DNA of 64,000 nucleotides from Bryobacteraceae bacterium. GTDB lineage: Bacteria; Acidobacteriota; Terriglobia; Bryobacterales; Bryobacteraceae. The stretch spans positions 8,605 to 72,604 of the forward strand of contig DATBHS010000098.1 of assembly GCA_036557345.1 (NCBI GenBank). The letters are read 5' to 3'. A program made the translations under genes and the position numbers. Below the pieces are notes generated by a model that was not told where the DNA came from, searched no databases, and saw only the letters and a list, made by a program, of their open reading frames with translations. Of the stretch, positions 1 through 64,000 are shown piece by piece; positions within the stretch are counted from its first letter, which is position 1, and each line of letters begins with the position of its first letter.

Positions 1-469
1 CTACATTGTTAACGAGCGAGAGCTTGAAAGGCTCCAGCTCGATGGCCAGCTCTAGTCCAAGGCCGCCCGCATACTCGGCCAGCTCCCGCACATGCTCGAC
101 TGCCCATTTCCACTGGTCCCGCGGCGCGATGACCTGCTGTTCCCAAATATATTCGCCGAGCACCAGCAGCAGGTTCCTGGCTTCCAGGTCGTAGCCGAAG
201 TCCAGGTATTGCTTTGCCCGCGCTACGTGAAAATCGCGAACCGGCTTATTGAAATCGGCGATGCCCAAAGCGCAGCAGACCGTAGACACCACGGGCAGGT
301 GACACGCTTCGCACGTTTTCCGGATCAAGCGGCGCTCGGCAGGATCGATTTCGAGAGGATCTGCGAAAATGTCTATGGTGTCGAAGCCGATCTCTTTTGT
401 TAGCTCGATCCCCCGCCGGGTACCTACCGGCGTGCCCAGCCATGCGGAACTGATCAGCCCCAGCTTCAA
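1..469 (-). CDS. Sugar phosphate isomerase/epimerase (xylose isomerase-like TIM barrel); C-terminal part runs off the left edge
   Basis: Not in the ORF track because it runs off the edge. Own minus-strand translation from TTG at 467-469, preceded by AAAGAGGAGG: MKLGLISSAWLGTPVGTRRGIELTKEIGFDTIDIFADPLEIDPAERRLIRKTCEA...LELAIELEPF. Confidence 0.7.
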   Translation of the reverse strand, partial: MKLGLISSAWLGTPVGTRRGIELTKEIGFDTIDIFADPLEIDPAERRLIRKTCEACHLPVVSTVCCALGIADFNKPVRDFHVARAKQYLDFGYDLEARNLLLVLGEYIWEQQVIAPRDQWKWAVEHVRELAEYAGGLGLELAIELEPFKLSLVNNV

Positions 470-578
470 GGCGTAGACCTCCTCTTTAACTCGTTGCCGC
501 TTCTTGTTATTGACCTTCTTCGGCCCGCAGCGATAATATCATAAACGTTCATCATTAAATTCATGGCGGGAGCCTTCG

Positions 579-1700
579 TTGGATCTGGATCTCAATTACC
601 CGGTTTCTAAGCCGCTTCGCAGCGATTTCGGCATCGGCGCCGTGGGTGCGGGCTTCATCATGCGGGATGTGCAACTGAAGGCGTACGCGGACGCAGGTTT
701 TAACGTGGCTGCGATTACGTCGAGAACCCCGGAAATCGCGCGCGAGGTGTCCGATCTGCGGAGCATACCGCGAGTATACGAGACGATCGAGGAGATGGTG
801 CAGGATCCGGCCATCGAGATTCTCGACATCGCCGTTCCGCCCGATAGGCAACTCGACATGGTGCGCCGCGCTCTCCAGCATGGCCGGCGGTTAAAGGGCA
901 TTCTGGCGCAAAAACCTCTGGCCGTTACGCTCGAAGACGCCGCCGAAATCGTTCGTGTCTGTGAGGAAACGCATGTGGTCCTTGCTGTGAATCAAAACAT
1001 GCGCTACGACCAGTCGATTCGAGCTCTCAAGAAGCTGCTGAACCGCGGCGATCTCGGTACGCCGGTACTGGCCACCATCGAGATGCGCGCGGTGCCGCAC
1101 TGGCAGGCGTGGCTGCGCGAATACGGCCGGCTCACGCTGCTGAACATGAGCATCCATCACCTGGACAGCTTCCGTTACCTGTTCGGCGACCCTGAATCGA
1201 TCTTCGTCAGCGTGCGTAAAGATCCTCGCACGCGCTTCCCTCATGAAGACGGGATCTGCTTGTACATACTTGAATACGCAGACGGATTCAGGGCGGCCGG
1301 ATGGGATGACGTGTGGGCCGGACCACGCACCGAACGCGACGATCTGCGCCCGTACATTAAGTGGCGCGTAGAGGGTACCGATGGCTTGGCGGAAGGAACC
1401 CTTGGCTGGCCGCAGTATCCGAATCGCTCGCCTAGCACTCTGACCTTCACCAGCGTTATGAAGCCGGGCGTCTGGATCACGCCTCGTTGGCCCGAAGTGT
1501 GGTTCCCGGATGCGTTTCAAGGCCCCATGGCCGATCTCATGAATGCGATCGCAGCTCATACGGAGCCGCCAACCTGCGGGCGGGAGAACCTGGGAACGAT
1601 GGCGCTGATCGAAGCCGGATACCGATCGATAAAGGAGCGGAGACCGGTGGACATTTCTGAGATCGCGAACGGGTCTCCGGCGCTTGCTTCGAAGGAATAG
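579..1700 (+). CDS. Gfo/Idh/MocA family oxidoreductase
   Basis: 373-aa ORF with TTG start. N-terminal Rossmann segment GIGAVGAGFIMRDVQLKAYADAGFNVAAITSR, followed by a Gfo/Idh/MocA-type C-terminal domain. Confidence 0.85.
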   Translation: MDLDLNYPVSKPLRSDFGIGAVGAGFIMRDVQLKAYADAGFNVAAITSRTPEIAREVSDLRSIPRVYETIEEMVQDPAIEILDIAVPPDRQLDMVRRALQHGRRLKGILAQKPLAVTLEDAAEIVRVCEETHVVLAVNQNMRYDQSIRALKKLLNRGDLGTPVLATIEMRAVPHWQAWLREYGRLTLLNMSIHHLDSFRYLFGDPESIFVSVRKDPRTRFPHEDGICLYILEYADGFRAAGWDDVWAGPRTERDDLRPYIKWRVEGTDGLAEGTLGWPQYPNRSPSTLTFTSVMKPGVWITPRWPEVWFPDAFQGPMADLMNAIAAHTEPPTCGRENLGTMALIEAGYRSIKERRPVDISEIANGSPALASKE

Positions 1701-1703
1701 CCG

Positions 1704-2768
1704 ATGCCGCGCCGCTCCTCGTCTCCCACCATGAAGGATGTCGCCGCGCGCGCCAATGTCTCTATCGGTACGGTTTCGCGCGTGCTGAACCGGTATGACG
1801 ATGTCGATGAAAAACTTCGCATCCGCGTGGAGACCGTGGTCCGCAAGCTGGGATACCGGTTGAACTCACGGACCCGAAGCGTCGTCCACACGAAATCCCG
1901 CATCATCGGCCTGGTGCTGTGCAACGATTTCGGCCTGAGCTCCGATCAGTCCCTGCTGTTGCTCGGTATTGAAGAACATTGCGCCAAGGCGGGGTACTAC
2001 CTGCTATTCGCGCGGCATCAGTTTCCGCCCGAGCTGAGCGCGCAGGATATACAGATTCCAAGCGTTATCGAAACGCCCGGACTTGCCGATTGCGTCATCA
2101 TCGCGGGTACCGTCTATCGCAATATCCTGACCGCGTTTGCCAACCATGGCTTCAAATATGTCCTTCTGGGCAATCACGTAGTCGATCCGGGCGAGGACGA
2201 GATCGAGAGCAGCCGGGTGCAATACAACGATGAAGCAGGTTGCTACGAAGCAACGCACTACCTGGCTCAACTTGGCCATACTCATATCTGGTATATCGGC
2301 GATGCATCCCGGCCGTGGCACAAAAACCGGTATCGAGGATATGCGCGCGCCATGGCCGATCTGGGATTGGAGCCGCACGTTCACACCATCGCGCTCTCGG
2401 ATGACGAATTCGAAAATGGGCAGTCGGCTGTTACCTACATTCTCGAAGAGCAGTGGCCCGTGACAGCCATTCTGGCCGGCTCCGACGAATTGGCCTTCGG
2501 CGCGCGTGAAGGGCTCAGGCAGCACCGTCGCGACGTTCCCAAAGACGTGAGCCTCATCGGCTTCGAGCATCAACTAGGACATTCGCGCGGCTCCAATCTG
2601 ACCAGCGTTTGCGTAGACATGGTGGAGGTGGGGCGGCAGCTTGCCAAACTGGCCATCGCGCAGATCGAATCGGGAGACGCCGAAAACCGCGAAGTAGCGG
2701 TTCCGACCGTAGTTGCCCGCCGGAGTACCTGCCGGCCGCTGCGCAAAGAAGAACACATGCTTCTCTAG
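1704..2768 (+). CDS. LacI family transcriptional regulator
   Basis: 354 aa. HTH MKDVAARANVSIGTVSRVLN plus a periplasmic-binding-fold sensor domain. Starts 4 nt after the upstream stop. Confidence 0.9.
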   Translation: MPRRSSSPTMKDVAARANVSIGTVSRVLNRYDDVDEKLRIRVETVVRKLGYRLNSRTRSVVHTKSRIIGLVLCNDFGLSSDQSLLLLGIEEHCAKAGYYLLFARHQFPPELSAQDIQIPSVIETPGLADCVIIAGTVYRNILTAFANHGFKYVLLGNHVVDPGEDEIESSRVQYNDEAGCYEATHYLAQLGHTHIWYIGDASRPWHKNRYRGYARAMADLGLEPHVHTIALSDDEFENGQSAVTYILEEQWPVTAILAGSDELAFGAREGLRQHRRDVPKDVSLIGFEHQLGHSRGSNLTSVCVDMVEVGRQLAKLAIAQIESGDAENREVAVPTVVARRSTCRPLRKEEHMLL

Positions 2769-2789
2769 CCCGATCATCTCTCGAAATCT

Positions 2790-3803
2790 ATGTTTCAATC
2801 ACGATTCGTTCTACCGGTGCTGCTGCTGGTCACAGCGGCCCAGATGCAAGCCGCTGGCGTCACATATGAAGGTAAGCACGGTCCTGGGCATGGCAAATAT
2901 GTCGTGCTGATCGCGGGCGACGACGCCGAATATCATTCCGAGGAAGCGCTGCCGCAGCTCGCCAAGATTCTTGCCGTCCATCACGGATTCAAATGTACGG
3001 TCCTGTTTCCAATCAACCCGGCCGACGGTACGATCGACCCGAAATATAACCGCAACACGCCCGGTCTCGAGGCGCTACGCAAAGCGGACCTCATGGTGCT
3101 GTTCATGCGGTGGCGCGATCTACCCGACGACCAGATGAAGGAGATAATCGATTACGCGCAATCGGGCCGGCCGATTATCGCTATTCGCACCGGCACGCAT
3201 CCATTCGAGGTGAAGACCAGCAAGACCTACGAAAAATACAACTGGAACAGCAAGATTCCGGGATGGGAAGGCGGCTTCGGCCGCAAGGTGGTAGGCGAAA
3301 CATGGGTCGCCCATCACGGCCAGCACGGAAAACAAAGCACTCGCGCGTTCTATGCACCCGGCGCGGCGCGGAATCCCATTCTGCGCGGCATAGGGACCGG
3401 CGAGATCTGGGTTCCTACAGAAGTGTATGAAGTTACCTTGCCCATGCTTCCCACGTGTCGGCCTTTGTTGCTGGGACAGGTGCTTTCCGGCTTGCATCGG
3501 GACGATCCGCCAGTTGCTGGCAAGGTGAACGATCCGATGATGCCCGTCGCATGGACGAACCGTTTCAAGGCCGAGTCCGGCAACACGGCCCGTGTTTTCA
3601 CGTCCACCATGGGCGCAGCCGACGACCTGGAGAGCGAGGGCCTGCGGCGCCTTCTGGTGAACGCAACCTACTGGGCTGTAGGCCTCGAGAACAAGATTCC
3701 GGCAAAAGCCGATGTCGATCTGGTGGGCGACTATCATCCGCACTCGTATACATCAGAGATGTATACGAAAGGCGTCAAGCCGTCCGATCTGGCGCTGAGG
3801 TAG
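2790..3803 (+). CDS. Secreted ThuA-like / class I glutamine amidotransferase-like domain protein
   Basis: 337 aa. N-terminal signal peptide MFQSRFVLPVLLLVTAAQMQA. Core KYVVLIAGDDAEYHSEEALPQLAKILAVHHGFKCTVLF...ADLMVLFMRWRDLPDDQM resembles ThuA-domain proteins. Family call is from memory of the motif pattern. Confidence 0.6.
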   Translation: MFQSRFVLPVLLLVTAAQMQAAGVTYEGKHGPGHGKYVVLIAGDDAEYHSEEALPQLAKILAVHHGFKCTVLFPINPADGTIDPKYNRNTPGLEALRKADLMVLFMRWRDLPDDQMKEIIDYAQSGRPIIAIRTGTHPFEVKTSKTYEKYNWNSKIPGWEGGFGRKVVGETWVAHHGQHGKQSTRAFYAPGAARNPILRGIGTGEIWVPTEVYEVTLPMLPTCRPLLLGQVLSGLHRDDPPVAGKVNDPMMPVAWTNRFKAESGNTARVFTSTMGAADDLESEGLRRLLVNATYWAVGLENKIPAKADVDLVGDYHPHSYTSEMYTKGVKPSDLALR

Positions 3804-3844
3804 GGGCGAGGCATACCTCGCCCGATGCGTGCCTCGTCTCTTCT

Positions 3845-4465
3845 CTACAGCGCGAGCGGCTCGCCCCAATGCCCGCCGAACGCAAGCTCATGTAGCGGTC
3901 TGCGGACGCGTTTGGCCACTTCCGCCTGCCTCTGCTGCTCGTTGGTGAGCTTGTCCGGGGTATCGAGATAGCCGAGCGCAACGGCAGCGCCGAGATCGTA
4001 ATCGTCTGGGATCCCGAGAACCTCGCGCGCCCGCGCGCGATCAAAGCCCGCCATGCCATGGGCGTACAGGCCCAGCGCGTGCGCCTGCAACATGAAGTGC
4101 GCAAGAGCAGCCCCGGTATCGTGCAGCGCGTAGGAATTCGGCGAGCCGTTATGGCTGAAGGTCCGTTTGGCAGCCATGATCATGAGGACCGGTGCGGTCT
4201 TCGCCCATTCCTGATTGCGCGGCACCAGTAGACTGAGCATCCGGTCATACACCTCGCCATCGGATTTTCTGGCGATCAAGAAGCGCCACGGCTGCTCATT
4301 GAAGGAGGAAGCCGCCCAGCGTGCGGCTTCAAGGATGGTTCTCAGGTCTTCGTTGGAAATCGGCCTTTCCGAAAACGATCGCGGGCTCCAACGCGTACGA
4401 ATCAACTCGTGAACCGTGGGAAGAGTATCTGCGTGTTTGGCGGGGTTATTTGACAGCAGTGTCAA
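3845..4465 (-). CDS. Nitroreductase family protein
   Basis: TVHELIRTRWSPRSFSERPISNEDLRTILEAARWAASSFNEQPWRF is a classic nitroreductase N-terminus. The ORF is open to 4510, but that would overlap the upstream kinase by 65 nt. The in-frame TTG at 4465 is a more plausible start, though uncertain. Confidence 0.75.
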   Translation of the reverse strand: MTLLSNNPAKHADTLPTVHELIRTRWSPRSFSERPISNEDLRTILEAARWAASSFNEQPWRFLIARKSDGEVYDRMLSLLVPRNQEWAKTAPVLMIMAAKRTFSHNGSPNSYALHDTGAALAHFMLQAHALGLYAHGMAGFDRARAREVLGIPDDYDLGAAVALGYLDTPDKLTNEQQRQAEVAKRVRRPLHELAFGGHWGEPLAL

Positions 4466-5615
4466 CGGGAACGCCTTCCTCGTCCGCGGCAGGGGGCAGA
4501 GCGGCTTCAAGCTCGGCAGTTTCTGGGGCGTAGTAATAATCGTGGTAGTAGTTGTACTTGCTATAGAGCTCGCTCCGGCGCGCTCCGTTCACGACCACAC
4601 CCAACACGTTATTTTCACAAAGCGACTGCATGGCGCGGGTCACCGAATCGAAGGTCGTGGTCCCGATCCGCACAACCAGTATGGTGCCATCGCACATGGT
4701 GGCGAGAAGGTTGCCGTCGGCTGCAAATAGCAGGGGCGGGCTATCGAGAATGACCCAGTCGAAATGGTTACGCAAGCCCTCGATCAACGCGCCGCACTCT
4801 TTGAGGTTTAGGAGTTCGAGAGGATTCGTAACCACCTCTCCGGCGGTAATCGTGTAAAGGTTGGTGTCGCCCACCTTGATAATGATCTCGCCCACGCGAG
4901 CTTTTCCTTGGAGGTAGTCGGTGATACCTGGCGAAGCGGGCAGGCGAAAGATTTTATCGACCGTCGGACGCCTGAAATCGAAGTCGGCAAGCAGAACTCG
5001 CTTCCCGGTAAGCTGTGACTGGGTGATGGCCAGATTCGATGCCGTAAACGACTTCCCCTCGGCCGGGGAAGCGCTGGTCACAACGAGCGTTCGAAGAGGC
5101 TGCAAAGTCTGCAGATGGTTCAGACGCGTGCGTAGCGAGCGAAACTCCTCAGAGGGCGCCTCACGAGGCTTGGATGGATTGACGACCAAGGCTTCGGGAA
5201 TGGGATCGTAGGGCGCTTGCCGGGCGTTCTGGATGAACTGTTCCAGCGTCTCGAGATCGTTTCCTGCTTCGGCCAGCCATGTGTGGGCCGCCGCAAGAAC
5301 CGCCGAAGCCGGACCGGCCGGGGGAGGCGGAGCAGTTGGCGGCTGAACAGCTACGAGTTCATCCGCAGCATCGGAAGGCGCGGCGGGAGCGAAGACGGCT
5401 GCGGGCGTAAACGAGGCCTCGGGTGCAGATGTAAAGGAAGCTGCTGCGGGTGCTGGCGCCGCCTCGGGAGAAGGCGCAGCCGCCTCGACGTTGGCAGCGA
5501 AAACAGGATTACGCTGAATCGGCGGCCGCGGGGGCCGGATCTGTTCTTGCGCCGCTTTTCGCGATGCGTCTTTCTCTTGTGCCGCTTTTCGCAAAGCGTC
5601 GTGGACACGACTCAT
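4446..5615 (-). CDS. Bacterial tyrosine (BY) kinase-type P-loop ATPase (CpsD/CapB/EpsG-like), polysaccharide biosynthesis
   Basis: 389 aa. C-terminal domain has Walker A VVTSASPAEGKSFTASNLAITQ, then LLADFDFRRP and VILDSPPLL. The first approx 115 aa are an Ala/Pro-rich low-complexity stretch. Confidence 0.8.
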   Translation of the reverse strand: MSRVHDALRKAAQEKDASRKAAQEQIRPPRPPIQRNPVFAANVEAAAPSPEAAPAPAAASFTSAPEASFTPAAVFAPAAPSDAADELVAVQPPTAPPPPAGPASAVLAAAHTWLAEAGNDLETLEQFIQNARQAPYDPIPEALVVNPSKPREAPSEEFRSLRTRLNHLQTLQPLRTLVVTSASPAEGKSFTASNLAITQSQLTGKRVLLADFDFRRPTVDKIFRLPASPGITDYLQGKARVGEIIIKVGDTNLYTITAGEVVTNPLELLNLKECGALIEGLRNHFDWVILDSPPLLFAADGNLLATMCDGTILVVRIGTTTFDSVTRAMQSLCENNVLGVVVNGARRSELYSKYNYYHDYYYAPETAELEAALPPAADEEGVPVDTAVK

Positions 5616-5625
5616 TCGTTATGCC

Positions 5626-7269
5626 TTAGCTCCAATAATGATGCGCGACGGATCCTGCCGCGATAGCTAGCCCGAGAAACGTCGCTGCAGCCCAACTGAC
5701 CCACATCATCTGCTTACGGCGTTGCACGACAACGTCATTTTCTAGCAGTGGAATGCTTCCAAGGATCGATAACTGGGTGTACAGACGCGCATCCTTCAAG
5801 TTCTTCAATGACGTGTCCTTGACTTCCCGCATACCGACCAGAACCACGCCGAGAGCGAGGCCCACGCCTCCGCCGATCGGAATAATCATGGATCGCTTGG
5901 GGGCAGAGGGCGCCGGTGGCAGAGATGCGGAATCAATTAGCTCCAGCGTCTCGCCTTGCTTGCGCCGTTCGAGCTCCAGCGAGACGCCCGACTTCTCACG
6001 CTTGATCTGATAGTTGATGTATCGCTGCTTAGCGAGATCACGCTCGCGCAGCAGGTCATTGTAGTCTTTCTCGCTGGCGGGCATACTCTGAAGGCGGGTG
6101 GAGTAAGCGTTCAACGTGGCATTCAGCTTGGCTAGCTGATCGTTGTATCTCTTGCGTTCCATTTCGTTCGCCTTCAATTGCGTCTCAATTTGCTGGACGG
6201 CGGCTTCGGCGTTCATACGTTCGCGGGTCTGGCCTGGATTATAGGTGGGCGGCTCTTTGGAGGGATTGTCCTTTGCCGCTTGTTCCTTAGCCGCCTGCTC
6301 CTTGGCGGTCCTCTCACGCTGGGTTTTCAAAAAAGCCAGACGGTCCCGGGCAGCCTGCAGATTGGGATAGTCATCCGTGTACCGGGTCTTCATGCTTTCG
6401 ATGTTGTCTTGCAGTTGCTCGATTTCCTTATCCAGCGCAGCAACTTTCTGATTTTGGCTGAGCGCCTGCGGCGAGTTCATCTGGTAGGTCGACAGGCGAT
6501 CTTTGGCGATGCCGAGTTCGGACTCCAGCATCATGCGCTGCTCGCTGTTGCGGGTCAGGGCATCGGAAAAACTGCCGGCGCGATTCTCGAGCGCATTCAT
6601 CTGCGCAAGGTTCGTTTGCATCTCATCCGGCAGGCGGCCAGCATTCTTTTCGCGATAGGCAGCCAGCTTCTGTTCCACTTCGTCCAGGTCGCGCTTGGCC
6701 CGCTCGCCTTCATCGGTCAAGAAATCGCTGGTGGCCTGCTGAAACTGCCTGTTCAGCTCGCTGTTTGCCGTCATGAAGCGTGATACTAGCTCGTTGCATA
6801 CTTTCTGAGCCGTGTACTTATCGCTGTAGGCAAAAGTCACCTCCATGGCGGGCAGCGATTTGCCTGCGAGATTGGTCCAGCCGTTAAGAGGCTTGATTCC
6901 GATGGCAGCTTTCATCTTTGTGATGACGTCTTCCATGGGCGCGCCCTTCAGTTCATCCTTGTAGAGCCCGTAGGTGTTAATGATCGACGTTAATGTGTCG
7001 CGGCTTTGAATGTTCTGCGCCATGCCGTTGATCCGGTCGACAATATCCTGGGCGCTTACGTTCTGAATCAGTTCAGGGGAAATTTGCTGCGGTACGATGC
7101 GGATCCTGGCCTGCGAGACGTACTTATCGCTCAGCACAAATGCAACGACGGTGGAAACGACGAGCCCGGCGAACACGGGCCCGATAAGCCAGCCCACATT
7201 CCGGCGCACCATATCGATGTAATCTTCGAAATCCAGTGCGCGCCTGGGTACGGATAGTCGATCAAGCAT
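5626..7269 (-). CDS. Polysaccharide chain-length determinant (Wzz/GumC/EpsF-like PCP) protein
   Basis: 547 aa. N-terminal TM helix (WLIGPVFAGLVVSTVVAFVL), a long coiled-coil periplasmic region, and a C-terminal TM helix. Sits between the Wza-like gene and the BY kinase. Confidence 0.8.
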   Translation of the reverse strand: MLDRLSVPRRALDFEDYIDMVRRNVGWLIGPVFAGLVVSTVVAFVLSDKYVSQARIRIVPQQISPELIQNVSAQDIVDRINGMAQNIQSRDTLTSIINTYGLYKDELKGAPMEDVITKMKAAIGIKPLNGWTNLAGKSLPAMEVTFAYSDKYTAQKVCNELVSRFMTANSELNRQFQQATSDFLTDEGERAKRDLDEVEQKLAAYREKNAGRLPDEMQTNLAQMNALENRAGSFSDALTRNSEQRMMLESELGIAKDRLSTYQMNSPQALSQNQKVAALDKEIEQLQDNIESMKTRYTDDYPNLQAARDRLAFLKTQRERTAKEQAAKEQAAKDNPSKEPPTYNPGQTRERMNAEAAVQQIETQLKANEMERKRYNDQLAKLNATLNAYSTRLQSMPASEKDYNDLLRERDLAKQRYINYQIKREKSGVSLELERRKQGETLELIDSASLPPAPSAPKRSMIIPIGGGVGLALGVVLVGMREVKDTSLKNLKDARLYTQLSILGSIPLLENDVVVQRRKQMMWVSWAAATFLGLAIAAGSVAHHYWS

Positions 7270-7295
7270 GGCAGTCTAATTCCTGTGCAACACTC

Positions 7296-7991
7296 TTATG
7301 GAACGACGACGTGGTCGCCCGGTTTCAGTTCTATGTTCTGATCCATATGCTTGCCGCGTACCACATCTTTATAGTTGAAGGGAATGCGCTTGTCTCCGCG
7401 CAAAATATAGATTTTTTTCTGGTTGCCAAATTCCATAACGCCCCCGGCTTTGCTGATTGCCTCGAGCACGGTAATCGGCACAACCAACGGATATTCACCA
7501 CGGCGGGCGATGTACCCATCCATGTAATATTTCTTGCTTCCTACTGCTTGAACCGTAACTGTTACCAGCGGCTTCACCACGTATTTCCCGAGCGCCTTCG
7601 TGACCGTCTGCTCCACCTGTACAGGAGTGTTTCCGCCGGCTTGCAAATCGCCAACCAGCGGGAGGGTGATCTTGCCGTCTTGGTGAACGGCCACCGGTCC
7701 GGAAAATTCCGGCTCGTTCCACACGCGAATGTGCAGAATATCAGCCGGACCGATCTTGTAAGCATTTGAATCTACAGGGGCTCCAGCCGTCGAGGGCGCC
7801 GGAACGTTCTTTCCGTCATTCGACTGATCAACCGGCGCCTGCTCGGTATTTGACTGGGGAGTTTCCTCCTGCGCCGGGGGAACAGCCGGCGGGGCGACCG
7901 GAGTCTGCTGAGCGGCCGCGCTAAAACAGACGCTAAACAGCGTCCAAAAGGCTAAGATGGCGGAACGATGTCCGGAAGTGAATGAAATCAT
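7296..7991 (-). CDS. Polysaccharide export protein (Wza/EpsE-like)
   Basis: YKIGPADILHIRVWNEPEFSGPVAVHQDGKITLPLVGDLQAGGNTPVQVEQ is the Poly_export/SLBB signature. ATG at 7991 gives a signal peptide. The ORF is open to 8054. Confidence 0.8.
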   Translation of the reverse strand: MISFTSGHRSAILAFWTLFSVCFSAAAQQTPVAPPAVPPAQEETPQSNTEQAPVDQSNDGKNVPAPSTAGAPVDSNAYKIGPADILHIRVWNEPEFSGPVAVHQDGKITLPLVGDLQAGGNTPVQVEQTVTKALGKYVVKPLVTVTVQAVGSKKYYMDGYIARRGEYPLVVPITVLEAISKAGGVMEFGNQKKIYILRGDKRIPFNYKDVVRGKHMDQNIELKPGDHVVVP

Positions 7992-8072
7992 GAGAGAGTA
8001 GAACACTGCCGGGAGGGGCCGGACAACCATGATTCTCGCATGTTGCTGCTCCAATAGAGAAATGAGGCGCGT

Positions 8073-10121
8073 TTATCGAATCTCGGTGTGCCGGTCCAGG
8101 CTGGCCGCCGAAGCCGACGCCGTGGCCGCATCGAATTTCGAAATAGGCACCCATACTTCCATAGGTGTGGGCTCCCGGTTTCCGATCGCATAATACGGTA
8201 TAAATGTCAGATTTACAGGCCTTTTCGCTTGATTCAATACCACTGATAAAGGCTCGTATAAAGGCTCCTCCCCAAGTGGTTTTTCGGCAGCTTGACCGGA
8301 AACCTTTAGAACCGTAATTCCTCCGAGTAAATCCTTGCGAATTTCAGGTGTAATTAAAGTACTAGTACGATAAAAAATATCAGGAAGTGCGGCGCCGCTC
8401 TGGTCAATTTGTTCAAGAGCATACACAAGCGGTCCCCGCAGTAGTGCAATACGGCCATACTCGTCCGCAACGCGAGGATTCGCCACCGTGACCACAGGCT
8501 GCATCGGAAAATTCACCATGACCGTATCGCCCGGCTTCCAGTTTCGCGAGATCGGAACGTATAGCCCGCGCTGGCTTGCCGTCAGGGTCACGGGCTGGCC
8601 GTTGACCTGGACATCCGCCAAGCTCGCCCACGCTGGCCAACGAATGTATAGTGTGAAATCGGAAGCGCGCGTGGGCGTTACCGTGAACGTGATTTCCCCG
8701 CTCCAGGGATACGATGTCGTTTGCGCCAGCTTCAATGGCGTGCCGTCTTCCAGATGCCAGTCGAGCTCGGAAGTATGGTAAAGGTTCACGTACACTCCCG
8801 CGCGGCTGGTGGCGTAGAAGTATCCAGGCAGAGATTCGAACAGGCGCTCCAGGTTCGGGGGGCAGCAGGTCGTGTCATACCACGGGTTCCGCAGCCTCTC
8901 GCCGGATGAGGCCAAGGGATTGCGATAGCAATACAGAGTTCCGGAGAGCGACATTCCCGAATTCGCGCCGTTGTAAAGCGCTCGTTCGAGCACGTCGGCA
9001 TAGCGTCCATCGCCGGTAAGCGCTAGCAGCCGGAAGTTCCACATCACGTTGGCAACCGCTGCGCACGTCTCGGCGTACGCTTGTTCCGCAGGAAGTTCGT
9101 AAGGGTCGCCGAAGGTTTCGCCGGCTGATCGCGATCCCACGCCGCCCGTGATGTACATCTTGCGCATCGTGAGATCGGTCCACAATAAGTCAAGAGTTCG
9201 TTTATAGGCCTGGTCGCCCGCTTCCGTGAAATAATCGGTGGCGCCGGAGGCGGCATACAGCGCGCGGACGGCATGACCCTCGAACTCGGTGCGCGAAGTA
9301 AAAGGTTTACCGCTAAAGGCATAGCGAATATCCGAATCCTTCAGCTTTAAGCGGTCCTTCTCGACTCCGCTGAAAAGATAGCGGGCAAATTCCAGATACT
9401 TCGTCTGACCGGTAGTGCGATACAACTCCACCAGCGCCATTTCGAGCTCAGGATGGCCGGTCACGAAAGGCCGCTTGGCAGGTCCGAAATTATCGATCAC
9501 ATAATCGGCGAACCGAATACCGGCATCGAGCAGCTTGCGGCTTCCGGTGGCTCGGTAATAGGCGATGCCCGCCTGGATGAGATGCCCGAGGCAATAATCC
9601 TCGTGAGAATGGAGTAGATCGGTGAAGCGCAAGCGCGCTTTATCGCCCACAAAGTAAGTGTTGAGATAGCCGCTCGGCTCCTGCGCGGCGATGATGTGGG
9701 AAGCGAGCGACTCGACGTCCCCGCGCAACTTCTGCTTCTCGGCCTCTGATGTCTCGTTCGAAGCAAGAGCCCAGGACGCCGCTTCTATCCATTTATAGAG
9801 GTCGGAATCGGTGTAGAGAGGGCCCTTGCGCGGCAGATCGGGACGTCCCGACAAGCGCCGGAAATTGTCCACAACGCCGTGCTCTTCGAGCAGATCAAGC
9901 AGCGTTGGCAGACTTCGCTCGGTAGTGATTCTGCGGCGAGCGCTCCAGAATCCATCGCCCAGGCGTACCGCCTGTACTGGAACCGGGTGCAAGCGGGCGT
10001 TCAACGAGTGATCGAGATAGAGAATGCCCTCGTCCTTCCACTCGTCGCCGTGCGGTGTTTGCGCACCCAGAACCAGGATCGCGCCACTCGCGGCGGCAGC
10101 GGCAAACAGCCATTGCTTCAT
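8073..10121 (-). CDS. Glycoside hydrolase family 127 (beta-L-arabinofuranosidase-like, DUF1680)
   Basis: About 680 aa. Motifs HSHEDYCLGHLIQAGIAYYRATG and TCCPPNLERL. ATG at 10121 gives the signal peptide MKQWLFAAAAASGAILVLGA and overlaps the Maf stop by 4 nt (ATGA). Confidence 0.85.
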   Translation of the reverse strand: MKQWLFAAAAASGAILVLGAQTPHGDEWKDEGILYLDHSLNARLHPVPVQAVRLGDGFWSARRRITTERSLPTLLDLLEEHGVVDNFRRLSGRPDLPRKGPLYTDSDLYKWIEAASWALASNETSEAEKQKLRGDVESLASHIIAAQEPSGYLNTYFVGDKARLRFTDLLHSHEDYCLGHLIQAGIAYYRATGSRKLLDAGIRFADYVIDNFGPAKRPFVTGHPELEMALVELYRTTGQTKYLEFARYLFSGVEKDRLKLKDSDIRYAFSGKPFTSRTEFEGHAVRALYAASGATDYFTEAGDQAYKRTLDLLWTDLTMRKMYITGGVGSRSAGETFGDPYELPAEQAYAETCAAVANVMWNFRLLALTGDGRYADVLERALYNGANSGMSLSGTLYCYRNPLASSGERLRNPWYDTTCCPPNLERLFESLPGYFYATSRAGVYVNLYHTSELDWHLEDGTPLKLAQTTSYPWSGEITFTVTPTRASDFTLYIRWPAWASLADVQVNGQPVTLTASQRGLYVPISRNWKPGDTVMVNFPMQPVVTVANPRVADEYGRIALLRGPLVYALEQIDQSGAALPDIFYRTSTLITPEIRKDLLGGITVLKVSGQAAEKPLGEEPLYEPLSVVLNQAKRPVNLTFIPYYAIGNREPTPMEVWVPISKFDAATASASAASLDRHTEIR

Positions 10122-10663
10122 AGCGCCTTCAAATGACGATAGACGAGCGAAACAGGTAATCCGACCACGTTGTGATAACAACCTGTAATAGAGGTCACGA
10201 ATTTAGAGGCCAGCCCCTGGATGGCATACGCTCCGGCCTTGTCCCGTGGCTCACCAGTGCGTACGTACTCTTGAATCTCTTCCTCGGAAAGTTCCGCGAA
10301 CTGCACCCCCGTGCTTGCAACATCGGCAGTCGAGCCGTCCCCACGCAAGATACAGATACCAGTGTAAACCGAATGTTCGCGGCCTGACAGGAGGCGGAGC
10401 ATTCGGCAAGCGTCTTCATCGCTGGCTGGCTTGCCTAAGATTTCGTCGCCTAAGCAAACGACCGTATCCGCACCGAGAACGACATCGCCGGCCCTGCAGT
10501 TCACTGCCCGAGCCTTTTCTTCCGCCAGCCGTCGAACAAAGGCCGGAGGCGGTTCGTCCGCAAGACGGTCCTCGACGATCGATGCAGCCCTGACCCGGTG
10601 AGGGATTCCGGCCGCCAGCAGTAATTCATGACGGCGCGGCGAGGCGGAAGCCAGAATCAGCAC
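10118..10663 (-). CDS. maf: Maf family nucleoside triphosphate pyrophosphatase
   Basis: 181 aa. MLILASASPRRHELL...GKP...DKAGAYAIQG are canonical Maf motifs. Confidence 0.9.
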   Translation of the reverse strand: MLILASASPRRHELLLAAGIPHRVRAASIVEDRLADEPPPAFVRRLAEEKARAVNCRAGDVVLGADTVVCLGDEILGKPASDEDACRMLRLLSGREHSVYTGICILRGDGSTADVASTGVQFAELSEEEIQEYVRTGEPRDKAGAYAIQGLASKFVTSITGCYHNVVGLPVSLVYRHLKAL

Positions 10664-10768
10664 TCATTCAAGAAGATATCGAACTCATCCATGTTCTTGG
10701 AAAGTAAATCCGCCCGTGGGTGTCGCTAGTATAGCGATAGAGATGGTATTGGACTTCTTCTACATCGC

Positions 10769-11359
10769 ATGAGCGCGCGTGATACCCTCTCCTTTCTTCG
10801 CGCCTGGGTCGCGGATCCCGGGGCGGTCGGTGCTCTGGCGCCCTCCGGCGGGGCGCTGGCGAAACTGATGGCCAGCGAAATAACAGCCGCTTCGAGGCCC
10901 ATTATCGAACTCGGGCCCGGTACCGGGGTCTTTACGCGGGCGCTTCTCGATCGCGGGCTCACACAGCAGGACCTTACGCTCGTTGAGTACCAGTCTGATT
11001 TTGTCGCGTTGCTTCAACGTCGATTTCCGCAAGCACGGGTGCTCTCCATGGACGCTGCGGGTCTCCGCCACCATGAATTGTTTCCGAATGCCCCGGTCGG
11101 CGCTGTAGTCAGCGGGCTGCCGCTGCTCAATATACCGCCCGGAAAGGCCCTGGCGATTCTCTCGGGATCGTTTAGCTACATGCGTCCTGGCGGCGCGTTT
11201 TATCAATTCACCTACGGCCCACGCTGCCCCGTTCCCAGGCTTTTTCTCGACCGGTTAGGTCTTCACGCGACGTGCGTAGGCCGCGCGCTCTTAAATGTCC
11301 CGCCGGCTGCTGTCTATCGAATCACGCGCCGGCGGCCATCGAGGCTCCTGCGAGTCTGA
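10769..11359 (+). CDS. Class I SAM-dependent methyltransferase (phospholipid N-methyltransferase-like)
   Basis: 196 aa. SAM motif I is IIELGPGTGVFTRALLDRG. N-terminus LRAWVADPGAVGALAPSGGALAKLMA is typical of the PmtA-like small methyltransferases. Confidence 0.7.
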   Translation: MSARDTLSFLRAWVADPGAVGALAPSGGALAKLMASEITAASRPIIELGPGTGVFTRALLDRGLTQQDLTLVEYQSDFVALLQRRFPQARVLSMDAAGLRHHELFPNAPVGAVVSGLPLLNIPPGKALAILSGSFSYMRPGGAFYQFTYGPRCPVPRLFLDRLGLHATCVGRALLNVPPAAVYRITRRRPSRLLRV

Positions 11360-11406
11360 GCCTCGACGTTTCTAGGCCTCGCGAGTTATCGCGGCTACTC
11401 ACAGTC

Positions 11407-12330
11407 TCACGCGGTCGCGAGGCTTGCGACGTATTCCATAGGACAGCCGAAACCTTCGACATTTACTCCCAGGCATCGCAGTGCGTCGATCGCCATCATC
11501 CGCCTATAGGCGTTGAAGGTAATCACGTGCGCGAACATACCACCAAACGTGAAGGTCTCCGGCGGCTCACAGAGCGCGTCAACAAACGTGTCATCCCAAG
11601 CGCTTCGGTTCCGGACCTCCGTGAGGACCTGATGGAACTTTGCGTCCGCTCTTTCAAGGCGCGCCAGCATGGCCGAAGGAGTGCGGTCCGCCGGCGAGGT
11701 ATTGTTCATGGGAGGCATGCTGCTACCAGTGAGTGCTGCGGCCCATGCTTCCTTGGTTTGCACCATTCGGTCCAGAATCTGCCGCAGCGTCTGATCGGGT
11801 CCGTCCCAGGGAAAGAAGACCTTGACTTCGTTTTTCAAGGGACGATCAAGCTGTCCGTCGTTTAACGTCTTTGCCAGATCCAGAAGACGTCGGGTGTGCC
11901 AGGACTCCTGGCCGGAGAAAATATCAAAAAGGTCCATGAATTGATCAGCTCCTTTCGTTTCGTCCTTACCGGAATAGTGATGAATACCATTCGTCGCATG
12001 CAGGTAAGTGGATGTCACTCCCATGCGGCGATATACGCTCGGCGAAACACCAAATGCCTTTCGGAACGCCCTTGTGAATGCTTCGAGCGATCCATAATTT
12101 GCATTCAAACTGATGTCTGTCACTGAGCGTTGGGTACGAGATAACTGCCATGCTGCTCTTTCCAAAAGCAGCCTTCGGCGCATGGCAACCGGCGTCTCCT
12201 CGATCATGGCCCGGAACACCCTATAGAACTGTGTGCGGCTTCGATAAGCGTGTCGGGCAAGGGTGGTTGCGTTCTGCTCTCGATCAAGCGAATCAACAAC
12301 CACTCCGCACAGCCGTTGCACTTCGTCCAC
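11407..12330 (-). CDS. AraC family transcriptional regulator with C-terminal ligand/other domain
   Basis: 307 aa. N-terminal AraC HTH pair (ARHAYRSRTQFYRVFRAMIEETP ... SLEAFTRAFRKAFGVSPSVYRR). The C-terminal half is helical and of unassigned family. Confidence 0.75.
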   Translation of the reverse strand: MDEVQRLCGVVVDSLDREQNATTLARHAYRSRTQFYRVFRAMIEETPVAMRRRLLLERAAWQLSRTQRSVTDISLNANYGSLEAFTRAFRKAFGVSPSVYRRMGVTSTYLHATNGIHHYSGKDETKGADQFMDLFDIFSGQESWHTRRLLDLAKTLNDGQLDRPLKNEVKVFFPWDGPDQTLRQILDRMVQTKEAWAAALTGSSMPPMNNTSPADRTPSAMLARLERADAKFHQVLTEVRNRSAWDDTFVDALCEPPETFTFGGMFAHVITFNAYRRMMAIDALRCLGVNVEGFGCPMEYVASLATA

Positions 12331-12535
12331 GCAAGGAAAATATCACTTCAAGGTCCACGCTTGCCTGATCGGGAGTCCCAAAATTGCGAGTTTCGAGTGC
12401 CTCACAATGCGTCTATATTGAAGTATTGGGACGGTGATTAGGACGGCTTAGCAGAAGATTCGGCTAGCGCGAACCATCCTTTGAAGAGAGCATGCCGAAT
12501 TGGCGGCGTGTTTCACCCGTAAAGGTTGCGAAGTT

Positions 12536-13900
12536 ATGACAAGGCGGCTGAAGCGAAGGGCACCTTCACTGCTGATTGCCTGCCTGATTTTGAGTCGGGC
12601 AGCACTTCCGGCGAGCTTGGCCTTTGGGGTCAATGAGGGCGGAGCCGAGTTTCGCGGCGGAAATACTCCGAATCCAGGTCTCAATCCCGCTAAGCCGAAG
12701 ATGTGGAAAGTGACCGTACGTTCATTAGGGCCGAACGAGCTGGCGCAAGCAGTGATCGGCCCCGCGAACTGCCTGGGAAAGCCTGTGACGCTGCATGCAA
12801 ATATCGCGCCCGCTGCCGGACGGATGATTCAATACGCATGGACGGTGAATGGTCAGCCGCAGGGCAGCAACACGCCAGCCTTCACCTTCACGCCTAACAA
12901 TGTCGGCACGTTTACCGTGCAGGTGACGATTTCGGACGTGACTCCGCCTCCTCCGCCCATGCAGCGCCCGAAACATTTTCCCGTACGCTGCTGGAATCCG
13001 CCGCCCCCGCCGCCTCCACCGGCTCCCGTGACGGCTACGACGACGATCACGATTAGCGAAACGGCGCCCGCGATCACGAGTGTCACGGCTGATCCGACCA
13101 CCTTGGCTTGCGCTGCCAACACAGCAAGTACGCATACAGCCAATCTGACGGTTCACGCGACAGGTTCCGCTTGCGGCGGCAACTTGAGCTACAAGTGGAC
13201 TGCCAGCGAAGGCGCCGTAACCAATGATACAAACCAGAACGCGACCTTCGATGCCTCCACCGTAAGCTTCGAACCGGGCGCGACCGGTCAGACGAAGACC
13301 ATTACTGCTATGGTCACTATTACCGATGAGACTGGGAAGACAGCATCGCAATCCACTCCCCTTACGGTGAACTGCCAGCCGGTATGGCAGCGACTCGACG
13401 ACGTGGTCTTCACGAAGAACAACGCTCGCGTGAACAACTGCGGTAAGCGCATTCTGATCGATGACTTGGCTCCCCGACTGGCGAGCGGCGATTACGATAT
13501 CGTGCTCGTCGGTCACCGCGCAGCGGATGAACAGACAAACGCGCTGCCGGTACCTGGTCGCCGTTCTGGACCCCCGGTTCCGCTCGATGAGCAGCGCACG
13601 CTGAACTGCGCTGCCGTGTTAAGCGGCGGTACAGGAACCTGCGCTAGGGTCGATCCATCCCGCATTAGGGTGGATTGGGTTGGCACTGACCAGACTTCGG
13701 AACCGAGGCCAGGCATCTGCGGGACGTCGGGTCGCGCTGATCAGGAGGAGCGCAGAGGCTCGCAGACCAGCGAGGCGGATCATGACCGCCGCGTCGAAAT
13801 CTATCTTGTCCCGAGGGGCACGACGACACTGCCTCCAGCAGTGAAGCAAATCAAACCGCTGCCGGAGGCTCAGGTCAAGGCGCTCGGCTGTCCAAGATAG
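12536..13900 (+). CDS. Secreted protein with Ig/PKD-like repeats, poly-Pro linkers and OmpA-like C-terminal domain
   Basis: ATG at 12536 gives the signal peptide MTRRLKRRAPSLLIACLILSRAALPASLAFG. Two beta-rich modules are present (YAWTVNGQPQG...FTVQVTISD and LSYKWTASEGAV...AMVTITDE). Proline runs are PPPPP and PPPPPPPPAP. The C-terminal end is DIVLVGHRAADE...DHDRRVEIYLVP. Confidence 0.6.
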   Translation: MTRRLKRRAPSLLIACLILSRAALPASLAFGVNEGGAEFRGGNTPNPGLNPAKPKMWKVTVRSLGPNELAQAVIGPANCLGKPVTLHANIAPAAGRMIQYAWTVNGQPQGSNTPAFTFTPNNVGTFTVQVTISDVTPPPPPMQRPKHFPVRCWNPPPPPPPPAPVTATTTITISETAPAITSVTADPTTLACAANTASTHTANLTVHATGSACGGNLSYKWTASEGAVTNDTNQNATFDASTVSFEPGATGQTKTITAMVTITDETGKTASQSTPLTVNCQPVWQRLDDVVFTKNNARVNNCGKRILIDDLAPRLASGDYDIVLVGHRAADEQTNALPVPGRRSGPPVPLDEQRTLNCAAVLSGGTGTCARVDPSRIRVDWVGTDQTSEPRPGICGTSGRADQEERRGSQTSEADHDRRVEIYLVPRGTTTLPPAVKQIKPLPEAQVKALGCPR

Positions 13901-13959
13901 TCAGCAGTCGAGTGAACGCAGCAAACCCACAATCAATATGAGCCACGGAACGCGGCGGG

Positions 13960-14420
13960 CGCCGGTCAGAGGCTGCTTGCGCAATTTACGGGCGACTGGG
14001 ATGTCGTCAAGAGTTTCTTTCCGGGGAACGGCAAGCCGATCGTGACGGAAGGTACTCGTAAGCAGTACGTGATCCAGGAGGCAAGTTTTACAGTCGGATT
14101 TCACCTTCTTCAATCCTGACGTAACGAAGAGCACCGGCACCGAAATCTCCGGCTTCGATCCCAAAACGAATCGCTTCACCACCGTGTGGTATGACTCGCG
14201 GCAGACGACGATGTCAATTCGCCAGAGCGACGGCACGTTCGACGGCAAGAACATTGTCCTGTGGGCTACGCTCCTCGGTCCTGACCATCCGGGGCACAAG
14301 ACCGTCGCGCGCGCACCTTGAGGAAGACGGCCGCCTTCTCCTTCATCGCCATTTCACGATCGATGACAAAGGGGACGAGCGGATGGTGATCGAGCTGCGG
14401 ATGACGCGAGGTACTTGGAG
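13960..14420 (+). pseudogene. Frameshifted DUF1579-like gene remnant
   Basis: Own translation gives three frames that join into one DUF1579-like protein. The pieces are LLAQFTGDWDVVKSFFPGNGKPIVTEGTRKQYVIQ / VLQSDFTFFNPDVTKSTGTEISGFDPKTNRFTTVWYDSRQTTMSIRQSDGTFDGKNIVLWA / HLEEDGRLLLHRHFTIDDKGDERMVIELRMTR. There are frame breaks near 14075 and 14310. Confidence 0.45.
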
Positions 14421-14501
14421 TCGGATATCGTCCCTCGTGCAGGTCCCGCTCGCCAAGCACCTTTGTCCCGTCATATCGCCGGATGGGAATATGAAACGTA
14501 C

Positions 14502-14714
14502 CTAAGTCAGAATCTCTTCAATAATGCCGAAATCGTCTAAAACCTCGAGGCTTCGCCGTTGCAAGCCCTTGCCTCTCGAGCCTGCAAAGTACTGCTGGGC
14601 CCTATCGAAAATTCTGAATCGCACTCCACGACGCGCAAGATCGGACGCCAATGACAATCCGGTAGGTCCAGCTCCAGCAATTAGAACTTCCACATTCTGC
14701 CTGCTCATAAACAC
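14502..14714 (-). pseudogene. N-terminal fragment of an FAD-dependent monooxygenase
   Basis: 70-aa ORF NVEVLIAGAGPTGLSLASDLARRGVRFRIFDR is only the GxGxxG FAD-binding start of a protein family that normally has 400 aa or more. It stops at 14502. Some homology-like sequence continues out of frame. Confidence 0.55.
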
Positions 14715-14734
14715 TGGAGATATGGTACAGACTG

Positions 14735-15937
14735 TTAGGGCTTCGCCGTGGCCAGCTTACAGAGGGCGCGCCATTTTTTCGAGAGGTACCGGTTCCAATA
14801 CATCAGCACTCCGGTAATCGCGAGCAGGGGCAGCAGCGTTCCTAAGACCGCCCACAGTATCTTGACGGTCATACCCCAAGCGGTGCCGAAATGCAGCGGC
14901 GCGAGCAGCCAGACGAACCAGTCACCGACGGTCTCGTTCTTTCCGACGCGCCAGAGCCCGATGATGTTGCCACTTGCCGGATCGAGGTAAACCCAGGTCG
15001 TGTGGAGAAATTCCGTTACATCAGTACGGGCGAGCATTACGGCAAAAGGCTGGTTTCGGGAAGCGTAATTGATGCCCTGCAGCTTTGCGCCGGGTTCGGC
15101 TGCCATCGCATTGGCCACGAGCGTGGTAACTGGCAAGCGTGCGGCATAGGAGCGCTCGGAAAGGTGAAAAGTGGGCGGCGCAGCATTCGGCGATTTGCTG
15201 ATGGCATTGACCGCCGCGACAAAAGGCTCCGGCCAGACAAAGTAAATGCCGGAGATAGCCCAGATCGACATAAGGCCGAGCGTCCAGAAGCCGATCGCGC
15301 TGTGCAGATCGAAGTTGATGCGCTTCCAGCGCCGGCGGAAATCGACAATCAGCGCGTGCTTCCAGGTCTTCACGCCCGGCCACCAGATAACCACGCCCGT
15401 GATACACAAGAGCAACAAACAAGCCGCGCCGATGCCGTTTACGATGAATCCAACTGTCCCGCCGAGCAGCCGGAAATGAAGGTCGGCGACCCAATTGAGC
15501 CATCCCTGGTCGAGCGCCTGCTCTCCTACAAGATGCTCGTCGACCTCCGAGGCGAAAGCATACCGATACTTGCCTGCTTGTGAGAGGAGCGCGGCATACT
15601 TGCTGCCGCGAACACCGGGCGAGTAAATCGCTTCCAGCCTCCACTTAGGATACGTGCGCTCGACGACACGCGAGATACGCTCGAAAGCGGCGCCCGTAAC
15701 CGGTTCTGCGACGCCGGTTTGCGGCTGCATCAGCGCGGGATCACTCCAGCGGCCAAGCTCGTCCTCAAAGACGAGGACCGAGCCGGAAAATCCGATCACG
15801 AGAGCGTATAGGCAGAGCAGTACTCCGGCCCAGAGATGGATCTGAAACATCGCGCGGCGCAGCCAGACGCGGCGGGGATGTCTCCAGAACCCCCTATGTA
15901 CATGTACGACCGGCTGTTGTGCTTCTACTTCTACCAT
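14735..15937 (-). CDS. PepSY-associated TM helix protein (PiuB-like iron-regulated membrane protein)
   Basis: 400 aa. Repeated TM segments with the pattern HLWAGVLLCLYALVIGFSGSVLVF ... LHFG. Overlaps the 3-prime end of the upstream TonB-dependent receptor by 7 nt. Confidence 0.8.
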   Translation of the reverse strand: MVEVEAQQPVVHVHRGFWRHPRRVWLRRAMFQIHLWAGVLLCLYALVIGFSGSVLVFEDELGRWSDPALMQPQTGVAEPVTGAAFERISRVVERTYPKWRLEAIYSPGVRGSKYAALLSQAGKYRYAFASEVDEHLVGEQALDQGWLNWVADLHFRLLGGTVGFIVNGIGAACLLLLCITGVVIWWPGVKTWKHALIVDFRRRWKRINFDLHSAIGFWTLGLMSIWAISGIYFVWPEPFVAAVNAISKSPNAAPPTFHLSERSYAARLPVTTLVANAMAAEPGAKLQGINYASRNQPFAVMLARTDVTEFLHTTWVYLDPASGNIIGLWRVGKNETVGDWFVWLLAPLHFGTAWGMTVKILWAVLGTLLPLLAITGVLMYWNRYLSKKWRALCKLATAKP

Positions 15938-18318
15938 CGGAAAGAGATGCCGCCAATAACGCGCCTGGCGAATCCGTAATTACAATACGAGAGCGAGTTA
16001 CAGACGCCGACGTATCGCCTATCGCCGACGTTGGTTGCATTCAGGCTGAAGCGCGTGTATTTCCAGTCGTAATGCAGCCAGCCATCGAAAAGCGTATAGC
16101 CGGGAAGCTCGAGCGTATTGTCCGGGCTGCCGGCCTGGATGCCGACATAGCGGACTCCGGCGCCCACGCCTAAGCCGAGCAGCGGCCCTTGGGGAAACGA
16201 ATATTCGAGAAACGAAGATGCAGTCTGCCGCGGAACCGAAACCAGATATTTTCCCAACTGATCCGCATCAGTAGTATCGGTTACTCTCGCGTTGCCATGG
16301 GAATATGCAGCGTGAAAAACGAGACCGTGATGAAGGTTGGACACGGCTTCCAGTTCCGCGCCGCGTGAGCGTACCTGACCCACCTGAATCGTATTGAGCG
16401 AATTGTTCGGATCCGTCGTCTGTACATGGCTCTGGTCGATGTTGTAAAAGGAGGCGGTGATAAAGCTGTTCCAACCAACGGGCTGGAACTTGAGACCGGC
16501 CTCGAACTGCTTTCCGGTGGTCGGTACGAAGGGACTGCCGTAGTAATTCACTCCGAGCACCGGCAGAAAGGAAGTTGAATAACTGACGTAAGGAGCAAGA
16601 CCGAACGGCGCGGAGTACGAGATGCCGGCGCGGCCGGAAAAATGGTTGTTGCTCGATGGCGTCACAGAGCCGGCGATCAGGTCGTGCGTTCTCGTGGTGA
16701 CGAAGTCCTCGCGCCCGCTCAGCAGAATCGTCCAATGTTCGGCTATCTTCATTTGATCCTGCAGGTAAATACCGGACTGCCGCTGCCACTGGCGTTGGTT
16801 GAGATAGGGAGTGAGCGGGGGAGCCGTCGTGTTGTACTGCGGAGCAAAGACATCTATGCCCTCTACCGGAGCAAACCCACCGGTCGGGTAATCACCCGAG
16901 CGCGAGAAGTCGTAGCCTACCAGCACGGAATGCCGGATCGAGCCCGTTCGCAAGTCCGCCTCTGCTTGGTTATCGACTGCATACAACGTGTCGGTGTCGC
17001 GAAATGAGTAAGCAGCGCGGTCTAAGGTGCGCAGATCCGGCTCCAACCCGATTCCGTACGCGGTTCTCCCGTCGTAAAAGACGTTGTAAGAGCGAAATGC
17101 CTGATGGAAGGTCCACGTGTCATTGAAGCGGTGGTCAAAGATATAACCGATCGACCACTGTGTCCGGTGGACGCCGTCGAAACCCGGAATGCCGGTGAAG
17201 AAATCGACCGGGATCGTACCGTACGGATTCGCGAGCAGCGTGCCTTGCGCGGGCAGAAATTGCGCCCAACCAGAGTGGTCCCGCTGATAAAAGGACAGCA
17301 GGGTGATGCTGGTTTTGTCAGTCGGAGCCCAAGTCAGACCAGGCATGACAAACCAGCGATCGTCCGGGCTGTAATTCACCTGCGTACCGCTATCACGGTA
17401 CAGAGACGTCAGCCGGTAGCGCCAATGGCCAGCCCGGTCGAATAAGCCGCCGAAATCGCCCGACACTTGTTTGCGGTCATAACTTCCGAAATCGACTCCG
17501 ACCTCGTGCACGCTGCCAACCGGCGGCCGCTTGCTCGTTATATTGACTAGTCCGCCCGGCGCGCTTTGACCGTAGAGGACCGACGACGGCCCTTTCAGCA
17601 CGGTCACATTTTCGGCCATATACGGATCGGTCTGCCCCAGGTAGCCAGGAAAGCGAAGACCGTCCACAAAGAATCCATTGGTATCGTCCCCGAAGCCGCG
17701 GATCAGAAAGGAATCGTAGCGCGGATCGACGCCGTACGATTCAACAGCCACGCCCGGAGTAAAACGCAGAGCCTCATTCAGTGTCTGCGCGCCACGTTGT
17801 TCGAGTTGCTCGTTTGTAATGACGGAAATAGATTGCGGCGTGTCGAGGATCAAAGAGTCGCCCTTGGTAGCAGCAGCCGAACTCTCGGCAATATAGCCTT
17901 CCGATGCATTCACCGAGACGTTCGCAACCGCGCGCGCCACGGGGAGGACGAAGTCTTCCACCTTTGCGGTTTGTCCGAGTTGAACGTCACGGCTCACCGG
18001 TTCGAAACCCGCTCTGCTTACCTGAAGGGTGTAGCCGGCGGCCGGTAAGCGTAGCGAATAGGTGCCATCTCCGCGAGTTTGGGTTTCCCGATCAAGATCG
18101 CCGCAGCGAGCCAGAACACGTGCGGAGGTTATCACTCCGCCGGACTGGTCCCGAACCGTGCCCTTCAAAGTGATCTCGTTTGCTGAGCGGTCTACCGCGC
18201 AGGAACCGGGAGACGTGGCAGATCCGGCCGAAAGACAAACGCATAATGTGCCTACGAGAACGGGTAAGACTCTGATTCTATTACTCTTCACACATCTTCC
18301 GCACCAAGAAAATGACAT
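15931..18318 (-). CDS. TonB-dependent siderophore receptor with N-terminal carboxypeptidase-regulatory-like domain
   Basis: 795 aa. Has a signal peptide, a TLKGTVRDQSGGVITSARV beta-sandwich, a plug (DTPQSISVITNEQLEQRGAQTLNEALRFTPGV), a 22-strand barrel and a terminal aromatic (ISFRW). Confidence 0.9.
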   Translation of the reverse strand: MSFSWCGRCVKSNRIRVLPVLVGTLCVCLSAGSATSPGSCAVDRSANEITLKGTVRDQSGGVITSARVLARCGDLDRETQTRGDGTYSLRLPAAGYTLQVSRAGFEPVSRDVQLGQTAKVEDFVLPVARAVANVSVNASEGYIAESSAAATKGDSLILDTPQSISVITNEQLEQRGAQTLNEALRFTPGVAVESYGVDPRYDSFLIRGFGDDTNGFFVDGLRFPGYLGQTDPYMAENVTVLKGPSSVLYGQSAPGGLVNITSKRPPVGSVHEVGVDFGSYDRKQVSGDFGGLFDRAGHWRYRLTSLYRDSGTQVNYSPDDRWFVMPGLTWAPTDKTSITLLSFYQRDHSGWAQFLPAQGTLLANPYGTIPVDFFTGIPGFDGVHRTQWSIGYIFDHRFNDTWTFHQAFRSYNVFYDGRTAYGIGLEPDLRTLDRAAYSFRDTDTLYAVDNQAEADLRTGSIRHSVLVGYDFSRSGDYPTGGFAPVEGIDVFAPQYNTTAPPLTPYLNQRQWQRQSGIYLQDQMKIAEHWTILLSGREDFVTTRTHDLIAGSVTPSSNNHFSGRAGISYSAPFGLAPYVSYSTSFLPVLGVNYYGSPFVPTTGKQFEAGLKFQPVGWNSFITASFYNIDQSHVQTTDPNNSLNTIQVGQVRSRGAELEAVSNLHHGLVFHAAYSHGNARVTDTTDADQLGKYLVSVPRQTASSFLEYSFPQGPLLGLGVGAGVRYVGIQAGSPDNTLELPGYTLFDGWLHYDWKYTRFSLNATNVGDRRYVGVCNSLSYCNYGFARRVIGGISFRW

Positions 18319-18425
18319 CTAGGACCGTTATAGTCTTATATCACGACACAGATCACGTCTCTCTGGCTGAGTGGTGCTCTATTGATGCCGAACGGGGAAA
18401 ATTGCGGTGTGCGCCGAACGGGCGG

Positions 18426-19568
18426 TCACACCTTCTCCCACATGCCGCTTCTGGCCGAGTTCAAAACCGCATCCGTCACGTGCTCCGTTTGCAACGCGTC
18501 GCGAAAGCTGGGCGTAGCCGGAGTCCCTTCTGCCAGGCTCATCAAAAAATCCGCGACCTGGTGCACGAACGTGTGCTCATACCCGATCTGTAATCCGGGA
18601 ACCCACCAGCGATTCATATAAGGGTGATCGCCATCGGTTATATGGATGGACCGCCAGCCCCGCAGTTTGCCCTCATCGCGATGATCGAACCATTCCAGCC
18701 GATGGAGGTCGTGCAGGTCCCAGGCCAGCGACGCTTTCTCGCCGTTTACTTCGAATGTGTACAGCGCCTTGTGGCCGCGAGCATAGCGAGTGGCTTCAAA
18801 TGTTCCGAGCGAACCGTTCTCGAACCGCGCCAGAAACGCGCTTGCATCGTCGATTCGTACGGGCTGCACGTCTCCGGTCTCCTGATGCCGCCGCTCTTTG
18901 ATGAATGTCTCTGTCATGGCCGTTACTTGCGCGATCGGTCCGTTCAGCCAAAGAGCGGTATCGATGCAATGAGCCAGTAGATCGCCTGTGACCCCGCTGC
19001 CCGCTGCCTCGGCATCCAAACGCCATAGCGCGGCGCCGCCCTGCGGCAAGGAAGGAGACATGGTCCAGTCCTGCAGGAATTTTGCGCGGTAGTGAAAGAC
19101 GCGGCCCAGCAGCCCTTCATCGATCAACTGCTTCGCCAGCGTTACGGCCGGAACGCGGCGGTAGTTGTACCAGACCATGTTCGGCACGCCCGCTTTCTCA
19201 ACGGCTTCCACCATGCTCCCCGCTTCCGCCAGGCTGCGCGCCAGCGGTTTCTCGCAGAAAACGGTCTTTCCGGCAAAAGCTGCGGCAATGGCGATTTCCG
19301 CGTGCATGTTATTCGGGACGGCGATATCGATCGCATCAATGTCCTGCCGCTGTACAAGCATTCTCCAGTCGGTTTCCGTGGATTCGTATCCCCACTTGAT
19401 TGCGAACTCTTTCACCTTCTCGTGATTCCGCCCGCAGACTGCCTTCAGAACCGGACGAAATGCCAGCGGAAAGAAATCATTCACGCGCTTGTATGCGTTC
19501 GTGTGCGCCCGGCCCATGAAGCCGTAGCCGACCAGCCCGATACGCAACTCCCGTTCTTTGGCAGACAT
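18426..19568 (-). CDS. Gfo/Idh/MocA family oxidoreductase
   Basis: 380 aa. [22 protein letters not shown] Rossmann start, then EKPLA. Confidence 0.85.
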
Positions 19569-19580
19569 CAGAATTATTTT

Positions 19581-20630
19581 CTATTCCGCCCAGCCATGCG
19601 CCTGGCGCACTGAGATCATAGTCGAGAGAATCTTGTTCCACGTCTCGGGTTGCTGCATGACGCTGTTCGGAAACATGCAGCCGTCCCAGCAGGTATGCCG
19701 GAACGCCTTTAGCAGCCTTCCGTCCTCGTCGCGCATCCACAGGCCGGCTGCTTCGACGATATTCAATTTGCCGTTCGGATCGTCGGGCAGGCAGTGGTGG
19801 CCCGTCTTATCGTGAAGCCCGGAGCCTTTTACTGTTGCGTCGTTCTGCGCCACGTGGAAATCGATCGTCAAGGGGCGCAGGGCAGCGGTAAGCGCCTTCA
19901 GTGCAGAACGGAATGTTTCAGCATCCTTCCAGTCGAAATTCTCCGAAAGCAACCGGTCTTCCGGCGCATTGTATCCGAGCGCATATAAAAGCGTATGCGC
20001 CATGTCGGCTTGGAAGCCGATCGTCCGGCGTCGGTCAACCAGTTCCAGCAGTTCGATTGTTTTTCTCCAACTGTGAATCCCACCCCAACAGATTTCGCCT
20101 TCGACGGCGAGCCTCTCGCCGAAATCTTCGGCAATGGCGCACGCATCGCGAAAAGTTTGAGCAATCCGCGCGGAATTCCGCAACGGATCTTTGGCCCATT
20201 CCATCGGGCTGCAAGCCGAATCGATCCGGATTACGCCATACGTGCGAATGCCAAGCTCGCGCAAAGCGCTCCCGATGTGGCAAGCTTTTCTGACCTGAGT
20301 CAAAAAGCGGCTGCGCTCGTCTTCGCTCCCCATGGCGCTTCCGCCATCGGTGTTGGGCCAAACAGGCGCAACCAATGATCCCACCACCAGTTCTTTGGCG
20401 GCAATCCGGTCCGCCAGTCGCGTAAGGTCCTCTTTGCCGGAGTCGATATCGATGTGGGGCGCAAACAGAAAAAGATCTACGCCATCGAAACGCGCCCCGT
20501 CCGCTCGCGCGTTTGCGGTGAATTCGAGCATCGTATCGAGTCCGATATAGGGCTCCGAGCCCGGTCCTTTCCCGACCAGACCCGGCCACATCGCGTTGTG
20601 GATTTTTGGAAAGTTATTGTGAGTTGGCAT
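19581..20630 (-). CDS. Sugar phosphate isomerase/epimerase (TIM barrel)
   Basis: 349 aa. AP-endo-2/xylose-isomerase-like pattern. Lies 12 nt upstream of the Gfo/Idh/MocA gene and overlaps the PQQ dehydrogenase stop. Confidence 0.7.
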   Translation of the reverse strand: MPTHNNFPKIHNAMWPGLVGKGPGSEPYIGLDTMLEFTANARADGARFDGVDLFLFAPHIDIDSGKEDLTRLADRIAAKELVVGSLVAPVWPNTDGGSAMGSEDERSRFLTQVRKACHIGSALRELGIRTYGVIRIDSACSPMEWAKDPLRNSARIAQTFRDACAIAEDFGERLAVEGEICWGGIHSWRKTIELLELVDRRRTIGFQADMAHTLLYALGYNAPEDRLLSENFDWKDAETFRSALKALTAALRPLTIDFHVAQNDATVKGSGLHDKTGHHCLPDDPNGKLNIVEAAGLWMRDEDGRLLKAFRHTCWDGCMFPNSVMQQPETWNKILSTMISVRQAHGWAE

Positions 20631-22185
20631 GCGTTGAATGAATGGGCAATGCCCATGCGAACAAAACTCCGCCGCTTCCAGTCACCACGTATTGCCGGCC
20701 ATCGAGCTCATAGGTGATAGGAGAACTCTCCATCGGTGCGCCCGCGCCCGCATGCCAGAGAGTCCGGCCGTCGCTCGTTGCCAGCGCGAGAGTATTGCCC
20801 TCGGCGTCACCGGTAAAGATCAATCCCGAATCGGTCGTCAGCACTCCCGCGCCCGACCCGCCCGGGCCGAGTTCGTGTGTCCAGCAGATCTTCCCGGTTC
20901 TGTAGTCGATCGCATCCAGTACACCCTTCCCCCAGATGTCGTAATCAGCTCCAGCCCAACCGAATGCGCCATCTGCCGGCTTCGCGAAGTAGATGCCGTA
21001 GCTGGGATGTGCGTCAACGATGAACAGGCCGGCCTTTGGATCGAAGCTGGGCGAGCGATAATTTGTGAGGCCGCCTTCGTCAGGAGCGATCAGCCGCCCG
21101 TCTCGCGCGGGTTCCTTGGCCGGATTGGGAACTGGTTCGCCATGTTCATTCACTCCGAGCGCCCAGTTCACCGGCCCGAAGGGAACGGTGAGAAGATTCT
21201 TTCCATCCGTGCGGTCGAGAACGAAGAAATAACCGTTGCGTGACGTCTGCATCAGCATCTTGCGCGGTTTCCCATTGAACTCCGCATCCACGAGTACGGG
21301 TGTCTCGACCGCATCCCAATCGTGCGTGTCGTGCGGCGAAGGCTGAAAGGCCCAGGCCAGCTTGCCCGTGTCGGGATTGATCGCTACGATACTGCACGTA
21401 TAAAGATTTGCGCCCGGGCGCGGCTTGCCATTCAGAACCGGCGTCGGATTCCCGGTCCCCCAAAAGACAAGGTTCAAGTCGGGATCGTACGTTCCCGTCA
21501 TCCATGTCATGCCTCCGGAGGTCGTATCCGGCGTTCCCACCGGTGGGGTGCTGTACCAGTCCCACTGCGTCTTGCCTGTTTCGGGGTTGACAGATCGCAA
21601 GAAGCCGCGAAGGTTGTCGAAGTCGCCCGAAACGCCGACTATGACGTGATCGCGCACAACCAGAGGCGACATAGTCGTCCAGTAGCCTTGGCGCGAATCG
21701 GCAATTACAACGTTCCAACGCACGCTGCCATCTTTAGCGTTCAGAGACACCAGGTGCGCGTCCGGAGTGGTGAAGTAAAGCCAGTCCCTGTACATCGCGA
21801 CGCCGCGCTGGCCGATATAAAAGCCCTTATTCTCCGTATACGTGTAGTGCCAGATCTGATGGCCCGAGCGCGCATCCACCGCCCAGACATTGTTCGGAAC
21901 CGTGAAATATAAGATGCCGTTGACCAGCAGGGGCGAGCATTTCAGCGCGGCGCTCTGCCCGGTCTGGAACTCCCAGGCCAAAGCCAACCCGCCCACGTTT
22001 TGCGGCGTAATTTGCATTAGCTTGCTGTGACGCCTGCCGGAATAGTCGCCGTGGTATCCCGGCCAACTATCGGCCGGCGGATCGAGAAGCATAGCGGGAT
22101 CCAATCCCTGCGCGAGCAGCGGCGGCCCCAGGATGAATGTAATTTGGACGAATGCAAGTTGCACGACTGCGGACGCAAGTTTCAT
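20614..22185 (-). CDS. PQQ-dependent dehydrogenase (quinoprotein beta-propeller)
   Basis: WPGYHGDYSGRRHSKLMQITPQNVGGLALAWEFQTG...SPLLVNGILYFTVPNNVWAVDARSGHQIWHY shows repeated W-motif propeller blades. ATG at 22185 gives a signal peptide and avoids overlap with the upstream gene. Confidence 0.8.
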   Translation of the reverse strand: MKLASAVVQLAFVQITFILGPPLLAQGLDPAMLLDPPADSWPGYHGDYSGRRHSKLMQITPQNVGGLALAWEFQTGQSAALKCSPLLVNGILYFTVPNNVWAVDARSGHQIWHYTYTENKGFYIGQRGVAMYRDWLYFTTPDAHLVSLNAKDGSVRWNVVIADSRQGYWTTMSPLVVRDHVIVGVSGDFDNLRGFLRSVNPETGKTQWDWYSTPPVGTPDTTSGGMTWMTGTYDPDLNLVFWGTGNPTPVLNGKPRPGANLYTCSIVAINPDTGKLAWAFQPSPHDTHDWDAVETPVLVDAEFNGKPRKMLMQTSRNGYFFVLDRTDGKNLLTVPFGPVNWALGVNEHGEPVPNPAKEPARDGRLIAPDEGGLTNYRSPSFDPKAGLFIVDAHPSYGIYFAKPADGAFGWAGADYDIWGKGVLDAIDYRTGKICWTHELGPGGSGAGVLTTDSGLIFTGDAEGNTLALATSDGRTLWHAGAGAPMESSPITYELDGRQYVVTGSGGVLFAWALPIHSTHANSQ

Positions 22186-22210
22186 TCGGTTGTCGGTGCA
22201 ATCCAGGGTA

Positions 22211-23206
22211 TCAACTACCTGAAACTGAGGCGGAACGTGAGCGACCTTGAACCAGCGGCTCAATAGCCGCCCGCAACGATGCTTCCTCCATTGCTCCGGG
22301 ATGGTAAAGTCTCACGATGCCCTGGCGGTCTACCAGGACAATCGTCGGCGTGGTGCTCGCGCCGAACCGCTCAAAATTGCCCGCATCCACCGGAACCTGC
22401 GCGTTTGGAATATCTGAATAGTACTTCTGATAAACCTTTTCAACAAAAGGCAGCTCCACGGCAGGCGCCGCGTGTTCCTCCTGCGCGGTGTAGCCGTATA
22501 AGCGAGTCGGCGCGATGACAGCTAATCCCTTCGGTTCAAACTCCGTTGCCAGCTTGGCAATAATGGGGGCCTCGGCTTTGCAATCCGCGCACCAGTGAGC
22601 CCAGAAGAACAGTAAGAGCACCTTACCGCGCCGCATGTTTTCCGGCTGCGGCTTTACACCAATCCACTTCGTCTCACGCAGCAGGGGCATGGGCTTGCCC
22701 TGCAGAGTCATCAAGTTGATGTTTTTCTGGAGGCGGTCAACTAGCGATGTTCCTCTCCATGTCTTCAGAGCAGTTTGCAAAAGTTGTAGCGCCTCTGCGC
22801 GTCGCTGCGTCTGAGCGAGCGCTTCGGCCTGTACTTCGTAGGCTGCTCCCAGCGCAAGCGGCAGATGCGGCTCCGCGTCCAGTTTCCGTGTTGCAAGCGT
22901 TGTGCGCGAGATGCGCTCGATCTCTTCGGCGTCCTTCACGGCCTGGTCCCTGTGCCCAAAGATCAGTTCACCGCGAGCCAGCCAGGAGAACGCCTCAAGC
23001 GCTTCCGGCGTGTCACCGTATAATTTCCGGTACTGCGCAACCATCGCCGCGGCCGACTGCAAGTCGCCCTGTTGAAGCGCCATTTGCACGTAGGCAACCA
23101 CCTTGGGTGTAGCTGGCTGCCCGTAACTCTGCTCTCCCGTGGAAACAGGGCTCAACAATGCCAGAATGGCGACGGCGGGAAGCCAGGTCATGATTGCTGG
23201 ACGCAC
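22211..23206 (-). CDS. TlpA-like thiol:disulfide oxidoreductase with N-terminal TPR-like region
   Basis: 331 aa. Has a signal peptide, a helical repeat region, and a thioredoxin fold with LLFFWAHWCADCKAE (CxxC). Confidence 0.75.
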   Translation of the reverse strand: MRPAIMTWLPAVAILALLSPVSTGEQSYGQPATPKVVAYVQMALQQGDLQSAAAMVAQYRKLYGDTPEALEAFSWLARGELIFGHRDQAVKDAEEIERISRTTLATRKLDAEPHLPLALGAAYEVQAEALAQTQRRAEALQLLQTALKTWRGTSLVDRLQKNINLMTLQGKPMPLLRETKWIGVKPQPENMRRGKVLLLFFWAHWCADCKAEAPIIAKLATEFEPKGLAVIAPTRLYGYTAQEEHAAPAVELPFVEKVYQKYYSDIPNAQVPVDAGNFERFGASTTPTIVLVDRQGIVRLYHPGAMEEASLRAAIEPLVQGRSRSASVSGS

Positions 23207-24081
23207 AGATTCTTCAGATAGTCGCGGAATTGAGTTCCCAGGTCGTGCCGGTTCAACGCAAACTCGACGGTAGCTTTCAGGAAACCGAGCTTGTCGCCGG
23301 CATCGTAGCGCGTTCCTTCGAACTTCAGGCCATAGATAGGCCGGTTCCGCAGCATGTACTTCAACGCATCGGTGAGCTGAATTTCCCCGCCGCTGCCCGG
23401 CTCAATTGATTCGATGCAGGTGAAGATTTCCGGTGTGAGGACGTAGCGTCCGATAATCGCCAGGTTCGACGGCGCATCCGCCGGCTTGGGCTTCTCCACC
23501 ATGTTGCGAATCCGGAACAGGCGGTTCTCGCGGCCGTTGTCGGAAACCAGTTCCGCATCCACGACGCCATAAGCCGAAATATGGTCGCTCGGCACTTCCA
23601 TCAGCGCAAGTACAGATGCGCCGTAGTATTCATACACATCCAGCAACTGCCGGATGCACGGAGTTTCGGAGGCGATGATATCGTCCGACAGGACGACCGT
23701 GAACGGCTCGTTTCCCACCAGCTCCTTGACGCGGAGCACTGCGTGACCTAATCCCAGAGCTTCTTTCTGCCGAACATACGCTACGTCGATCATGTCCGAA
23801 ATCGCCCGTACCATAGACAGCATGTCCGTCTTCTGCTTCGATTCGAGTAATTGCTCCAGCTCGAAGCTGACGTCGAAATGGTCCTCGATCGACGATTTCC
23901 CTCGCCCGGTAACGATGATGATGTTCTGGATTCCGGAATGCATCGCCTCTTCCACGCCATACTGAATCAGAGGCTTGTCCACAATCGGAAGCATTTCCTT
24001 CGGCTGGGCCTTCGTCGCCGGCAGAAACCTGGTCCCCAGCCCCGCGGCCGGAAATACTGCTTTGCGCACCTTTGGAATCAT
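23188..24081 (-). CDS. galU: UTP--glucose-1-phosphate uridylyltransferase
   Basis: KAVFPAAGLGTRFLPATKAQPKEMLPIVDKPLIQYGVEEA. ATG at 24081 (MIPKVRKAVFPAAG) matches the usual GalU N-terminus. The ORF is open to 24141. Confidence 0.85.
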   Translation of the reverse strand: MIPKVRKAVFPAAGLGTRFLPATKAQPKEMLPIVDKPLIQYGVEEAMHSGIQNIIIVTGRGKSSIEDHFDVSFELEQLLESKQKTDMLSMVRAISDMIDVAYVRQKEALGLGHAVLRVKELVGNEPFTVVLSDDIIASETPCIRQLLDVYEYYGASVLALMEVPSDHISAYGVVDAELVSDNGRENRLFRIRNMVEKPKPADAPSNLAIIGRYVLTPEIFTCIESIEPGSGGEIQLTDALKYMLRNRPIYGLKFEGTRYDAGDKLGFLKATVEFALNRHDLGTQFRDYLKNLCVQQS

Positions 24082-24237
24082 CACTCGCCATTTTAGGGGA
24101 TCGGCGTAATCGCCGCTTTTCCCTGTCTTTCCAACGCTCACGGCGTGAATTCCACCGCTCGCTGAACCCTCTTTGTTTCTCGATTCGGCGGTGTGCTAAT
24201 CGTAGATTTAAGGTTTAGTTGTGAACCGGAATATAGA

Positions 24238-24498
24238 ATGGCTTACGTAATTGCCGAACCCTGCATCGGAACAAAAGATAGCTCCTGCGTCGATGCCTGC
24301 CCTGTGGATTGCATTCACCCTAAGAAGGATGAAGAGAAGTTCGAAGGTGAAGAAATGCTGTATATCGACCCGGTTGAATGCATCGATTGCGGAGCCTGTG
24401 TCCCGGTGTGCCCGGTCTCAGCTATCTTCGCTCTCGACGATCTGCCCGATAAATGGGCCGACTTTGCCCAGCGGAACGCAGCCTTCTTCGGACGCTAA
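24238..24498 (+). CDS. fdxA: Ferredoxin (7Fe type, 3Fe-4S + 4Fe-4S)
   Basis: [28 protein letters not shown]...[20 protein letters not shown] at 24238 lies inside the longer ORF-track entry. Confidence 0.85.
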
Positions 24499-24531
24499 CG
24501 GAACCGCGGGCGTGAGGCAGCGGATCACCCA

Positions 24532-24894
24532 TCAAGGCCGGTACACGGCATATGATGTGTCCGTCTCCCAAACCCGTACAAACGCGATTGATGCCGGTGC
24601 CACTCCGCTCTTCAGTTCTTCGTAAAAGAACTTTGCGATGTTTTCCGCCGAAGGATTGATCTGGTCGAACGGTTTCAGATCGTTAATGAACTGGTGATCC
24701 AGGTACTCGCTGGTGGCACGCAGCCGTTTCTTCAGCTCCGAAAAGTCAAAGAGCAGCCCGTTCGCATCCAATTCCGGGCCCGCTACTCCTATCTGCACGC
24801 GATAGTTGTGGCCATGCACATTCTCACACTTGCCGTGATAGTTTCGAAGCGCATGCCCTGCAGCGAATGTGTGCTCTACGCAAACCTCAAACAT
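24532..24894 (-). CDS. queD: 6-carboxy-5,6,7,8-tetrahydropterin synthase
   Basis: 120 aa. FAAGHALRNYHGKCENVHGHNYRV is the PTPS/QueD His-triad motif. Confidence 0.85.
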   Translation of the reverse strand: MFEVCVEHTFAAGHALRNYHGKCENVHGHNYRVQIGVAGPELDANGLLFDFSELKKRLRATSEYLDHQFINDLKPFDQINPSAENIAKFFYEELKSGVAPASIAFVRVWETDTSYAVYRP

Positions 24895-26836
24895 GGAAAA
24901 ATTCTTGGATGTCCCTCAGCTCTCTGGTGAAGCGGTACGGAGGGAGACTGTCAAGAAACACTCGCCCGTACGGCAGCTTGATAATCCTATTATCCAGTAG
25001 AACGAGCACGCCGCGATCTGCAGTTCCGCGAATCAGCCGTCCAAAACCCTGTTTCAGCGCCAGCGCTGCCTGCGGAATCTGGTATTCGTAGAACGCATTG
25101 CCGCCATTTTGCCTGACCGCTTCAGTCCTCGCTGCCACCACCGGATCGGTCGGCACGGCGAACGGCAGGCGGTCGACGATCACGCAGCTTAACTGCTCGC
25201 CTTGCACGTCCACGCCTTGCCAGAAACTCGATGTTCCAAACAGGACGGCGCCGGGCGTAACACGGAACGTCTCGATCAATGCCGTCCGGGGCGCATCGCC
25301 CTGCAGCAGCAACGGGTAGTCGAGCCGCTTTCTCAGCAACTCGTGCAACTGTCGCATCTGCTGATAGCTGGTAAACAGGATAAAGGCTCTGCCGCGCGAA
25401 GCGTCGATCACTTTCTCGATCTCATCGGCGGCTTTCAGCGTGAACGCCTGCTGGCGCGGATCCGGCAGGTGGGGCGGTACATAGAACAGCACCTGTTTCG
25501 CGTAGTCGTACGGGCTGTCTACATGCAGAGTTCTGGCGGTCTCCAATCCCAGCCGTCCTTGTGAATATTCGAAGCTGCCCGCGACCGTCAGTGTCGCCGA
25601 CGTAAGAATCACCGATTCAACGCGGTCGAACAGGCGGGCGCGCAAGGTGGGTGCGACGTCGATCGGAGTTGCCTGCAAATACAATCCGCGTCCGCGCCGC
25701 TCCACCCAATAGACGAAGCTGGTATCGCTGCTCTCCATGAAAAACCTGAGTCCTTGCTGAATCAGCTTCGCGCGCCGGACCAGCGGGAGAGTGTCCTCTA
25801 CAGCGCCTTGCACCAATTCCAGACGTGCGCACAATGCCTCGAGTGCCAGCAGCAGCTCATGATAGGCGTCCTCGTGGCTTTCGAGAAATTTTTCCTGATC
25901 TCGAAATCCTTGCCTACCTTCTTGAGGGAAGAGCCGGAAGAAGCCCTCGGCCCGGTCCCCGATATGGACCAGCGCCCGGTCAAGCTCCGGGCCGCCAAAC
26001 TGCTTCTGCTGCGCGACCCGCCCGATATCTTTTGCCAGTTCCTGGACCTGGAGATTGCTAATGCTCATCCCGAAGTACTGGCCGGCCACATCTTCAATTT
26101 CGTGTGCTTCGTCAAAGATCACCGCTGAATAGTCCGGCAAAATGGGGAACGCCTGGTCCCGCATCGCCAGGTCCGCGAAAAACAGATGATGATTCACGAT
26201 AATGATGTCGCTCTTTGCGGCCCGTCGATGCATCTCCGTGATAAAACATCGCTCGAACTGCTGGCACTGCTGGCCGGCGCAATTGTCGGCTCGCGCGTCG
26301 AATTTCCACCACACAGCGCTGTTCTCCGGAATGGTCCGCAGTTCGCTGCGGTCGCCCGTCACTGTCGTCCTCTCCCATTCCCGGATAATCTGAAACTCGC
26401 GATGCTCGTCCAGGCCCGCGAGCACGGGTTCTCTCTCGGCGTCGTACACCTTCTGCCGGCAAAGATAGTTGGCCCGTCCTTTCATGTAGCAGACGGACAG
26501 CGAACGCTCGACGAGCGACTGAAGAAACGGCACATCCTTAAAGAAGAGCTGCTCTTGCAGATTCTTGGTCCCGGTTGAAATGACCACGCGCTTGCCCGAC
26601 AGAATGGACGGAACCAGGTATGCCAGCGTTTTTCCCGTTCCCGTCCCGGCTTCGACGATCAGATGTCGGTGGTCTGCCAGCGCGCCTGCAACCGCCTCAG
26701 CCATATCCAGTTGCCCGCGCCGGTACTCATATTGGGGATGCGAGCGCGAAAGAATCCCGTTGCGTGCGAAAAACTGCTTCGGCGTCAGCTTGGGCGTATG
26801 CTGGCCCGCCTTCTCAAACTTTACTTTGTTCTTCAC
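24887..26836 (-). CDS. DinG/XPD-like ATP-dependent DNA helicase with Fe-S domain
   Basis: YEYRRGQLDMAEAVAGAL...LIVEAGTGTGKTLAYLVP (Walker A) and DEAH box IFDEAHE. Four Cys lie in CYMKGRANYLC...NCAGQQCQQFERC. Start is uncertain. GTG at 26836 is chosen because the ORF-track start at 27094 overlaps the divergent iorA-like gene and encodes non-protein-like sequence. Confidence 0.8.
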   Translation of the reverse strand: MKNKVKFEKAGQHTPKLTPKQFFARNGILSRSHPQYEYRRGQLDMAEAVAGALADHRHLIVEAGTGTGKTLAYLVPSILSGKRVVISTGTKNLQEQLFFKDVPFLQSLVERSLSVCYMKGRANYLCRQKVYDAEREPVLAGLDEHREFQIIREWERTTVTGDRSELRTIPENSAVWWKFDARADNCAGQQCQQFERCFITEMHRRAAKSDIIIVNHHLFFADLAMRDQAFPILPDYSAVIFDEAHEIEDVAGQYFGMSISNLQVQELAKDIGRVAQQKQFGGPELDRALVHIGDRAEGFFRLFPQEGRQGFRDQEKFLESHEDAYHELLLALEALCARLELVQGAVEDTLPLVRRAKLIQQGLRFFMESSDTSFVYWVERRGRGLYLQATPIDVAPTLRARLFDRVESVILTSATLTVAGSFEYSQGRLGLETARTLHVDSPYDYAKQVLFYVPPHLPDPRQQAFTLKAADEIEKVIDASRGRAFILFTSYQQMRQLHELLRKRLDYPLLLQGDAPRTALIETFRVTPGAVLFGTSSFWQGVDVQGEQLSCVIVDRLPFAVPTDPVVAARTEAVRQNGGNAFYEYQIPQAALALKQGFGRLIRGTADRGVLVLLDNRIIKLPYGRVFLDSLPPYRFTRELRDIQEFFHV

Positions 26837-27074
26837 TCGAAACTGCTCACGGCGGGCCCAAGGAAACTTTGAGTGTAGTACGCGTGAGCAGTGGGGCAGA
26901 AGGTCTTGCCGTCTGCCGCAGGACTTGTTTAGTCCGGCGTGAATCGACTCAACCGGGACTGAGCCGCGACGGCAAGGGAGCGGTCTTTTCGACGCAGACC
27001 GTGAGAACCCCAAAATATGAAATTCTGGAGGGTAAGATAGAACACCGGGCAGACGACACTCAAAGGAGATCGCT

Positions 27075-27602
27075 ATGGCCACTATCCTCGTCAACGGAAT
27101 AAAACGCGAAGTTCAGGCGTCAACTGATACGCCTTTGCTCTACGTCTTGCGAAACGACCTCGAGCTTTCAGGCCCCCAGTTTGGTTGTGGGCTTGCCCAA
27201 TGCGGAGCGTGTTCCGTACTGCTCAACGGCAAGGAGATTCGATCCTGCATTACGCCGCTGTCCGCCGTCGGCGATAAGGAGGTCACGACGCTTGAGGGTC
27301 TTCCGGCGCGATGGGCCAAACAAAAGGGCCTGACTGCGGAACAGGCAGCGAAAACTCTTCATCCGGTCCAGGAGGCGTGGATCGCCGAGCAGACGCCGCA
27401 GTGCGGGTTCTGTCAGAACGGGATGATGATCAAGGCTACAGAGCTGCTGGAGCATATTCCGTCACCTGCCGTCGCGGAGATCAAGGAGGCGTTTACTTCC
27501 GGCGTCTCTCCGCACCTTTGTCGTTGTGGAACCTATACGGCGATCATCCAGGCTGTACAGCGGGCCGCCACTCAAATGGCGAAAGGGGCTAAAGTACTAT
27601 GA
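27075..27602 (+). CDS. (2Fe-2S)-binding small subunit of an aldehyde oxidase/isoquinoline oxidoreductase-type molybdoenzyme
   Basis: 175 aa. GCGLAQCGACSVLLNG and CGFCQNGMM...CRCGTY are the two [2Fe-2S] motifs. Confidence 0.85.
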   Translation: MATILVNGIKREVQASTDTPLLYVLRNDLELSGPQFGCGLAQCGACSVLLNGKEIRSCITPLSAVGDKEVTTLEGLPARWAKQKGLTAEQAAKTLHPVQEAWIAEQTPQCGFCQNGMMIKATELLEHIPSPAVAEIKEAFTSGVSPHLCRCGTYTAIIQAVQRAATQMAKGAKVL

Positions 27603-29944
27603 TCGCGAGCCAGAAAGAATCGCCAAGTAATGTGACTGATGTGTTCGGGGCATCGCTTTCGCGCCGCGGCTTCGTGAAGACTGGTGGAGCGCTGCTGGTG
27701 GGCTTCGGCATAGCGGGGGCGAACGGTACCTCGAAGGTCGCTGCAGCCGTGACCGGCCACACGCTGAATCCCGGTTTATCGGAGTCCTGGATCGAGATCC
27801 ATGCCGACAACACGATGTTGATCCGCGTGGGCAAACCGGATTTCGGCACGGGAAGTGTGTTTACCGCGTATCGGCAGATTGTGGCGGAAGAGCTCAATGT
27901 GCCGTTTGAAGCCATCACGAGGGTTATTTCTGGCGATACCGATCGTACGCCGGATGGCAGCGGGGCATTCGATTTTCTCGGAGGCGGCATGCCGAATGTC
28001 CGCAAAGCTGCCGCGTATGTTCATCAGGCGCTGCTCGACTTGGCGTCCGAAAGGCTCGGTGTGCCAAAAGACCAGCTTTCAGTAAGGGACGGTATTGTTT
28101 CGGGCGGCGGTACGCGCGTGTCCTACGGCGAGCTTGTCAGAAACCGGAAGTTGAACCTTACGATTCCGGTGAAGGGCGATGTGACCAGTATGGATGGATT
28201 GACGGTAGACGGAGATCCTCCCCTTAAGCCCGTCAGTCAATACGCGATCATCGGCAAATCCTTCTCTAACCCGGTCACCGTTTCAAAAGTGACTGCCAGG
28301 GAAACATGGGTTACCGACGTGCGTCTCCCCGGCATGTTGCATGCCCGCATGGTGCATCCGAAGACGCTGGGCTCCAAGCTCGTCTCTGTAGGTCCTCTCG
28401 ATAAGGCTCGCTTTCCGAATACGCAAGTCGTTGTCAAAGGAAATCTGGTCGGCGTGGTTGCACCCACAGAATGGGAAGCCATCAAGGCGGCGCAACAGGT
28501 TGCCGCAGGCACAAAGTGGACGGACTGGAAAGGGCTTCCCGGAGATGGACGTCTGTTCCAATTTCTGAAAGAGGATGCGGACTGGAAAACCACCCCCACC
28601 CAGACGAGTAAAAAATCGACCGGCGATGTGGCTTCGGTACTTGCGAAATCCTCAAAGAAGCTTTCGGCGACATACCAGCTTCCCTTTCTGAAGCATGCGC
28701 CCATTGGCCCGGCGATGGCGGTAGGGGACGTTCGCTCTGACGGGACCGTATATGTGTACACGCACACCCAGAACCCCCAAGCGCTGCGATCCGGGATCGC
28801 GCGCATGCTTTCCACTTCTGTAGACCGCGTCATCGTGCGTTCTTTCGCAGGGCCCGGACACTACGGCCGGTCGAACGGGGGCAATGCCGGGGCGGAAGAT
28901 GAAGCAGTCATTCTGTCGCAGGTGGTGGGCAAGCCCGTTCGCGTGCAGTGGATGCGCCAGGAAGACTTCCAGTGGTCGACGCAATCCTCCGCCGCTTTCT
29001 CGGATGTTGAGATCGGCCTTGATACTCAAGGCAATTTAGCCGGTCTTCAAATCGATCACTACATGCCTGCGATGCAGGACGACCGCCTCGTTGGTGCGAT
29101 CCTGGCCGGGCTTCCCACCATTCCCGCGCCCAATGAGAAAGGCGCTGTCATCGGCGTCGAGAATGATTCGCAGGATCCCTGGATCTATGACGGCACGCCT
29201 GCTGTGCTGGAACGTGGTCACGGAACATTTCAGATCGGGCAGAACTCTTCGCCCGTTAGTATCGGGCTGCGCGATCACAGCATGAGGACGCCAGGGCAGT
29301 ATCAGCAGAACTTCCCGCGCGAGCTGGCCGTCACGGAGGCGGCTGTGCTTGCCGGAGCGGACCCGCTTCAGTTTCGGATTCAACACACCCGCGAGAAACG
29401 GCTGATAGCCGTACTGGAATCCGTTCGCGATACTTCCGGGTGGAAGACGCATTCGGAGACCGCGAGCACTACCGGCGGTGTGAGTCGAGGCCAGGGCGTA
29501 TCGGCCCTGTTCCGTGGCGGAAGTTATTGGGCGTGTGTGGCCAACATCGCAGTCGATATGACCAGTGGCGCCATCAAGGTTGAAAAGATGACGGTCGCGG
29601 TGGACCCGGGCATTGTCATCAATCCGTTGCAGTTGAAGCGCCAGGTGGAGGGCGGCACGGTCATGGGGCTCAGCATGACGTTGCTGGAGGAACTACGCTT
29701 CGACGAGAGCGGCATCGTCACGAGTGACTGGAGGAGCTACCCGATTGCGACCATGGGGGATCTCCCCGAAATCAAGGTTGTTCTCATAAACCGGCCCGAG
29801 GTCGGGAAATACGGCCAGGGCTCTGAGGCTGCCAATGCTCTCGCTGCCTCCGCTATCGCCGGAGCTCTTTTCGATGCCACCGGGAAGGTCGCGCGCCGTC
29901 TTCCTCTCAAGCCAGCTTATGTCCAGGCGCTACTGAAGGCCTGA
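27599..29944 (+). CDS. Molybdopterin-binding large subunit (IorB-like aldehyde oxidase/xanthine dehydrogenase family)
   Basis: 781 aa. Tat-like signal SRRGFVKTGGALLVGFG. Overlaps the small-subunit stop by 4 nt. Confidence 0.85.
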   Translation: MIASQKESPSNVTDVFGASLSRRGFVKTGGALLVGFGIAGANGTSKVAAAVTGHTLNPGLSESWIEIHADNTMLIRVGKPDFGTGSVFTAYRQIVAEELNVPFEAITRVISGDTDRTPDGSGAFDFLGGGMPNVRKAAAYVHQALLDLASERLGVPKDQLSVRDGIVSGGGTRVSYGELVRNRKLNLTIPVKGDVTSMDGLTVDGDPPLKPVSQYAIIGKSFSNPVTVSKVTARETWVTDVRLPGMLHARMVHPKTLGSKLVSVGPLDKARFPNTQVVVKGNLVGVVAPTEWEAIKAAQQVAAGTKWTDWKGLPGDGRLFQFLKEDADWKTTPTQTSKKSTGDVASVLAKSSKKLSATYQLPFLKHAPIGPAMAVGDVRSDGTVYVYTHTQNPQALRSGIARMLSTSVDRVIVRSFAGPGHYGRSNGGNAGAEDEAVILSQVVGKPVRVQWMRQEDFQWSTQSSAAFSDVEIGLDTQGNLAGLQIDHYMPAMQDDRLVGAILAGLPTIPAPNEKGAVIGVENDSQDPWIYDGTPAVLERGHGTFQIGQNSSPVSIGLRDHSMRTPGQYQQNFPRELAVTEAAVLAGADPLQFRIQHTREKRLIAVLESVRDTSGWKTHSETASTTGGVSRGQGVSALFRGGSYWACVANIAVDMTSGAIKVEKMTVAVDPGIVINPLQLKRQVEGGTVMGLSMTLLEELRFDESGIVTSDWRSYPIATMGDLPEIKVVLINRPEVGKYGQGSEAANALAASAIAGALFDATGKVARRLPLKPAYVQALLKA

Positions 29945-29996
29945 GCGGTTACTCTCGTTTCATGAAGCAGCACGCCGACAGTGGTAGTGTGCTTCC

Positions 29997-31538
29997 GTGA
30001 CCTTTTTTGAAAGCCTTCTAGTGCTTCTGCTCGCGGCAGTCGTATTGCTGCAGGTTTCGCGACGGCTTTCGCTTCCCTATCCGGCCATGCTGGCGGCTGC
30101 CGGAGTGGCTGTTGCCCTTATTCCCGGATCGCCGGCCATCGCTTTCGAGCCTGATACGGCGCTGGCTCTCTTCATGGCGCCTGTCGTCCTCGATGCTGCT
30201 TTTGATTTCCCGATTGGCGCGGCGCGGCGCATGCAGCGGCAATTGATTGTCTTTGCGGTGTTCGCAGTTATAGCCACGGCTGCCCTGGTGGCTTGGATCG
30301 GGTGGAAGCTGATCGGCCTGCCAGTCGCTGCTGCCGTCGCGCTTGGAGCCATTGTGGCGCCGCCCGATGCCGCAGCGGCCACAGCCGTACTCCGGTCTGT
30401 GTCCATTCCGAGACACGCCGACGCTGTTCTGAAAGGCGAGAGCCTCTTCAATGACGCAACGGCTTTGCTTCTCTTTAGCGCTGCTTTGGCCGTGCTCTCG
30501 AGTGGCCATCTCACGCCTGGTGTGGGACTCCGAATTTCCCTTGCAGTTCCCGGAGGCTTATTGTTCGGTATCGTTTGCGCATTATTTTTTCGCCGAATCT
30601 ACCGGTTCGTGACAAACACATTGGGCGGCAATCTCCTCCAGTTTGTTGTTGCGTACCTGATCTGGATTTTGGCGGAGCACTTGCGGTTGTCTGCAGTGCT
30701 GAGCACCATCGCGTTTGCGATGACGGCTGCGCGCACTGTGGCGGTGAGTGAGGGAACGCGGATGCGAGTACAGTCTTTCGCTGTATGGAGTGCAGTTGTC
30801 TTCACGCTCAATGTTTTTGCATTTCTGTTGATGGGACTGCAGGGTAGGAGCATCATTACCCGAATGGAATCCAGGCATCTGAAAGAAGCGCTCCTGTTTG
30901 CGGGTTTGGTCGTGCTGGCGGTCGTGGTTGCGCGGCTTGCGATTGTCATTGGCTTCGATCGGCTGAACGCTTGGTGGGAATTCCTCCGTGGTCGCCAGCA
31001 GCCCGCTTCTTGGCGTCAAGCCGTCCTCGAATCCTGGACCGGCATGCGAGGATTCGTTACACTGGCAACCGCGATTGCGCTGCCCGCCTCGTTTCCACAG
31101 CGCGATCTGGTTGTCTTGACAGCCTTCTTCGTGGTGCTTGCCACGCTTGTTGTACAGGGCCTCACGCTGCCTCCGCTCGTTCGCCTCCTGAAGTTGGATG
31201 AAGGCGAAGCTCTCAATCGGGAAGTTGCGAGAGGCAGGTGCCGCCTGGCGAACGCGGCTTTGACCGCTCTGGAACCACAGACCGGAGTGGAAGCAGATAA
31301 CGTGCGGTACGGTTACGAGATTCAGCGGGATGCGATAAAAGACGCATCAGGAGCTGGCTCACTCCACAAAAGACGCGAACTCGGATTGTCGGCGGTACGA
31401 GAGCAGCGGCGAGAATTGGAGCGGATGCGAACAGATGACATGATCGGAGCCGATACCTACCTCTTGTTGCAAGAGGAACTCGACTGGACCGAACTCACAT
31501 TGCTTTGTGACGATGAGCGGCGCATCGAGGAGAGTTGA
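29997..31538 (+). CDS. Na+/H+ antiporter (CPA1/NhaP-like)
   Basis: 513 aa with about 11-12 TM helices. Motifs VAPPDAAAATAVL and ESLFNDATAL. Cytoplasmic C-terminal tail. Confidence 0.8.
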   Translation: MTFFESLLVLLLAAVVLLQVSRRLSLPYPAMLAAAGVAVALIPGSPAIAFEPDTALALFMAPVVLDAAFDFPIGAARRMQRQLIVFAVFAVIATAALVAWIGWKLIGLPVAAAVALGAIVAPPDAAAATAVLRSVSIPRHADAVLKGESLFNDATALLLFSAALAVLSSGHLTPGVGLRISLAVPGGLLFGIVCALFFRRIYRFVTNTLGGNLLQFVVAYLIWILAEHLRLSAVLSTIAFAMTAARTVAVSEGTRMRVQSFAVWSAVVFTLNVFAFLLMGLQGRSIITRMESRHLKEALLFAGLVVLAVVVARLAIVIGFDRLNAWWEFLRGRQQPASWRQAVLESWTGMRGFVTLATAIALPASFPQRDLVVLTAFFVVLATLVVQGLTLPPLVRLLKLDEGEALNREVARGRCRLANAALTALEPQTGVEADNVRYGYEIQRDAIKDASGAGSLHKRRELGLSAVREQRRELERMRTDDMIGADTYLLLQEELDWTELTLLCDDERRIEES

Positions 31539-31676
31539 GTTAAGAAGTATTAGATAGGGCAGACCCTTGGCCTGCTCGGGATGGCCATGTCCGGCTTGAA
31601 GCTGAGCCGCGCGGGAGTGCCCTCTCGGCCAAGCGGTTCGCATCAGTCATGTTAACGAGGTCACTGGGGCACGTCA

Positions 31677-33566
31677 CTAATCGGCCAGGATCGCGGGCGC
31701 AATCCCGAGTGTGCGGGCAATGTCAGACCACCCGGTATCCAAAAGAAGCATCTTCGACAAGTACGCGCGCACCAGACCCGTGAATAGAATCATCTTCGTA
31801 TCGCGTTGCTCGATTGCTCTTGCGGCCCAGTCCGCTGCCTGCCGCATTTCCGAGCAGCCCACATGGAACAATAACAGGCCCATCGGTGTCCCATACTGAT
31901 CTTCAGTGAGGAGCCCGTCACGCAATTCACTGGCACGATTTACTTCGCCCGTAGATCTCAGAATGCCTCCGAGAAGTCCTCTCGTCGTTGTGCTCCAAGG
32001 GGCGAGGGAGTAAGCTCTTTCGGCTGCGGTTAGTGCCTCTTTGTGCAAGCCTCGTACTGCCTGGCTCAAGGACAGCAGATAATAGGGCTGGTAAAGGCTC
32101 GGGTAAAGCTCTGAGAGCTGTCGTAGCTGAGCCTCCCCAGCCTCCGCCTTGCCTCCCGCGAGGAGCCCGCCCGCATAATGGAATCCGCCCATGAAGTTTA
32201 ACGGGTCGTCTTGCATGCCGCACATACACTGTCGCACTGATTCTCCGGTTCGACCCATCGGTAAAAGATAGGAGAAGCTGTAATACCAGCGAACGTACGC
32301 CGGAATGGGCTCGCGAGCCATGGCCAGGCGAAACCGGCGTTCTGCCTCGTTGTAATCGTAATCGTAAAGCGCGGCAACCATTCCAAGCACAGCGTGCGCT
32401 TCTTGCGACGTTGGATCGAGATCCAGCGTGGTTTTTGCGGCCGAGCGTGCCAGCGGCATGGCGCTGTGGGCGGCCGTGATCCCGGGAAGAACAAGGGAGA
32501 CCAGGGCCATGGCCAGTCCGCTGTGCGCCAAAGCAAACCCGGCATCTAGCGCAATCGCCTGCTCATAGAAATCCCTGCTTCGTGGCAGGGATTCGCGTGT
32601 GAATGCGGCCATACAATGCCGCGCCTTGAGGTACGCCTCGTAAGCTGGCAACTGAGGAATGTACTGCCTGGAGGTACCGGTGAGGTGTACCCGTAGTGCT
32701 GTGGCGACTGCTTGGGCGATCTCACCCTGAACGGCGAATATATCTGCCATCTCCCGGTCGTACCGCTCGGACCAAAGATGGCATCCATCAATAGCTGCGA
32801 TGAGCTCCGCGGTTACACGGACACGGGTGCCTGCTCTCCGCACACTGCCTTCGACAATGTTTGCGACTCCCAGTGCGCTGGCAATAACTCGGATGTCGTC
32901 CTGCTTGCCTTTAAAGGCAAACGCGGAGGTGCGCGCGATCACCTTAAGGCCAGGCACGTGCGCCAGCTCGTTTATGATCTCTTCTGCCAAGCCGTCAGAG
33001 AAATATTCGTTCTCCGGTTCGCCGCTCGTGTTAGCGAAGGGCAGTACGGCGACGGAAGCACGCTGCTCCGGGCGCCCCCAAGTTGCACCTGCCAAAGAGC
33101 TTGCGGCAGCGGGAGCGAAAGGAGCAACTCCCTGCTGAGATGGTTTCTCCGGCTCTCGCGACACTGGCGCGATAAAGCGGTACCCGCGTCGCGCCAGCGT
33201 CTCTATATATCGCGGGTTTTCCGCCGAGTCCTGCAGCGAATCGCGCAGCCGTTTCACGGCCGCATTGATACTGTGCTCAAACTCTACAACCGTGTTGTTG
33301 GGCCACAATTTTCTTCGGATTTCTTCCCGCAAGACCACTTCGCCTGGACATGCCAGCAGTTCGACGAGTATTTGAAAGGGCTGCTCTTGGAGCCTGATTT
33401 TGTGACCGTTCTTGCGCAGCTCTGCTGCTCGAAGATCGAGTTCAAAGACGCCAAAACGCACTGTCGAAGGCACGGAGGCGTCCGGACCGGACTGAGCTTT
33501 CTGTTCCACCTTCGGATTTTGCCTGTCGTGGCTAGGACGAAAGTCTATCATCTTTTCGGTTCTCAA
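31677..33566 (-). CDS. Winged-helix (OmpR/CadC-type) DNA-binding protein with TolB-N-like and TPR-like C-terminal region
   Basis: FGVFELDLRAAELRKNGHKIRLQEQPFQILVELL...ARRGYRF is a trans_reg_C domain. It is followed by VAVLPFANTSGEPENEYFSDGLAEEIINEL and helical repeats. Confidence 0.7.
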   Translation of the reverse strand: MRTEKMIDFRPSHDRQNPKVEQKAQSGPDASVPSTVRFGVFELDLRAAELRKNGHKIRLQEQPFQILVELLACPGEVVLREEIRRKLWPNNTVVEFEHSINAAVKRLRDSLQDSAENPRYIETLARRGYRFIAPVSREPEKPSQQGVAPFAPAAASSLAGATWGRPEQRASVAVLPFANTSGEPENEYFSDGLAEEIINELAHVPGLKVIARTSAFAFKGKQDDIRVIASALGVANIVEGSVRRAGTRVRVTAELIAAIDGCHLWSERYDREMADIFAVQGEIAQAVATALRVHLTGTSRQYIPQLPAYEAYLKARHCMAAFTRESLPRSRDFYEQAIALDAGFALAHSGLAMALVSLVLPGITAAHSAMPLARSAAKTTLDLDPTSQEAHAVLGMVAALYDYDYNEAERRFRLAMAREPIPAYVRWYYSFSYLLPMGRTGESVRQCMCGMQDDPLNFMGGFHYAGGLLAGGKAEAGEAQLRQLSELYPSLYQPYYLLSLSQAVRGLHKEALTAAERAYSLAPWSTTTRGLLGGILRSTGEVNRASELRDGLLTEDQYGTPMGLLLFHVGCSEMRQAADWAARAIEQRDTKMILFTGLVRAYLSKMLLLDTGWSDIARTLGIAPAILAD

Positions 33567-33735
33567 TCGGATACGTCACTTAAGTTCCCAAACAGTAATC
33601 ACATGGCTCGTGACTAACCCGTGATCTGCATATCAGTGCCGTTGCATCGACAAATCGGTTCCGCCGGCCTAACTTGACCTCACCTGTACCCGAGTTGGGT
33701 AACTGGGACTTCAAGTTCGAAAGGGGAAACAGCCG

Positions 33736-34770
33736 ATGGCGGTTCTTAGAAGCGGAAAAGCCATGAAACGCAAAGTCGGAACGCTTGTGCGCGCAGCTCT
33801 CTGTGCTTTCGCTATCGGGCTGACTGCTCTCTCCGCTGAAGCGCAGTCCAGACATGAATCCCAGGAAGCTGAGGCAGTATCCGAGCAGCAGCTACTTGCG
33901 GCACGTAGCAAGCAGCACGCCGGTGAATACAATGCTGCCCGGGACCTTCTGCTGCAAGCGCTACCCAATGCCCCGAATTCGGCCGCCCTGCTCGATGCAC
34001 TCGGTTCAGTGCAACAGGATTTGGGAGAATACCTCGAAGCAGAGCGCTCCTATCTCCATGCGCTCAGCGCTTCTGCACAAAGCGAGGGCGATCCCGAGCG
34101 CGTTGCTATTCTACATAATCTCGGAACTCTATACCTCGACACCGGTCAACACTCGAAAGGAGAGCGAGTACGCGAGCAGCTCAAAAAGTTGCGGCCTCAA
34201 ACGCTGCATGACCATCCTGCCGAGACAGCAGCGTTGCTGAACGTCATTGCGTGCCTGGAGCATGCACGGAATCGAGACGACGAGGCCGAGCGCTATTATT
34301 CAGAATCCCTGCGCTTCTTTCACCAGGCGCACGGACCTGTCAGTGTAGATGCTGCACTCGTGAAGGCCAATCTCGGATTCCTGCGCTTCGAGGACCGCCG
34401 ATACGAATCCGCTGCCGGCCTTTTCCGGCAGGCTATCCGCGAAATTGAGGTCGCCTCCGGTCCTGAGAATCCCGCACTGATCCGACTATTGGTGAACCTG
34501 GCCAGATGCGAAAACATGAGTGGTCATATGAATGACGCAGAGCCAGCGGCTCGGCGCGCTGTCAGACTCTCAGTTAAGATCTTCGGCGAAGGACACTTGG
34601 TGACTGCAACCGCGATGCTCGAACAGGCAACCACATTACACCAGCTCGGACACAAAAAGATGGCACGTGATCTGGAAAAACGCGCTAAAGCCTGGCTGCG
34701 AGATAATCCCACGAGAAATCCGGCGGGCTACACGGTCAGCGTGCGCGATCTGGCGGCCCTTTCTCGATGA
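33736..34770 (+). CDS. Secreted tetratricopeptide repeat protein
   Basis: 344 aa. Has a signal peptide and repeated TPR_12-like units (LHNLGTLYLDTGQHSKGE, LLNVIACLEHARNRDDEAERYY). Confidence 0.7.
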   Translation: MAVLRSGKAMKRKVGTLVRAALCAFAIGLTALSAEAQSRHESQEAEAVSEQQLLAARSKQHAGEYNAARDLLLQALPNAPNSAALLDALGSVQQDLGEYLEAERSYLHALSASAQSEGDPERVAILHNLGTLYLDTGQHSKGERVREQLKKLRPQTLHDHPAETAALLNVIACLEHARNRDDEAERYYSESLRFFHQAHGPVSVDAALVKANLGFLRFEDRRYESAAGLFRQAIREIEVASGPENPALIRLLVNLARCENMSGHMNDAEPAARRAVRLSVKIFGEGHLVTATAMLEQATTLHQLGHKKMARDLEKRAKAWLRDNPTRNPAGYTVSVRDLAALSR

Positions 34771-34825
34771 AGTATGTCTTTACGAAACGGACCGCGTGCC
34801 GGATTTGAACGTTAATCGGTAAGTG

Positions 34826-36736
34826 CTACTCTTCCAAGGTAGAAATATCCCCAAGCTCCCTTCCCAATTCCTGAGCCTTTAGCAGGCGCCGCATGATTTT
34901 TCCGCTGCGCGTCTTGGGCAGCTTCTCTGGGAATGCGATTTCGGCAGGGACTGCGATTGCCCCCAAAACGTGGCGCACGTGATCTTTGAGTTTCGCTTCC
35001 AGCTCCAGTGATGCCGTGTGTCCAATTCTCAAAATCACGAACGCCTTAATGTTTTCCCCTTTGATCTCATCCGGACGCCCGATGACTGCCGCCTCCGCAA
35101 CCGCCGGATGGCTTACCAGCGCGCCCTCTACATCGGCCGTACCAATGCGATGGCCCGCTACGTTCAGCACGTCATCTGCTCGTCCCACAACAGTGAAGTA
35201 ACCATTTTCATCGCAAACAGCTACGTCTCCAGTCCAATATGCATTGCGTATTTTGCTCCAGTCTTCCGCATAGCGTTCTGGGTCGCCATACACAGTGCGG
35301 AACATGTGTGGAAACGGGCGTCGCAGCACTAGCAGGCCGCCTTTGTTGGGCGGCAGCGAGTTGCCTTGTGCATCCACCACGTCTGCTATTACACCGGGCA
35401 GCGGCTTGCCCGCCTTTGCCGGGCGTGCCGCGAAGACGGGCAGCGTTCCGAGGCAGGGGCCGCCCGTCTCTGTCTGCCACCAGTTGTCGGCCACAAACCC
35501 CCATTGACCATTGCCGCAGAGCACGCGATGAGCCCACAGCATGGCCTCCGGGTTGAGCGGTTCGCCCGCACAGGTGAACAGGCGGATGCTCCGCAGATCA
35601 TAACCCTGTGGGAGCTGATCGCCATGACGCATGAACATGCGCACCGCCGTGGGTGCGGTAAAAATCACGGAAGCGCGGTAGCGCTCGACCAGTTCCCACG
35701 CAATTGCCGGGTGCGGAAAATCGATCGCGCCCTCGCGAAACAGCGTTGTCGCTCCCGCCAGCAGCGGTGCATACACGATGTAAGAATGTCCCACGGCCCA
35801 CCCGATGTCTGACGTGCAGAAGAACACGTCGTCATCGCGGATGTCCCAAAAGCGGGTCATATGGTAATAGATGCCGACCATGTACCCACCATGGACGTGC
35901 ACCACGCCCTTGGGCTTCCCAGTAGTCCCACTGGTGTAAAGGATGTAGAGAGGATCCTCGGCATCCATGACCGCGGGTGCGCAATCGGTGGACTGTTTGC
36001 TCACCAAGTCGTAGAAATCCGTCTCGTGCAGCTCAAGCTCCAGAGGAGGCTGCGTGCGCCGCAGTACCACTACCTTGTCGATCGCCTCCAGTCCAGAGAT
36101 AGCCTCCTGCACAATGGACCGCAATCCCACGCGCTTGCCTCGGCGGTTGCATACATCGGCCGTAAGGATCACTCGCGCCTGCGCGTCCTGAATGCGACTG
36201 CGCAACGCTTGCACGCTGAATCCTGCGTACACTACCGAATGTATTGCGCCGATACGGGCGCACGCGAGCATCGAGACTACGCCTTCCAGCATGACCGGCA
36301 TGTAGATGACGACTCGATCACCCTTCCTTACGCCCAGCGAAAGTAGGCCGTTGGCGGTGCGCGACACGAAGTCCAGCAACTGACCATAGGTGATTTGCCG
36401 CTCGGTTCCGTCTTCCGTAGTCCAGATGTACGCAACCTTGTTCTTGCGTTTCTCGATTTGGCGATCCAGACAGTTATGGGTGATGTTGCACTTCGCACCC
36501 TGGAACCACTCAAAGATCGGGTACTTCCAATCAAAAGCCTTGTGCCAGGGTTGGAACCATTCCAATTCCTGCGCCACTCCAGCCCAAAAGCCTTCGGCAT
36601 CTTCAACTGAACGCCTGTACTCGGCTGTATAATCCTTGAGACGAGCCTGCGAAACCAGCGAGGCGGGCGCATGAAACTCGGCTTCAGCCCGTAAGAGCTG
36701 CTCGATTCCTTCGCTCCGTACGGCGTGAAGTGACAT
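34826..36736 (-). CDS. acs: Acetyl-CoA synthetase-type AMP-forming acyl-CoA ligase
   Basis: 636 aa. AMP-binding motif YTSGTTGKPKGV and WWQTETGG. The C-terminal end PKTRSGKIMRRLL is typical of Acs. Confidence 0.8.
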   Translation of the reverse strand: MSLHAVRSEGIEQLLRAEAEFHAPASLVSQARLKDYTAEYRRSVEDAEGFWAGVAQELEWFQPWHKAFDWKYPIFEWFQGAKCNITHNCLDRQIEKRKNKVAYIWTTEDGTERQITYGQLLDFVSRTANGLLSLGVRKGDRVVIYMPVMLEGVVSMLACARIGAIHSVVYAGFSVQALRSRIQDAQARVILTADVCNRRGKRVGLRSIVQEAISGLEAIDKVVVLRRTQPPLELELHETDFYDLVSKQSTDCAPAVMDAEDPLYILYTSGTTGKPKGVVHVHGGYMVGIYYHMTRFWDIRDDDVFFCTSDIGWAVGHSYIVYAPLLAGATTLFREGAIDFPHPAIAWELVERYRASVIFTAPTAVRMFMRHGDQLPQGYDLRSIRLFTCAGEPLNPEAMLWAHRVLCGNGQWGFVADNWWQTETGGPCLGTLPVFAARPAKAGKPLPGVIADVVDAQGNSLPPNKGGLLVLRRPFPHMFRTVYGDPERYAEDWSKIRNAYWTGDVAVCDENGYFTVVGRADDVLNVAGHRIGTADVEGALVSHPAVAEAAVIGRPDEIKGENIKAFVILRIGHTASLELEAKLKDHVRHVLGAIAVPAEIAFPEKLPKTRSGKIMRRLLKAQELGRELGDISTLEE

Positions 36737-36951
36737 AGCTCTCCGTTCGCCTTGTGACTATACCAGCAATTCGCAAATCATGCGCGGATACAATCAGCGC
36801 TCGTAAACCAGTAAACATTTGAAAGGGGCGTTTGGACATCGCGCGTTGACCATTCGCCCCTACACGCCGATATGTGGAGTTTATCCGCAGCCCCGGTTAT
36901 TCTCAAAGAGGGCAAGCCGGGCTAACGTCGGAGTTGCCGGTTTCTGTGGGT

Positions 36952-38199
36952 ATGGCGGAAGAGCAAGAAATCCTATACCTCTCGGAACTACTGAAGGTCG
37001 AAGTGTACGACCTGAAGGGCCGTCGCATCGGAACTCTGCGCGACGCGGCTCTCGTCCCGCTCATTGACCCCGTTCGCCTCGATCGCTTCCTGGTCGGCGC
37101 CGGGCCCGGCTGGTTGAGCATCCGTTACGATCAGATCCAAACCATCGGTACGGATGGCATTCATCTTAAAGATGAGCGTCTGACGCCTTATCATTCCGAC
37201 GAGTACATGCTGCGCATGGTTCGCGATCTGCTCGACCAGCAGATCATCGACGCGCAGGGGCGGAAGGTTGTGCGCGTCAACGACATCACGTTCCTGAAGG
37301 AGCGCGAAAACGGAAGCGAGGTCCTGCATATCCTCGAAGTCGATATCGGGCTGCGCTCCATCGTCCGCCGTCTCCTCCGTGGCATCGTATCTCCCGCCAC
37401 GATACGAACCGTGCAGAGCCGCATACCCACGCACTCCATTCGTTGGGAGTTCTGCAACATCTTGGAATCTGATCCGCAGCGCCGGGTGCGACTGAACATC
37501 TCGAACAAGCTGCTTGAAAACATGCATCCGGCGGACCTGGCCGATATTGTTGAGGAACTCAGCCACGAAGATCGTGCGGCCATCTTCAACACTATGGACA
37601 GCGAGACCGCGGCCGAACTGCTGAGCGAAGTCGATCCCGACCTTCAGACGCGCATTATCGAATCGCTCAAAACCGATAAAGCGGCCGAGATTCTCGAAGA
37701 AATGGAGCCGTCCGAAGCCGCCGACCTGCTTAACGAGCTCGAAGAAGAGCGTTCGGAAGAAATCCTCGAGGAGATGGAGCCCGAGGACAAGGAAGAGGTC
37801 GAGGAGTTGCTGGATTTTCGAGACGACAGCGCGGGCGGCATCATGGACACCGGTTACTTGGCCTTAATTGATACCGCTACCGTGGCTGAAGCAATGCAGG
37901 ACCTCCGTAAGGACGAGGAAGCGCTCGAAAATCTGCACACTATCTTTCTCGTCGATTCCGATCATCATTTACGGCACAGCGTTCCTCTTGCGAAGTTGCT
38001 CTTTGCCCAAGGCGATACTCTATTGAAGAATCTGGCCTCCGATCCTCTGTTGTACGTTCAGGCCGATGAAAGACAGGATCGCGTAGCCGAGATGTTCGAC
38101 AAATACAACCTCCTCACGTTACCCGTCGTCGATGAACACGAACGGCTCATCGGGGTTATCACAGTTGATGACGTCGTTGCGCTCCTGCGCGAAACCTGA
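36952..38199 (+). CDS. PRC-barrel + MgtE-N + CBS-pair protein lacking the MgtE membrane domain
   Basis: ATG at 36952. Has an acidic MgtE_N helical region (ADIVEELSHEDRAAIFNTMDSETAAELLSEV...) and tandem CBS (LTLPVVDEHERLIGVITVDDVV). It ends right after CBS with no TM segment. Confidence 0.7.
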   Translation: MAEEQEILYLSELLKVEVYDLKGRRIGTLRDAALVPLIDPVRLDRFLVGAGPGWLSIRYDQIQTIGTDGIHLKDERLTPYHSDEYMLRMVRDLLDQQIIDAQGRKVVRVNDITFLKERENGSEVLHILEVDIGLRSIVRRLLRGIVSPATIRTVQSRIPTHSIRWEFCNILESDPQRRVRLNISNKLLENMHPADLADIVEELSHEDRAAIFNTMDSETAAELLSEVDPDLQTRIIESLKTDKAAEILEEMEPSEAADLLNELEEERSEEILEEMEPEDKEEVEELLDFRDDSAGGIMDTGYLALIDTATVAEAMQDLRKDEEALENLHTIFLVDSDHHLRHSVPLAKLLFAQGDTLLKNLASDPLLYVQADERQDRVAEMFDKYNLLTLPVVDEHERLIGVITVDDVVALLRET

Positions 38200-38314
38200 A
38201 TTCTTGTCAGGCTTCGAAGATTTTGGTGGCGCAGAGCTGTGCCCTGCGCCGCGAGCGTCGGCCAGCTCTTCGAGCTTGCGCTGCCACGTGGCGTGAGCCG
38301 CGCCGCAACTCCTG

Positions 38315-39658
38315 CTACAACGACCGCAAAAAGTTTAAGAGGCTCTGCTTGTCGCTAAAGCTTAAGGAGTTGTAATTCGAGATGACCCGGTTTGCTTCAG
38401 ACGAGGGGAACTGTGAGTTCCCCGAACTCGAATGTGCTTGGATTGCTTGCACCAGGTCCGTTGTACGGCCATCATGCAACAGAAACAGGCGTTCACCGAG
38501 CCCCCATAACGGAGCGGTGCGGAACTGATCTCCCTTTGCGGCCCCCTGACTGATCCGGTCGGCTAAACCCGGCCCCATATGGTGCAGGGCAAAATCCGAA
38601 TAGGGGTGAATCGTTTTATTGCTGAGCGCGGCGAACCGGCTTGGACCAGTTTGAAGTGTCGTGGCGTGGCACATCGCGCATCCGATATTGGAGAATACAT
38701 TCGATCCGTTGACGACGGAGTTCGTTAACGGTCCGCGGCCTGGCGGCGCCAGAAAGCGCGCAAACACGGAGAATCCGCTGACATCATCGAATTCTGCAAG
38801 GCCGGCCCCGGCGAGATTTACGTCATCGTTCGGGGTCCCCGCTTTGTTGCAGTTTAGAAGATCGTTTATGCTTGCCATGCTCCTCTCATTGGGAAACATG
38901 AGGTTGCTGATGCCCATCTCCACGTTATAGGCTTCTCCGGAAAAGATTTCCAGCGATTTGTTCTGAGCCTTCCAGCCGAAGCGCGTGTAAGTTGTGTCAT
39001 TTCCGCTCACGTTGTATGATCCTCCGATCCCTAGGCTCGCTCGGGAGCGAGCCGTATTGTTCAGGTTATTTAGCAGATAGGCATCTGGGATTGCTTCTAT
39101 CAGCCCTAAACCAAAGAGAGGCGTGGGAATGCGAAGTGAAATGTTGCTCAAATTCGAAAAGTTCTCTTGACTGATTTTGCAGGCGGACGGTGCGTCGGAA
39201 CGGCCGGTAATCACAAACAAGGCATGCACACTGCCGTCCGGAGTGCCATTCGAATTATTGATAAAGCGTGCTTCCCGAGCCGGCCCGTTCGGTGTAATGA
39301 AAGACGGTAAAGAATTACGAGAATTAGCAAAATTAGTTTGTGGATTTACTGCCGGGCTGGTGCCGCCTGCAGCCGGTTGCGAGTGGCACGAAACACAAGA
39401 ATTGGAATTGAAGTGCGGCCCTAAGCCGCCATTTGGGACATCCTCCACGTCATTGAATCGCTCCTGACCATCGAGAAATGCCTGAGTCTGATTCGGATCT
39501 AGTCCTGCGACAGGGCCGCCTGTTACCGAGGGACCATTGCGCGGACCAGGATCGGTTTGGGCCGTTGTAAGTGCCGGAAAGACCGTCATGCAGCATGCTG
39601 CTGCAAGAGCAAACATAGAGCGGCTGAAAAGCCAACGGTTAAGTAAGTTTGTGACCAT
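38315..39658 (-). CDS. Di-haem cytochrome c oxidoreductase/peroxidase-like protein (DUF1111 type)
   Basis: 447 aa. Has a signal peptide and two CxxCH motifs (CVSCHSQPAAGG and CAMCHAT). Confidence 0.75.
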   Translation of the reverse strand: MVTNLLNRWLFSRSMFALAAACCMTVFPALTTAQTDPGPRNGPSVTGGPVAGLDPNQTQAFLDGQERFNDVEDVPNGGLGPHFNSNSCVSCHSQPAAGGTSPAVNPQTNFANSRNSLPSFITPNGPAREARFINNSNGTPDGSVHALFVITGRSDAPSACKISQENFSNLSNISLRIPTPLFGLGLIEAIPDAYLLNNLNNTARSRASLGIGGSYNVSGNDTTYTRFGWKAQNKSLEIFSGEAYNVEMGISNLMFPNERSMASINDLLNCNKAGTPNDDVNLAGAGLAEFDDVSGFSVFARFLAPPGRGPLTNSVVNGSNVFSNIGCAMCHATTLQTGPSRFAALSNKTIHPYSDFALHHMGPGLADRISQGAAKGDQFRTAPLWGLGERLFLLHDGRTTDLVQAIQAHSSSGNSQFPSSEANRVISNYNSLSFSDKQSLLNFLRSL

Positions 39659-39935
39659 GCGAAACTCCCCATCTCGAAAGACACTTAGCCTGCTAACGCG
39701 AGTTACGAGAACATGCTGGCCGGCTACAGCTTAGCCACAGACACAATCACCTCCGCGGACAAGTGAGGCGACCGGTCCGTGTGCCCGGCCTGCAAAAACA
39801 ACCTGGCCGCTATGGATTACCGAATCGAGCCTGAATCAACTGGCCAGGCCATGACAACGCTTGTACTCGGCATTAGAACCGATGTAGGTGCTTCGTGCAA
39901 TGTCCTTGATAGGGCATGTCACTGTTCGACTCTCT

Positions 39936-40193
39936 TCACCGCATGCCTACCGCTGCGCGATAGACCAGCTCTGCGGTTGAGTGTGTATCTAATTTGCGGC
40001 AGAGGCCTTTCCTATGGTTGCCAATCGTGCCCGTACTGAGATTGAGAATCCCGGCAATTTCCTTCGTGGTTTTTCCTTTCCCGATAAGATCGAGAATCTG
40101 TTGTTCTCTAGGAGTTAACCTGGAAGGGACGGCTGTCTCGTCGCGCTCCCAGTCTGGTATTTTCCGAAATGAAGTCGCGGTTTGCCTTGGCAT
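39936..40193 (-). CDS. Small LuxR-type HTH protein
   Basis: LTPREQQILDLIGKGKTTKEIAGILNLSTGTIGNHRKGLCRKL. ATG at 40193 is preferred, because the longer ORF to 40397 adds Cys/Arg/Pro-rich non-protein-like sequence. Confidence 0.6.
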   Translation of the reverse strand: MPRQTATSFRKIPDWERDETAVPSRLTPREQQILDLIGKGKTTKEIAGILNLSTGTIGNHRKGLCRKLDTHSTAELVYRAAVGMR

Positions 40194-40501
40194 TTGCTCC
40201 TCTGTGTATGAAGGAATGGGCGTAAAGAGACGCAGGGGATCACGTCCGCCCGGGCGGACGCAAGCAACCTGGCGCGTTTTGGACACAAAGCACCCATTTC
40301 CAGCGCGCTGTAAATATCCCTCCGCTTCCCTGTAAGACAAGGACGGATTCGATGGACAGTCCCCCGACGGCCGGAAGCCGCATCGTGTCTCGCGCACGGC
40401 CTCAGTTGTTGTTATCGAAAGTACGTATTAATATTTCTTATCTTTGCCACAAACCTTGAAAGGTTTCAAGAGAAAACGAAGGGTCAGTCTAAGATGACAG
40501 C

Positions 40502-41356
40502 ATGCGAATTATTACGTATGAAGATGCTGGGCGTGTGCATCCTGGTCTCGTCAAAGATGGCATAGTCCTGAATCTCGAGACCGTCGGATTTCGGTCGGTA
40601 ATTGAACTGATTGAAGCCGGGCCCCAAGGACTCGCGAAAGCGAAACAGCTCGCCTCCGATTCGCCTCCCACCGCGCAACGTGCTCTGCCGGACGTGAAGT
40701 TGCACGCGCCGATTCCGAAGCCCGGCAAACTCATCTGCGTCGGCCTCAATTATCTGGACCACGCCAAAGAGACGGGCGCAGAGATTCCGAAAGTACCGAC
40801 CATCTTCAATAAATTCAACACCGCCGTTATCGGACCCGGAGAGAATATCGTGCTGCCGAAAGCTTCAAAAGCACCCGATTTCGAAGCCGAGTTTGCCTTC
40901 GTCATCGGACGGGGTGGCCGGTATATCGCGAAGGACGACTGGAAAAATCACGTTTTTGGATATACGATCGTCAACGACGTCACCGCGCGCGATTATCAGC
41001 GCGCCACGACGCAATGGCTGATGGGTAAGACGTTCGACACCTTTGCTCCCATGGGCCCCTGGATTGTTACTGCGGATGAAATCGCAGATCCTCACAATCT
41101 GGATATCGAGCTGGAAATCGACGGCGAGACCTTACAGGATTCGAATACTCGCGAGCTGATCTTCAAAGTTCCCGACCTGATCGCGTTCCTCTCCAGCGTC
41201 TTTACGCTCGAACCGGGAGATGTGGTCTCAACCGGCACTCCCTCGGGTGTCGGCTTCGCCCGCAAGCCGCCGCGCTATCTCCGTGCCGGTGAAGAAATCA
41301 CGGTCCGTATTCCGGCGATCGGCGAGTTGAAGAACCGCGTCGTCGCCGAAGCCTGA
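40502..41356 (+). CDS. Fumarylacetoacetate hydrolase family protein
   Basis: 284 aa. KLICVGLNYLDHAKE...PDFEAEFAFVIGR...GDVVSTGTPSGVG. Confidence 0.85.
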   Translation: MRIITYEDAGRVHPGLVKDGIVLNLETVGFRSVIELIEAGPQGLAKAKQLASDSPPTAQRALPDVKLHAPIPKPGKLICVGLNYLDHAKETGAEIPKVPTIFNKFNTAVIGPGENIVLPKASKAPDFEAEFAFVIGRGGRYIAKDDWKNHVFGYTIVNDVTARDYQRATTQWLMGKTFDTFAPMGPWIVTADEIADPHNLDIELEIDGETLQDSNTRELIFKVPDLIAFLSSVFTLEPGDVVSTGTPSGVGFARKPPRYLRAGEEITVRIPAIGELKNRVVAEA

Positions 41357-42393
41357 TGCCCTCGTTTACGCTCGGTCAGCTGGCGAACTTTCTCGATTGC
41401 GCCCTCGCCGGCGACTCCCAGGTCGAAATCACTGGCGTTTCGACCATCGAACGGGCTAGTCCGAACGAAGTCACCTTCCTGGCGAACATGAAGTACGCGC
41501 CGAAAGCGAGGGCCACAAGAGCGGCTGCCATTATTGCCGCGGAACCGTTGTCCGAGACCAGAGCCGCAACACTCGTCTCGACGAATCCCTACTACGATTT
41601 CGCCCGGGCGCTTGCGCTGTTCTACGAGCCTCCCAAGCCCGCACCCGGCGTCCACCCCACCGCGTCCATCGCTCCTGATGCGGTGATCGGGCCGCATCCC
41701 TCCGTTGGACCGTATGCCGTAGTCGGGAAAGGAACCCGTATCGGCGCCAACGCTGTACTTTACCCTCATGCAGTGGTCTACGAAGGCTGTGCCATCGGTG
41801 ACGATTTCACGGCCCATTCGCATGTCGCCGTTCGCGAGTACTGCCGTATCGGAAATCGCGTTACCCTCCACAATGGTGTTGTGATCGGCGGCGATGGTTT
41901 CGGTTTCGCCAGGGATAACCAGGGAAGGCAATTCAAAATCGTTCAGTCCGGAATCACCGTCCTGGAAGACGACGTCGAGATCCAGACTCTGACCTCCGTC
42001 GATCGCGCGACCATTGGAGAAACGCGCGTGAAGCGCGGCGCTAAAATTGACAGCCTGTGCCAGATTGGTCACGCCTGCGTGGTCGGCGAAGATAACATCA
42101 TCTGCGGCCAGACCGGCTTGGCGGGAAGTACGATTTTGGAAGAGAACGTCGTGATGGCCGGGCAGACCGGCTCAGCCGGCCACCTGACGATTCATAAGGG
42201 TGCGGTCGTCTGGGCACAATCCGGAGTAGGTCACGACGTGCCTCCCAGCTCAATTGTCAGCGGGTCGCCGGCGTTCGACTCCCGCGACTGGCTGCGGGCA
42301 TCGGCGGCCTACACAAGGCTGCCGGAAATGTTGCGAACCATCCGCGCCCTGGAGCGTCGCGTGGCTGAATTGGAAGAGCGGCTGAATCGGTAA
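41356..42393 (+). CDS. lpxD: UDP-3-O-acylglucosamine N-acyltransferase
   Basis: 345 aa. N-terminal LGQLANFL...VSTIERASPNEVTFLANMKY, left-handed beta-helix hexapeptide repeats, and a C-terminal coiled helix. Confidence 0.9.
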   Translation: MPSFTLGQLANFLDCALAGDSQVEITGVSTIERASPNEVTFLANMKYAPKARATRAAAIIAAEPLSETRAATLVSTNPYYDFARALALFYEPPKPAPGVHPTASIAPDAVIGPHPSVGPYAVVGKGTRIGANAVLYPHAVVYEGCAIGDDFTAHSHVAVREYCRIGNRVTLHNGVVIGGDGFGFARDNQGRQFKIVQSGITVLEDDVEIQTLTSVDRATIGETRVKRGAKIDSLCQIGHACVVGEDNIICGQTGLAGSTILEENVVMAGQTGSAGHLTIHKGAVVWAQSGVGHDVPPSSIVSGSPAFDSRDWLRASAAYTRLPEMLRTIRALERRVAELEERLNR

Positions 42394-42397
42394 CCAC

Positions 42398-42955
42398 ATG
42401 CGGCTGGTCGTTGGGATCACCGGAGCCTCGGGTGCCATCTTTGGCGTGCGCACGCTCGAGGCGCTGCGGGAACTTGCCGTGGAAACGCATTTGATCCTAA
42501 GTAAGTGGTCCCGTTCCACACTGGTGCACGAGACGCACTACACAGTCGAACAAGTAGAGAAGCTTGCGTCGTCCGTTCATCGCCCCGACAACCAGGCAGC
42601 CATTCTTTCGAGCGGCTCTTTCAAAACGGACGGCATGATCGTCGCGCCCTGCAGCATGAAAACGCTCGCTGCCATTCGCGCAGGCTACGGGGAGACCTTA
42701 ATGTGCCGCGCCGCGGATGTAATCCTCAAAGAGCGGCGCAAATTAGTCCTCCTGGCCCGCGAGAGTCCGTTCAGCGAGATTCACCTGGAAAACATGCTCG
42801 CCCTCACGCGCATGGGCGCCGTAATCTTCCCGCCAGTCCCCGCCTTCTATAATCGGCCGCAGAACATCGAGGATCTCGTAAATCACATCGTCGGCCGGTT
42901 GCTCGACCAGTTCGGATTGGAAATGCCCGGCCTGAAGCGCTGGACCGGCTTCTAG
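42398..42955 (+). CDS. ubiX: Flavin prenyltransferase
   Basis: 185 aa. MRLVVGITGASGAIFGVR...VAPCSMKTLAAIRAGYGETL. Confidence 0.9.
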   Translation: MRLVVGITGASGAIFGVRTLEALRELAVETHLILSKWSRSTLVHETHYTVEQVEKLASSVHRPDNQAAILSSGSFKTDGMIVAPCSMKTLAAIRAGYGETLMCRAADVILKERRKLVLLARESPFSEIHLENMLALTRMGAVIFPPVPAFYNRPQNIEDLVNHIVGRLLDQFGLEMPGLKRWTGF

Positions 42956-42974
42956 CCTGTTAGGGTTGGTCTTA

Positions 42975-43208
42975 ATGGCGGGAAAGCCGGACAAGTCCCT
43001 TTTCTGGCTAGGTAAATACCTTTCCTTGGCTCTTACGCTGCCCGCTTGCGTGGTCGCCGGATACATTCTCGGTGCGCTCGCGGATCGTTGGCTCCGGGCC
43101 CCGTTCCTCCGGCCGGTCGGGATCATTCTGGGAATGGCCGCGGGCCTGATCCAGATCCTCCGTGAGCTTGGGCGCGAAACGAAGCCGACCGGTGGCCCCA
43201 AGCCATGA
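42975..43208 (+). CDS. AtpZ/AtpI-family small membrane protein
   Basis: About 77 aa with two TM helices. Sits immediately upstream of the atp genes. TTG at 42966 is an alternative start. Confidence 0.55.
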   Translation: MAGKPDKSLFWLGKYLSLALTLPACVVAGYILGALADRWLRAPFLRPVGIILGMAAGLIQILRELGRETKPTGGPKP

Positions 43209-43579
43209 CCGTTCGCCGCCTCTACTGGCTGACCGCAGCCTTCGGGTTGATTGGGTTCGTTTCGTATTTTGCACTGCTCGGCCCTGTTCCGGCCGTCGCT
43301 TTCCTGCTGGGCGCGACGGGTTCGTTTGGTAATTTGTGGCTTTTCGATTGGCTCAGCCGGGCCATCGCTCCCGGAACGACATCGCGTAAGCCGTGGCAGG
43401 CGGGCGTCTTCGTTACTCGCTATCTGCTATTTTTCGCTACCGGCTATGTTATAGTCAAAGCTTTAGATGTCAATCCTTTGCCGGTGATTTTCGGCCTTCT
43501 CGCCAGCACCGCCGCTGTTCTGATGTCCTCAATCCTAGAACTGTTTGCAAGCTTACTTGGAAGTCGATCTTCACGCTGA
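43205..43579 (+). CDS. ATP synthase protein I-like membrane protein
   Basis: 124 aa with 4 predicted TM helices. Stop/start coupled to both neighbours (ATGA at 43205; atpB starts at 43580). Confidence 0.55.
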   Translation: MTVRRLYWLTAAFGLIGFVSYFALLGPVPAVAFLLGATGSFGNLWLFDWLSRAIAPGTTSRKPWQAGVFVTRYLLFFATGYVIVKALDVNPLPVIFGLLASTAAVLMSSILELFASLLGSRSSR

Positions 43580-44311
43580 ATGACACACGAACTCTGGATT
43601 ACCAGGATCTTCAACAATTTATTCGCCGGTCCGGCTAACGCCGTTCTGAACGCGGTGCATCGCCCGGCTCACGACCCGGCAAGCCCCTGGAGCGACTGGA
43701 TGGTCTGCGAAATCGTCGTGGTCGCGTTCATTCTCATCTTCTTCGCCATCTTACGCACGCGGCTTTCCGTCGACCGGCCCGGTAAGGCTCAGCACGTCAT
43801 GGAACTGGCATACGATTTCTTCTACGCCTCGGCCGAAGAAGTTGTCGGCCACCAGGGTCCGAAATACATCGCCTTCTTCGGGACGATTTTTCTCTTTATC
43901 CTGCTGCTGAACGTGGTCGGTCTCATCCCGGGCTTCGACTCACCGACGATGTACACCATGGTCCCGTTCGGATTCGCCGTTTCGACGTTCCTTTTCTATC
44001 ACTACACCGGTCTGCGTGAGCACGGCCCCAAATACATCAAGCAATTCATGGGACCGTTCTGGTGGCTCGCCTTTCTGATGCTGCCGATTGAAGTCATCAG
44101 TCACTTCGCGCGTCCGCTTTCGCTCACTGTCCGTCTTTTTGCTAATATGTTCGCCGGTGAGCAGGTCTACCTTACATTCATTTCACTGACGAAGCTCATT
44201 GTTCCGGTTATTTTCCTTGGCCTGCATTTATTCGTTTCATTTCTACAGGCCTACATATTCATGCTGCTTGCGATGGTCTACGTCGGCGGAGCCGTCTCGC
44301 ACGAGCATTAA
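43580..44311 (+). CDS. atpB: F0F1 ATP synthase subunit a
   Basis: 243 aa. Conserved stator arginine region LSLTVRLFANMFAGE. Confidence 0.9.
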   Translation: MTHELWITRIFNNLFAGPANAVLNAVHRPAHDPASPWSDWMVCEIVVVAFILIFFAILRTRLSVDRPGKAQHVMELAYDFFYASAEEVVGHQGPKYIAFFGTIFLFILLLNVVGLIPGFDSPTMYTMVPFGFAVSTFLFYHYTGLREHGPKYIKQFMGPFWWLAFLMLPIEVISHFARPLSLTVRLFANMFAGEQVYLTFISLTKLIVPVIFLGLHLFVSFLQAYIFMLLAMVYVGGAVSHEH

Positions 44312-44397
44312 GGCATAATCCGCTTCCAGCGTGAGCGCCCGGCGTCCCAACGTACGGTGTCGAACCACCTCCTGGAAGCAACTTCATAGGAGAAAGC

Positions 44398-44700
44398 ATG
44401 AAAAGCAAACTGATTTTCCTCGTTACGAGCCTCATGGCTATGGCGAGTCCGATGCTGGCGCAGGGTACAACGGGCGGCGAACCCTCGAATGCAACACGCC
44501 TTGCGGCAGCATACATCGCAATGGGTATCGCTTCCGGACTTTGTGGTCTCGGCCAGGGCAGGGCGACGGCTTCGGCCGCCGAAGCCATGGCGCGCAATCC
44601 CGGTGCCGTTGCCGCCATTCGCGTGGCCCTAATACTTGGCCTGGTTCTGATCGAATCGCTGGCGTTGTATACGCTGGTGATCACCTTCATCGCCAAGTAA
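44398..44700 (+). CDS. atpE: F0F1 ATP synthase subunit c, with N-terminal signal-like extension
   Basis: 100 aa. Hairpin core GLGQGRATASAAEAMARNPG...LGLVLIESLALYTLVITF, preceded by MKSKLIFLVTSLMAMASPMLAQG. Confidence 0.9.
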   Translation: MKSKLIFLVTSLMAMASPMLAQGTTGGEPSNATRLAAAYIAMGIASGLCGLGQGRATASAAEAMARNPGAVAAIRVALILGLVLIESLALYTLVITFIAK

Positions 44701-44722
44701 ACAAAACCTGTAAACTCGAATA

Positions 44723-44752
44723 GGCCTGCTAGCACCCAAGTGCCGGCAGGCC
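44723..44752 (+). terminator. Hairpin after atpE (possible terminator or attenuator)
   Basis: GGCCTGC-16 nt-GCAGGCC followed by CTTTGC. The stem is read directly. The U-tract is weak. Confidence 0.35.
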
Positions 44753-44763
44753 CTTTGCAATAT

Positions 44764-45648
44764 ATGAAGCTGCAAGGAATCTTTCCCGCTCTAACTAGTT
44801 CCTTCGACCATCAAGGCGCTCTTTACAAGGCGAAGGTCTTTCACAATATCGAGAAGCTGAACCAAGTCGCTCTCAGCGGATACGTTGTCTGCGGCTCGAC
44901 GGGCGAAACACCGCTGCTGAGCGTGGCAGAACGCCTGCAGTTAATGGAGTGGGTGCGCGCAGCGGCTGCTGAAGGAAAAACGCTCATCGCCGGCGTAGGC
45001 GCGGAGAGCGTACACGAAACGGTTCATCTCGCAAACTGCGCGGCCGAACTCGGCTATCACGCCGCGCTCGCGCTCACCCCGTTTTACTACCGCAACCAGA
45101 TGCACCGCCCGGACACCCAAGCGCTCTATTTTCGAGCCGTAGCAGATCGTTCCAAGATTCCGGTTCTCATTTACAACATCCCGCAAGTAACCGGCTACGA
45201 TGTGCCCGTCGACGTAGTCGCCGAACTCTCGCATCACCCGAACATCATCGGCATGAAGGACAGCTCGGGCAATCTCGAACGGATGGAGCAAGTATGTCGC
45301 GCGGTTCAGCCGGGCTTTCAGACGCTTTCGGGTTCGGGTCTGAATTTTCCGCAGGCTCTGAAACTGGGCGCAAGTGGCGCGATTCTCGCCATAGCCAACC
45401 CACTTCCCTATGCCTGCGTCACCATCTGGGAAGCGTTCCGGACACGCGAGCAGGAAGCGGTCGAAGACTGGCAGAACCGCATCGTTCCCGCCGGCCGCCT
45501 GATCGCGACGAAGTACGGCATACCGGGCCTTAAATATGCGATGGATCTTAACGGCTATTACGGCGGGCCGCCACGTTTGCCCATGATTCCTCCCTCGTCT
45601 GAAGGGAAAGCCGAACTTGAGGCGGCCTTCGACGGCCTGCGCAGTTAA
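44764..45648 (+). CDS. Dihydrodipicolinate synthase family (DapA-like) lyase
   Basis: MKLQGIFPALTSSF...VVCGSTGETPLLS...IGMKDSSGN has the Schiff-base Lys context. ATG at 44764. Confidence 0.8.
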   Translation: MKLQGIFPALTSSFDHQGALYKAKVFHNIEKLNQVALSGYVVCGSTGETPLLSVAERLQLMEWVRAAAAEGKTLIAGVGAESVHETVHLANCAAELGYHAALALTPFYYRNQMHRPDTQALYFRAVADRSKIPVLIYNIPQVTGYDVPVDVVAELSHHPNIIGMKDSSGNLERMEQVCRAVQPGFQTLSGSGLNFPQALKLGASGAILAIANPLPYACVTIWEAFRTREQEAVEDWQNRIVPAGRLIATKYGIPGLKYAMDLNGYYGGPPRLPMIPPSSEGKAELEAAFDGLRS

Positions 45649-45744
45649 TATACCCGGGCCAGCAGGCGTCTCTGTGCTAGCCTGTTAGCGTTCTCGCTGA
45701 ACACGCTAAGCCCGCGGGTGTGCGGGTCGCTACGACCTTTCGCC

Positions 45745-47217
45745 ATGTCGCTGCAAGTTTTTTTGCAAGCTCAACTGCTTGGTACCGAGGATTTCCTGAT
45801 CTTTCAAACTTCTGGGCTCCAGGAGCAGGCGAAAGAGCTATATGGCCGCTGTGCTTGGCTCACATTGTTCTGTGAAGTACTCCCCCGCGCTCTTTTGGCA
45901 GAACTGAAGCTCTCTCGAATGCTTCTCGGCTCCAGCAGCGCCGAGCAGTTTCTCCTGGTCCTCGCCGAAGAGGAGATCCCGCACGCAAATGCCTTTCTCG
46001 AGCGCGCGGCGAAATCGATTGCGGACCTTTCGCATGGGACATTGCGTTTGGTCTGGGCGAGCACGGAAAACCTGGGCGCCTGGCCGGTCGCCCGAAAACG
46101 GTTGGATGACGCCCTGGATGCCCGAATTTCGACGCCTCTGGCCTCGGGCACTGAGCCTGCGGTTGCGTTTTTGCCGTTTCTCGCGTCCTCTCCGCCTGAC
46201 AGAGATTCTTATTTTGGGGAGTTCGCCGAGAGGTTGGTGTCTGCCCAACGCGTCGGCTGGTCAAGCGATCAGCCCGCGCGCCTGGCCTGGGACGAGGGGC
46301 AGTACACATGGGCGCTGAAGGAGCAGTCCGGTTTCGATGATGACGGCATCTTGTTTCCGCGTTGCCTGGCGCTGGACGAGTCCGGCAAGCACTTCGCTCT
46401 GCCCGAAGATCTGGCGCAGCGAGCGGACGGTGCTCCGAAGTGGGGTATTTTGCGCGGTGACGTGGATCACTTCGATCTGCAGTTGCGCAGGGCGGCGACG
46501 ATCGAGGATCATCTGCACCTTTCAGTCGCCTTTAAGGACTTCTTCGCGGGCGAACTATCGCTCCTTTTCGCCCGGCTTCCTGATCTCTGGCGTAAAGTTA
46601 GTATCCTCTACCGGGGAGGGGACGGTTTCACGGTAGTGGGGGCTTGGGACGGGCTCATCGTTCTCGCCCGCGAGTTGCAGCGGCTGTTCGACAAGTTTAT
46701 AGAGCACAATTTCGAATCGCTGCCCGGCGTGGAGGCGAAGACTTTGAGTGTGGCCCTCTCGATCGCTACCGAGCCAGATATACCGTCCGCGGCGGTGCTG
46801 CAGGAAGCGAGCGCGCTCCTGCGTGCGGCTAAGTCCAGCGAACTCGGCTCCTTTCATCTTTTCGGACGCGCACTGGAATGGAAACGCCTGGATGACGCCG
46901 AGGAGCTCAAAGACAGTCTGATGCGGCTGGTTGCCAGGTTTGGTTATCGTGCCGACTACATACACGATCTGGCCTCGGTATATCGCGAAGCGTTTTCGAC
47001 ACGCCACGGCCGGCGGGGTAAGGCGTTTCGGGTTGATAAACCGTGGCGAACACACATGCGTGTCTCCCGAGTGATTCCGCAGGCACGCAGCAAGGAATCG
47101 AGTAATCTACGGGATGCCGTCATTACGAACCTGGTCGGGAAGCGGACTGCTGGCATGAAGCTGCGCCCGTCGGCGCGGGTAGGTTTGGAGTGGGCGCGCT
47201 TGGCAGCGGGAAGCTGA
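45745..47217 (+). CDS. cas10: Minimal Cas10-like large subunit (Csm1-like; no HD domain, no Zn finger, GGDG motif)
   Basis: About 490 aa. It starts directly with the post-HD Cas10 signature (GTEDFLIF..LYGRCAWL, compare GIQdFIf..LRGRSfyL). Palm motifs are GILRGDVDHFD and ILYRGGDGFTVVGAWD, then SVALSIATEPD...LLRAAK. It is first in a csm2-csm5 operon. Confidence 0.75.
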   Translation: MSLQVFLQAQLLGTEDFLIFQTSGLQEQAKELYGRCAWLTLFCEVLPRALLAELKLSRMLLGSSSAEQFLLVLAEEEIPHANAFLERAAKSIADLSHGTLRLVWASTENLGAWPVARKRLDDALDARISTPLASGTEPAVAFLPFLASSPPDRDSYFGEFAERLVSAQRVGWSSDQPARLAWDEGQYTWALKEQSGFDDDGILFPRCLALDESGKHFALPEDLAQRADGAPKWGILRGDVDHFDLQLRRAATIEDHLHLSVAFKDFFAGELSLLFARLPDLWRKVSILYRGGDGFTVVGAWDGLIVLARELQRLFDKFIEHNFESLPGVEAKTLSVALSIATEPDIPSAAVLQEASALLRAAKSSELGSFHLFGRALEWKRLDDAEELKDSLMRLVARFGYRADYIHDLASVYREAFSTRHGRRGKAFRVDKPWRTHMRVSRVIPQARSKESSNLRDAVITNLVGKRTAGMKLRPSARVGLEWARLAAGS

Positions 47218-47278
47218 CGGCTGATATCTGACAGGTGATTGCTGAAGTCTGATTGCTCATTCGCTGAAAGGAACTTGC

Positions 47279-47809
47279 ATGGCTGAAGTAGAGGAAAAAA
47301 AGACGGAAGAACGCCGCAGTGACAGCCGGCCTCCTCGCGAGAATCGCGGCCCCGGAGGAAAGCCGAACGAGAGAGGGGAGCGTGGTTCGGGTGATCGCGG
47401 GTCCGACCGCGGCCGTGAGCGGGGCGGTCCGGGCGCAGGCCGGCCTGGCGAGCGCCGCGGCGAAGGACCGCCGGAAATCGACCTCGATAAGTTGGTCAGC
47501 GATAGTCTTTACCTGGACAACCAGGCACACGTCGTAGTCAGCCGGATGCGCGACATGGATTCGGGTACGAAGAGCCAGTTACGGCGGCTTTATAATGCCG
47601 TGCGCCGCGCAACGCGAGCTCCAGAAAATGAGCGGCAGCACGAGTTCGTCATGGTACGGGCGCGCCTTGCATACACAATCGCGCGCCATTCTCTGCGCAG
47701 CCTGGATGCACTCGAGCGATTGCTGCTGCAGGTTACCCGGAAGAATGATACCCGCGGATACGAGCGCTTCCGCGATTTATTTGAAGCAATTATTGCTTAC
47801 AACGAATAG
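47279..47809 (+). CDS. csm2: Cas11/Csm2-like small subunit with Arg/Gly-rich N-terminal extension
   Basis: 176 aa. The C-terminal approx 110 aa are helical with KSQLRRLYNAVRRA...RARLAYTIARH. Its position between cas10 and csm3 is the basis for the call. The first approx 66 aa are low complexity. Confidence 0.65.
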   Translation: MAEVEEKKTEERRSDSRPPRENRGPGGKPNERGERGSGDRGSDRGRERGGPGAGRPGERRGEGPPEIDLDKLVSDSLYLDNQAHVVVSRMRDMDSGTKSQLRRLYNAVRRATRAPENERQHEFVMVRARLAYTIARHSLRSLDALERLLLQVTRKNDTRGYERFRDLFEAIIAYNE

Positions 47810-47820
47810 GACATTGAAGC

Positions 47821-48654
47821 ATGAGTTCTCATACTCAAGAAACCGAGCTTACCTTTCTCGGCAAGCTGGTGCTCGAAGGCGAAATCCAATGCCAGACCGG
47901 TTTGCACATCGGCGCGGGTAAGGGCTCACTCGAAATCGGCGGCGCAGACAATCCGGTCGTAAAGGATGCCTTCGGGATTCCCTATATTCCGGGCAGTTCC
48001 TTGCGCGGCCGGCTTCGCTCGCTGCTCGAGCAGGCGCTCGGTCTTGCAGTTCCGAGTGAGTTGGTCTATCTTTCGAAGCGCAAGGGCCAAGAAGTTCGCA
48101 TTCACCAGAGCGATCGCCCCGATGACGAGGTCTGCATTCTCTTCGGGCGTAATCCCGGACGTGTGGAAAAGGTGAACGGCGATGCCATTGAAGCTCCGAC
48201 CGCAACACCCGCGCGTCTGACCGTGTATGATGCGCCTCTTCTTGTTGATAGCATCACAACCCAGATGCGCGAAAATCTGGACGACGAATTGACCGAGGTC
48301 AAGAGTGAAAATGCGGTCGATCGCATCACCTCGCAAGCGAATCCTCGAACCCTCGAGCGTGTGCCAGCCAGCGCACGCTTCCGGTTTCGCATGGTGCTCG
48401 ATGTGCTCTGTGCGGAAGACAAGCCGCTTCTCGCGCGCGTCGCAGAAGGTTTACGCCTGCTCGAAGATGATGCCCTCGGCGGTGGCGGCAGCCGCGGCAG
48501 CGGCCGTGTGAGTTTCACGGGCTTGACGCTCACTTGGCGCAGCAAGGATTATTACGCGAAAGGCACCCCCGAAAGCAACCTGCTCTCGGATGCCGGACTT
48601 CAGGCCTTACAGCAGCTTGCCAGTTCCGACGACTTCGCAGAGAAACTTGCCTAA
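47821..48654 (+). CDS. csm3: Type III RAMP protein Csm3 (Cas7)
   Basis: 277 aa. QTGLHIGAGKGSLEIGGADNPVVKDAFGIPYIPGSSLRGRLRSLLEQ and the G-rich loop LGGGGSRGSGRV. Confidence 0.9.
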   Translation: MSSHTQETELTFLGKLVLEGEIQCQTGLHIGAGKGSLEIGGADNPVVKDAFGIPYIPGSSLRGRLRSLLEQALGLAVPSELVYLSKRKGQEVRIHQSDRPDDEVCILFGRNPGRVEKVNGDAIEAPTATPARLTVYDAPLLVDSITTQMRENLDDELTEVKSENAVDRITSQANPRTLERVPASARFRFRMVLDVLCAEDKPLLARVAEGLRLLEDDALGGGGSRGSGRVSFTGLTLTWRSKDYYAKGTPESNLLSDAGLQALQQLASSDDFAEKLA

Positions 48655-49830
48655 ATGCAGCAGGCGCTTTTGATTCGACTCCGGCCTGCCGGTCCGTGGC
48701 GCTACGGTCCCGGGGATGGAGGCCAGGATCGTGTCGACACGCTGTACCGCAGTGATCGGCTCTACTCAGCGGTTACTGTGGCTATGCGCGACTTAGGCTT
48801 TTTGCAGGACTGGCTCAGCGCGACGGCTAAAGCGCCGCCGTCCATCGCATTCAGTTCCTTATTCCCATTTCAAGGCGACTCTTTATTTGCGATTCCGCCC
48901 GCCACTGCGTGGCCGCCTTTGCCCACGCTGGTGAGCACACCAAGCCCTGTGTTTTTAAGCAAGATCCGCTGGAAAGCTGCGCAGTTCGTTCCCGTCGCGC
49001 TGATTGACTCTTTGCTAACGGGACACTCCATTCTCGCAGATCAATGGCTTCCCGATCCCGAGAGCGGATGCTTGTTGCGGCGTGATCGCCCGAGCTCGAG
49101 CCCTTTCCGCATTACTACGCGGCGGGCTGCTGCCGTCGACCGCCTGGCCCAGAATTCGTTTGAGATCCGCTCGACCGCCTGTGTCGAGTTTGAAGCGGCG
49201 TCCGGCCTGTGGAGTGTTGTGCGTTTTTCCGATGAGTCGACTGAATCCGAGTGGACTGGCCGGATCCAGGCAGCTTTTCGCCTCCTCTCGGATACCGGGT
49301 TCGGCGGCCGGCGCACAAGCGGGTGGGGGCAGACGCAGCCGCCGGAGTTCCAACGGGCGCCATGGCCCGGTCTGCTATTCCCGAAGGTAGCCCAAAGTCT
49401 TGCGCAGCGGAACGGATTCGCGAACGGCAATCATGCCGGCTCGCAGTTTTGGCTGCTATCTCTGTACTCGCCCGCAACAAATGACGAGGTCGATTGGGCG
49501 AGCGGAGATTACCAGTTGACCCTGCGCGCAGGTGGAAACACGAAGCTGTTGCAAATGGTAGCGGAGGGCTCCGTCATGGCAGCCCGTTCGGAACCGGTGG
49601 GCACGATTATGGATATCGCGGCAGACGGGTTTTCTCATCCCGTTTATCGATCGGGAATCGCACTCGCGTTGGAACTGCCTGCTATCGAGCAACAGGGCTT
49701 GGAAGAACCGGTTGAACAGCCTTCGACCGAAGAGGCGGTCGACGCGCAGCCCTGCGAAGAGCCGCCATCATCGAGAACGGAAAGTCCGGGAACGGGAATT
49801 CCATCAGAGGAGCCAGTCGATGATTTTTAA
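48655..49830 (+). CDS. csm4: Type III RAMP protein Csm4 (Cas5)
   Basis: 391 aa. Motifs YRSDRLYSAVTVAM, SSLFPF and DTGFGGRRTSGWG. Starts at the nucleotide after the csm3 stop. Confidence 0.8.
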   Translation: MQQALLIRLRPAGPWRYGPGDGGQDRVDTLYRSDRLYSAVTVAMRDLGFLQDWLSATAKAPPSIAFSSLFPFQGDSLFAIPPATAWPPLPTLVSTPSPVFLSKIRWKAAQFVPVALIDSLLTGHSILADQWLPDPESGCLLRRDRPSSSPFRITTRRAAAVDRLAQNSFEIRSTACVEFEAASGLWSVVRFSDESTESEWTGRIQAAFRLLSDTGFGGRRTSGWGQTQPPEFQRAPWPGLLFPKVAQSLAQRNGFANGNHAGSQFWLLSLYSPATNDEVDWASGDYQLTLRAGGNTKLLQMVAEGSVMAARSEPVGTIMDIAADGFSHPVYRSGIALALELPAIEQQGLEEPVEQPSTEEAVDAQPCEEPPSSRTESPGTGIPSEEPVDDF

Positions 49831-50962
49831 ACTGACTGCGCTCACTCCGCTCCTGGTCGGCGATGGGCGTGAACTCGCACCTATCGATTACATGGTTTGG
49901 AAGGACCAGGTGAATGTCCTCGATCAGGCGCGCATCTTTAAGCTGCTGGCGCGGGGTCCGCGGCTGGACGGGTACCTGGCACAGCTACGCAAGGCCACAA
50001 AACTCGATTTCGCTTCTTGGGGCGGCTTTGCCCAAAACTTCTCGCAGCGGCGCATTCCCTTCGAGGATCCCAGCTCAACCGCAATTTGGAACGCAGCGCC
50101 TTCGGAGTCGCTCTTCATTCAGACTTTCGCGGCTAACCTGAACGGACCGTACCTGCCCGCTTCGGCTCTCAAGGGAGCGCTTCGCAGCGGGCTCATTTTC
50201 ACGCGCTGGTCCGCGGCCACGCTGGAGCGTGCGGCCTCTTCAATGGACGGCGAGCGCGTTGCCAGACGCATCGCCGAAACAGCCGAGGCGAATGCGGGTG
50301 CATCGCAGATGAAGATCGTGAGTATTGCGGACGGCCAGCCGGCGCCCGGCTCATCGTTCAAGGTCTATCTCACACGTGTGGCATCGCTCGATACACGGCA
50401 ACCTGGAAAACCGCAACTGACCTGGAAGGTGGCTGGACGCGGGAGCGTTCTTCCGCAGCGGGTCTCCGACGCAACGCCTATATTTGTGGAAATGGCAGCC
50501 CCCGGTACGACGTTTAGCGGTTCCTGGGAGGAACGGAGCTTCTTTGAAAATCAGGAGCTGTCACGCGCTCTTGGATGGCGCTCTATCCCCGAGCCGCGCA
50601 TGGTAACCGATGCTGCGAATCAATATGCGTCGGCTCAACTGAATGTGCATTCGCAGTTCGCCGATGCTTCCGGACTTGCCAGCCTTCAGAACGGCATTCA
50701 GAGATTGAAAAACGAACTGGACGCGGCACAGTCATCGCCGCTCACCTGCCTTTTGTCGCTCGGTTGGGGAGGTGGGTTCGTTTCGAAAAGCGCCTTCCTC
50801 GACACCAACCTGGACTCCTATCGTAAGCTTCTACGTTCGGTCCCCGCCTTAGGCAGGAGCATCAGGGAAAATGTACCATTTCCCAAAACCCGCCGCGTCA
50901 TTTTCACAGGCGGCCAACCCACCGCCCTTCCGGGGTGGGTCAAGGTCGAGCTTCAAAAGTAG
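49820..50962 (+). CDS. csm5: Type III RAMP protein Csm5 (Cas7 family)
   Basis: ATG at 49820 (MIFKLTALTPLLVGDG) overlaps the csm4 stop by 11 nt. Motifs PYLPASALKGALRS, LSLGWGGGF and FPKTRR. Confidence 0.85.
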   Translation: MIFKLTALTPLLVGDGRELAPIDYMVWKDQVNVLDQARIFKLLARGPRLDGYLAQLRKATKLDFASWGGFAQNFSQRRIPFEDPSSTAIWNAAPSESLFIQTFAANLNGPYLPASALKGALRSGLIFTRWSAATLERAASSMDGERVARRIAETAEANAGASQMKIVSIADGQPAPGSSFKVYLTRVASLDTRQPGKPQLTWKVAGRGSVLPQRVSDATPIFVEMAAPGTTFSGSWEERSFFENQELSRALGWRSIPEPRMVTDAANQYASAQLNVHSQFADASGLASLQNGIQRLKNELDAAQSSPLTCLLSLGWGGGFVSKSAFLDTNLDSYRKLLRSVPALGRSIRENVPFPKTRRVIFTGGQPTALPGWVKVELQK

Positions 50963-51120
50963 CCGTCCTGTAGGTACTATTTTCGGCATTTTCTTGGGTG
51001 AAGTGTAAGGGTTGGCAGTGGAATTGCCGATATTTCAGTATGATGGGAGAGTGCCGGTATCCGCAGGCCCATACGGCTGCTGATCGCCCGTCGTCCTCCG
51101 ATCTGGAGTAGACCTTAACA

Positions 51121-52026
51121 ATGCAGAGCGCGATCTACAATGCGTACTTTGGGTTTTCGGAAAACCCCTTTAATATCAGTCCCGATCCGGGATTTCTGTA
51201 TCGTAGCCCACAGCACGAAGAAGCTCTGGCCAATCTGATCTACGGTGTCCGTGGCCGCAAGGGATTCATCGTACTCAGCGGTGAAGTGGGTACCGGTAAG
51301 ACGACGATGTTGGAGTGTCTGCGGGACTATCTCGATAACCAGCGCATCGAATTTGCCTTCCTTTTCAATTCCCGGCTTACTCCCGAGCAGTTCTTCGACA
51401 TGGTCGCTTATGATTTCGATCTGCAGTGCGATCGAAAATCGAAGACGGACGTCCTGTTCGCTCTGAACGCCCTGCTTCTCCGGCAGGCGGAACGGGGCCG
51501 CACGTCCGTGCTGATTGTGGATGAGGCGCATAACCTCGACTGGGACGTCCTGGAGGAGATTCGTCTCCTCGGCAACTTGGAGAACCGCCAAGGCAAGCTC
51601 CTGCAAATTATTCTCGCCGGGCAGCCGGAACTCGACCGCAAGCTGGACGCACCGAACCTCCGGCAATTGAAGCAGCGGATTGTGCTCCGATGCACGCTGA
51701 ACCCGCTCACGCCGGAAGAGTGCGCGGCGTATGTCGAAAGCCGGCTTGCGCACGCCGGAATGACAAGACAAACGGTGTTTCCGCCGGAAGTGCTCGAGGA
51801 AGTGGCAACCCGCGCGCGGGGCATTCCCCGGCTGATCAATCTGCTCTGCGATAACCTTCTGGTCACCACCTTTGCGATGGAGCAGCGCACCGCAACTCTC
51901 GACATGCTCGATGAAGTGTGCCACGATCTCCGGCTTGAATGGCCCGGCAGCCATCGGGGCCGCGGTCGCCATCGTTACAGCGTGGATGACGAGCTTCCGA
52001 AGACTCCCTACGCTGTCGGGGACTAA
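51121..52026 (+). CDS. ExeA/AAA_22-type AAA+ ATPase (resembles PEP-CTERM-locus secretion ATPase family)
   Basis: 301 aa. FGFSENPFNISPDPGFLYRSPQHEEAL...FIVLSGEVGTGKTTML (Walker A), LIVDEAHNL (Walker B) and ILAGQPEL. Confidence 0.85.
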   Translation: MQSAIYNAYFGFSENPFNISPDPGFLYRSPQHEEALANLIYGVRGRKGFIVLSGEVGTGKTTMLECLRDYLDNQRIEFAFLFNSRLTPEQFFDMVAYDFDLQCDRKSKTDVLFALNALLLRQAERGRTSVLIVDEAHNLDWDVLEEIRLLGNLENRQGKLLQIILAGQPELDRKLDAPNLRQLKQRIVLRCTLNPLTPEECAAYVESRLAHAGMTRQTVFPPEVLEEVATRARGIPRLINLLCDNLLVTTFAMEQRTATLDMLDEVCHDLRLEWPGSHRGRGRHRYSVDDELPKTPYAVGD

Positions 52027-52040
52027 CATTCTCTTAGGGC

Positions 52041-52065
52041 GAGCGTAGCTAAACCGCTAACGCTC
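52041..52065 (+). terminator. Hairpin 15 nt after the ATPase stop
   Basis: GAGCGTAGC-TAAACC-GCT(A)ACGCTC is 9 bp with one bulge, followed by GAAGAATTTCG. The U-tract is weak. Confidence 0.35.
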
Positions 52066-52591
52066 GAAGAATTTCGCGCGCTATAGCGGCAAGAAGCCGT
52101 ATTTCGAGGTTTGACCGGATGATGCAAGTGCTCCAGAAATGCCGCCACTACTCGCGCATTGATTGAGAAGATATTTGTTCTGGATCCAGACGGAAAACAG
52201 GGATAGGAATAGAATTCCGGCTGTCTTCAGCTCACCGCCCTCAAGCTGACGAATGGGGAAGTGATCAGTCTGATTGAGGTGTGGCGGGAGCTTGCTGAGC
52301 CTGATTGCCAAAGGTCCATTCTCAGCGCACTGCTTAGTGGTATATAGAACAGGTCTTGAATCTGAGAAACCGGTCGGGGCTTCAGCAGCGCTAGCGAGAG
52401 CAGGATTCGAGCTTTCTGCGGATTCAGCTCATCGGCAGGGATTTTTCAGCGAGCGTGCCAAGGAACGGACCGGTTACTGCCGCGAGCCTCTTCATAGGTT
52501 ATGTCAGCAAACAAGCTGACAATCTCAACTGTGACGACAAACACCAGCACGGAAATGCTTTAGAGCTATTTGTCTTTGCTTGTTCACGTAA

Positions 52592-52849
52592 TGTTCAGCT
52601 CTGTTCATAGTCAGAATTCGTCAACGAAGTGTGATATCCTTCATACCGCTGGCTGTCATGGCTGCCATTGCAACGACCAAAATTGTGATGCTGCCAAACG
52701 TCGGGTTTTGGGCTGTGGCCCGTGACGCCCGCACGGATTATTTCACGCTGATGGGGCTACTGTTCGTGTTGGCGTCTGGCGCGAGGCCGCTTTCGTTCGA
52801 TTCCATCATCAACTGCACCCTGAGCACGAGCCATACACGTGGAAGATAA
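52592..52849 (+). pseudogene. C-terminal fragment of a DoxX-like membrane protein
   Basis: SFIPLAVMAAIATTKIVMLPNVGFWAVARDARTDYFTLMGLLFVLASGARPLSFD resembles only the last two helices of DoxX-family proteins. The frame is closed by TAA at 52589-52591 and no N-terminal half lies upstream. Confidence 0.45.
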
Positions 52850-53144
52850 AGACCTCTATTCAGGATTGATTCGGCTGCATGTATTGCACCATGCCTGCCA
52901 AGAAGAAGTGTTTGGACTTGACATGATCGAGGAACTTGCGCGCCATGGATATAAGTTGAGCCCTGGAACGATGTACCCCGTTTTGCATGGGCTCGAGAAG
53001 CGCGGCTACCTCAAGTCTGAGGAGTTTCGTTCCGGGAAGATCAGGCGCCGTTTGTACCGTGCCACGCCAGCGGGGCGGAAGGCGCTGAAAGCGGCCAAAC
53101 AGAAGGTCCGCGAATTGTTCGGCGAACTGATCCAAGGCAAATGA
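52839..53144 (+). CDS. PadR family transcriptional regulator
   Basis: 101 aa. LIRLHVLHHACQEEVFGLDMIEELARHGYKLSPGTMYPVLHGLEKRGYL. Confidence 0.9.
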   Translation: MEDKDLYSGLIRLHVLHHACQEEVFGLDMIEELARHGYKLSPGTMYPVLHGLEKRGYLKSEEFRSGKIRRRLYRATPAGRKALKAAKQKVRELFGELIQGK

Positions 53145-54523
53145 CGGCGAATCGGCGGAATTTGTCCCTTCTCGTCCTGTTCAGTCGCACCCTATTCGCC
53201 CAGCAATCAAATCAGACGTTGTTGAATATCGAGCAGGCGGTGAATCAGGCTGACCAGTTTCCTTCCATTGCTGCTGCGCAAGAACAAGTGAACGCTGCAG
53301 CCGCTGGCATCCGTCTCGCGCGAACCAATTACCTTCCTAGTCTGAACGCAATAGGGCAAGTGAATCGCGCGACGCGAAATAACGTGTTCGGGCTCCTTTT
53401 TCCACAGACGGTCATACCGAGCATGTCTGGCCCTGTATTAGGCACCAATGACGGAACCAGCGTGTGGGGTAGCGCTGCTGGTGTTCTTGTATCGTGGGAG
53501 CCCTTTGATTTCGGTCGCAGGCGCGCTTTAGTTCGGTCTGCTCAAGTCACTCAAGACCGGACTCAGCTTTCAGCCGAAAGAGCTCGATTTGAAATTCAGG
53601 CGAGCACTGCTGCCGCGTTCTTGACGCTTTTGGCAAGTGAAGAGACGGTGCGAGTTGCGCAAGCGTCAGTGGACAGGGCGCAGATTGTCGTCAAATCCGT
53701 TAAGGCGCTCGTTGACGCGAAGCTGCGTCCTGGAGCGGACTTGTCTCGGGCCGATATGGAACTCGATGCCGCAATGACACAGTTACTGCAGGCGCAGCAA
53801 TCAAGCGAAGTGGCGAGGACATCAGTTGCCGAGTTTACAGGAACGGACGCTAAGACGTTTGCAGCAGTTCCGGGTCACCTGCTGGAACGATTACCGGAGA
53901 CGACTGGCGAGGATGCGGCCGATCTGTCGAACAATCCTGCAGCCCGGGAACAGGCGGGTGCGATTGCGGAATCTAGATCGAAAGTAGACGTCTTGCAACA
54001 TACCTATCGTCCGACCTTCGAATTGCAGGCAGCAGGATACGGACGTGGGACCGGTGCTCTGACGAACGGGCAAACATTGGGTGGGACCGGCGGCCTTGTT
54101 CCGAATTATTTCAATGTCGGTATCGGGTTTACAGTCAACTTTCCTCTTTTGAGTTTGCCGTCGATTCACGCGCAAGAGGCACAGGCAGCAGCGGTGGAGC
54201 GGTCTGCTACCGCGACCTATAAACAAGTCTTGGCCGAACTCCAGGCCCAATCGAACGCTGCTCAAGCGACGCTGGGTCAGGCTCGTCGCATCGCGGCAGT
54301 AACACCGAAAGAAGTAGTGGACGCCCGAACTAGTTTCGCGCAGGCGAATGCTCAGTATCGGGCAGGACTCACGACCATTGTTGCCTTAGCCGAAGCGCAG
54401 AGAATGTTAGCTCAGGCAGAGATTGATGACTCGCTCGCCAAACTTGCGGTCTGGCGGGCCTGGTTGCAGCTCCAGACCGCCGAGGGAGATATCTCTTCTT
54501 TTCTGAAGGAAGCCAGCAGATAG
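53141..54523 (+). CDS. TolC-family outer membrane efflux protein
   Basis: 460 aa. Duplicated OEP repeat architecture. Overlaps the padR stop by 4 nt. Confidence 0.85.
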   Translation: MTANRRNLSLLVLFSRTLFAQQSNQTLLNIEQAVNQADQFPSIAAAQEQVNAAAAGIRLARTNYLPSLNAIGQVNRATRNNVFGLLFPQTVIPSMSGPVLGTNDGTSVWGSAAGVLVSWEPFDFGRRRALVRSAQVTQDRTQLSAERARFEIQASTAAAFLTLLASEETVRVAQASVDRAQIVVKSVKALVDAKLRPGADLSRADMELDAAMTQLLQAQQSSEVARTSVAEFTGTDAKTFAAVPGHLLERLPETTGEDAADLSNNPAAREQAGAIAESRSKVDVLQHTYRPTFELQAAGYGRGTGALTNGQTLGGTGGLVPNYFNVGIGFTVNFPLLSLPSIHAQEAQAAAVERSATATYKQVLAELQAQSNAAQATLGQARRIAAVTPKEVVDARTSFAQANAQYRAGLTTIVALAEAQRMLAQAEIDDSLAKLAVWRAWLQLQTAEGDISSFLKEASR

Positions 54524-54526
54524 AAC

Positions 54527-57500
54527 ATGCGATTGGTTTTAGCGGCACTGAGCAGACCTCTGACGGTCATTGTCTTCATGATTGCCATTGCACTCTGCGC
54601 CGTACTGGCCGTTGAGCGCATGCAGGTCGATATCTTTCCGACGGTAGGGGAGAAAGCGATCTACGTTGCCCAGCCATATAGCGGCATGGACCCCGCACAA
54701 ATGGAAGGATTCCTGAACTATTACTTCGAGTATCACTTCCTCTACATCAACGGTATTCAATACATCGAGAGCCGGAATATCCAAGGGGCTTCGCTGATGA
54801 AGCTCGTTTTTCAGCCGGACACAGATATGGCGGATGCAATGGCGCAAACGGTGGGCTATGTTAACCGCGCGCGCTCATTCATGCCGCCTGGCACAGTGCC
54901 ACCATTCATCACGCGTTTCGATGCAGGGAGTGTTCCTGTCGGACAACTCACTTTCCTGGGTCGAAATCGCAGCCAGGCTGAGATTCAGAATCTGGCGCTG
55001 AATCGCGTGCGACCGGTCTTTGCTACTTTGCCCGGAGTCTCCGCGCCCCCTCCGTTTGGTGGCAACCAGAGGTCCATCGTCGTAACGCTTGATCCGAACA
55101 AACTGAGAGAGTATGGCGTTTCGCCCGAGGAAGCAACCGCCGCCGTAAATAAGGCGAGTGTGGTTATGCCATCTGGCAATATCCGGATCGGCAATTTCAA
55201 TTTGTTCGCGACGAGTAACAGCATTCTCGGCGCTAACCTTGACGCGCTCATGGGCACTCCGGTTCGAACGATCGAAGGCCCAACTGTGTACTTGCGGGAC
55301 ATCGGAACGGTTGCTGATGCGACCGATATTCTCACCGCCTACGCGCACGTAAATGGAAAGCGCACCGTGTACATCCCGGTCACTAAGCGTGCCAGTGCGT
55401 CCACGTTGGCAGTGATTAACGAAATCAAGGCGGCGCTTCCCGATCTAAAGAAGCTGTTGCCGGAGGACATGGATATTCGCTTTGACTTTGATCAGTCGCC
55501 GTACGTTACGAATTCGTTGCGAGGCCTCCTGTTCGAGGCAGCGCTGGGAGCGGTCTTGACCGGCGTGATGGTGCTCTTGTTCTTGCGTGACTGGCGCAGC
55601 GCCATCATCGTTATCCTGAACATTCCGTTTGCCATTCTCAGTTCCGTGGTTTTGCTTTGGGCTGCGAGGCAGACGATCAACATTATGACTTTGGGAGGAC
55701 TGGCCCTAGCTGTCGGCGTCCTCGTCGACGAGTCGACCGTCGAGATTGAGAATTTACACTCTCATATGGCCTCTGGCGTTCCGCGGGCCAGAGCCGTTGT
55801 GGAAGCCACGCGGCTTACGGTTGTTCCGCGCTTCCTATCCATGCTGTGTATTCTGGCAGTCTTTCTGCCGTCGTTCTTCCTCGCTGGAGTCGGCCGTCAG
55901 CTTTTCGTGCCTCTATCACTTGCGGTGGCATTCGCGATGATCGCTTCGTTTCTGTTATCAAGCAGCCTCGTTCCCGTCTTATCCACCTGGATCATGAAAG
56001 AGAAGCGGCAAGGCGAAGAGCACGTCGGAGTGTTTGGAAGATTGCATGCAGGTTATTCGCGATATCTCAAATCCGCCTTGCGCTTTCGTTGGCCCCTGAC
56101 GCTTATCTATCTTGGCGCTTCTCTCGTGTTCCTCTGGGTATTCCTTCCCCGTATGGGAACGGAAATTTTTCCTGAAGTTGCAGCCCCGCTACTTCAAATC
56201 CGTTTGCGGGCTCCTACAGGCACTCGTATTGAGCAAACCGAACCCCGGGTTCTAAAGGCAATCGACGTGATCACGCAGACGGTCGGGCCTGATAACGTGA
56301 CGATCACAAGCGATTATGTCGGTACACAGCCGGCCAGCTATCCCGTCGATCTGATCTACCTTTTCACCGCCGGCCCCCAAGAGGCGGTAATCCGGGTCGG
56401 ATTGAAAGAAAACGTGAAGGGCGATGAAGCGCTTCGGGAACATATTCGATCGGCTCTGCGGCAAAGTGTCCCCGATCTTCAGATCTCGTTCGAAGCCGGC
56501 GACATCATCAGCCAAGTGATGAGTTTCGGGTCACCCACTCCGGTCAATATCGCCGTGCAAGGGCCGGCTCTCGAAGATGATTACACCTTCGCGAAGAAGA
56601 TCGAGAGTGAACTCGCGAAGTTGACGTTCTTGCGGGACCTTCAGTTTGCACAGGCGATGGACTACCCGACCGCGCATGCCGAGATCGATCGCGACCGCGC
56701 CGGCCAGTTTGGGTTGACTATGTCGAATATCGCGCAATCGTACGTGACTGCGACAGGGTCAAGCCGCTTTACATCGCCGAACTATTGGCGTGATCCGAGG
56801 TCAGGCAACGCGTTTCAGATCCAGGTGCAATACCCACCGGATCGGATGCAGTCATTACAGCAGATGCAGTCGATTCCACTCATGCTCCCGGGACATAGCC
56901 AGCCTTACTTGAGCGATATCGCGACGATTACTACGCCGAAAGTTCCAGGTGAGATTGATCGTTACAACGGTCAGCGAGTCATTGCACTAACGGCCAACCT
57001 GCATGAAGTCCCGCTTGGGAAAGCTCTCACTCCGATTCAGCAAGCGATTCAGCGAGCGGGCACGCCTCCGCGCGGGGTCAGCGTGCACTTGCATGGCGAG
57101 GCTCCCGGGTTGGAGGAAACGATTCGGGGTTTGCGTATAGGCCTTCTGCTTGCCGTTGTCGTTATCTTTCTTTTGTTGAGTGCCAATTTTCAATCATTTC
57201 GGCTCTCATTGGCAGTGATCCTAACAACGCCCGCCGTGCCGTGCGGAGTGTTGATTATACTGTGGCTCACCGGAACCACCCTTAACGTGCAATCTTTTAT
57301 CGGGGCCATTATGGCGATTGGAATCGCTGTCGCGAATTCGATTCTGCTGATCTCTTTCGCCGAGCGCCACCGATTAGAACAGAAGAGCTCGTCTACGGAT
57401 GCGGCGCACCACGGTGCTAGTTCTCGCCTCAGGGCAATATTGATGACCGCTGCCGCCATGATCTGCGGAATGCTTCCAATGGCGCTTGGCCTGAGCGAGG

Positions 57501-57682
57501 GTGGGAATCAAACGGCTCCGCTGAGTCGAGCGGTGATCGGGGGGTTATTGCTTTCCACATTCGCCACGCTCACCGTTCTGCCCGCAATCTATTCGATTCT
57601 TCAGCAGAAAGCCGCTGTCACTTCCGCATCCCTGAATCCAGATGATCCATCGAGCCGATACTATGGACCACAGCATTCGTAA
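54527..57682 (+). CDS. Efflux RND transporter permease subunit
   Basis: 1051 aa with 12 TM helices and two large periplasmic loops. AcrB/CzcA pattern (LGGLALAVGVLVDESTVEIEN). Confidence 0.9.
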   Translation: MRLVLAALSRPLTVIVFMIAIALCAVLAVERMQVDIFPTVGEKAIYVAQPYSGMDPAQMEGFLNYYFEYHFLYINGIQYIESRNIQGASLMKLVFQPDTDMADAMAQTVGYVNRARSFMPPGTVPPFITRFDAGSVPVGQLTFLGRNRSQAEIQNLALNRVRPVFATLPGVSAPPPFGGNQRSIVVTLDPNKLREYGVSPEEATAAVNKASVVMPSGNIRIGNFNLFATSNSILGANLDALMGTPVRTIEGPTVYLRDIGTVADATDILTAYAHVNGKRTVYIPVTKRASASTLAVINEIKAALPDLKKLLPEDMDIRFDFDQSPYVTNSLRGLLFEAALGAVLTGVMVLLFLRDWRSAIIVILNIPFAILSSVVLLWAARQTINIMTLGGLALAVGVLVDESTVEIENLHSHMASGVPRARAVVEATRLTVVPRFLSMLCILAVFLPSFFLAGVGRQLFVPLSLAVAFAMIASFLLSSSLVPVLSTWIMKEKRQGEEHVGVFGRLHAGYSRYLKSALRFRWPLTLIYLGASLVFLWVFLPRMGTEIFPEVAAPLLQIRLRAPTGTRIEQTEPRVLKAIDVITQTVGPDNVTITSDYVGTQPASYPVDLIYLFTAGPQEAVIRVGLKENVKGDEALREHIRSALRQSVPDLQISFEAGDIISQVMSFGSPTPVNIAVQGPALEDDYTFAKKIESELAKLTFLRDLQFAQAMDYPTAHAEIDRDRAGQFGLTMSNIAQSYVTATGSSRFTSPNYWRDPRSGNAFQIQVQYPPDRMQSLQQMQSIPLMLPGHSQPYLSDIATITTPKVPGEIDRYNGQRVIALTANLHEVPLGKALTPIQQAIQRAGTPPRGVSVHLHGEAPGLEETIRGLRIGLLLAVVVIFLLLSANFQSFRLSLAVILTTPAVPCGVLIILWLTGTTLNVQSFIGAIMAIGIAVANSILLISFAERHRLEQKSSSTDAAHHGASSRLRAILMTAAAMICGMLPMALGLSEGGNQTAPLSRAVIGGLLLSTFATLTVLPAIYSILQQKAAVTSASLNPDDPSSRYYGPQHS

Positions 57683-58763
57683 TCTGATTTCTGTTTTCGT
57701 CTTGCTGGTCAGTGCGCAAGCATTTGAGTCAGCGCAGACAATAAAACTCGCAAGAGTGGCATCGAAGCGGATTGTGCGCACGACGGAGCTGCGCGGTGAG
57801 TTCTATCCATTTCTCAGCGTCGAGTTGCATGCGAAGGTATCCGGATATGTCGATAAAGTACTGGTCGATCGCGGAACCGTAGTCAGGCAAGGAGAGTTGG
57901 TAGTTCAACTCAGCGCTCCAGAACTCGAAGCCCATATCGTGCAGGCGCGGGCACAGGTAACTTCGGCCAGGTCGGATGAAACGCAGGCCGAAGCACAGTT
58001 GTCTGCATCGCAAAGCAATTACGAGAAGCTCCAGGAAGCCGCAAAGACACCCGGTGCCGTTGCTGAAAACGATCTCATCCAGGCGAAACAGCAGACAGAT
58101 GCTGCGCAAGCGGTCGTCCGATCTCGCCAAAAAACGGTCGAATCACTCAAGGCCAGCTTAAAATCTCAACAGGATCTGGCCGCCTACCTTCGTGTAACCG
58201 CGCCCTTCGATGGGGTGATCACCACGCGCTACGTCCATCCGGGAGCGCTCGTAGGACCGGGTTCAGACGTCCCGCTCTTGCAACTTGATCAAATCTCGCA
58301 TTTGCGACTCGCCGTTGCGGTACCTGAGGCAGACGTCGCCGGTATCGAAAAGGGGTTGACAGTGGACTTCAAGGTGCCGGCACACCCGGAGCGCGCCTTT
58401 TCCGGTGTGATCGCAAGGCCAGCGCGTGCGCTGGACATGAAGACGCGTACCATGCCGGTGGAACTCGACGTTCGCAATCAGGATGGGCTGCTTGCTCCTG
58501 GTATGTATCCATCAGTGCTGTGGCCCGTCCAGAGTTCCCGAGCTGCTTTACTCGTACCGCCAACTAGTATTGTGACCACCACGGAGCGGGTCTTCGTCAT
58601 CCGCGACAACAATGGTCGTGCTCAGTGGGTAAACGTTCGTAAAGGACCGGCGGTCGGTAATTTCGTCGAAGTTCAGGGCGATCTGAAACCCGGCGATGAA
58701 ATAGTCGAGCATGCAACCGACGAGATCCGTGAGGGCGCCGTACTTAAAAGCACGAAGTCATAG
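57663..58763 (+). CDS. Efflux RND periplasmic adaptor (MFP) subunit
   Basis: ATG at 57663 overlaps the RND gene end. Has lipoyl/hairpin/beta-barrel motifs (VSGYVDKVLVDRGTVVRQGELVVQLSAPEL ... VTAPFDGVITTRYVHPGALV). Confidence 0.85.
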   Translation: MDHSIRNLISVFVLLVSAQAFESAQTIKLARVASKRIVRTTELRGEFYPFLSVELHAKVSGYVDKVLVDRGTVVRQGELVVQLSAPELEAHIVQARAQVTSARSDETQAEAQLSASQSNYEKLQEAAKTPGAVAENDLIQAKQQTDAAQAVVRSRQKTVESLKASLKSQQDLAAYLRVTAPFDGVITTRYVHPGALVGPGSDVPLLQLDQISHLRLAVAVPEADVAGIEKGLTVDFKVPAHPERAFSGVIARPARALDMKTRTMPVELDVRNQDGLLAPGMYPSVLWPVQSSRAALLVPPTSIVTTTERVFVIRDNNGRAQWVNVRKGPAVGNFVEVQGDLKPGDEIVEHATDEIREGAVLKSTKS

Positions 58764-58771
58764 GCGACAAT

Positions 58772-60280
58772 ATGCGGACATCCACAGACCTATCAAAACG
58801 CACTTTCCTGAAAACAATGGTGGGCGGCGCTGCCGGGCTACTTGCAGGAATTCCAACCAGCCCCGCGCAAATGTTGTCGATGAAATCCGCCTCAGAAGGT
58901 GAGCAGAACAGCGGGACGGCCAACTATACACTACACATTGCTGCTACACCGATCGAGATTGCTCCGAAGAAGATCATTTCAGCGGTAACGTACAACGGAC
59001 AGTTTCCGGGTCCCTTGCTGCGCTTTAAAGAAGATCAGCAAGTGACAATCGACGTTTTCAATGGCACCGACACTCCCGAGCAACTACACTGGCACGGGCA
59101 GTTAGTGCCAACTTCTGTGGACGGCGCTGCCGAAGAAGGTACGCCATTCATTCCCGCTCACGGAAAGCGACGCCTGGTTTTTACGCCTCGTCCAGCGGGT
59201 TTCCGCTGCTATCACACACACGACCGTGCTGGGGCAAACCTAGCGGCGGGGCAATACAGCGGACAAGTAGGGCCAGTGTATATAGAGCCGAAGCACGAGC
59301 CCGGGAGGTACGACCGCGAAGTCTTCCTTGTTCTGAAAGAATTTGAGCCCTCCTTCAGCCAGGGTGGCGATATGGCGCAGGATTTCCTGACACCTGCGAC
59401 GACGATCCTGGAACTGAAGGACCAGGGAGAGGCTGCTATGAAGGCATCGCTCGCAAAAGGCACGCCGCATGGCTATGAGGTTGGATACGACTCCTTTACA
59501 ATCAACGGCCGCAAACTGCACCACGGTCAACCGATAAAAGTGAAGCAGGGCGAGCGTGTGCTCTTCCACATCCTGAACGGAAGCGCGACCGAGATCCGAA
59601 GCCTTGGCTTGCCGGGACATACGTTCGAAATAGTCAGCATGGACGGCAATCCTGTTCCAACTGCGAAGCGAGTTCCTGTCTTATGGATTGGCACGGCAGA
59701 ACGTATTTCGGCGATCGTCGAGATGAACCATCCCGGTGTCTGGATTATGGGCGACATGGCCGACGACGACCGCAATCACGGAATGGGCATTGTTGTGGAG
59801 TATGCTCATCGCGCTGGCAAGCCAGTATGGCTTCCACCGCCGCACGGGAAGTGGAATTACACGTGGTTCGGTTCTGCGAAGCCTGCACAAGAGCCCGATG
59901 AAACCTTCGACATGACGTTCACCAAGGTCAATGCGGCCGATCAGGGGTTTAACCGATGGGAAATCAACGGTGTTGCGTATCCGAATACGATGGCTCCGGT
60001 TGCCGCAACTTTCCAAGTCCGAGAAGGCAAACGGTACCGACTACGCATGCGTAACGCGAGCGACGACATCCACCCTATCCATCTACACCGACACGTCTTC
60101 GAACTGACCAGAGTCGCTGGCCAGGCCACCTCCGGGATCATGAAGGATGTTGTGATGGTGGGCGGGTATCAGTCGGTCGAGGTTGATTTCGTTGCCAACA
60201 ACCCAGGCCTCACTCTGTTTCACTGCCATCAGCAGTTGCATATGGACTACGGCTTCATGACACTGTTCAACTATATGTAA
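58772..60280 (+). CDS. Multicopper oxidase (Tat-exported)
   Basis: 502 aa. Tat-like KRTFLKTMVGGAAGLLAG. Copper motifs HWHG, CYHTHD, HPIHLHRH and HCHQQLHMDYGFM. Confidence 0.85.
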   Translation: MRTSTDLSKRTFLKTMVGGAAGLLAGIPTSPAQMLSMKSASEGEQNSGTANYTLHIAATPIEIAPKKIISAVTYNGQFPGPLLRFKEDQQVTIDVFNGTDTPEQLHWHGQLVPTSVDGAAEEGTPFIPAHGKRRLVFTPRPAGFRCYHTHDRAGANLAAGQYSGQVGPVYIEPKHEPGRYDREVFLVLKEFEPSFSQGGDMAQDFLTPATTILELKDQGEAAMKASLAKGTPHGYEVGYDSFTINGRKLHHGQPIKVKQGERVLFHILNGSATEIRSLGLPGHTFEIVSMDGNPVPTAKRVPVLWIGTAERISAIVEMNHPGVWIMGDMADDDRNHGMGIVVEYAHRAGKPVWLPPPHGKWNYTWFGSAKPAQEPDETFDMTFTKVNAADQGFNRWEINGVAYPNTMAPVAATFQVREGKRYRLRMRNASDDIHPIHLHRHVFELTRVAGQATSGIMKDVVMVGGYQSVEVDFVANNPGLTLFHCHQQLHMDYGFMTLFNYM

Positions 60281-60410
60281 CTGCCTTATGTCACTAATTG
60301 TTGTGCCATGAGCTTCTACGCTGTACGGCTTTTGTACGGCGCGAATCTCTCGGCCGACAAGGACCAGGTTCTACGTGAGGCGTTCTGAGCGCTCAAGCCT
60401 CTCTCCGACC

Positions 60411-61601
60411 TCAATGCACCGCTTCAAACAGTCCCGCTGCGCCCTGGCCGCCCCCCACGCACATGGTCACGACTCCATAATGAGAGCTCGGGCGGCGCGC
60501 CATTTCATTCGCCAGGGTTCCGACGAGCCGTGAGCCAGTGACTCCGAACGGGTGCCCGATAGAAATCGACCCACCGTTGACGTTCAGCTTTTCCATCGGA
60601 ACGCCCAGCCGGTCGCGGCAGTAGACCACTTGAACAGCGAAGGCTTCGTTCAATTCCCAAAGGTCTATATCTTCGATTTTCAGGTTGTGGCGACTCAGTA
60701 GCTTCGGTACGGCAAAGACCGGCCCGATTCCCATTTCATCCGGCTCGCAGCCAGCCACCACGAAGCCGCGAAAAATCAATTTGTAGGGGATGCCAAGCCG
60801 GTCGGCTCGGTCGCGCGACATCACAAGCGTTGCAGAAGCGCCATCGGAAAGTTGGGAGGAGTTGCCAGCCGTTACAGAACCTTTGCCGCTGGTCGTATCG
60901 AACACGGGCTTCAGTGCGAGCAAGCCTTCCAGTGTTGTGTCGGGCCGGTTGCATTCATCGCGATCGCAGCAGACTTCCTGGGTACCAACTTTCTCGCCGG
61001 TTTTCTTGTCGAGGATCGCCATTGTGACCTTGATCGGAGCGATCTCATCTGTGAAAAAACCTTCCTGCTGAGCGCGAGCTGTACGCTGCTGGCTGGCGAG
61101 TGAATATTCGTCCTGCGACCCGCGGCTGACGTCATAGCGTTTCGCGACAACCTCTGCTGTGACACCCATCTGCATGTAGAGTCCTGGCTTGCTCTCAATC
61201 TGCAACGGGTGTGGGTCCACGTCCCGCGGCACCAGGCTGATGCTCTCGATACCTCCGCCGATAGCGGCCTCCGCTCCTTCGTGCATGATTTCATGGGCCG
61301 CCATGGCGATCGACTGCAGACCCGAAGAACAAAATCGGTTCACAGTCATTCCCGGAACCGAAACTGGAAAACCTGCCAGCACCGCGGCCCGGCGCCCAAC
61401 ATTCAGGCCCTGCGGGCCATTTGGCTGGGCGCAACCGAGAATGACGTCCTCGATCTCAGTGACCTCCAGCTGAGGCGTTTTGCGCAGGACATCCTTCAGA
61501 CAGTGTGCTGCCAGGTCTTCTGGCCGTGTCATGTTAAACGAGCCGCGAAACGATTTCGCCAGGCCGGTCCGTGAGCTTGCAACGATGACAGCTTCTCTCA
61601 T
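60411..61601 (-). CDS. fadA: Acetyl-CoA C-acyltransferase (thiolase)
   Basis: ATG at 61601 ([13 protein letters not shown]). Active-site contexts are [11 protein letters not shown] and [11 protein letters not shown]. Confidence 0.9.
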
Positions 61602-61658
61602 TCCCAATATTCTCTGACGCTGGAGCATCGACAGTATATACCTACAGAAGAGGATTCC

Positions 61659-63779
61659 ATGCCCGAACTGGTCCGAATCACGCGACACGACGATGTAGCG
61701 GTAATCACGATCGACAATCCGCCGGTAAATGCGCTCAGCCCGGGCGTGCCGGAAGGCATTCAGGCTGCGATTCAGTCCATCGCGTCCCAGCCGGACATAC
61801 AGGCGATTGTCCTGATCGGCGCTGGGCAGACCTTCATAGCCGGCGCCGATATCCGCGAGTTCGGCAAGATCGTCTCCGGCGCGCGCCCGCGTTTGAGCTT
61901 ACTTCCGTATCTGCAGAGCATCGAAGATTCTCTAAAACCGGTTGTCGTGGCTATTCACGGCACTGCTTTCGGTGGCGGGCTTGAAACAGCAATGTCCGGA
62001 CATTATCGGGTTATTGCTCCCACGGCTCAGGTGGGCCAGCCCGAAGTGAAACTGGGCCTGATTCCGGGGGCGGGCGGGACACAACGGCTACCGCGTTTGG
62101 CGGGAGTCGCCAAAGCCGTCGAGATGTGCGCTTCCGGCGAACCCGTTACAGCGCAGGAAGCCGTCGCGCTAGGCATCGCTGACCGGGTTATCGAGGGCGA
62201 TCTGCTCGAAGGTGGGCTTGCGTTCGCGCGTGAGATCACCGGTAAACCGGCACCCAAAACGCGAGAGCGTAACGATAAGCTCCGCGATGCGAATCCCGCG
62301 ATTTTTGCTTATGCGCGCGAGCAGGCAAAAAAGCGCGCGCGAGGTATGACTGCTCCGCTGGCCGCAATCGAAGCGGTCGAAGCGGCCACCAGGCTGCCCT
62401 TTGACGAGGGCTGCAAGCGCGAGTCAGAGTTATTCAACCAGTGTCTCTACGGATCTCAATCCAGAGCATTGATCCATGCATTTTTCGGCGAACGAGCCGT
62501 AGGCAAGATCCCAGGCATTCCGAAAGATACGAAGACATACGACGTCAAACGCGCCGCTGTCATCGGCGCGGGCACGATGGGCGGCGGCATCGCGATGACA
62601 TTTGCCAATGCCAGAATCCCGGTGATCATCAAAGAAGCTGCCCAGGACGCGCTGGATCGCGGCCTGGCGACGATCCGAAAGAACTATGCCAACACGGTCT
62701 CAAAAGGCAGGTTATCCCAGGCGGATATGGATACGCGCCTCGCGCTGATTACTCCGCAACTCGACTATAAGAAGTTTGATCAGGCCGACATCATCGTCGA
62801 AGCCGTTTTCGAAAACATGGACGTGAAGAAGACCGTGTTCCGGGAAATCGACAAAATCGCGAAACCGGATTGCATTCTGGCCTCGAATACATCCAGTCTG
62901 GATGTCGACGAAATCGCAGCGGCGACCAGCCGCCCGCAGATGGTCATCGGGAACCACTTCTTCAGCCCGGCACACGTCATGCGGTTGCTCGAAGTCGTGC
63001 GCGGCAAACTTACCAGCAACGAAGTCATCGCGACGTCGATGGCGCTTGGCAAAAAGCTCGGCAAAGTGGCGGTGCTGGCCCGAAACTGCCACGGCTTCAT
63101 CGGAAACCGGATGGTCGGGCCGTATCTTCGTGAAGCTCAGTTCCTCGTGGAAGAGGGTGCATCCGTCGAACAAGTTAATCAGGCTCTATACGATTTCGGG
63201 ATGCCTATGGGCCCGCTCGCAATGGACGATCTTGCCGGATTGGATGTCGGATGGGCGATTCGGAAGGAGTTCGCACGATTTCAAAAACCGGGCGTTCGCA
63301 AACCACTGGTTCCCGATTTACTCTGCGAGATGGGGCGCTTCGGGCAGAAGACCGGGCACGGATGGTCGCAGTACGACGAAAAACGCAAACCGTCACCGGA
63401 TCCGGAAACGGCTGCTTTAATTGAAAAGACTGCGAGCGAAGCGCGCATCAAACGCCACCCGGTTGCGTCCGAAGAAATCGTCGACCGGTGCATCTACGCC
63501 CTCGTGAACGAAGGCGCACGCATACTGGAAGACGGCATCGCCTTGCGAGCGGTGGATATCGATATCACCTATCTGTTCGGGTATGGTTTCCCTGCGTGGC
63601 GGGGCGGTCCGATGTTTTACGCGGGTACTATCGGCCTGAAAAAAGTCCTTGAGCGGATTGCAGAATTTGAGCGGCAGCATGGGTCGGATCTCTGGTCGCC
63701 CGCGCCGCTGTTGAAGCGACTGGCGGAAGAAGGCAAGACCTTCGAAACGTTCGATCAGGAGAGAGAACGCCAAATTTGA
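61659..63779 (+). CDS. FadB/FadJ-type bifunctional enoyl-CoA hydratase / 3-hydroxyacyl-CoA dehydrogenase
   Basis: 706 aa. N-terminal crotonase ([18 protein letters not shown]), then the NAD-binding [13 protein letters not shown] dehydrogenase part. Confidence 0.9.
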
Positions 63780-64000
63780 CTTCACGCCGCGTAACTCGAC
63801 AGCAGCTTGAACGCGAACTCGTCCTCTTGGCTGATCCAAAACGCGCCGAAAGTTCGGCTTGGTTTTTTAAGACCGGCAAGGGTCAATACGGCGAGGGCGA
63901 TCGTTTCCTGGGCATCCGGGTCCCGGTGCAGCGGCGGATTGCGCGCAAATACCTCGGCTTGCCCCTACGGGACATCGCGCGGCTGCTTGTGTCACCCATT
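63776..64000 (+). CDS. DNA alkylation repair (AlkD-like HEAT repeat) protein, N-terminal part; runs off the right edge
   Basis: Own translation from TTG at 63776, which overlaps the fadB stop: ..LERELVLLADPKRAESSAWFFKTGKGQYGEGDRFLGIRVPVQRRIARKY. This matches the family N-terminus from memory. Confidence 0.65.
   Translation, partial: MTSRRVTRQQLERELVLLADPKRAESSAWFFKTGKGQYGEGDRFLGIRVPVQRRIARKYLGLPLRDIARLLVSPI

Follow-up and report, generated by a model that had tools for sequence, protein, structure and literature searches.

What defines CRISPR-Cas systems of type III is Cas10 with its two outputs, an HD nuclease and cyclic oligoadenylate (cOA) signalling. In canonical III-A systems (e.g. those of S. 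epidermidis, S. thermophilus, L. lactis, T. onnurineus and M. tuberculosis/canettii) Cas10, or Csm1, belongs to a five-subunit Csm complex. Residue D577 of the L. lactis Csm1 coordinates Mg2+ and has been proposed to activate the attacking 3'-OH, and the Y304A mutation merely alters the product mix (PMC11417356). Among Cas10 proteins with known effectors, every variant of the motif contains two acidic residues (PMC11229360). The cyclase-inactive subtypes III-F, III-G, III-H as well as III-I have the Palm catalytic residues replaced, carry no cOA-sensor genes, often miss arrays and adaptation genes, and have been described in terms of reductive evolution (PMC12669027, PMC11229360). Of these, III-G, III-H and generally III-F keep an apparently active HD domain, the Cas7 Asp is lost in III-G and III-H, and the C-terminus of Cas10 is replaced by Cas11 in III-H, with Csx26 in III-G and a fused Cas7-11i in III-I (PMC12669027). 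Many type III loci come without an array of their own, many III-B, III-C and III-F loci take their crRNAs in trans from another system, and other class 1 effectors (Tn7-like CASTs and type IV) have been exapted, i.e. they have lost target-destroying enzymes and adaptation genes and been repurposed (PMC12669027). In a relative of the Bryobacteraceae, 'Candidatus Solibacter usitatus' Ellin6076, the complete genome was reported to contain no CRISPRs and three cas genes (Acid_0892, 0893 and 0895), which were interpreted in 2011 as leftovers of a lost CRISPR system (PMC3174227).

The window analysed here, a 64-kb stretch of a Bryobacteraceae contig, carries a five-gene type III-A-like operon, cas10-csm2-csm3-csm4-csm5, with cas10 at its head (Table 1), and among 88 related loci all those that extend far enough share the same gene order. 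Subunit set and order are those of canonical III-A systems, and Csm2 to Csm5 of the window all exceed the NCBIfam III-A equivalog cutoffs. With PADLOC, the best matches of all five proteins were type III models (III-A for Csm2 and Csm4), and csm2 to csm5 supply the Cas5, Cas7 and Cas11 operon context expected of a Cas10. The catalytic Asp of Csm3 is present (GGADNPVV), as in canonical systems, and G[AS]DNPV was found in 63 of 65 loci, with Csm3 identities of 71–92% across the family. Csm2, unlike its canonical counterparts, starts with an Arg/Gly/Glu-rich, disordered low-complexity extension of ~75 aa ahead of a nearly invariant core of ~110 aa; the core is 84–93% identical in many loci in which Cas10 is at merely 43–49%, and Csm2 identity is 63–76% where the alignment includes the variable extension. 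Csm4 ends in an acidic tail. The mechanical ORF of csm5 opens at TTG 49712, but its RAMP match begins at ORF residue 40 and the homologue in a closed genome has 380 aa; the start listed in Table 1 overlaps the csm4 stop by 11 nt.

Table 1. Features of the operon and the adjoining ATPase gene, with their positions in the 64-kb window.
Feature	Position	Strand	Description and evidence
Promoter-like extended -10 (TGTGCTAGCCT) and ~70-nt cas10 5' leader	45673..45744	+	alignment of loci
cas10/csm1	45745..47217	+	mini-Cas10/Csm1, 490 aa: reduced Palm1, Palm2, C-terminal helical D4
GDVDHFD	46456..46476	+	first Palm2 metal-binding motif; D239 equivalent to L. lactis Csm1 D520
GGDG for GGDD	46615..46626	+	G294 in place of the D577-equivalent catalytic Asp
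csm2 (Cas11 small subunit)	47279..47809	+	PF03750 E=5.9e-10; TIGR01870 41.2 bits (cutoff 30.6)
csm3 (Cas7 backbone RNase)	47821..48654	+	TIGR02582 199.2 bits (cutoff 90)
csm4 (Cas5)	48655..49830	+	TIGR01903 107.5 bits (cutoff 55); PF17953
csm5 (Cas7-like cap)	49820..50962	+	380 aa from ATG 49820; TIGR01899 64.1 bits (cutoff 38)
ATPase promoter-like pair	~51024-51052		TTGCCG -35, 17 nt, TATGAT -10; conserved csm5-ATPase spacer
AAA_22 ATPase, PEP-CTERM/ExeA-like	51121..52026	+	PF13401 E=2.4e-27; TIGR03015 286 bits, below cutoff 324.5

Upstream of cas10, a TGTGnTAnnnT-type element, a putative promoter, could be aligned in all 79 loci having upstream sequence. The leader that follows it contains a small conserved hairpin (GCCCGC...GCGGGT) with six predicted pairs, two of which show compensatory changes among 22 close loci. 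We considered the conserved stretch upstream of cas10 as a source of guide RNA and rejected it: it resolves into the extended -10 and the hairpin leader, and the leader measures only ~30–40 nt in the distant clade, below crRNA size. A 14-nt repeat between cas10 and csm2 (47213-47257) gave a weak TRF match (score 46).

The mechanical ORF of cas10 (45718-47217, 499 aa) opens with GTG 45718. Translation almost certainly begins with the ATG at 45745, since homologues all open with MSLQVF and have ~490 aa, and upstream conservation ends at that point. Pfam recognised the Palm2 domain (PF22335, Cas10-Cmr2_palm2, E=1.5e-15, 57.9 bits vs a cutoff of 27, residues 242-374 of the 499-aa ORF); the Cas10/Csm1 equivalog TIGR02578 scored 123.7 bits, below its cutoff of 170, with the match confined to model positions 492-730 of 753, i.e. 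its C-terminal third. A profile of the mini-Cas10 family matched PDB chains of III-A Csm1 (up to 1e-15), and hmmsearch alignments set the mini-Cas10 motif against YSGGDD in the Csm1 proteins of M. canettii and S. epidermidis. In BLASTP against a canonical 737-aa Cas10, GILRGDVDHFD pairs with GVLRGDVDNLG and LYRGGDGFTVVGAW with VYAGGDDFFVVGSW. On these alignments the motif likeness to Csm1 is one of homology and not of chance. An AlphaFold2 model (pLDDT 84, pTM 0.84) retrieved Csm1 structures with Foldseek (E=7e-18, TM 0.73–0.76 over the whole query), and the modelled protein has the architecture of Cas10, with two Palm domains and a helical D4. Its N-terminus is Palm1, the start aligning to Csm1 residues ~250-350, and canonical relatives align to it only over their own residues ~485-790. 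It is ~270 aa shorter than canonical Cas10, and the HD nuclease domain, which most but not all Cas10 proteins share, and the zinc finger are absent both from it and from its whole family.

A sequence-only reading of this DNA had placed the two Palm2 motifs, GDVDHFD and an altered GGDG, within cas10. Both are read in the cas10 frame (GGT GAC GTG GAT CAC TTC GAT and GGA GGG GAC GGT, respectively) and align to the Palm2 motifs of Csm1. They correspond to D239, D241 and G291-G292-D293-G294 in the 490-aa protein, in which the GGDD-type motif with two acidic residues is therefore missing, although the equivalents of D520, S546 and Y572 of L. lactis Csm1, i.e. the first Palm2 Asp, the Ser that binds adenine and the Tyr that stacks, are present (D239, S260 and Y289). 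D241 is invariant in our alignment (A1), and a distant mini-Cas10 clade has GDVD in 116 of its 120 members. The clade of the window that carries GGDG retains the rest of the Palm2 pocket (D239, D241, S260, Y289, G291, G292 and D293), which suggests a continuing constraint on the site.

On its Palm1 half, the composite ATP site has been remodelled throughout the family. None of the acceptor-ATP contacts of L. lactis Csm1 is found in the window Cas10: D253 corresponds to Q10, S277 to C36 or A37, D281 to T40 or L41 and Y304 to G62 or S64, the two HMM alignments used for this mapping differing by a register of one residue. Throughout the mini-Cas10 family, the D253 equivalent at position 10 is K, Q or R and never Asp, S277 and D281 are not kept, and Y304 is replaced by an invariant Gly (in the other register, by the next Ser or Ala). 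Because the Asp serving the metal and the 3'-OH has been replaced and the Palm1 side remodelled, the window Cas10 has probably lost the ability to make cyclic oligoadenylate. At the retained Palm2 pocket it may still bind nucleotide or support chemistry of a weak or altered kind.

The GGDG is no singleton and does not stem from a sequencing error, because each of the 13 full-length cluster representatives in the clade of the window carries it, its last Gly is encoded by all four codons among relatives (GGT, GGG, GGC and GGA), and cas10 evolves with a dN/dS of ~0.07. This value, like those for csm2 and csm3 (0.03–0.08), is approximate, with dS saturated (>1); a csm5 value of 1.2 in one locus (L003) stems from an artefact of the alignment or the start site and was disregarded. 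In a neighbour-joining tree the GGDG representatives form one group, with an EGDG group adjacent in leaf order. Orthologues do not uniformly carry GGDD, which would have spoken for an error or a strain-specific mutation. Most of the wider family has GGDD or GGED (76 of 89 loci), and losses of the acidic pair are recurrent (EGDG, GGDN, GGNS, GGND, SNDG and others), with at least six independent losses at the second acidic position among close relatives. It is missing from 9 of 21 diverse sequences (representatives at 50% identity), which had raised the suspicion of a family-wide relaxation of GGDD; this was dropped in view of a second large clade, in which 116 of 120 members have GGDD. The loss is lineage-specific and recurrent rather than a property of the family, given that the broader family mostly has GGDD or GGED, and for the same reason the ancestral mini-Cas10 probably still used its Palm2 site.

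We consider it probable, with moderate confidence, that the window encodes a cyclase-dead scaffold Cas10 within a chromosomally fixed, CRISPR-independent Csm complex. The minimal Cas10 (Palm1-Palm2-D4) is the large subunit in a complex of five subunits that derives from type III-A Csm. It would form the structural foot of this complex together with Csm4, perhaps still binding nucleotide, and the enzymatic activity left to the module would be that of Csm3, which would bind and cleave target RNA under the guidance of an RNA. Such a module may act apart from any linked CRISPR locus. The sequence-only reading, in which cOA signalling was impaired or lost along a reductive trajectory, is supported by the lost Asp, its fixation in the clade and the further losses. 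The reduction goes beyond what was recognised then, extending to the HD domain, the zinc finger, the Palm1 residues and the array, cas6, cas1/2, CARF and SAVED genes (see below).

The gene following the operon bears on whether the site might still work. Of the 30 loci that reach far enough downstream, 19, from both deep clades, have a gene for an AAA_22 ATPase after csm5, and the other 11 lack it. All-against-all clustering of 633 flanking ORFs showed it to be the sole recurrent accessory gene; the remaining recurrent clusters were spurious antisense ORFs or housekeeping families widespread in Acidobacteria. The conserved spacer between csm5 and the ATPase resolves to the promoter-like -35/-10 pair of the ATPase. 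PADLOC yielded only weak P-loop matches, which do not make it a known defence protein. It is a possible partner of the module.

Type III-B Cas10s that make SAM-AMP demonstrate that the acceptor of the reaction is able to change. An unlikely alternative is that the GGDG Palm2 is still working. It might have ATP as an allosteric or structural ligand, in the manner of degenerate GGDEF domains, or it might transfer nucleotidyl groups, slowly or in altered form, to an acceptor other than ATP, in which case an unlinked sensor or the ATPase next to the operon would read the signal. The pocket retained in the GGDG clade fits this alternative, as do the persistence of the ATPase next to the operon across deep divergence and the strong conservation of GGDD/GGED in most of the family despite a remodelled Palm1, which would agree with a changed acceptor on the III-B precedent. 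Against it, the lost Asp is the very residue for the catalytic metal and the 3'-OH, no effector-linked Cas10 shows a variant without an acidic residue there (PMC11229360), and the recurrent losses, together with the diverse sequences lacking the pair, argue that the position is dispensable. The ATPase, for its part, has its own promoter-like site, is missing from over a third of the loci and matches no sensor or defence model.

The independence of the module from CRISPR is suggested by the lack of any adjoining array, cas6, cas1/cas2 or cOA sensor. No CRISPR array was found in the 88 related loci (~850 kb), scanned with 10 kb on either side of each, nor did the window reveal an array or guide RNA when scanned for tandem repeats, direct repeats and Rfam families; Rfam families were likewise not found in six further loci. 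A custom scan for CRISPR-like k-mers, run on the window together with 87 related loci, returned only two perfect tandem repeats (45 and 48 bp), whose periods are multiples of three and which are therefore probably coding. Given the repeat, k-mer and Rfam scans, we rejected a guide RNA or mini-array inside the locus. Pfam profile scans, which covered 52 ORFs in the window (46 with 150 aa or more and six smaller ones), detected no cas1, cas2, cas6, CARF or SAVED, in agreement with the earlier remark that no CARF/SAVED gene lies nearby, and no linked cOA sensor or effector of any other kind searched for (NucC, CorA and others) was present among them.

Mobile elements do not appear to carry the module either: IMG/VR viral contigs contained no relatives, and the best Csm3 matches on plasmids were canonical III-A proteins at no more than 43% identity. 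More than 500 metagenome loci document its spread in soil Bryobacteraceae. Around the operon in related loci there are varied housekeeping genes (FtsX-type permeases, SDR, SurA-like proteins and proS recur) and no defence island, and the GC content of the operon matches that of its host.

Another way to read the missing arrays is that the operon is an ordinary defence module, supplied in trans with crRNAs by a distant array and Cas6 and conferring immunity only through cleavage of phage transcripts by Csm3. Many type III loci do lack arrays of their own (PMC12669027), the Csm3 active site is intact and our inspection spans 10 kb to either side of each locus, all of which leave room for it. We nevertheless judge this improbable, as not one of the 88 loci has an array, the complete genome of a relative is reported to be CRISPR-free (PMC3174227), and the genes are conserved to a degree that is unusual among defence systems, with Csm3 at 71–92% and the Csm2 core at up to ~90% while Cas10 falls to 43%. 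The low csm2 and csm3 dN/dS, the housekeeping neighbours, the host-like GC content and the lack of viral or plasmid copies point the same way. A decaying remnant of a lost CRISPR system, as the Solibacter genes were taken to be (PMC3174227) and as the lost domains and motifs might suggest, or an artefact of sequencing or assembly in the GGDD codon, is most improbable and already contradicted by the data: nearly all related loci that cover the five ORFs have them intact (one, L007, has a possible break in cas10), purifying selection is strong, GGDG occurs in independent assemblies with four Gly codons, and the family comprises >2,000 protein clusters at 90% identity, all of ~490 aa.

The module differs from each of the closest described systems. 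Relative to canonical III-A, the window has a shortened Cas10 with replaced Palm1 ATP contacts and GGDG for GGDD, no array, cas6, cas1/2 or Csm6/CARF at the locus, and an operon that is chromosomal and very strongly conserved. With the cyclase-inactive subtypes it shares replaced Palm catalytic residues and the lack of sensor, array and adaptation genes, but in other respects it is their reverse, the HD domain being lost, the Csm3 Asp kept, Csm2 separate and the Cas10 in possession of its own D4. The III-A subunit set, and the GGDD still present in most members of the mini-Cas10 family, also set it apart, and since their defining features do not fit we did not assign it to III-F, III-G, III-H or III-I. 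Degenerate GGDEF domains act as nucleotide sensors or scaffolds after loss of the signature acidic residue, the pocket being otherwise retained; the window Cas10 resembles them in being a palm-domain cyclase fold with a lost acidic residue and a kept pocket, although it belongs to another protein family and context. Tn7-like CASTs and type IV systems reside on mobile elements and still use CRISPR arrays, whereas the module is chromosomal and array-less, with no mobile link. As for Solibacter, a relative of the Bryobacteraceae, Acid_0892, 0893 and 0895 would, by gene numbering alone, be csm2, csm3 and csm5 of this module (with csm4 in the gap), even though they have been described solely as leftovers. 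The variant is undescribed in the 2025 CRISPR-Cas classification and in the other literature searched.

In a system type defined by Cas10 and its two outputs, here is an operon with no HD nuclease, probably no cOA signalling and no array in sight that is nonetheless among the most strongly conserved gene sets of its neighbourhood, and it is abundant in a dominant family of soil bacteria. Tentatively, the Csm ribonucleoprotein of the Bryobacteraceae may have been co-opted, array-free and chromosomally fixed, for a role in the host such as RNA surveillance or regulation. It would then be loaded with guide or substrate RNA of non-CRISPR origin, and the last enzymatic activity of Cas10 would be optional, discarded by the lineage of the window. 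If this is right, the family offers a natural experiment on a scaffold-only Cas10, in which sister lineages with GGDG and GGDD allow a clean revertant comparison, and a tractable test case for non-CRISPR guides in a Csm complex. It would also account for the long-noted orphan cas genes of Solibacter, and would make this the first type III effector to be domesticated by a whole bacterial family and not by a mobile element.

The two Palm2 motifs of the window Cas10, GDVDHFD and GGDG, share the frame of the ORF at 45718–47217, just as the sequence-only reading had placed them. Within this ORF, which opens at 45718, we take the ATG at 45745 as the functional start, since the homologues all open with MSLQVF at a length of ~490 aa and the upstream conservation shifts in character exactly there. 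The resulting 490-aa protein has its key residues at D239, D241, S260, Y289 and G291-G292-D293-G294. Pfam assigned it the second palm domain of Cas10/Cmr2 (E=1.5e-15), and the NCBIfam Csm1 equivalog was matched over the C-terminal third of the model only (123.7 bits, below the cutoff of 170). In a PDB search with a profile of 21 family sequences, III-A Csm1 chains were the only matches; the profile alignment put the Palm2 motif on ...YSGGDD... of Csm1 and the N-terminus on the start of Palm1 (Csm1 residues ~250–350). The AlphaFold2 model (pLDDT 84, pTM 0.84) superposed over its full length on Csm1 structures (Foldseek, E down to 7e-18, TM 0.73–0.76), and BLASTP against a canonical 737-aa Cas10 paired GDVDHFD with GDVDNLG and YRGGDGF with YAGGDDF. 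The protein lacks an HD domain, and it also lacks a zinc finger, having three Cys in total and no CxxC. The profile, model and BLASTP matches therefore identify it as a Cas10 cut down to Palm1, Palm2 and the C-terminal helical domain D4.

Coordinates of the Cas10 motifs, the csm genes and the neighbouring ATPase in the window
Feature	Position	Strand	Details
GDVDHFD	46456-46476	+	codons GGT GAC GTG GAT CAC TTC GAT
GGDG	46615-46626	+	codons GGA GGG GAC GGT
csm2	47279-47809		directly downstream of cas10; passes NCBIfam III-A equivalog cutoff
csm3	47821-48654		passes NCBIfam III-A equivalog cutoff
csm4	48655-49830		passes NCBIfam III-A equivalog cutoff
csm5	49820-50962		passes NCBIfam III-A equivalog cutoff
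AAA_22 ATPase	51121-52026		downstream of csm5

Alignment of orthologues, proposed earlier as a way to tell a conserved change from a singleton, showed GGDG to be conserved in the closest relatives. It is present in all of the 14 closest proteins (P0001–P0014, at least 72% identity, among the best 120 homologues), of which the 13 full-length sequences cluster together in a neighbour-joining tree, with an EGDG group adjoining in leaf order. The Gly codon across six related loci is GGT, GGG, GGC or GGA, and the pairwise dN/dS of cas10 is 0.07–0.08, approximate values given that dS is saturated. The clade-wide presence, the varied codons and the low dN/dS together mean that the gene is under purifying selection and that the substitution in it is old and has become fixed. 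The family as a whole does not share the change: in a second large clade, 116 of the 120 members have GGDD (GDVD likewise in 116/120), and the acidic pair is retained in 76 of the 89 loci examined. Elsewhere in the tree we found GGDN, GGND and GGNS, as well as two isolated GGDG sequences sitting within GGDD groups; in a diverse set of 21 sequences, most of which represent clusters at 50% identity, nine have no acidic pair (GGDG in two, GGQD, SNDG, GVAG, GGDN, GASD, GLGE and GIEG). Most lineages retain the site, and its loss has been recurrent and lineage-specific. In one GTDB MAG (locus L007, 10001–11504) the tblastn match to cas10 came in two segments (10001–10318 and 10320–11504) and the motifs were missed by the pattern search, which may reflect a frameshift or assembly error in that single genome.

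The residue replaced has a proposed catalytic role in a characterised Csm1. In the L. lactis protein, two Mg2+ on D520, D577 and the V521 carbonyl hold the donor ATP, and the second Asp of GGDD, D577, is the proposed activator of the attacking 3'-OH (PMC11417356); G294 of the window Cas10 occupies this position. Motif variants in Cas10s with known effectors all retain two acidic residues (PMC11229360), and GGDG falls outside that set. Palm1 has been remodelled as well. D253, S277, D281 and Y304 of L. lactis Csm1 are the residues that bind acceptor ATP and cross-stack with the donor (PMC11417356). Throughout the family of short Cas10s the equivalent of D253 is Q, K or R and never Asp, those of S277 and D281 are small or hydrophobic, non-conserved residues, and that of Y304 is an invariant Gly or, under the alternative register, the Ser or Ala that comes after it. 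This mapping comes from two HMM alignments with a one-residue register difference, neither of which recovers the canonical residues. Strict invariance across the family is confined to other positions (TENLGxW, P47-R48, E44, D241, E270, W379, R435). We regard the Palm1 evidence as supportive and not decisive, because Y304A in L. lactis Csm1 merely alters the product mix.

The rest of the operon is strongly, if unevenly, conserved. The five-gene set occurs in identical order in every related locus long enough to reveal it, the 88 loci comprising 7 GTDB species genomes, 80 JGI metagenome contigs and one closed 5.58-Mb genome. The best PADLOC matches of the csm2–csm5 products are type III models (III-A for Csm2 and Csm4). 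Csm3 is 71–92% identical among the loci and keeps its catalytic Asp (G[AS]DNPV) in 63 of 65; the Csm2 core is 84–93% identical in many loci whose Cas10 is 43–49% identical, and dN/dS is 0.03–0.08 for csm2 and csm3. That nearly invariant core of ~110 aa (PPEIDL...AIIAYNE) is preceded in the window by a low-complexity extension (47279–47500) rich in Arg, Gly, Glu and Pro, with RGG/GDR-like repeats, also seen in L001, L005, L029, L047 and L068 and varying between loci from ~45 to 150 aa; an RG-rich tail of this kind is not usual in Cas11, and its role might lie in RNA binding or assembly. The last ~50 aa of Csm4 (49675–49830) form an acidic tail rich in Pro and Glu, with an 11-nt overlap with the csm5 start. 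In several distant loci 0.5–1 kb separates the conserved csm4 and csm5 regions, which suggests that the length of this tail differs greatly among loci. Upstream of cas10, within 45673–45744, an extended -10-like element (TGTGCTAGCCT) is kept in 79 of 79 loci examined, and this stretch has no clear Shine-Dalgarno sequence. In the closer clade the element is followed by a ~70-nt 5' leader with a conserved CGCTACGACC box and a hairpin with two compensatory pairs.

Neither the 64-kb window nor ~850 kb of related loci yielded a CRISPR array, and no guide-like sequence was seen in or near the locus; the search for Rfam families was likewise negative. The only two repeat matches were perfect tandem repeats close to the module in two distant related loci (L064, 7904–8191, 48-bp x 6; L073, 19460–19628, 45-bp x 3.8), which we rejected as CRISPRs; their periods are multiples of three, not CRISPR-like, and so they probably encode protein repeats. 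A Pfam scan of 52 window ORFs (46 of at least 150 aa and six shorter) returned housekeeping genes only, including an ATP synthase a, c, I cluster, dapA, lpxD, ubiX, an efflux pump, fatty-acid oxidation and EPS export. Among these ORFs there was no cas1, cas2 or cas6 and no CARF, SAVED or CorA, which bears out the earlier remark that no CARF/SAVED gene lies nearby. The flanking genes of the relatives vary by locus and are likewise housekeeping (proS, aspS, hisS, permeases). The GC content of the operon is that of its surroundings, a search of 2.9 million viral contigs found no relatives, and one of plasmids found distant canonical Csm3 only (at most 43% identity); going by such source names as are available, the family belongs to Bryobacteraceae and Terriglobia. 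A DinG/Rad3-like helicase (DEAD + Helicase_C_2; 24887–27094, minus strand), 19 kb from the operon, is probably a housekeeping DinG and not CasDinG. The protein at 36874–38199, with PRC-barrel, MgtE_N and CBS domains and without the MgtE transmembrane domain, looks from its domain content like a soluble MgtE-like sensor.

The AAA_22 ATPase follows csm5 in 19 of the 30 loci with sufficient downstream sequence, in both deep clades. It resembles PEP-CTERM-associated or ExeA-type ATPases (TIGR03015-like, below the equivalog cutoff), has a dN/dS of ~0.03 and its own promoter-like pair at ~51024–51052 (TTGCCG, 17 nt, TATGAT), and matched no PADLOC defence model. The persisting adjacency is suggestive because upstream synteny is lost already at 78% Cas10 identity, and the ATPase may be a partner of the csm module or just old synteny. 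It might instead function as part of a dispersed exopolysaccharide system; an EPS export cluster (4446–8054, minus strand) with an AAA_31 tyrosine-kinase-like protein, a Wzz chain-length determinant and Poly_export/SLBB lies 43 kb away. An ORF-poor stretch of ~0.8 kb (52030–52840), only partly conserved in one relative (L001), separates the ATPase from a PadR regulator; its three small ORFs had no Pfam match. A 304-aa antisense ORF exactly opposes the ATPase (51115–52029, minus strand); like the one at 46555–47055 (minus strand) and others mirroring real genes, it is a high-GC artefact that can mislead naive ORF calling.

In its subunit set the module matches type III-A. Types III-G and III-H retain an apparently active HD domain but no longer have the Cas7 Asp, whereas here the situation is reversed, with HD lost and the Csm3 Asp kept; moreover, III-H has its Cas10 C-terminus replaced by Cas11, III-G has Csx26 and III-I a fused Cas7-11i (PMC12669027). 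We found this variant described neither in that classification nor in the other papers returned by searches of openly available literature. For 'Ca. Solibacter usitatus' Ellin6076, the complete genome was reported to have no CRISPRs anywhere and three cas genes, Acid_0892, 0893 and 0895 (PMC3174227); their numbering fits csm2, csm3 and csm5, from which we infer that they belong to this module.

The proposal that cOA signalling was impaired or lost on a reductive course is thus supported and extended, GGDG being fixed and further parts lost. Since the remaining Palm2 pocket is still conserved within the GGDG clade and most relatives retain GGDD, nucleotide binding, or altered chemistry in the relatives, is possible. 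Judging from its sequence, the window Cas10 most likely makes no cOA. It is part of a Csm module without HD nuclease, zinc finger, array, adaptation genes or detectable signalling partner, which keeps its Csm3 RNase site and stays under strong purifying selection, and in which GGDG is the lineage-specific last step of reduction.
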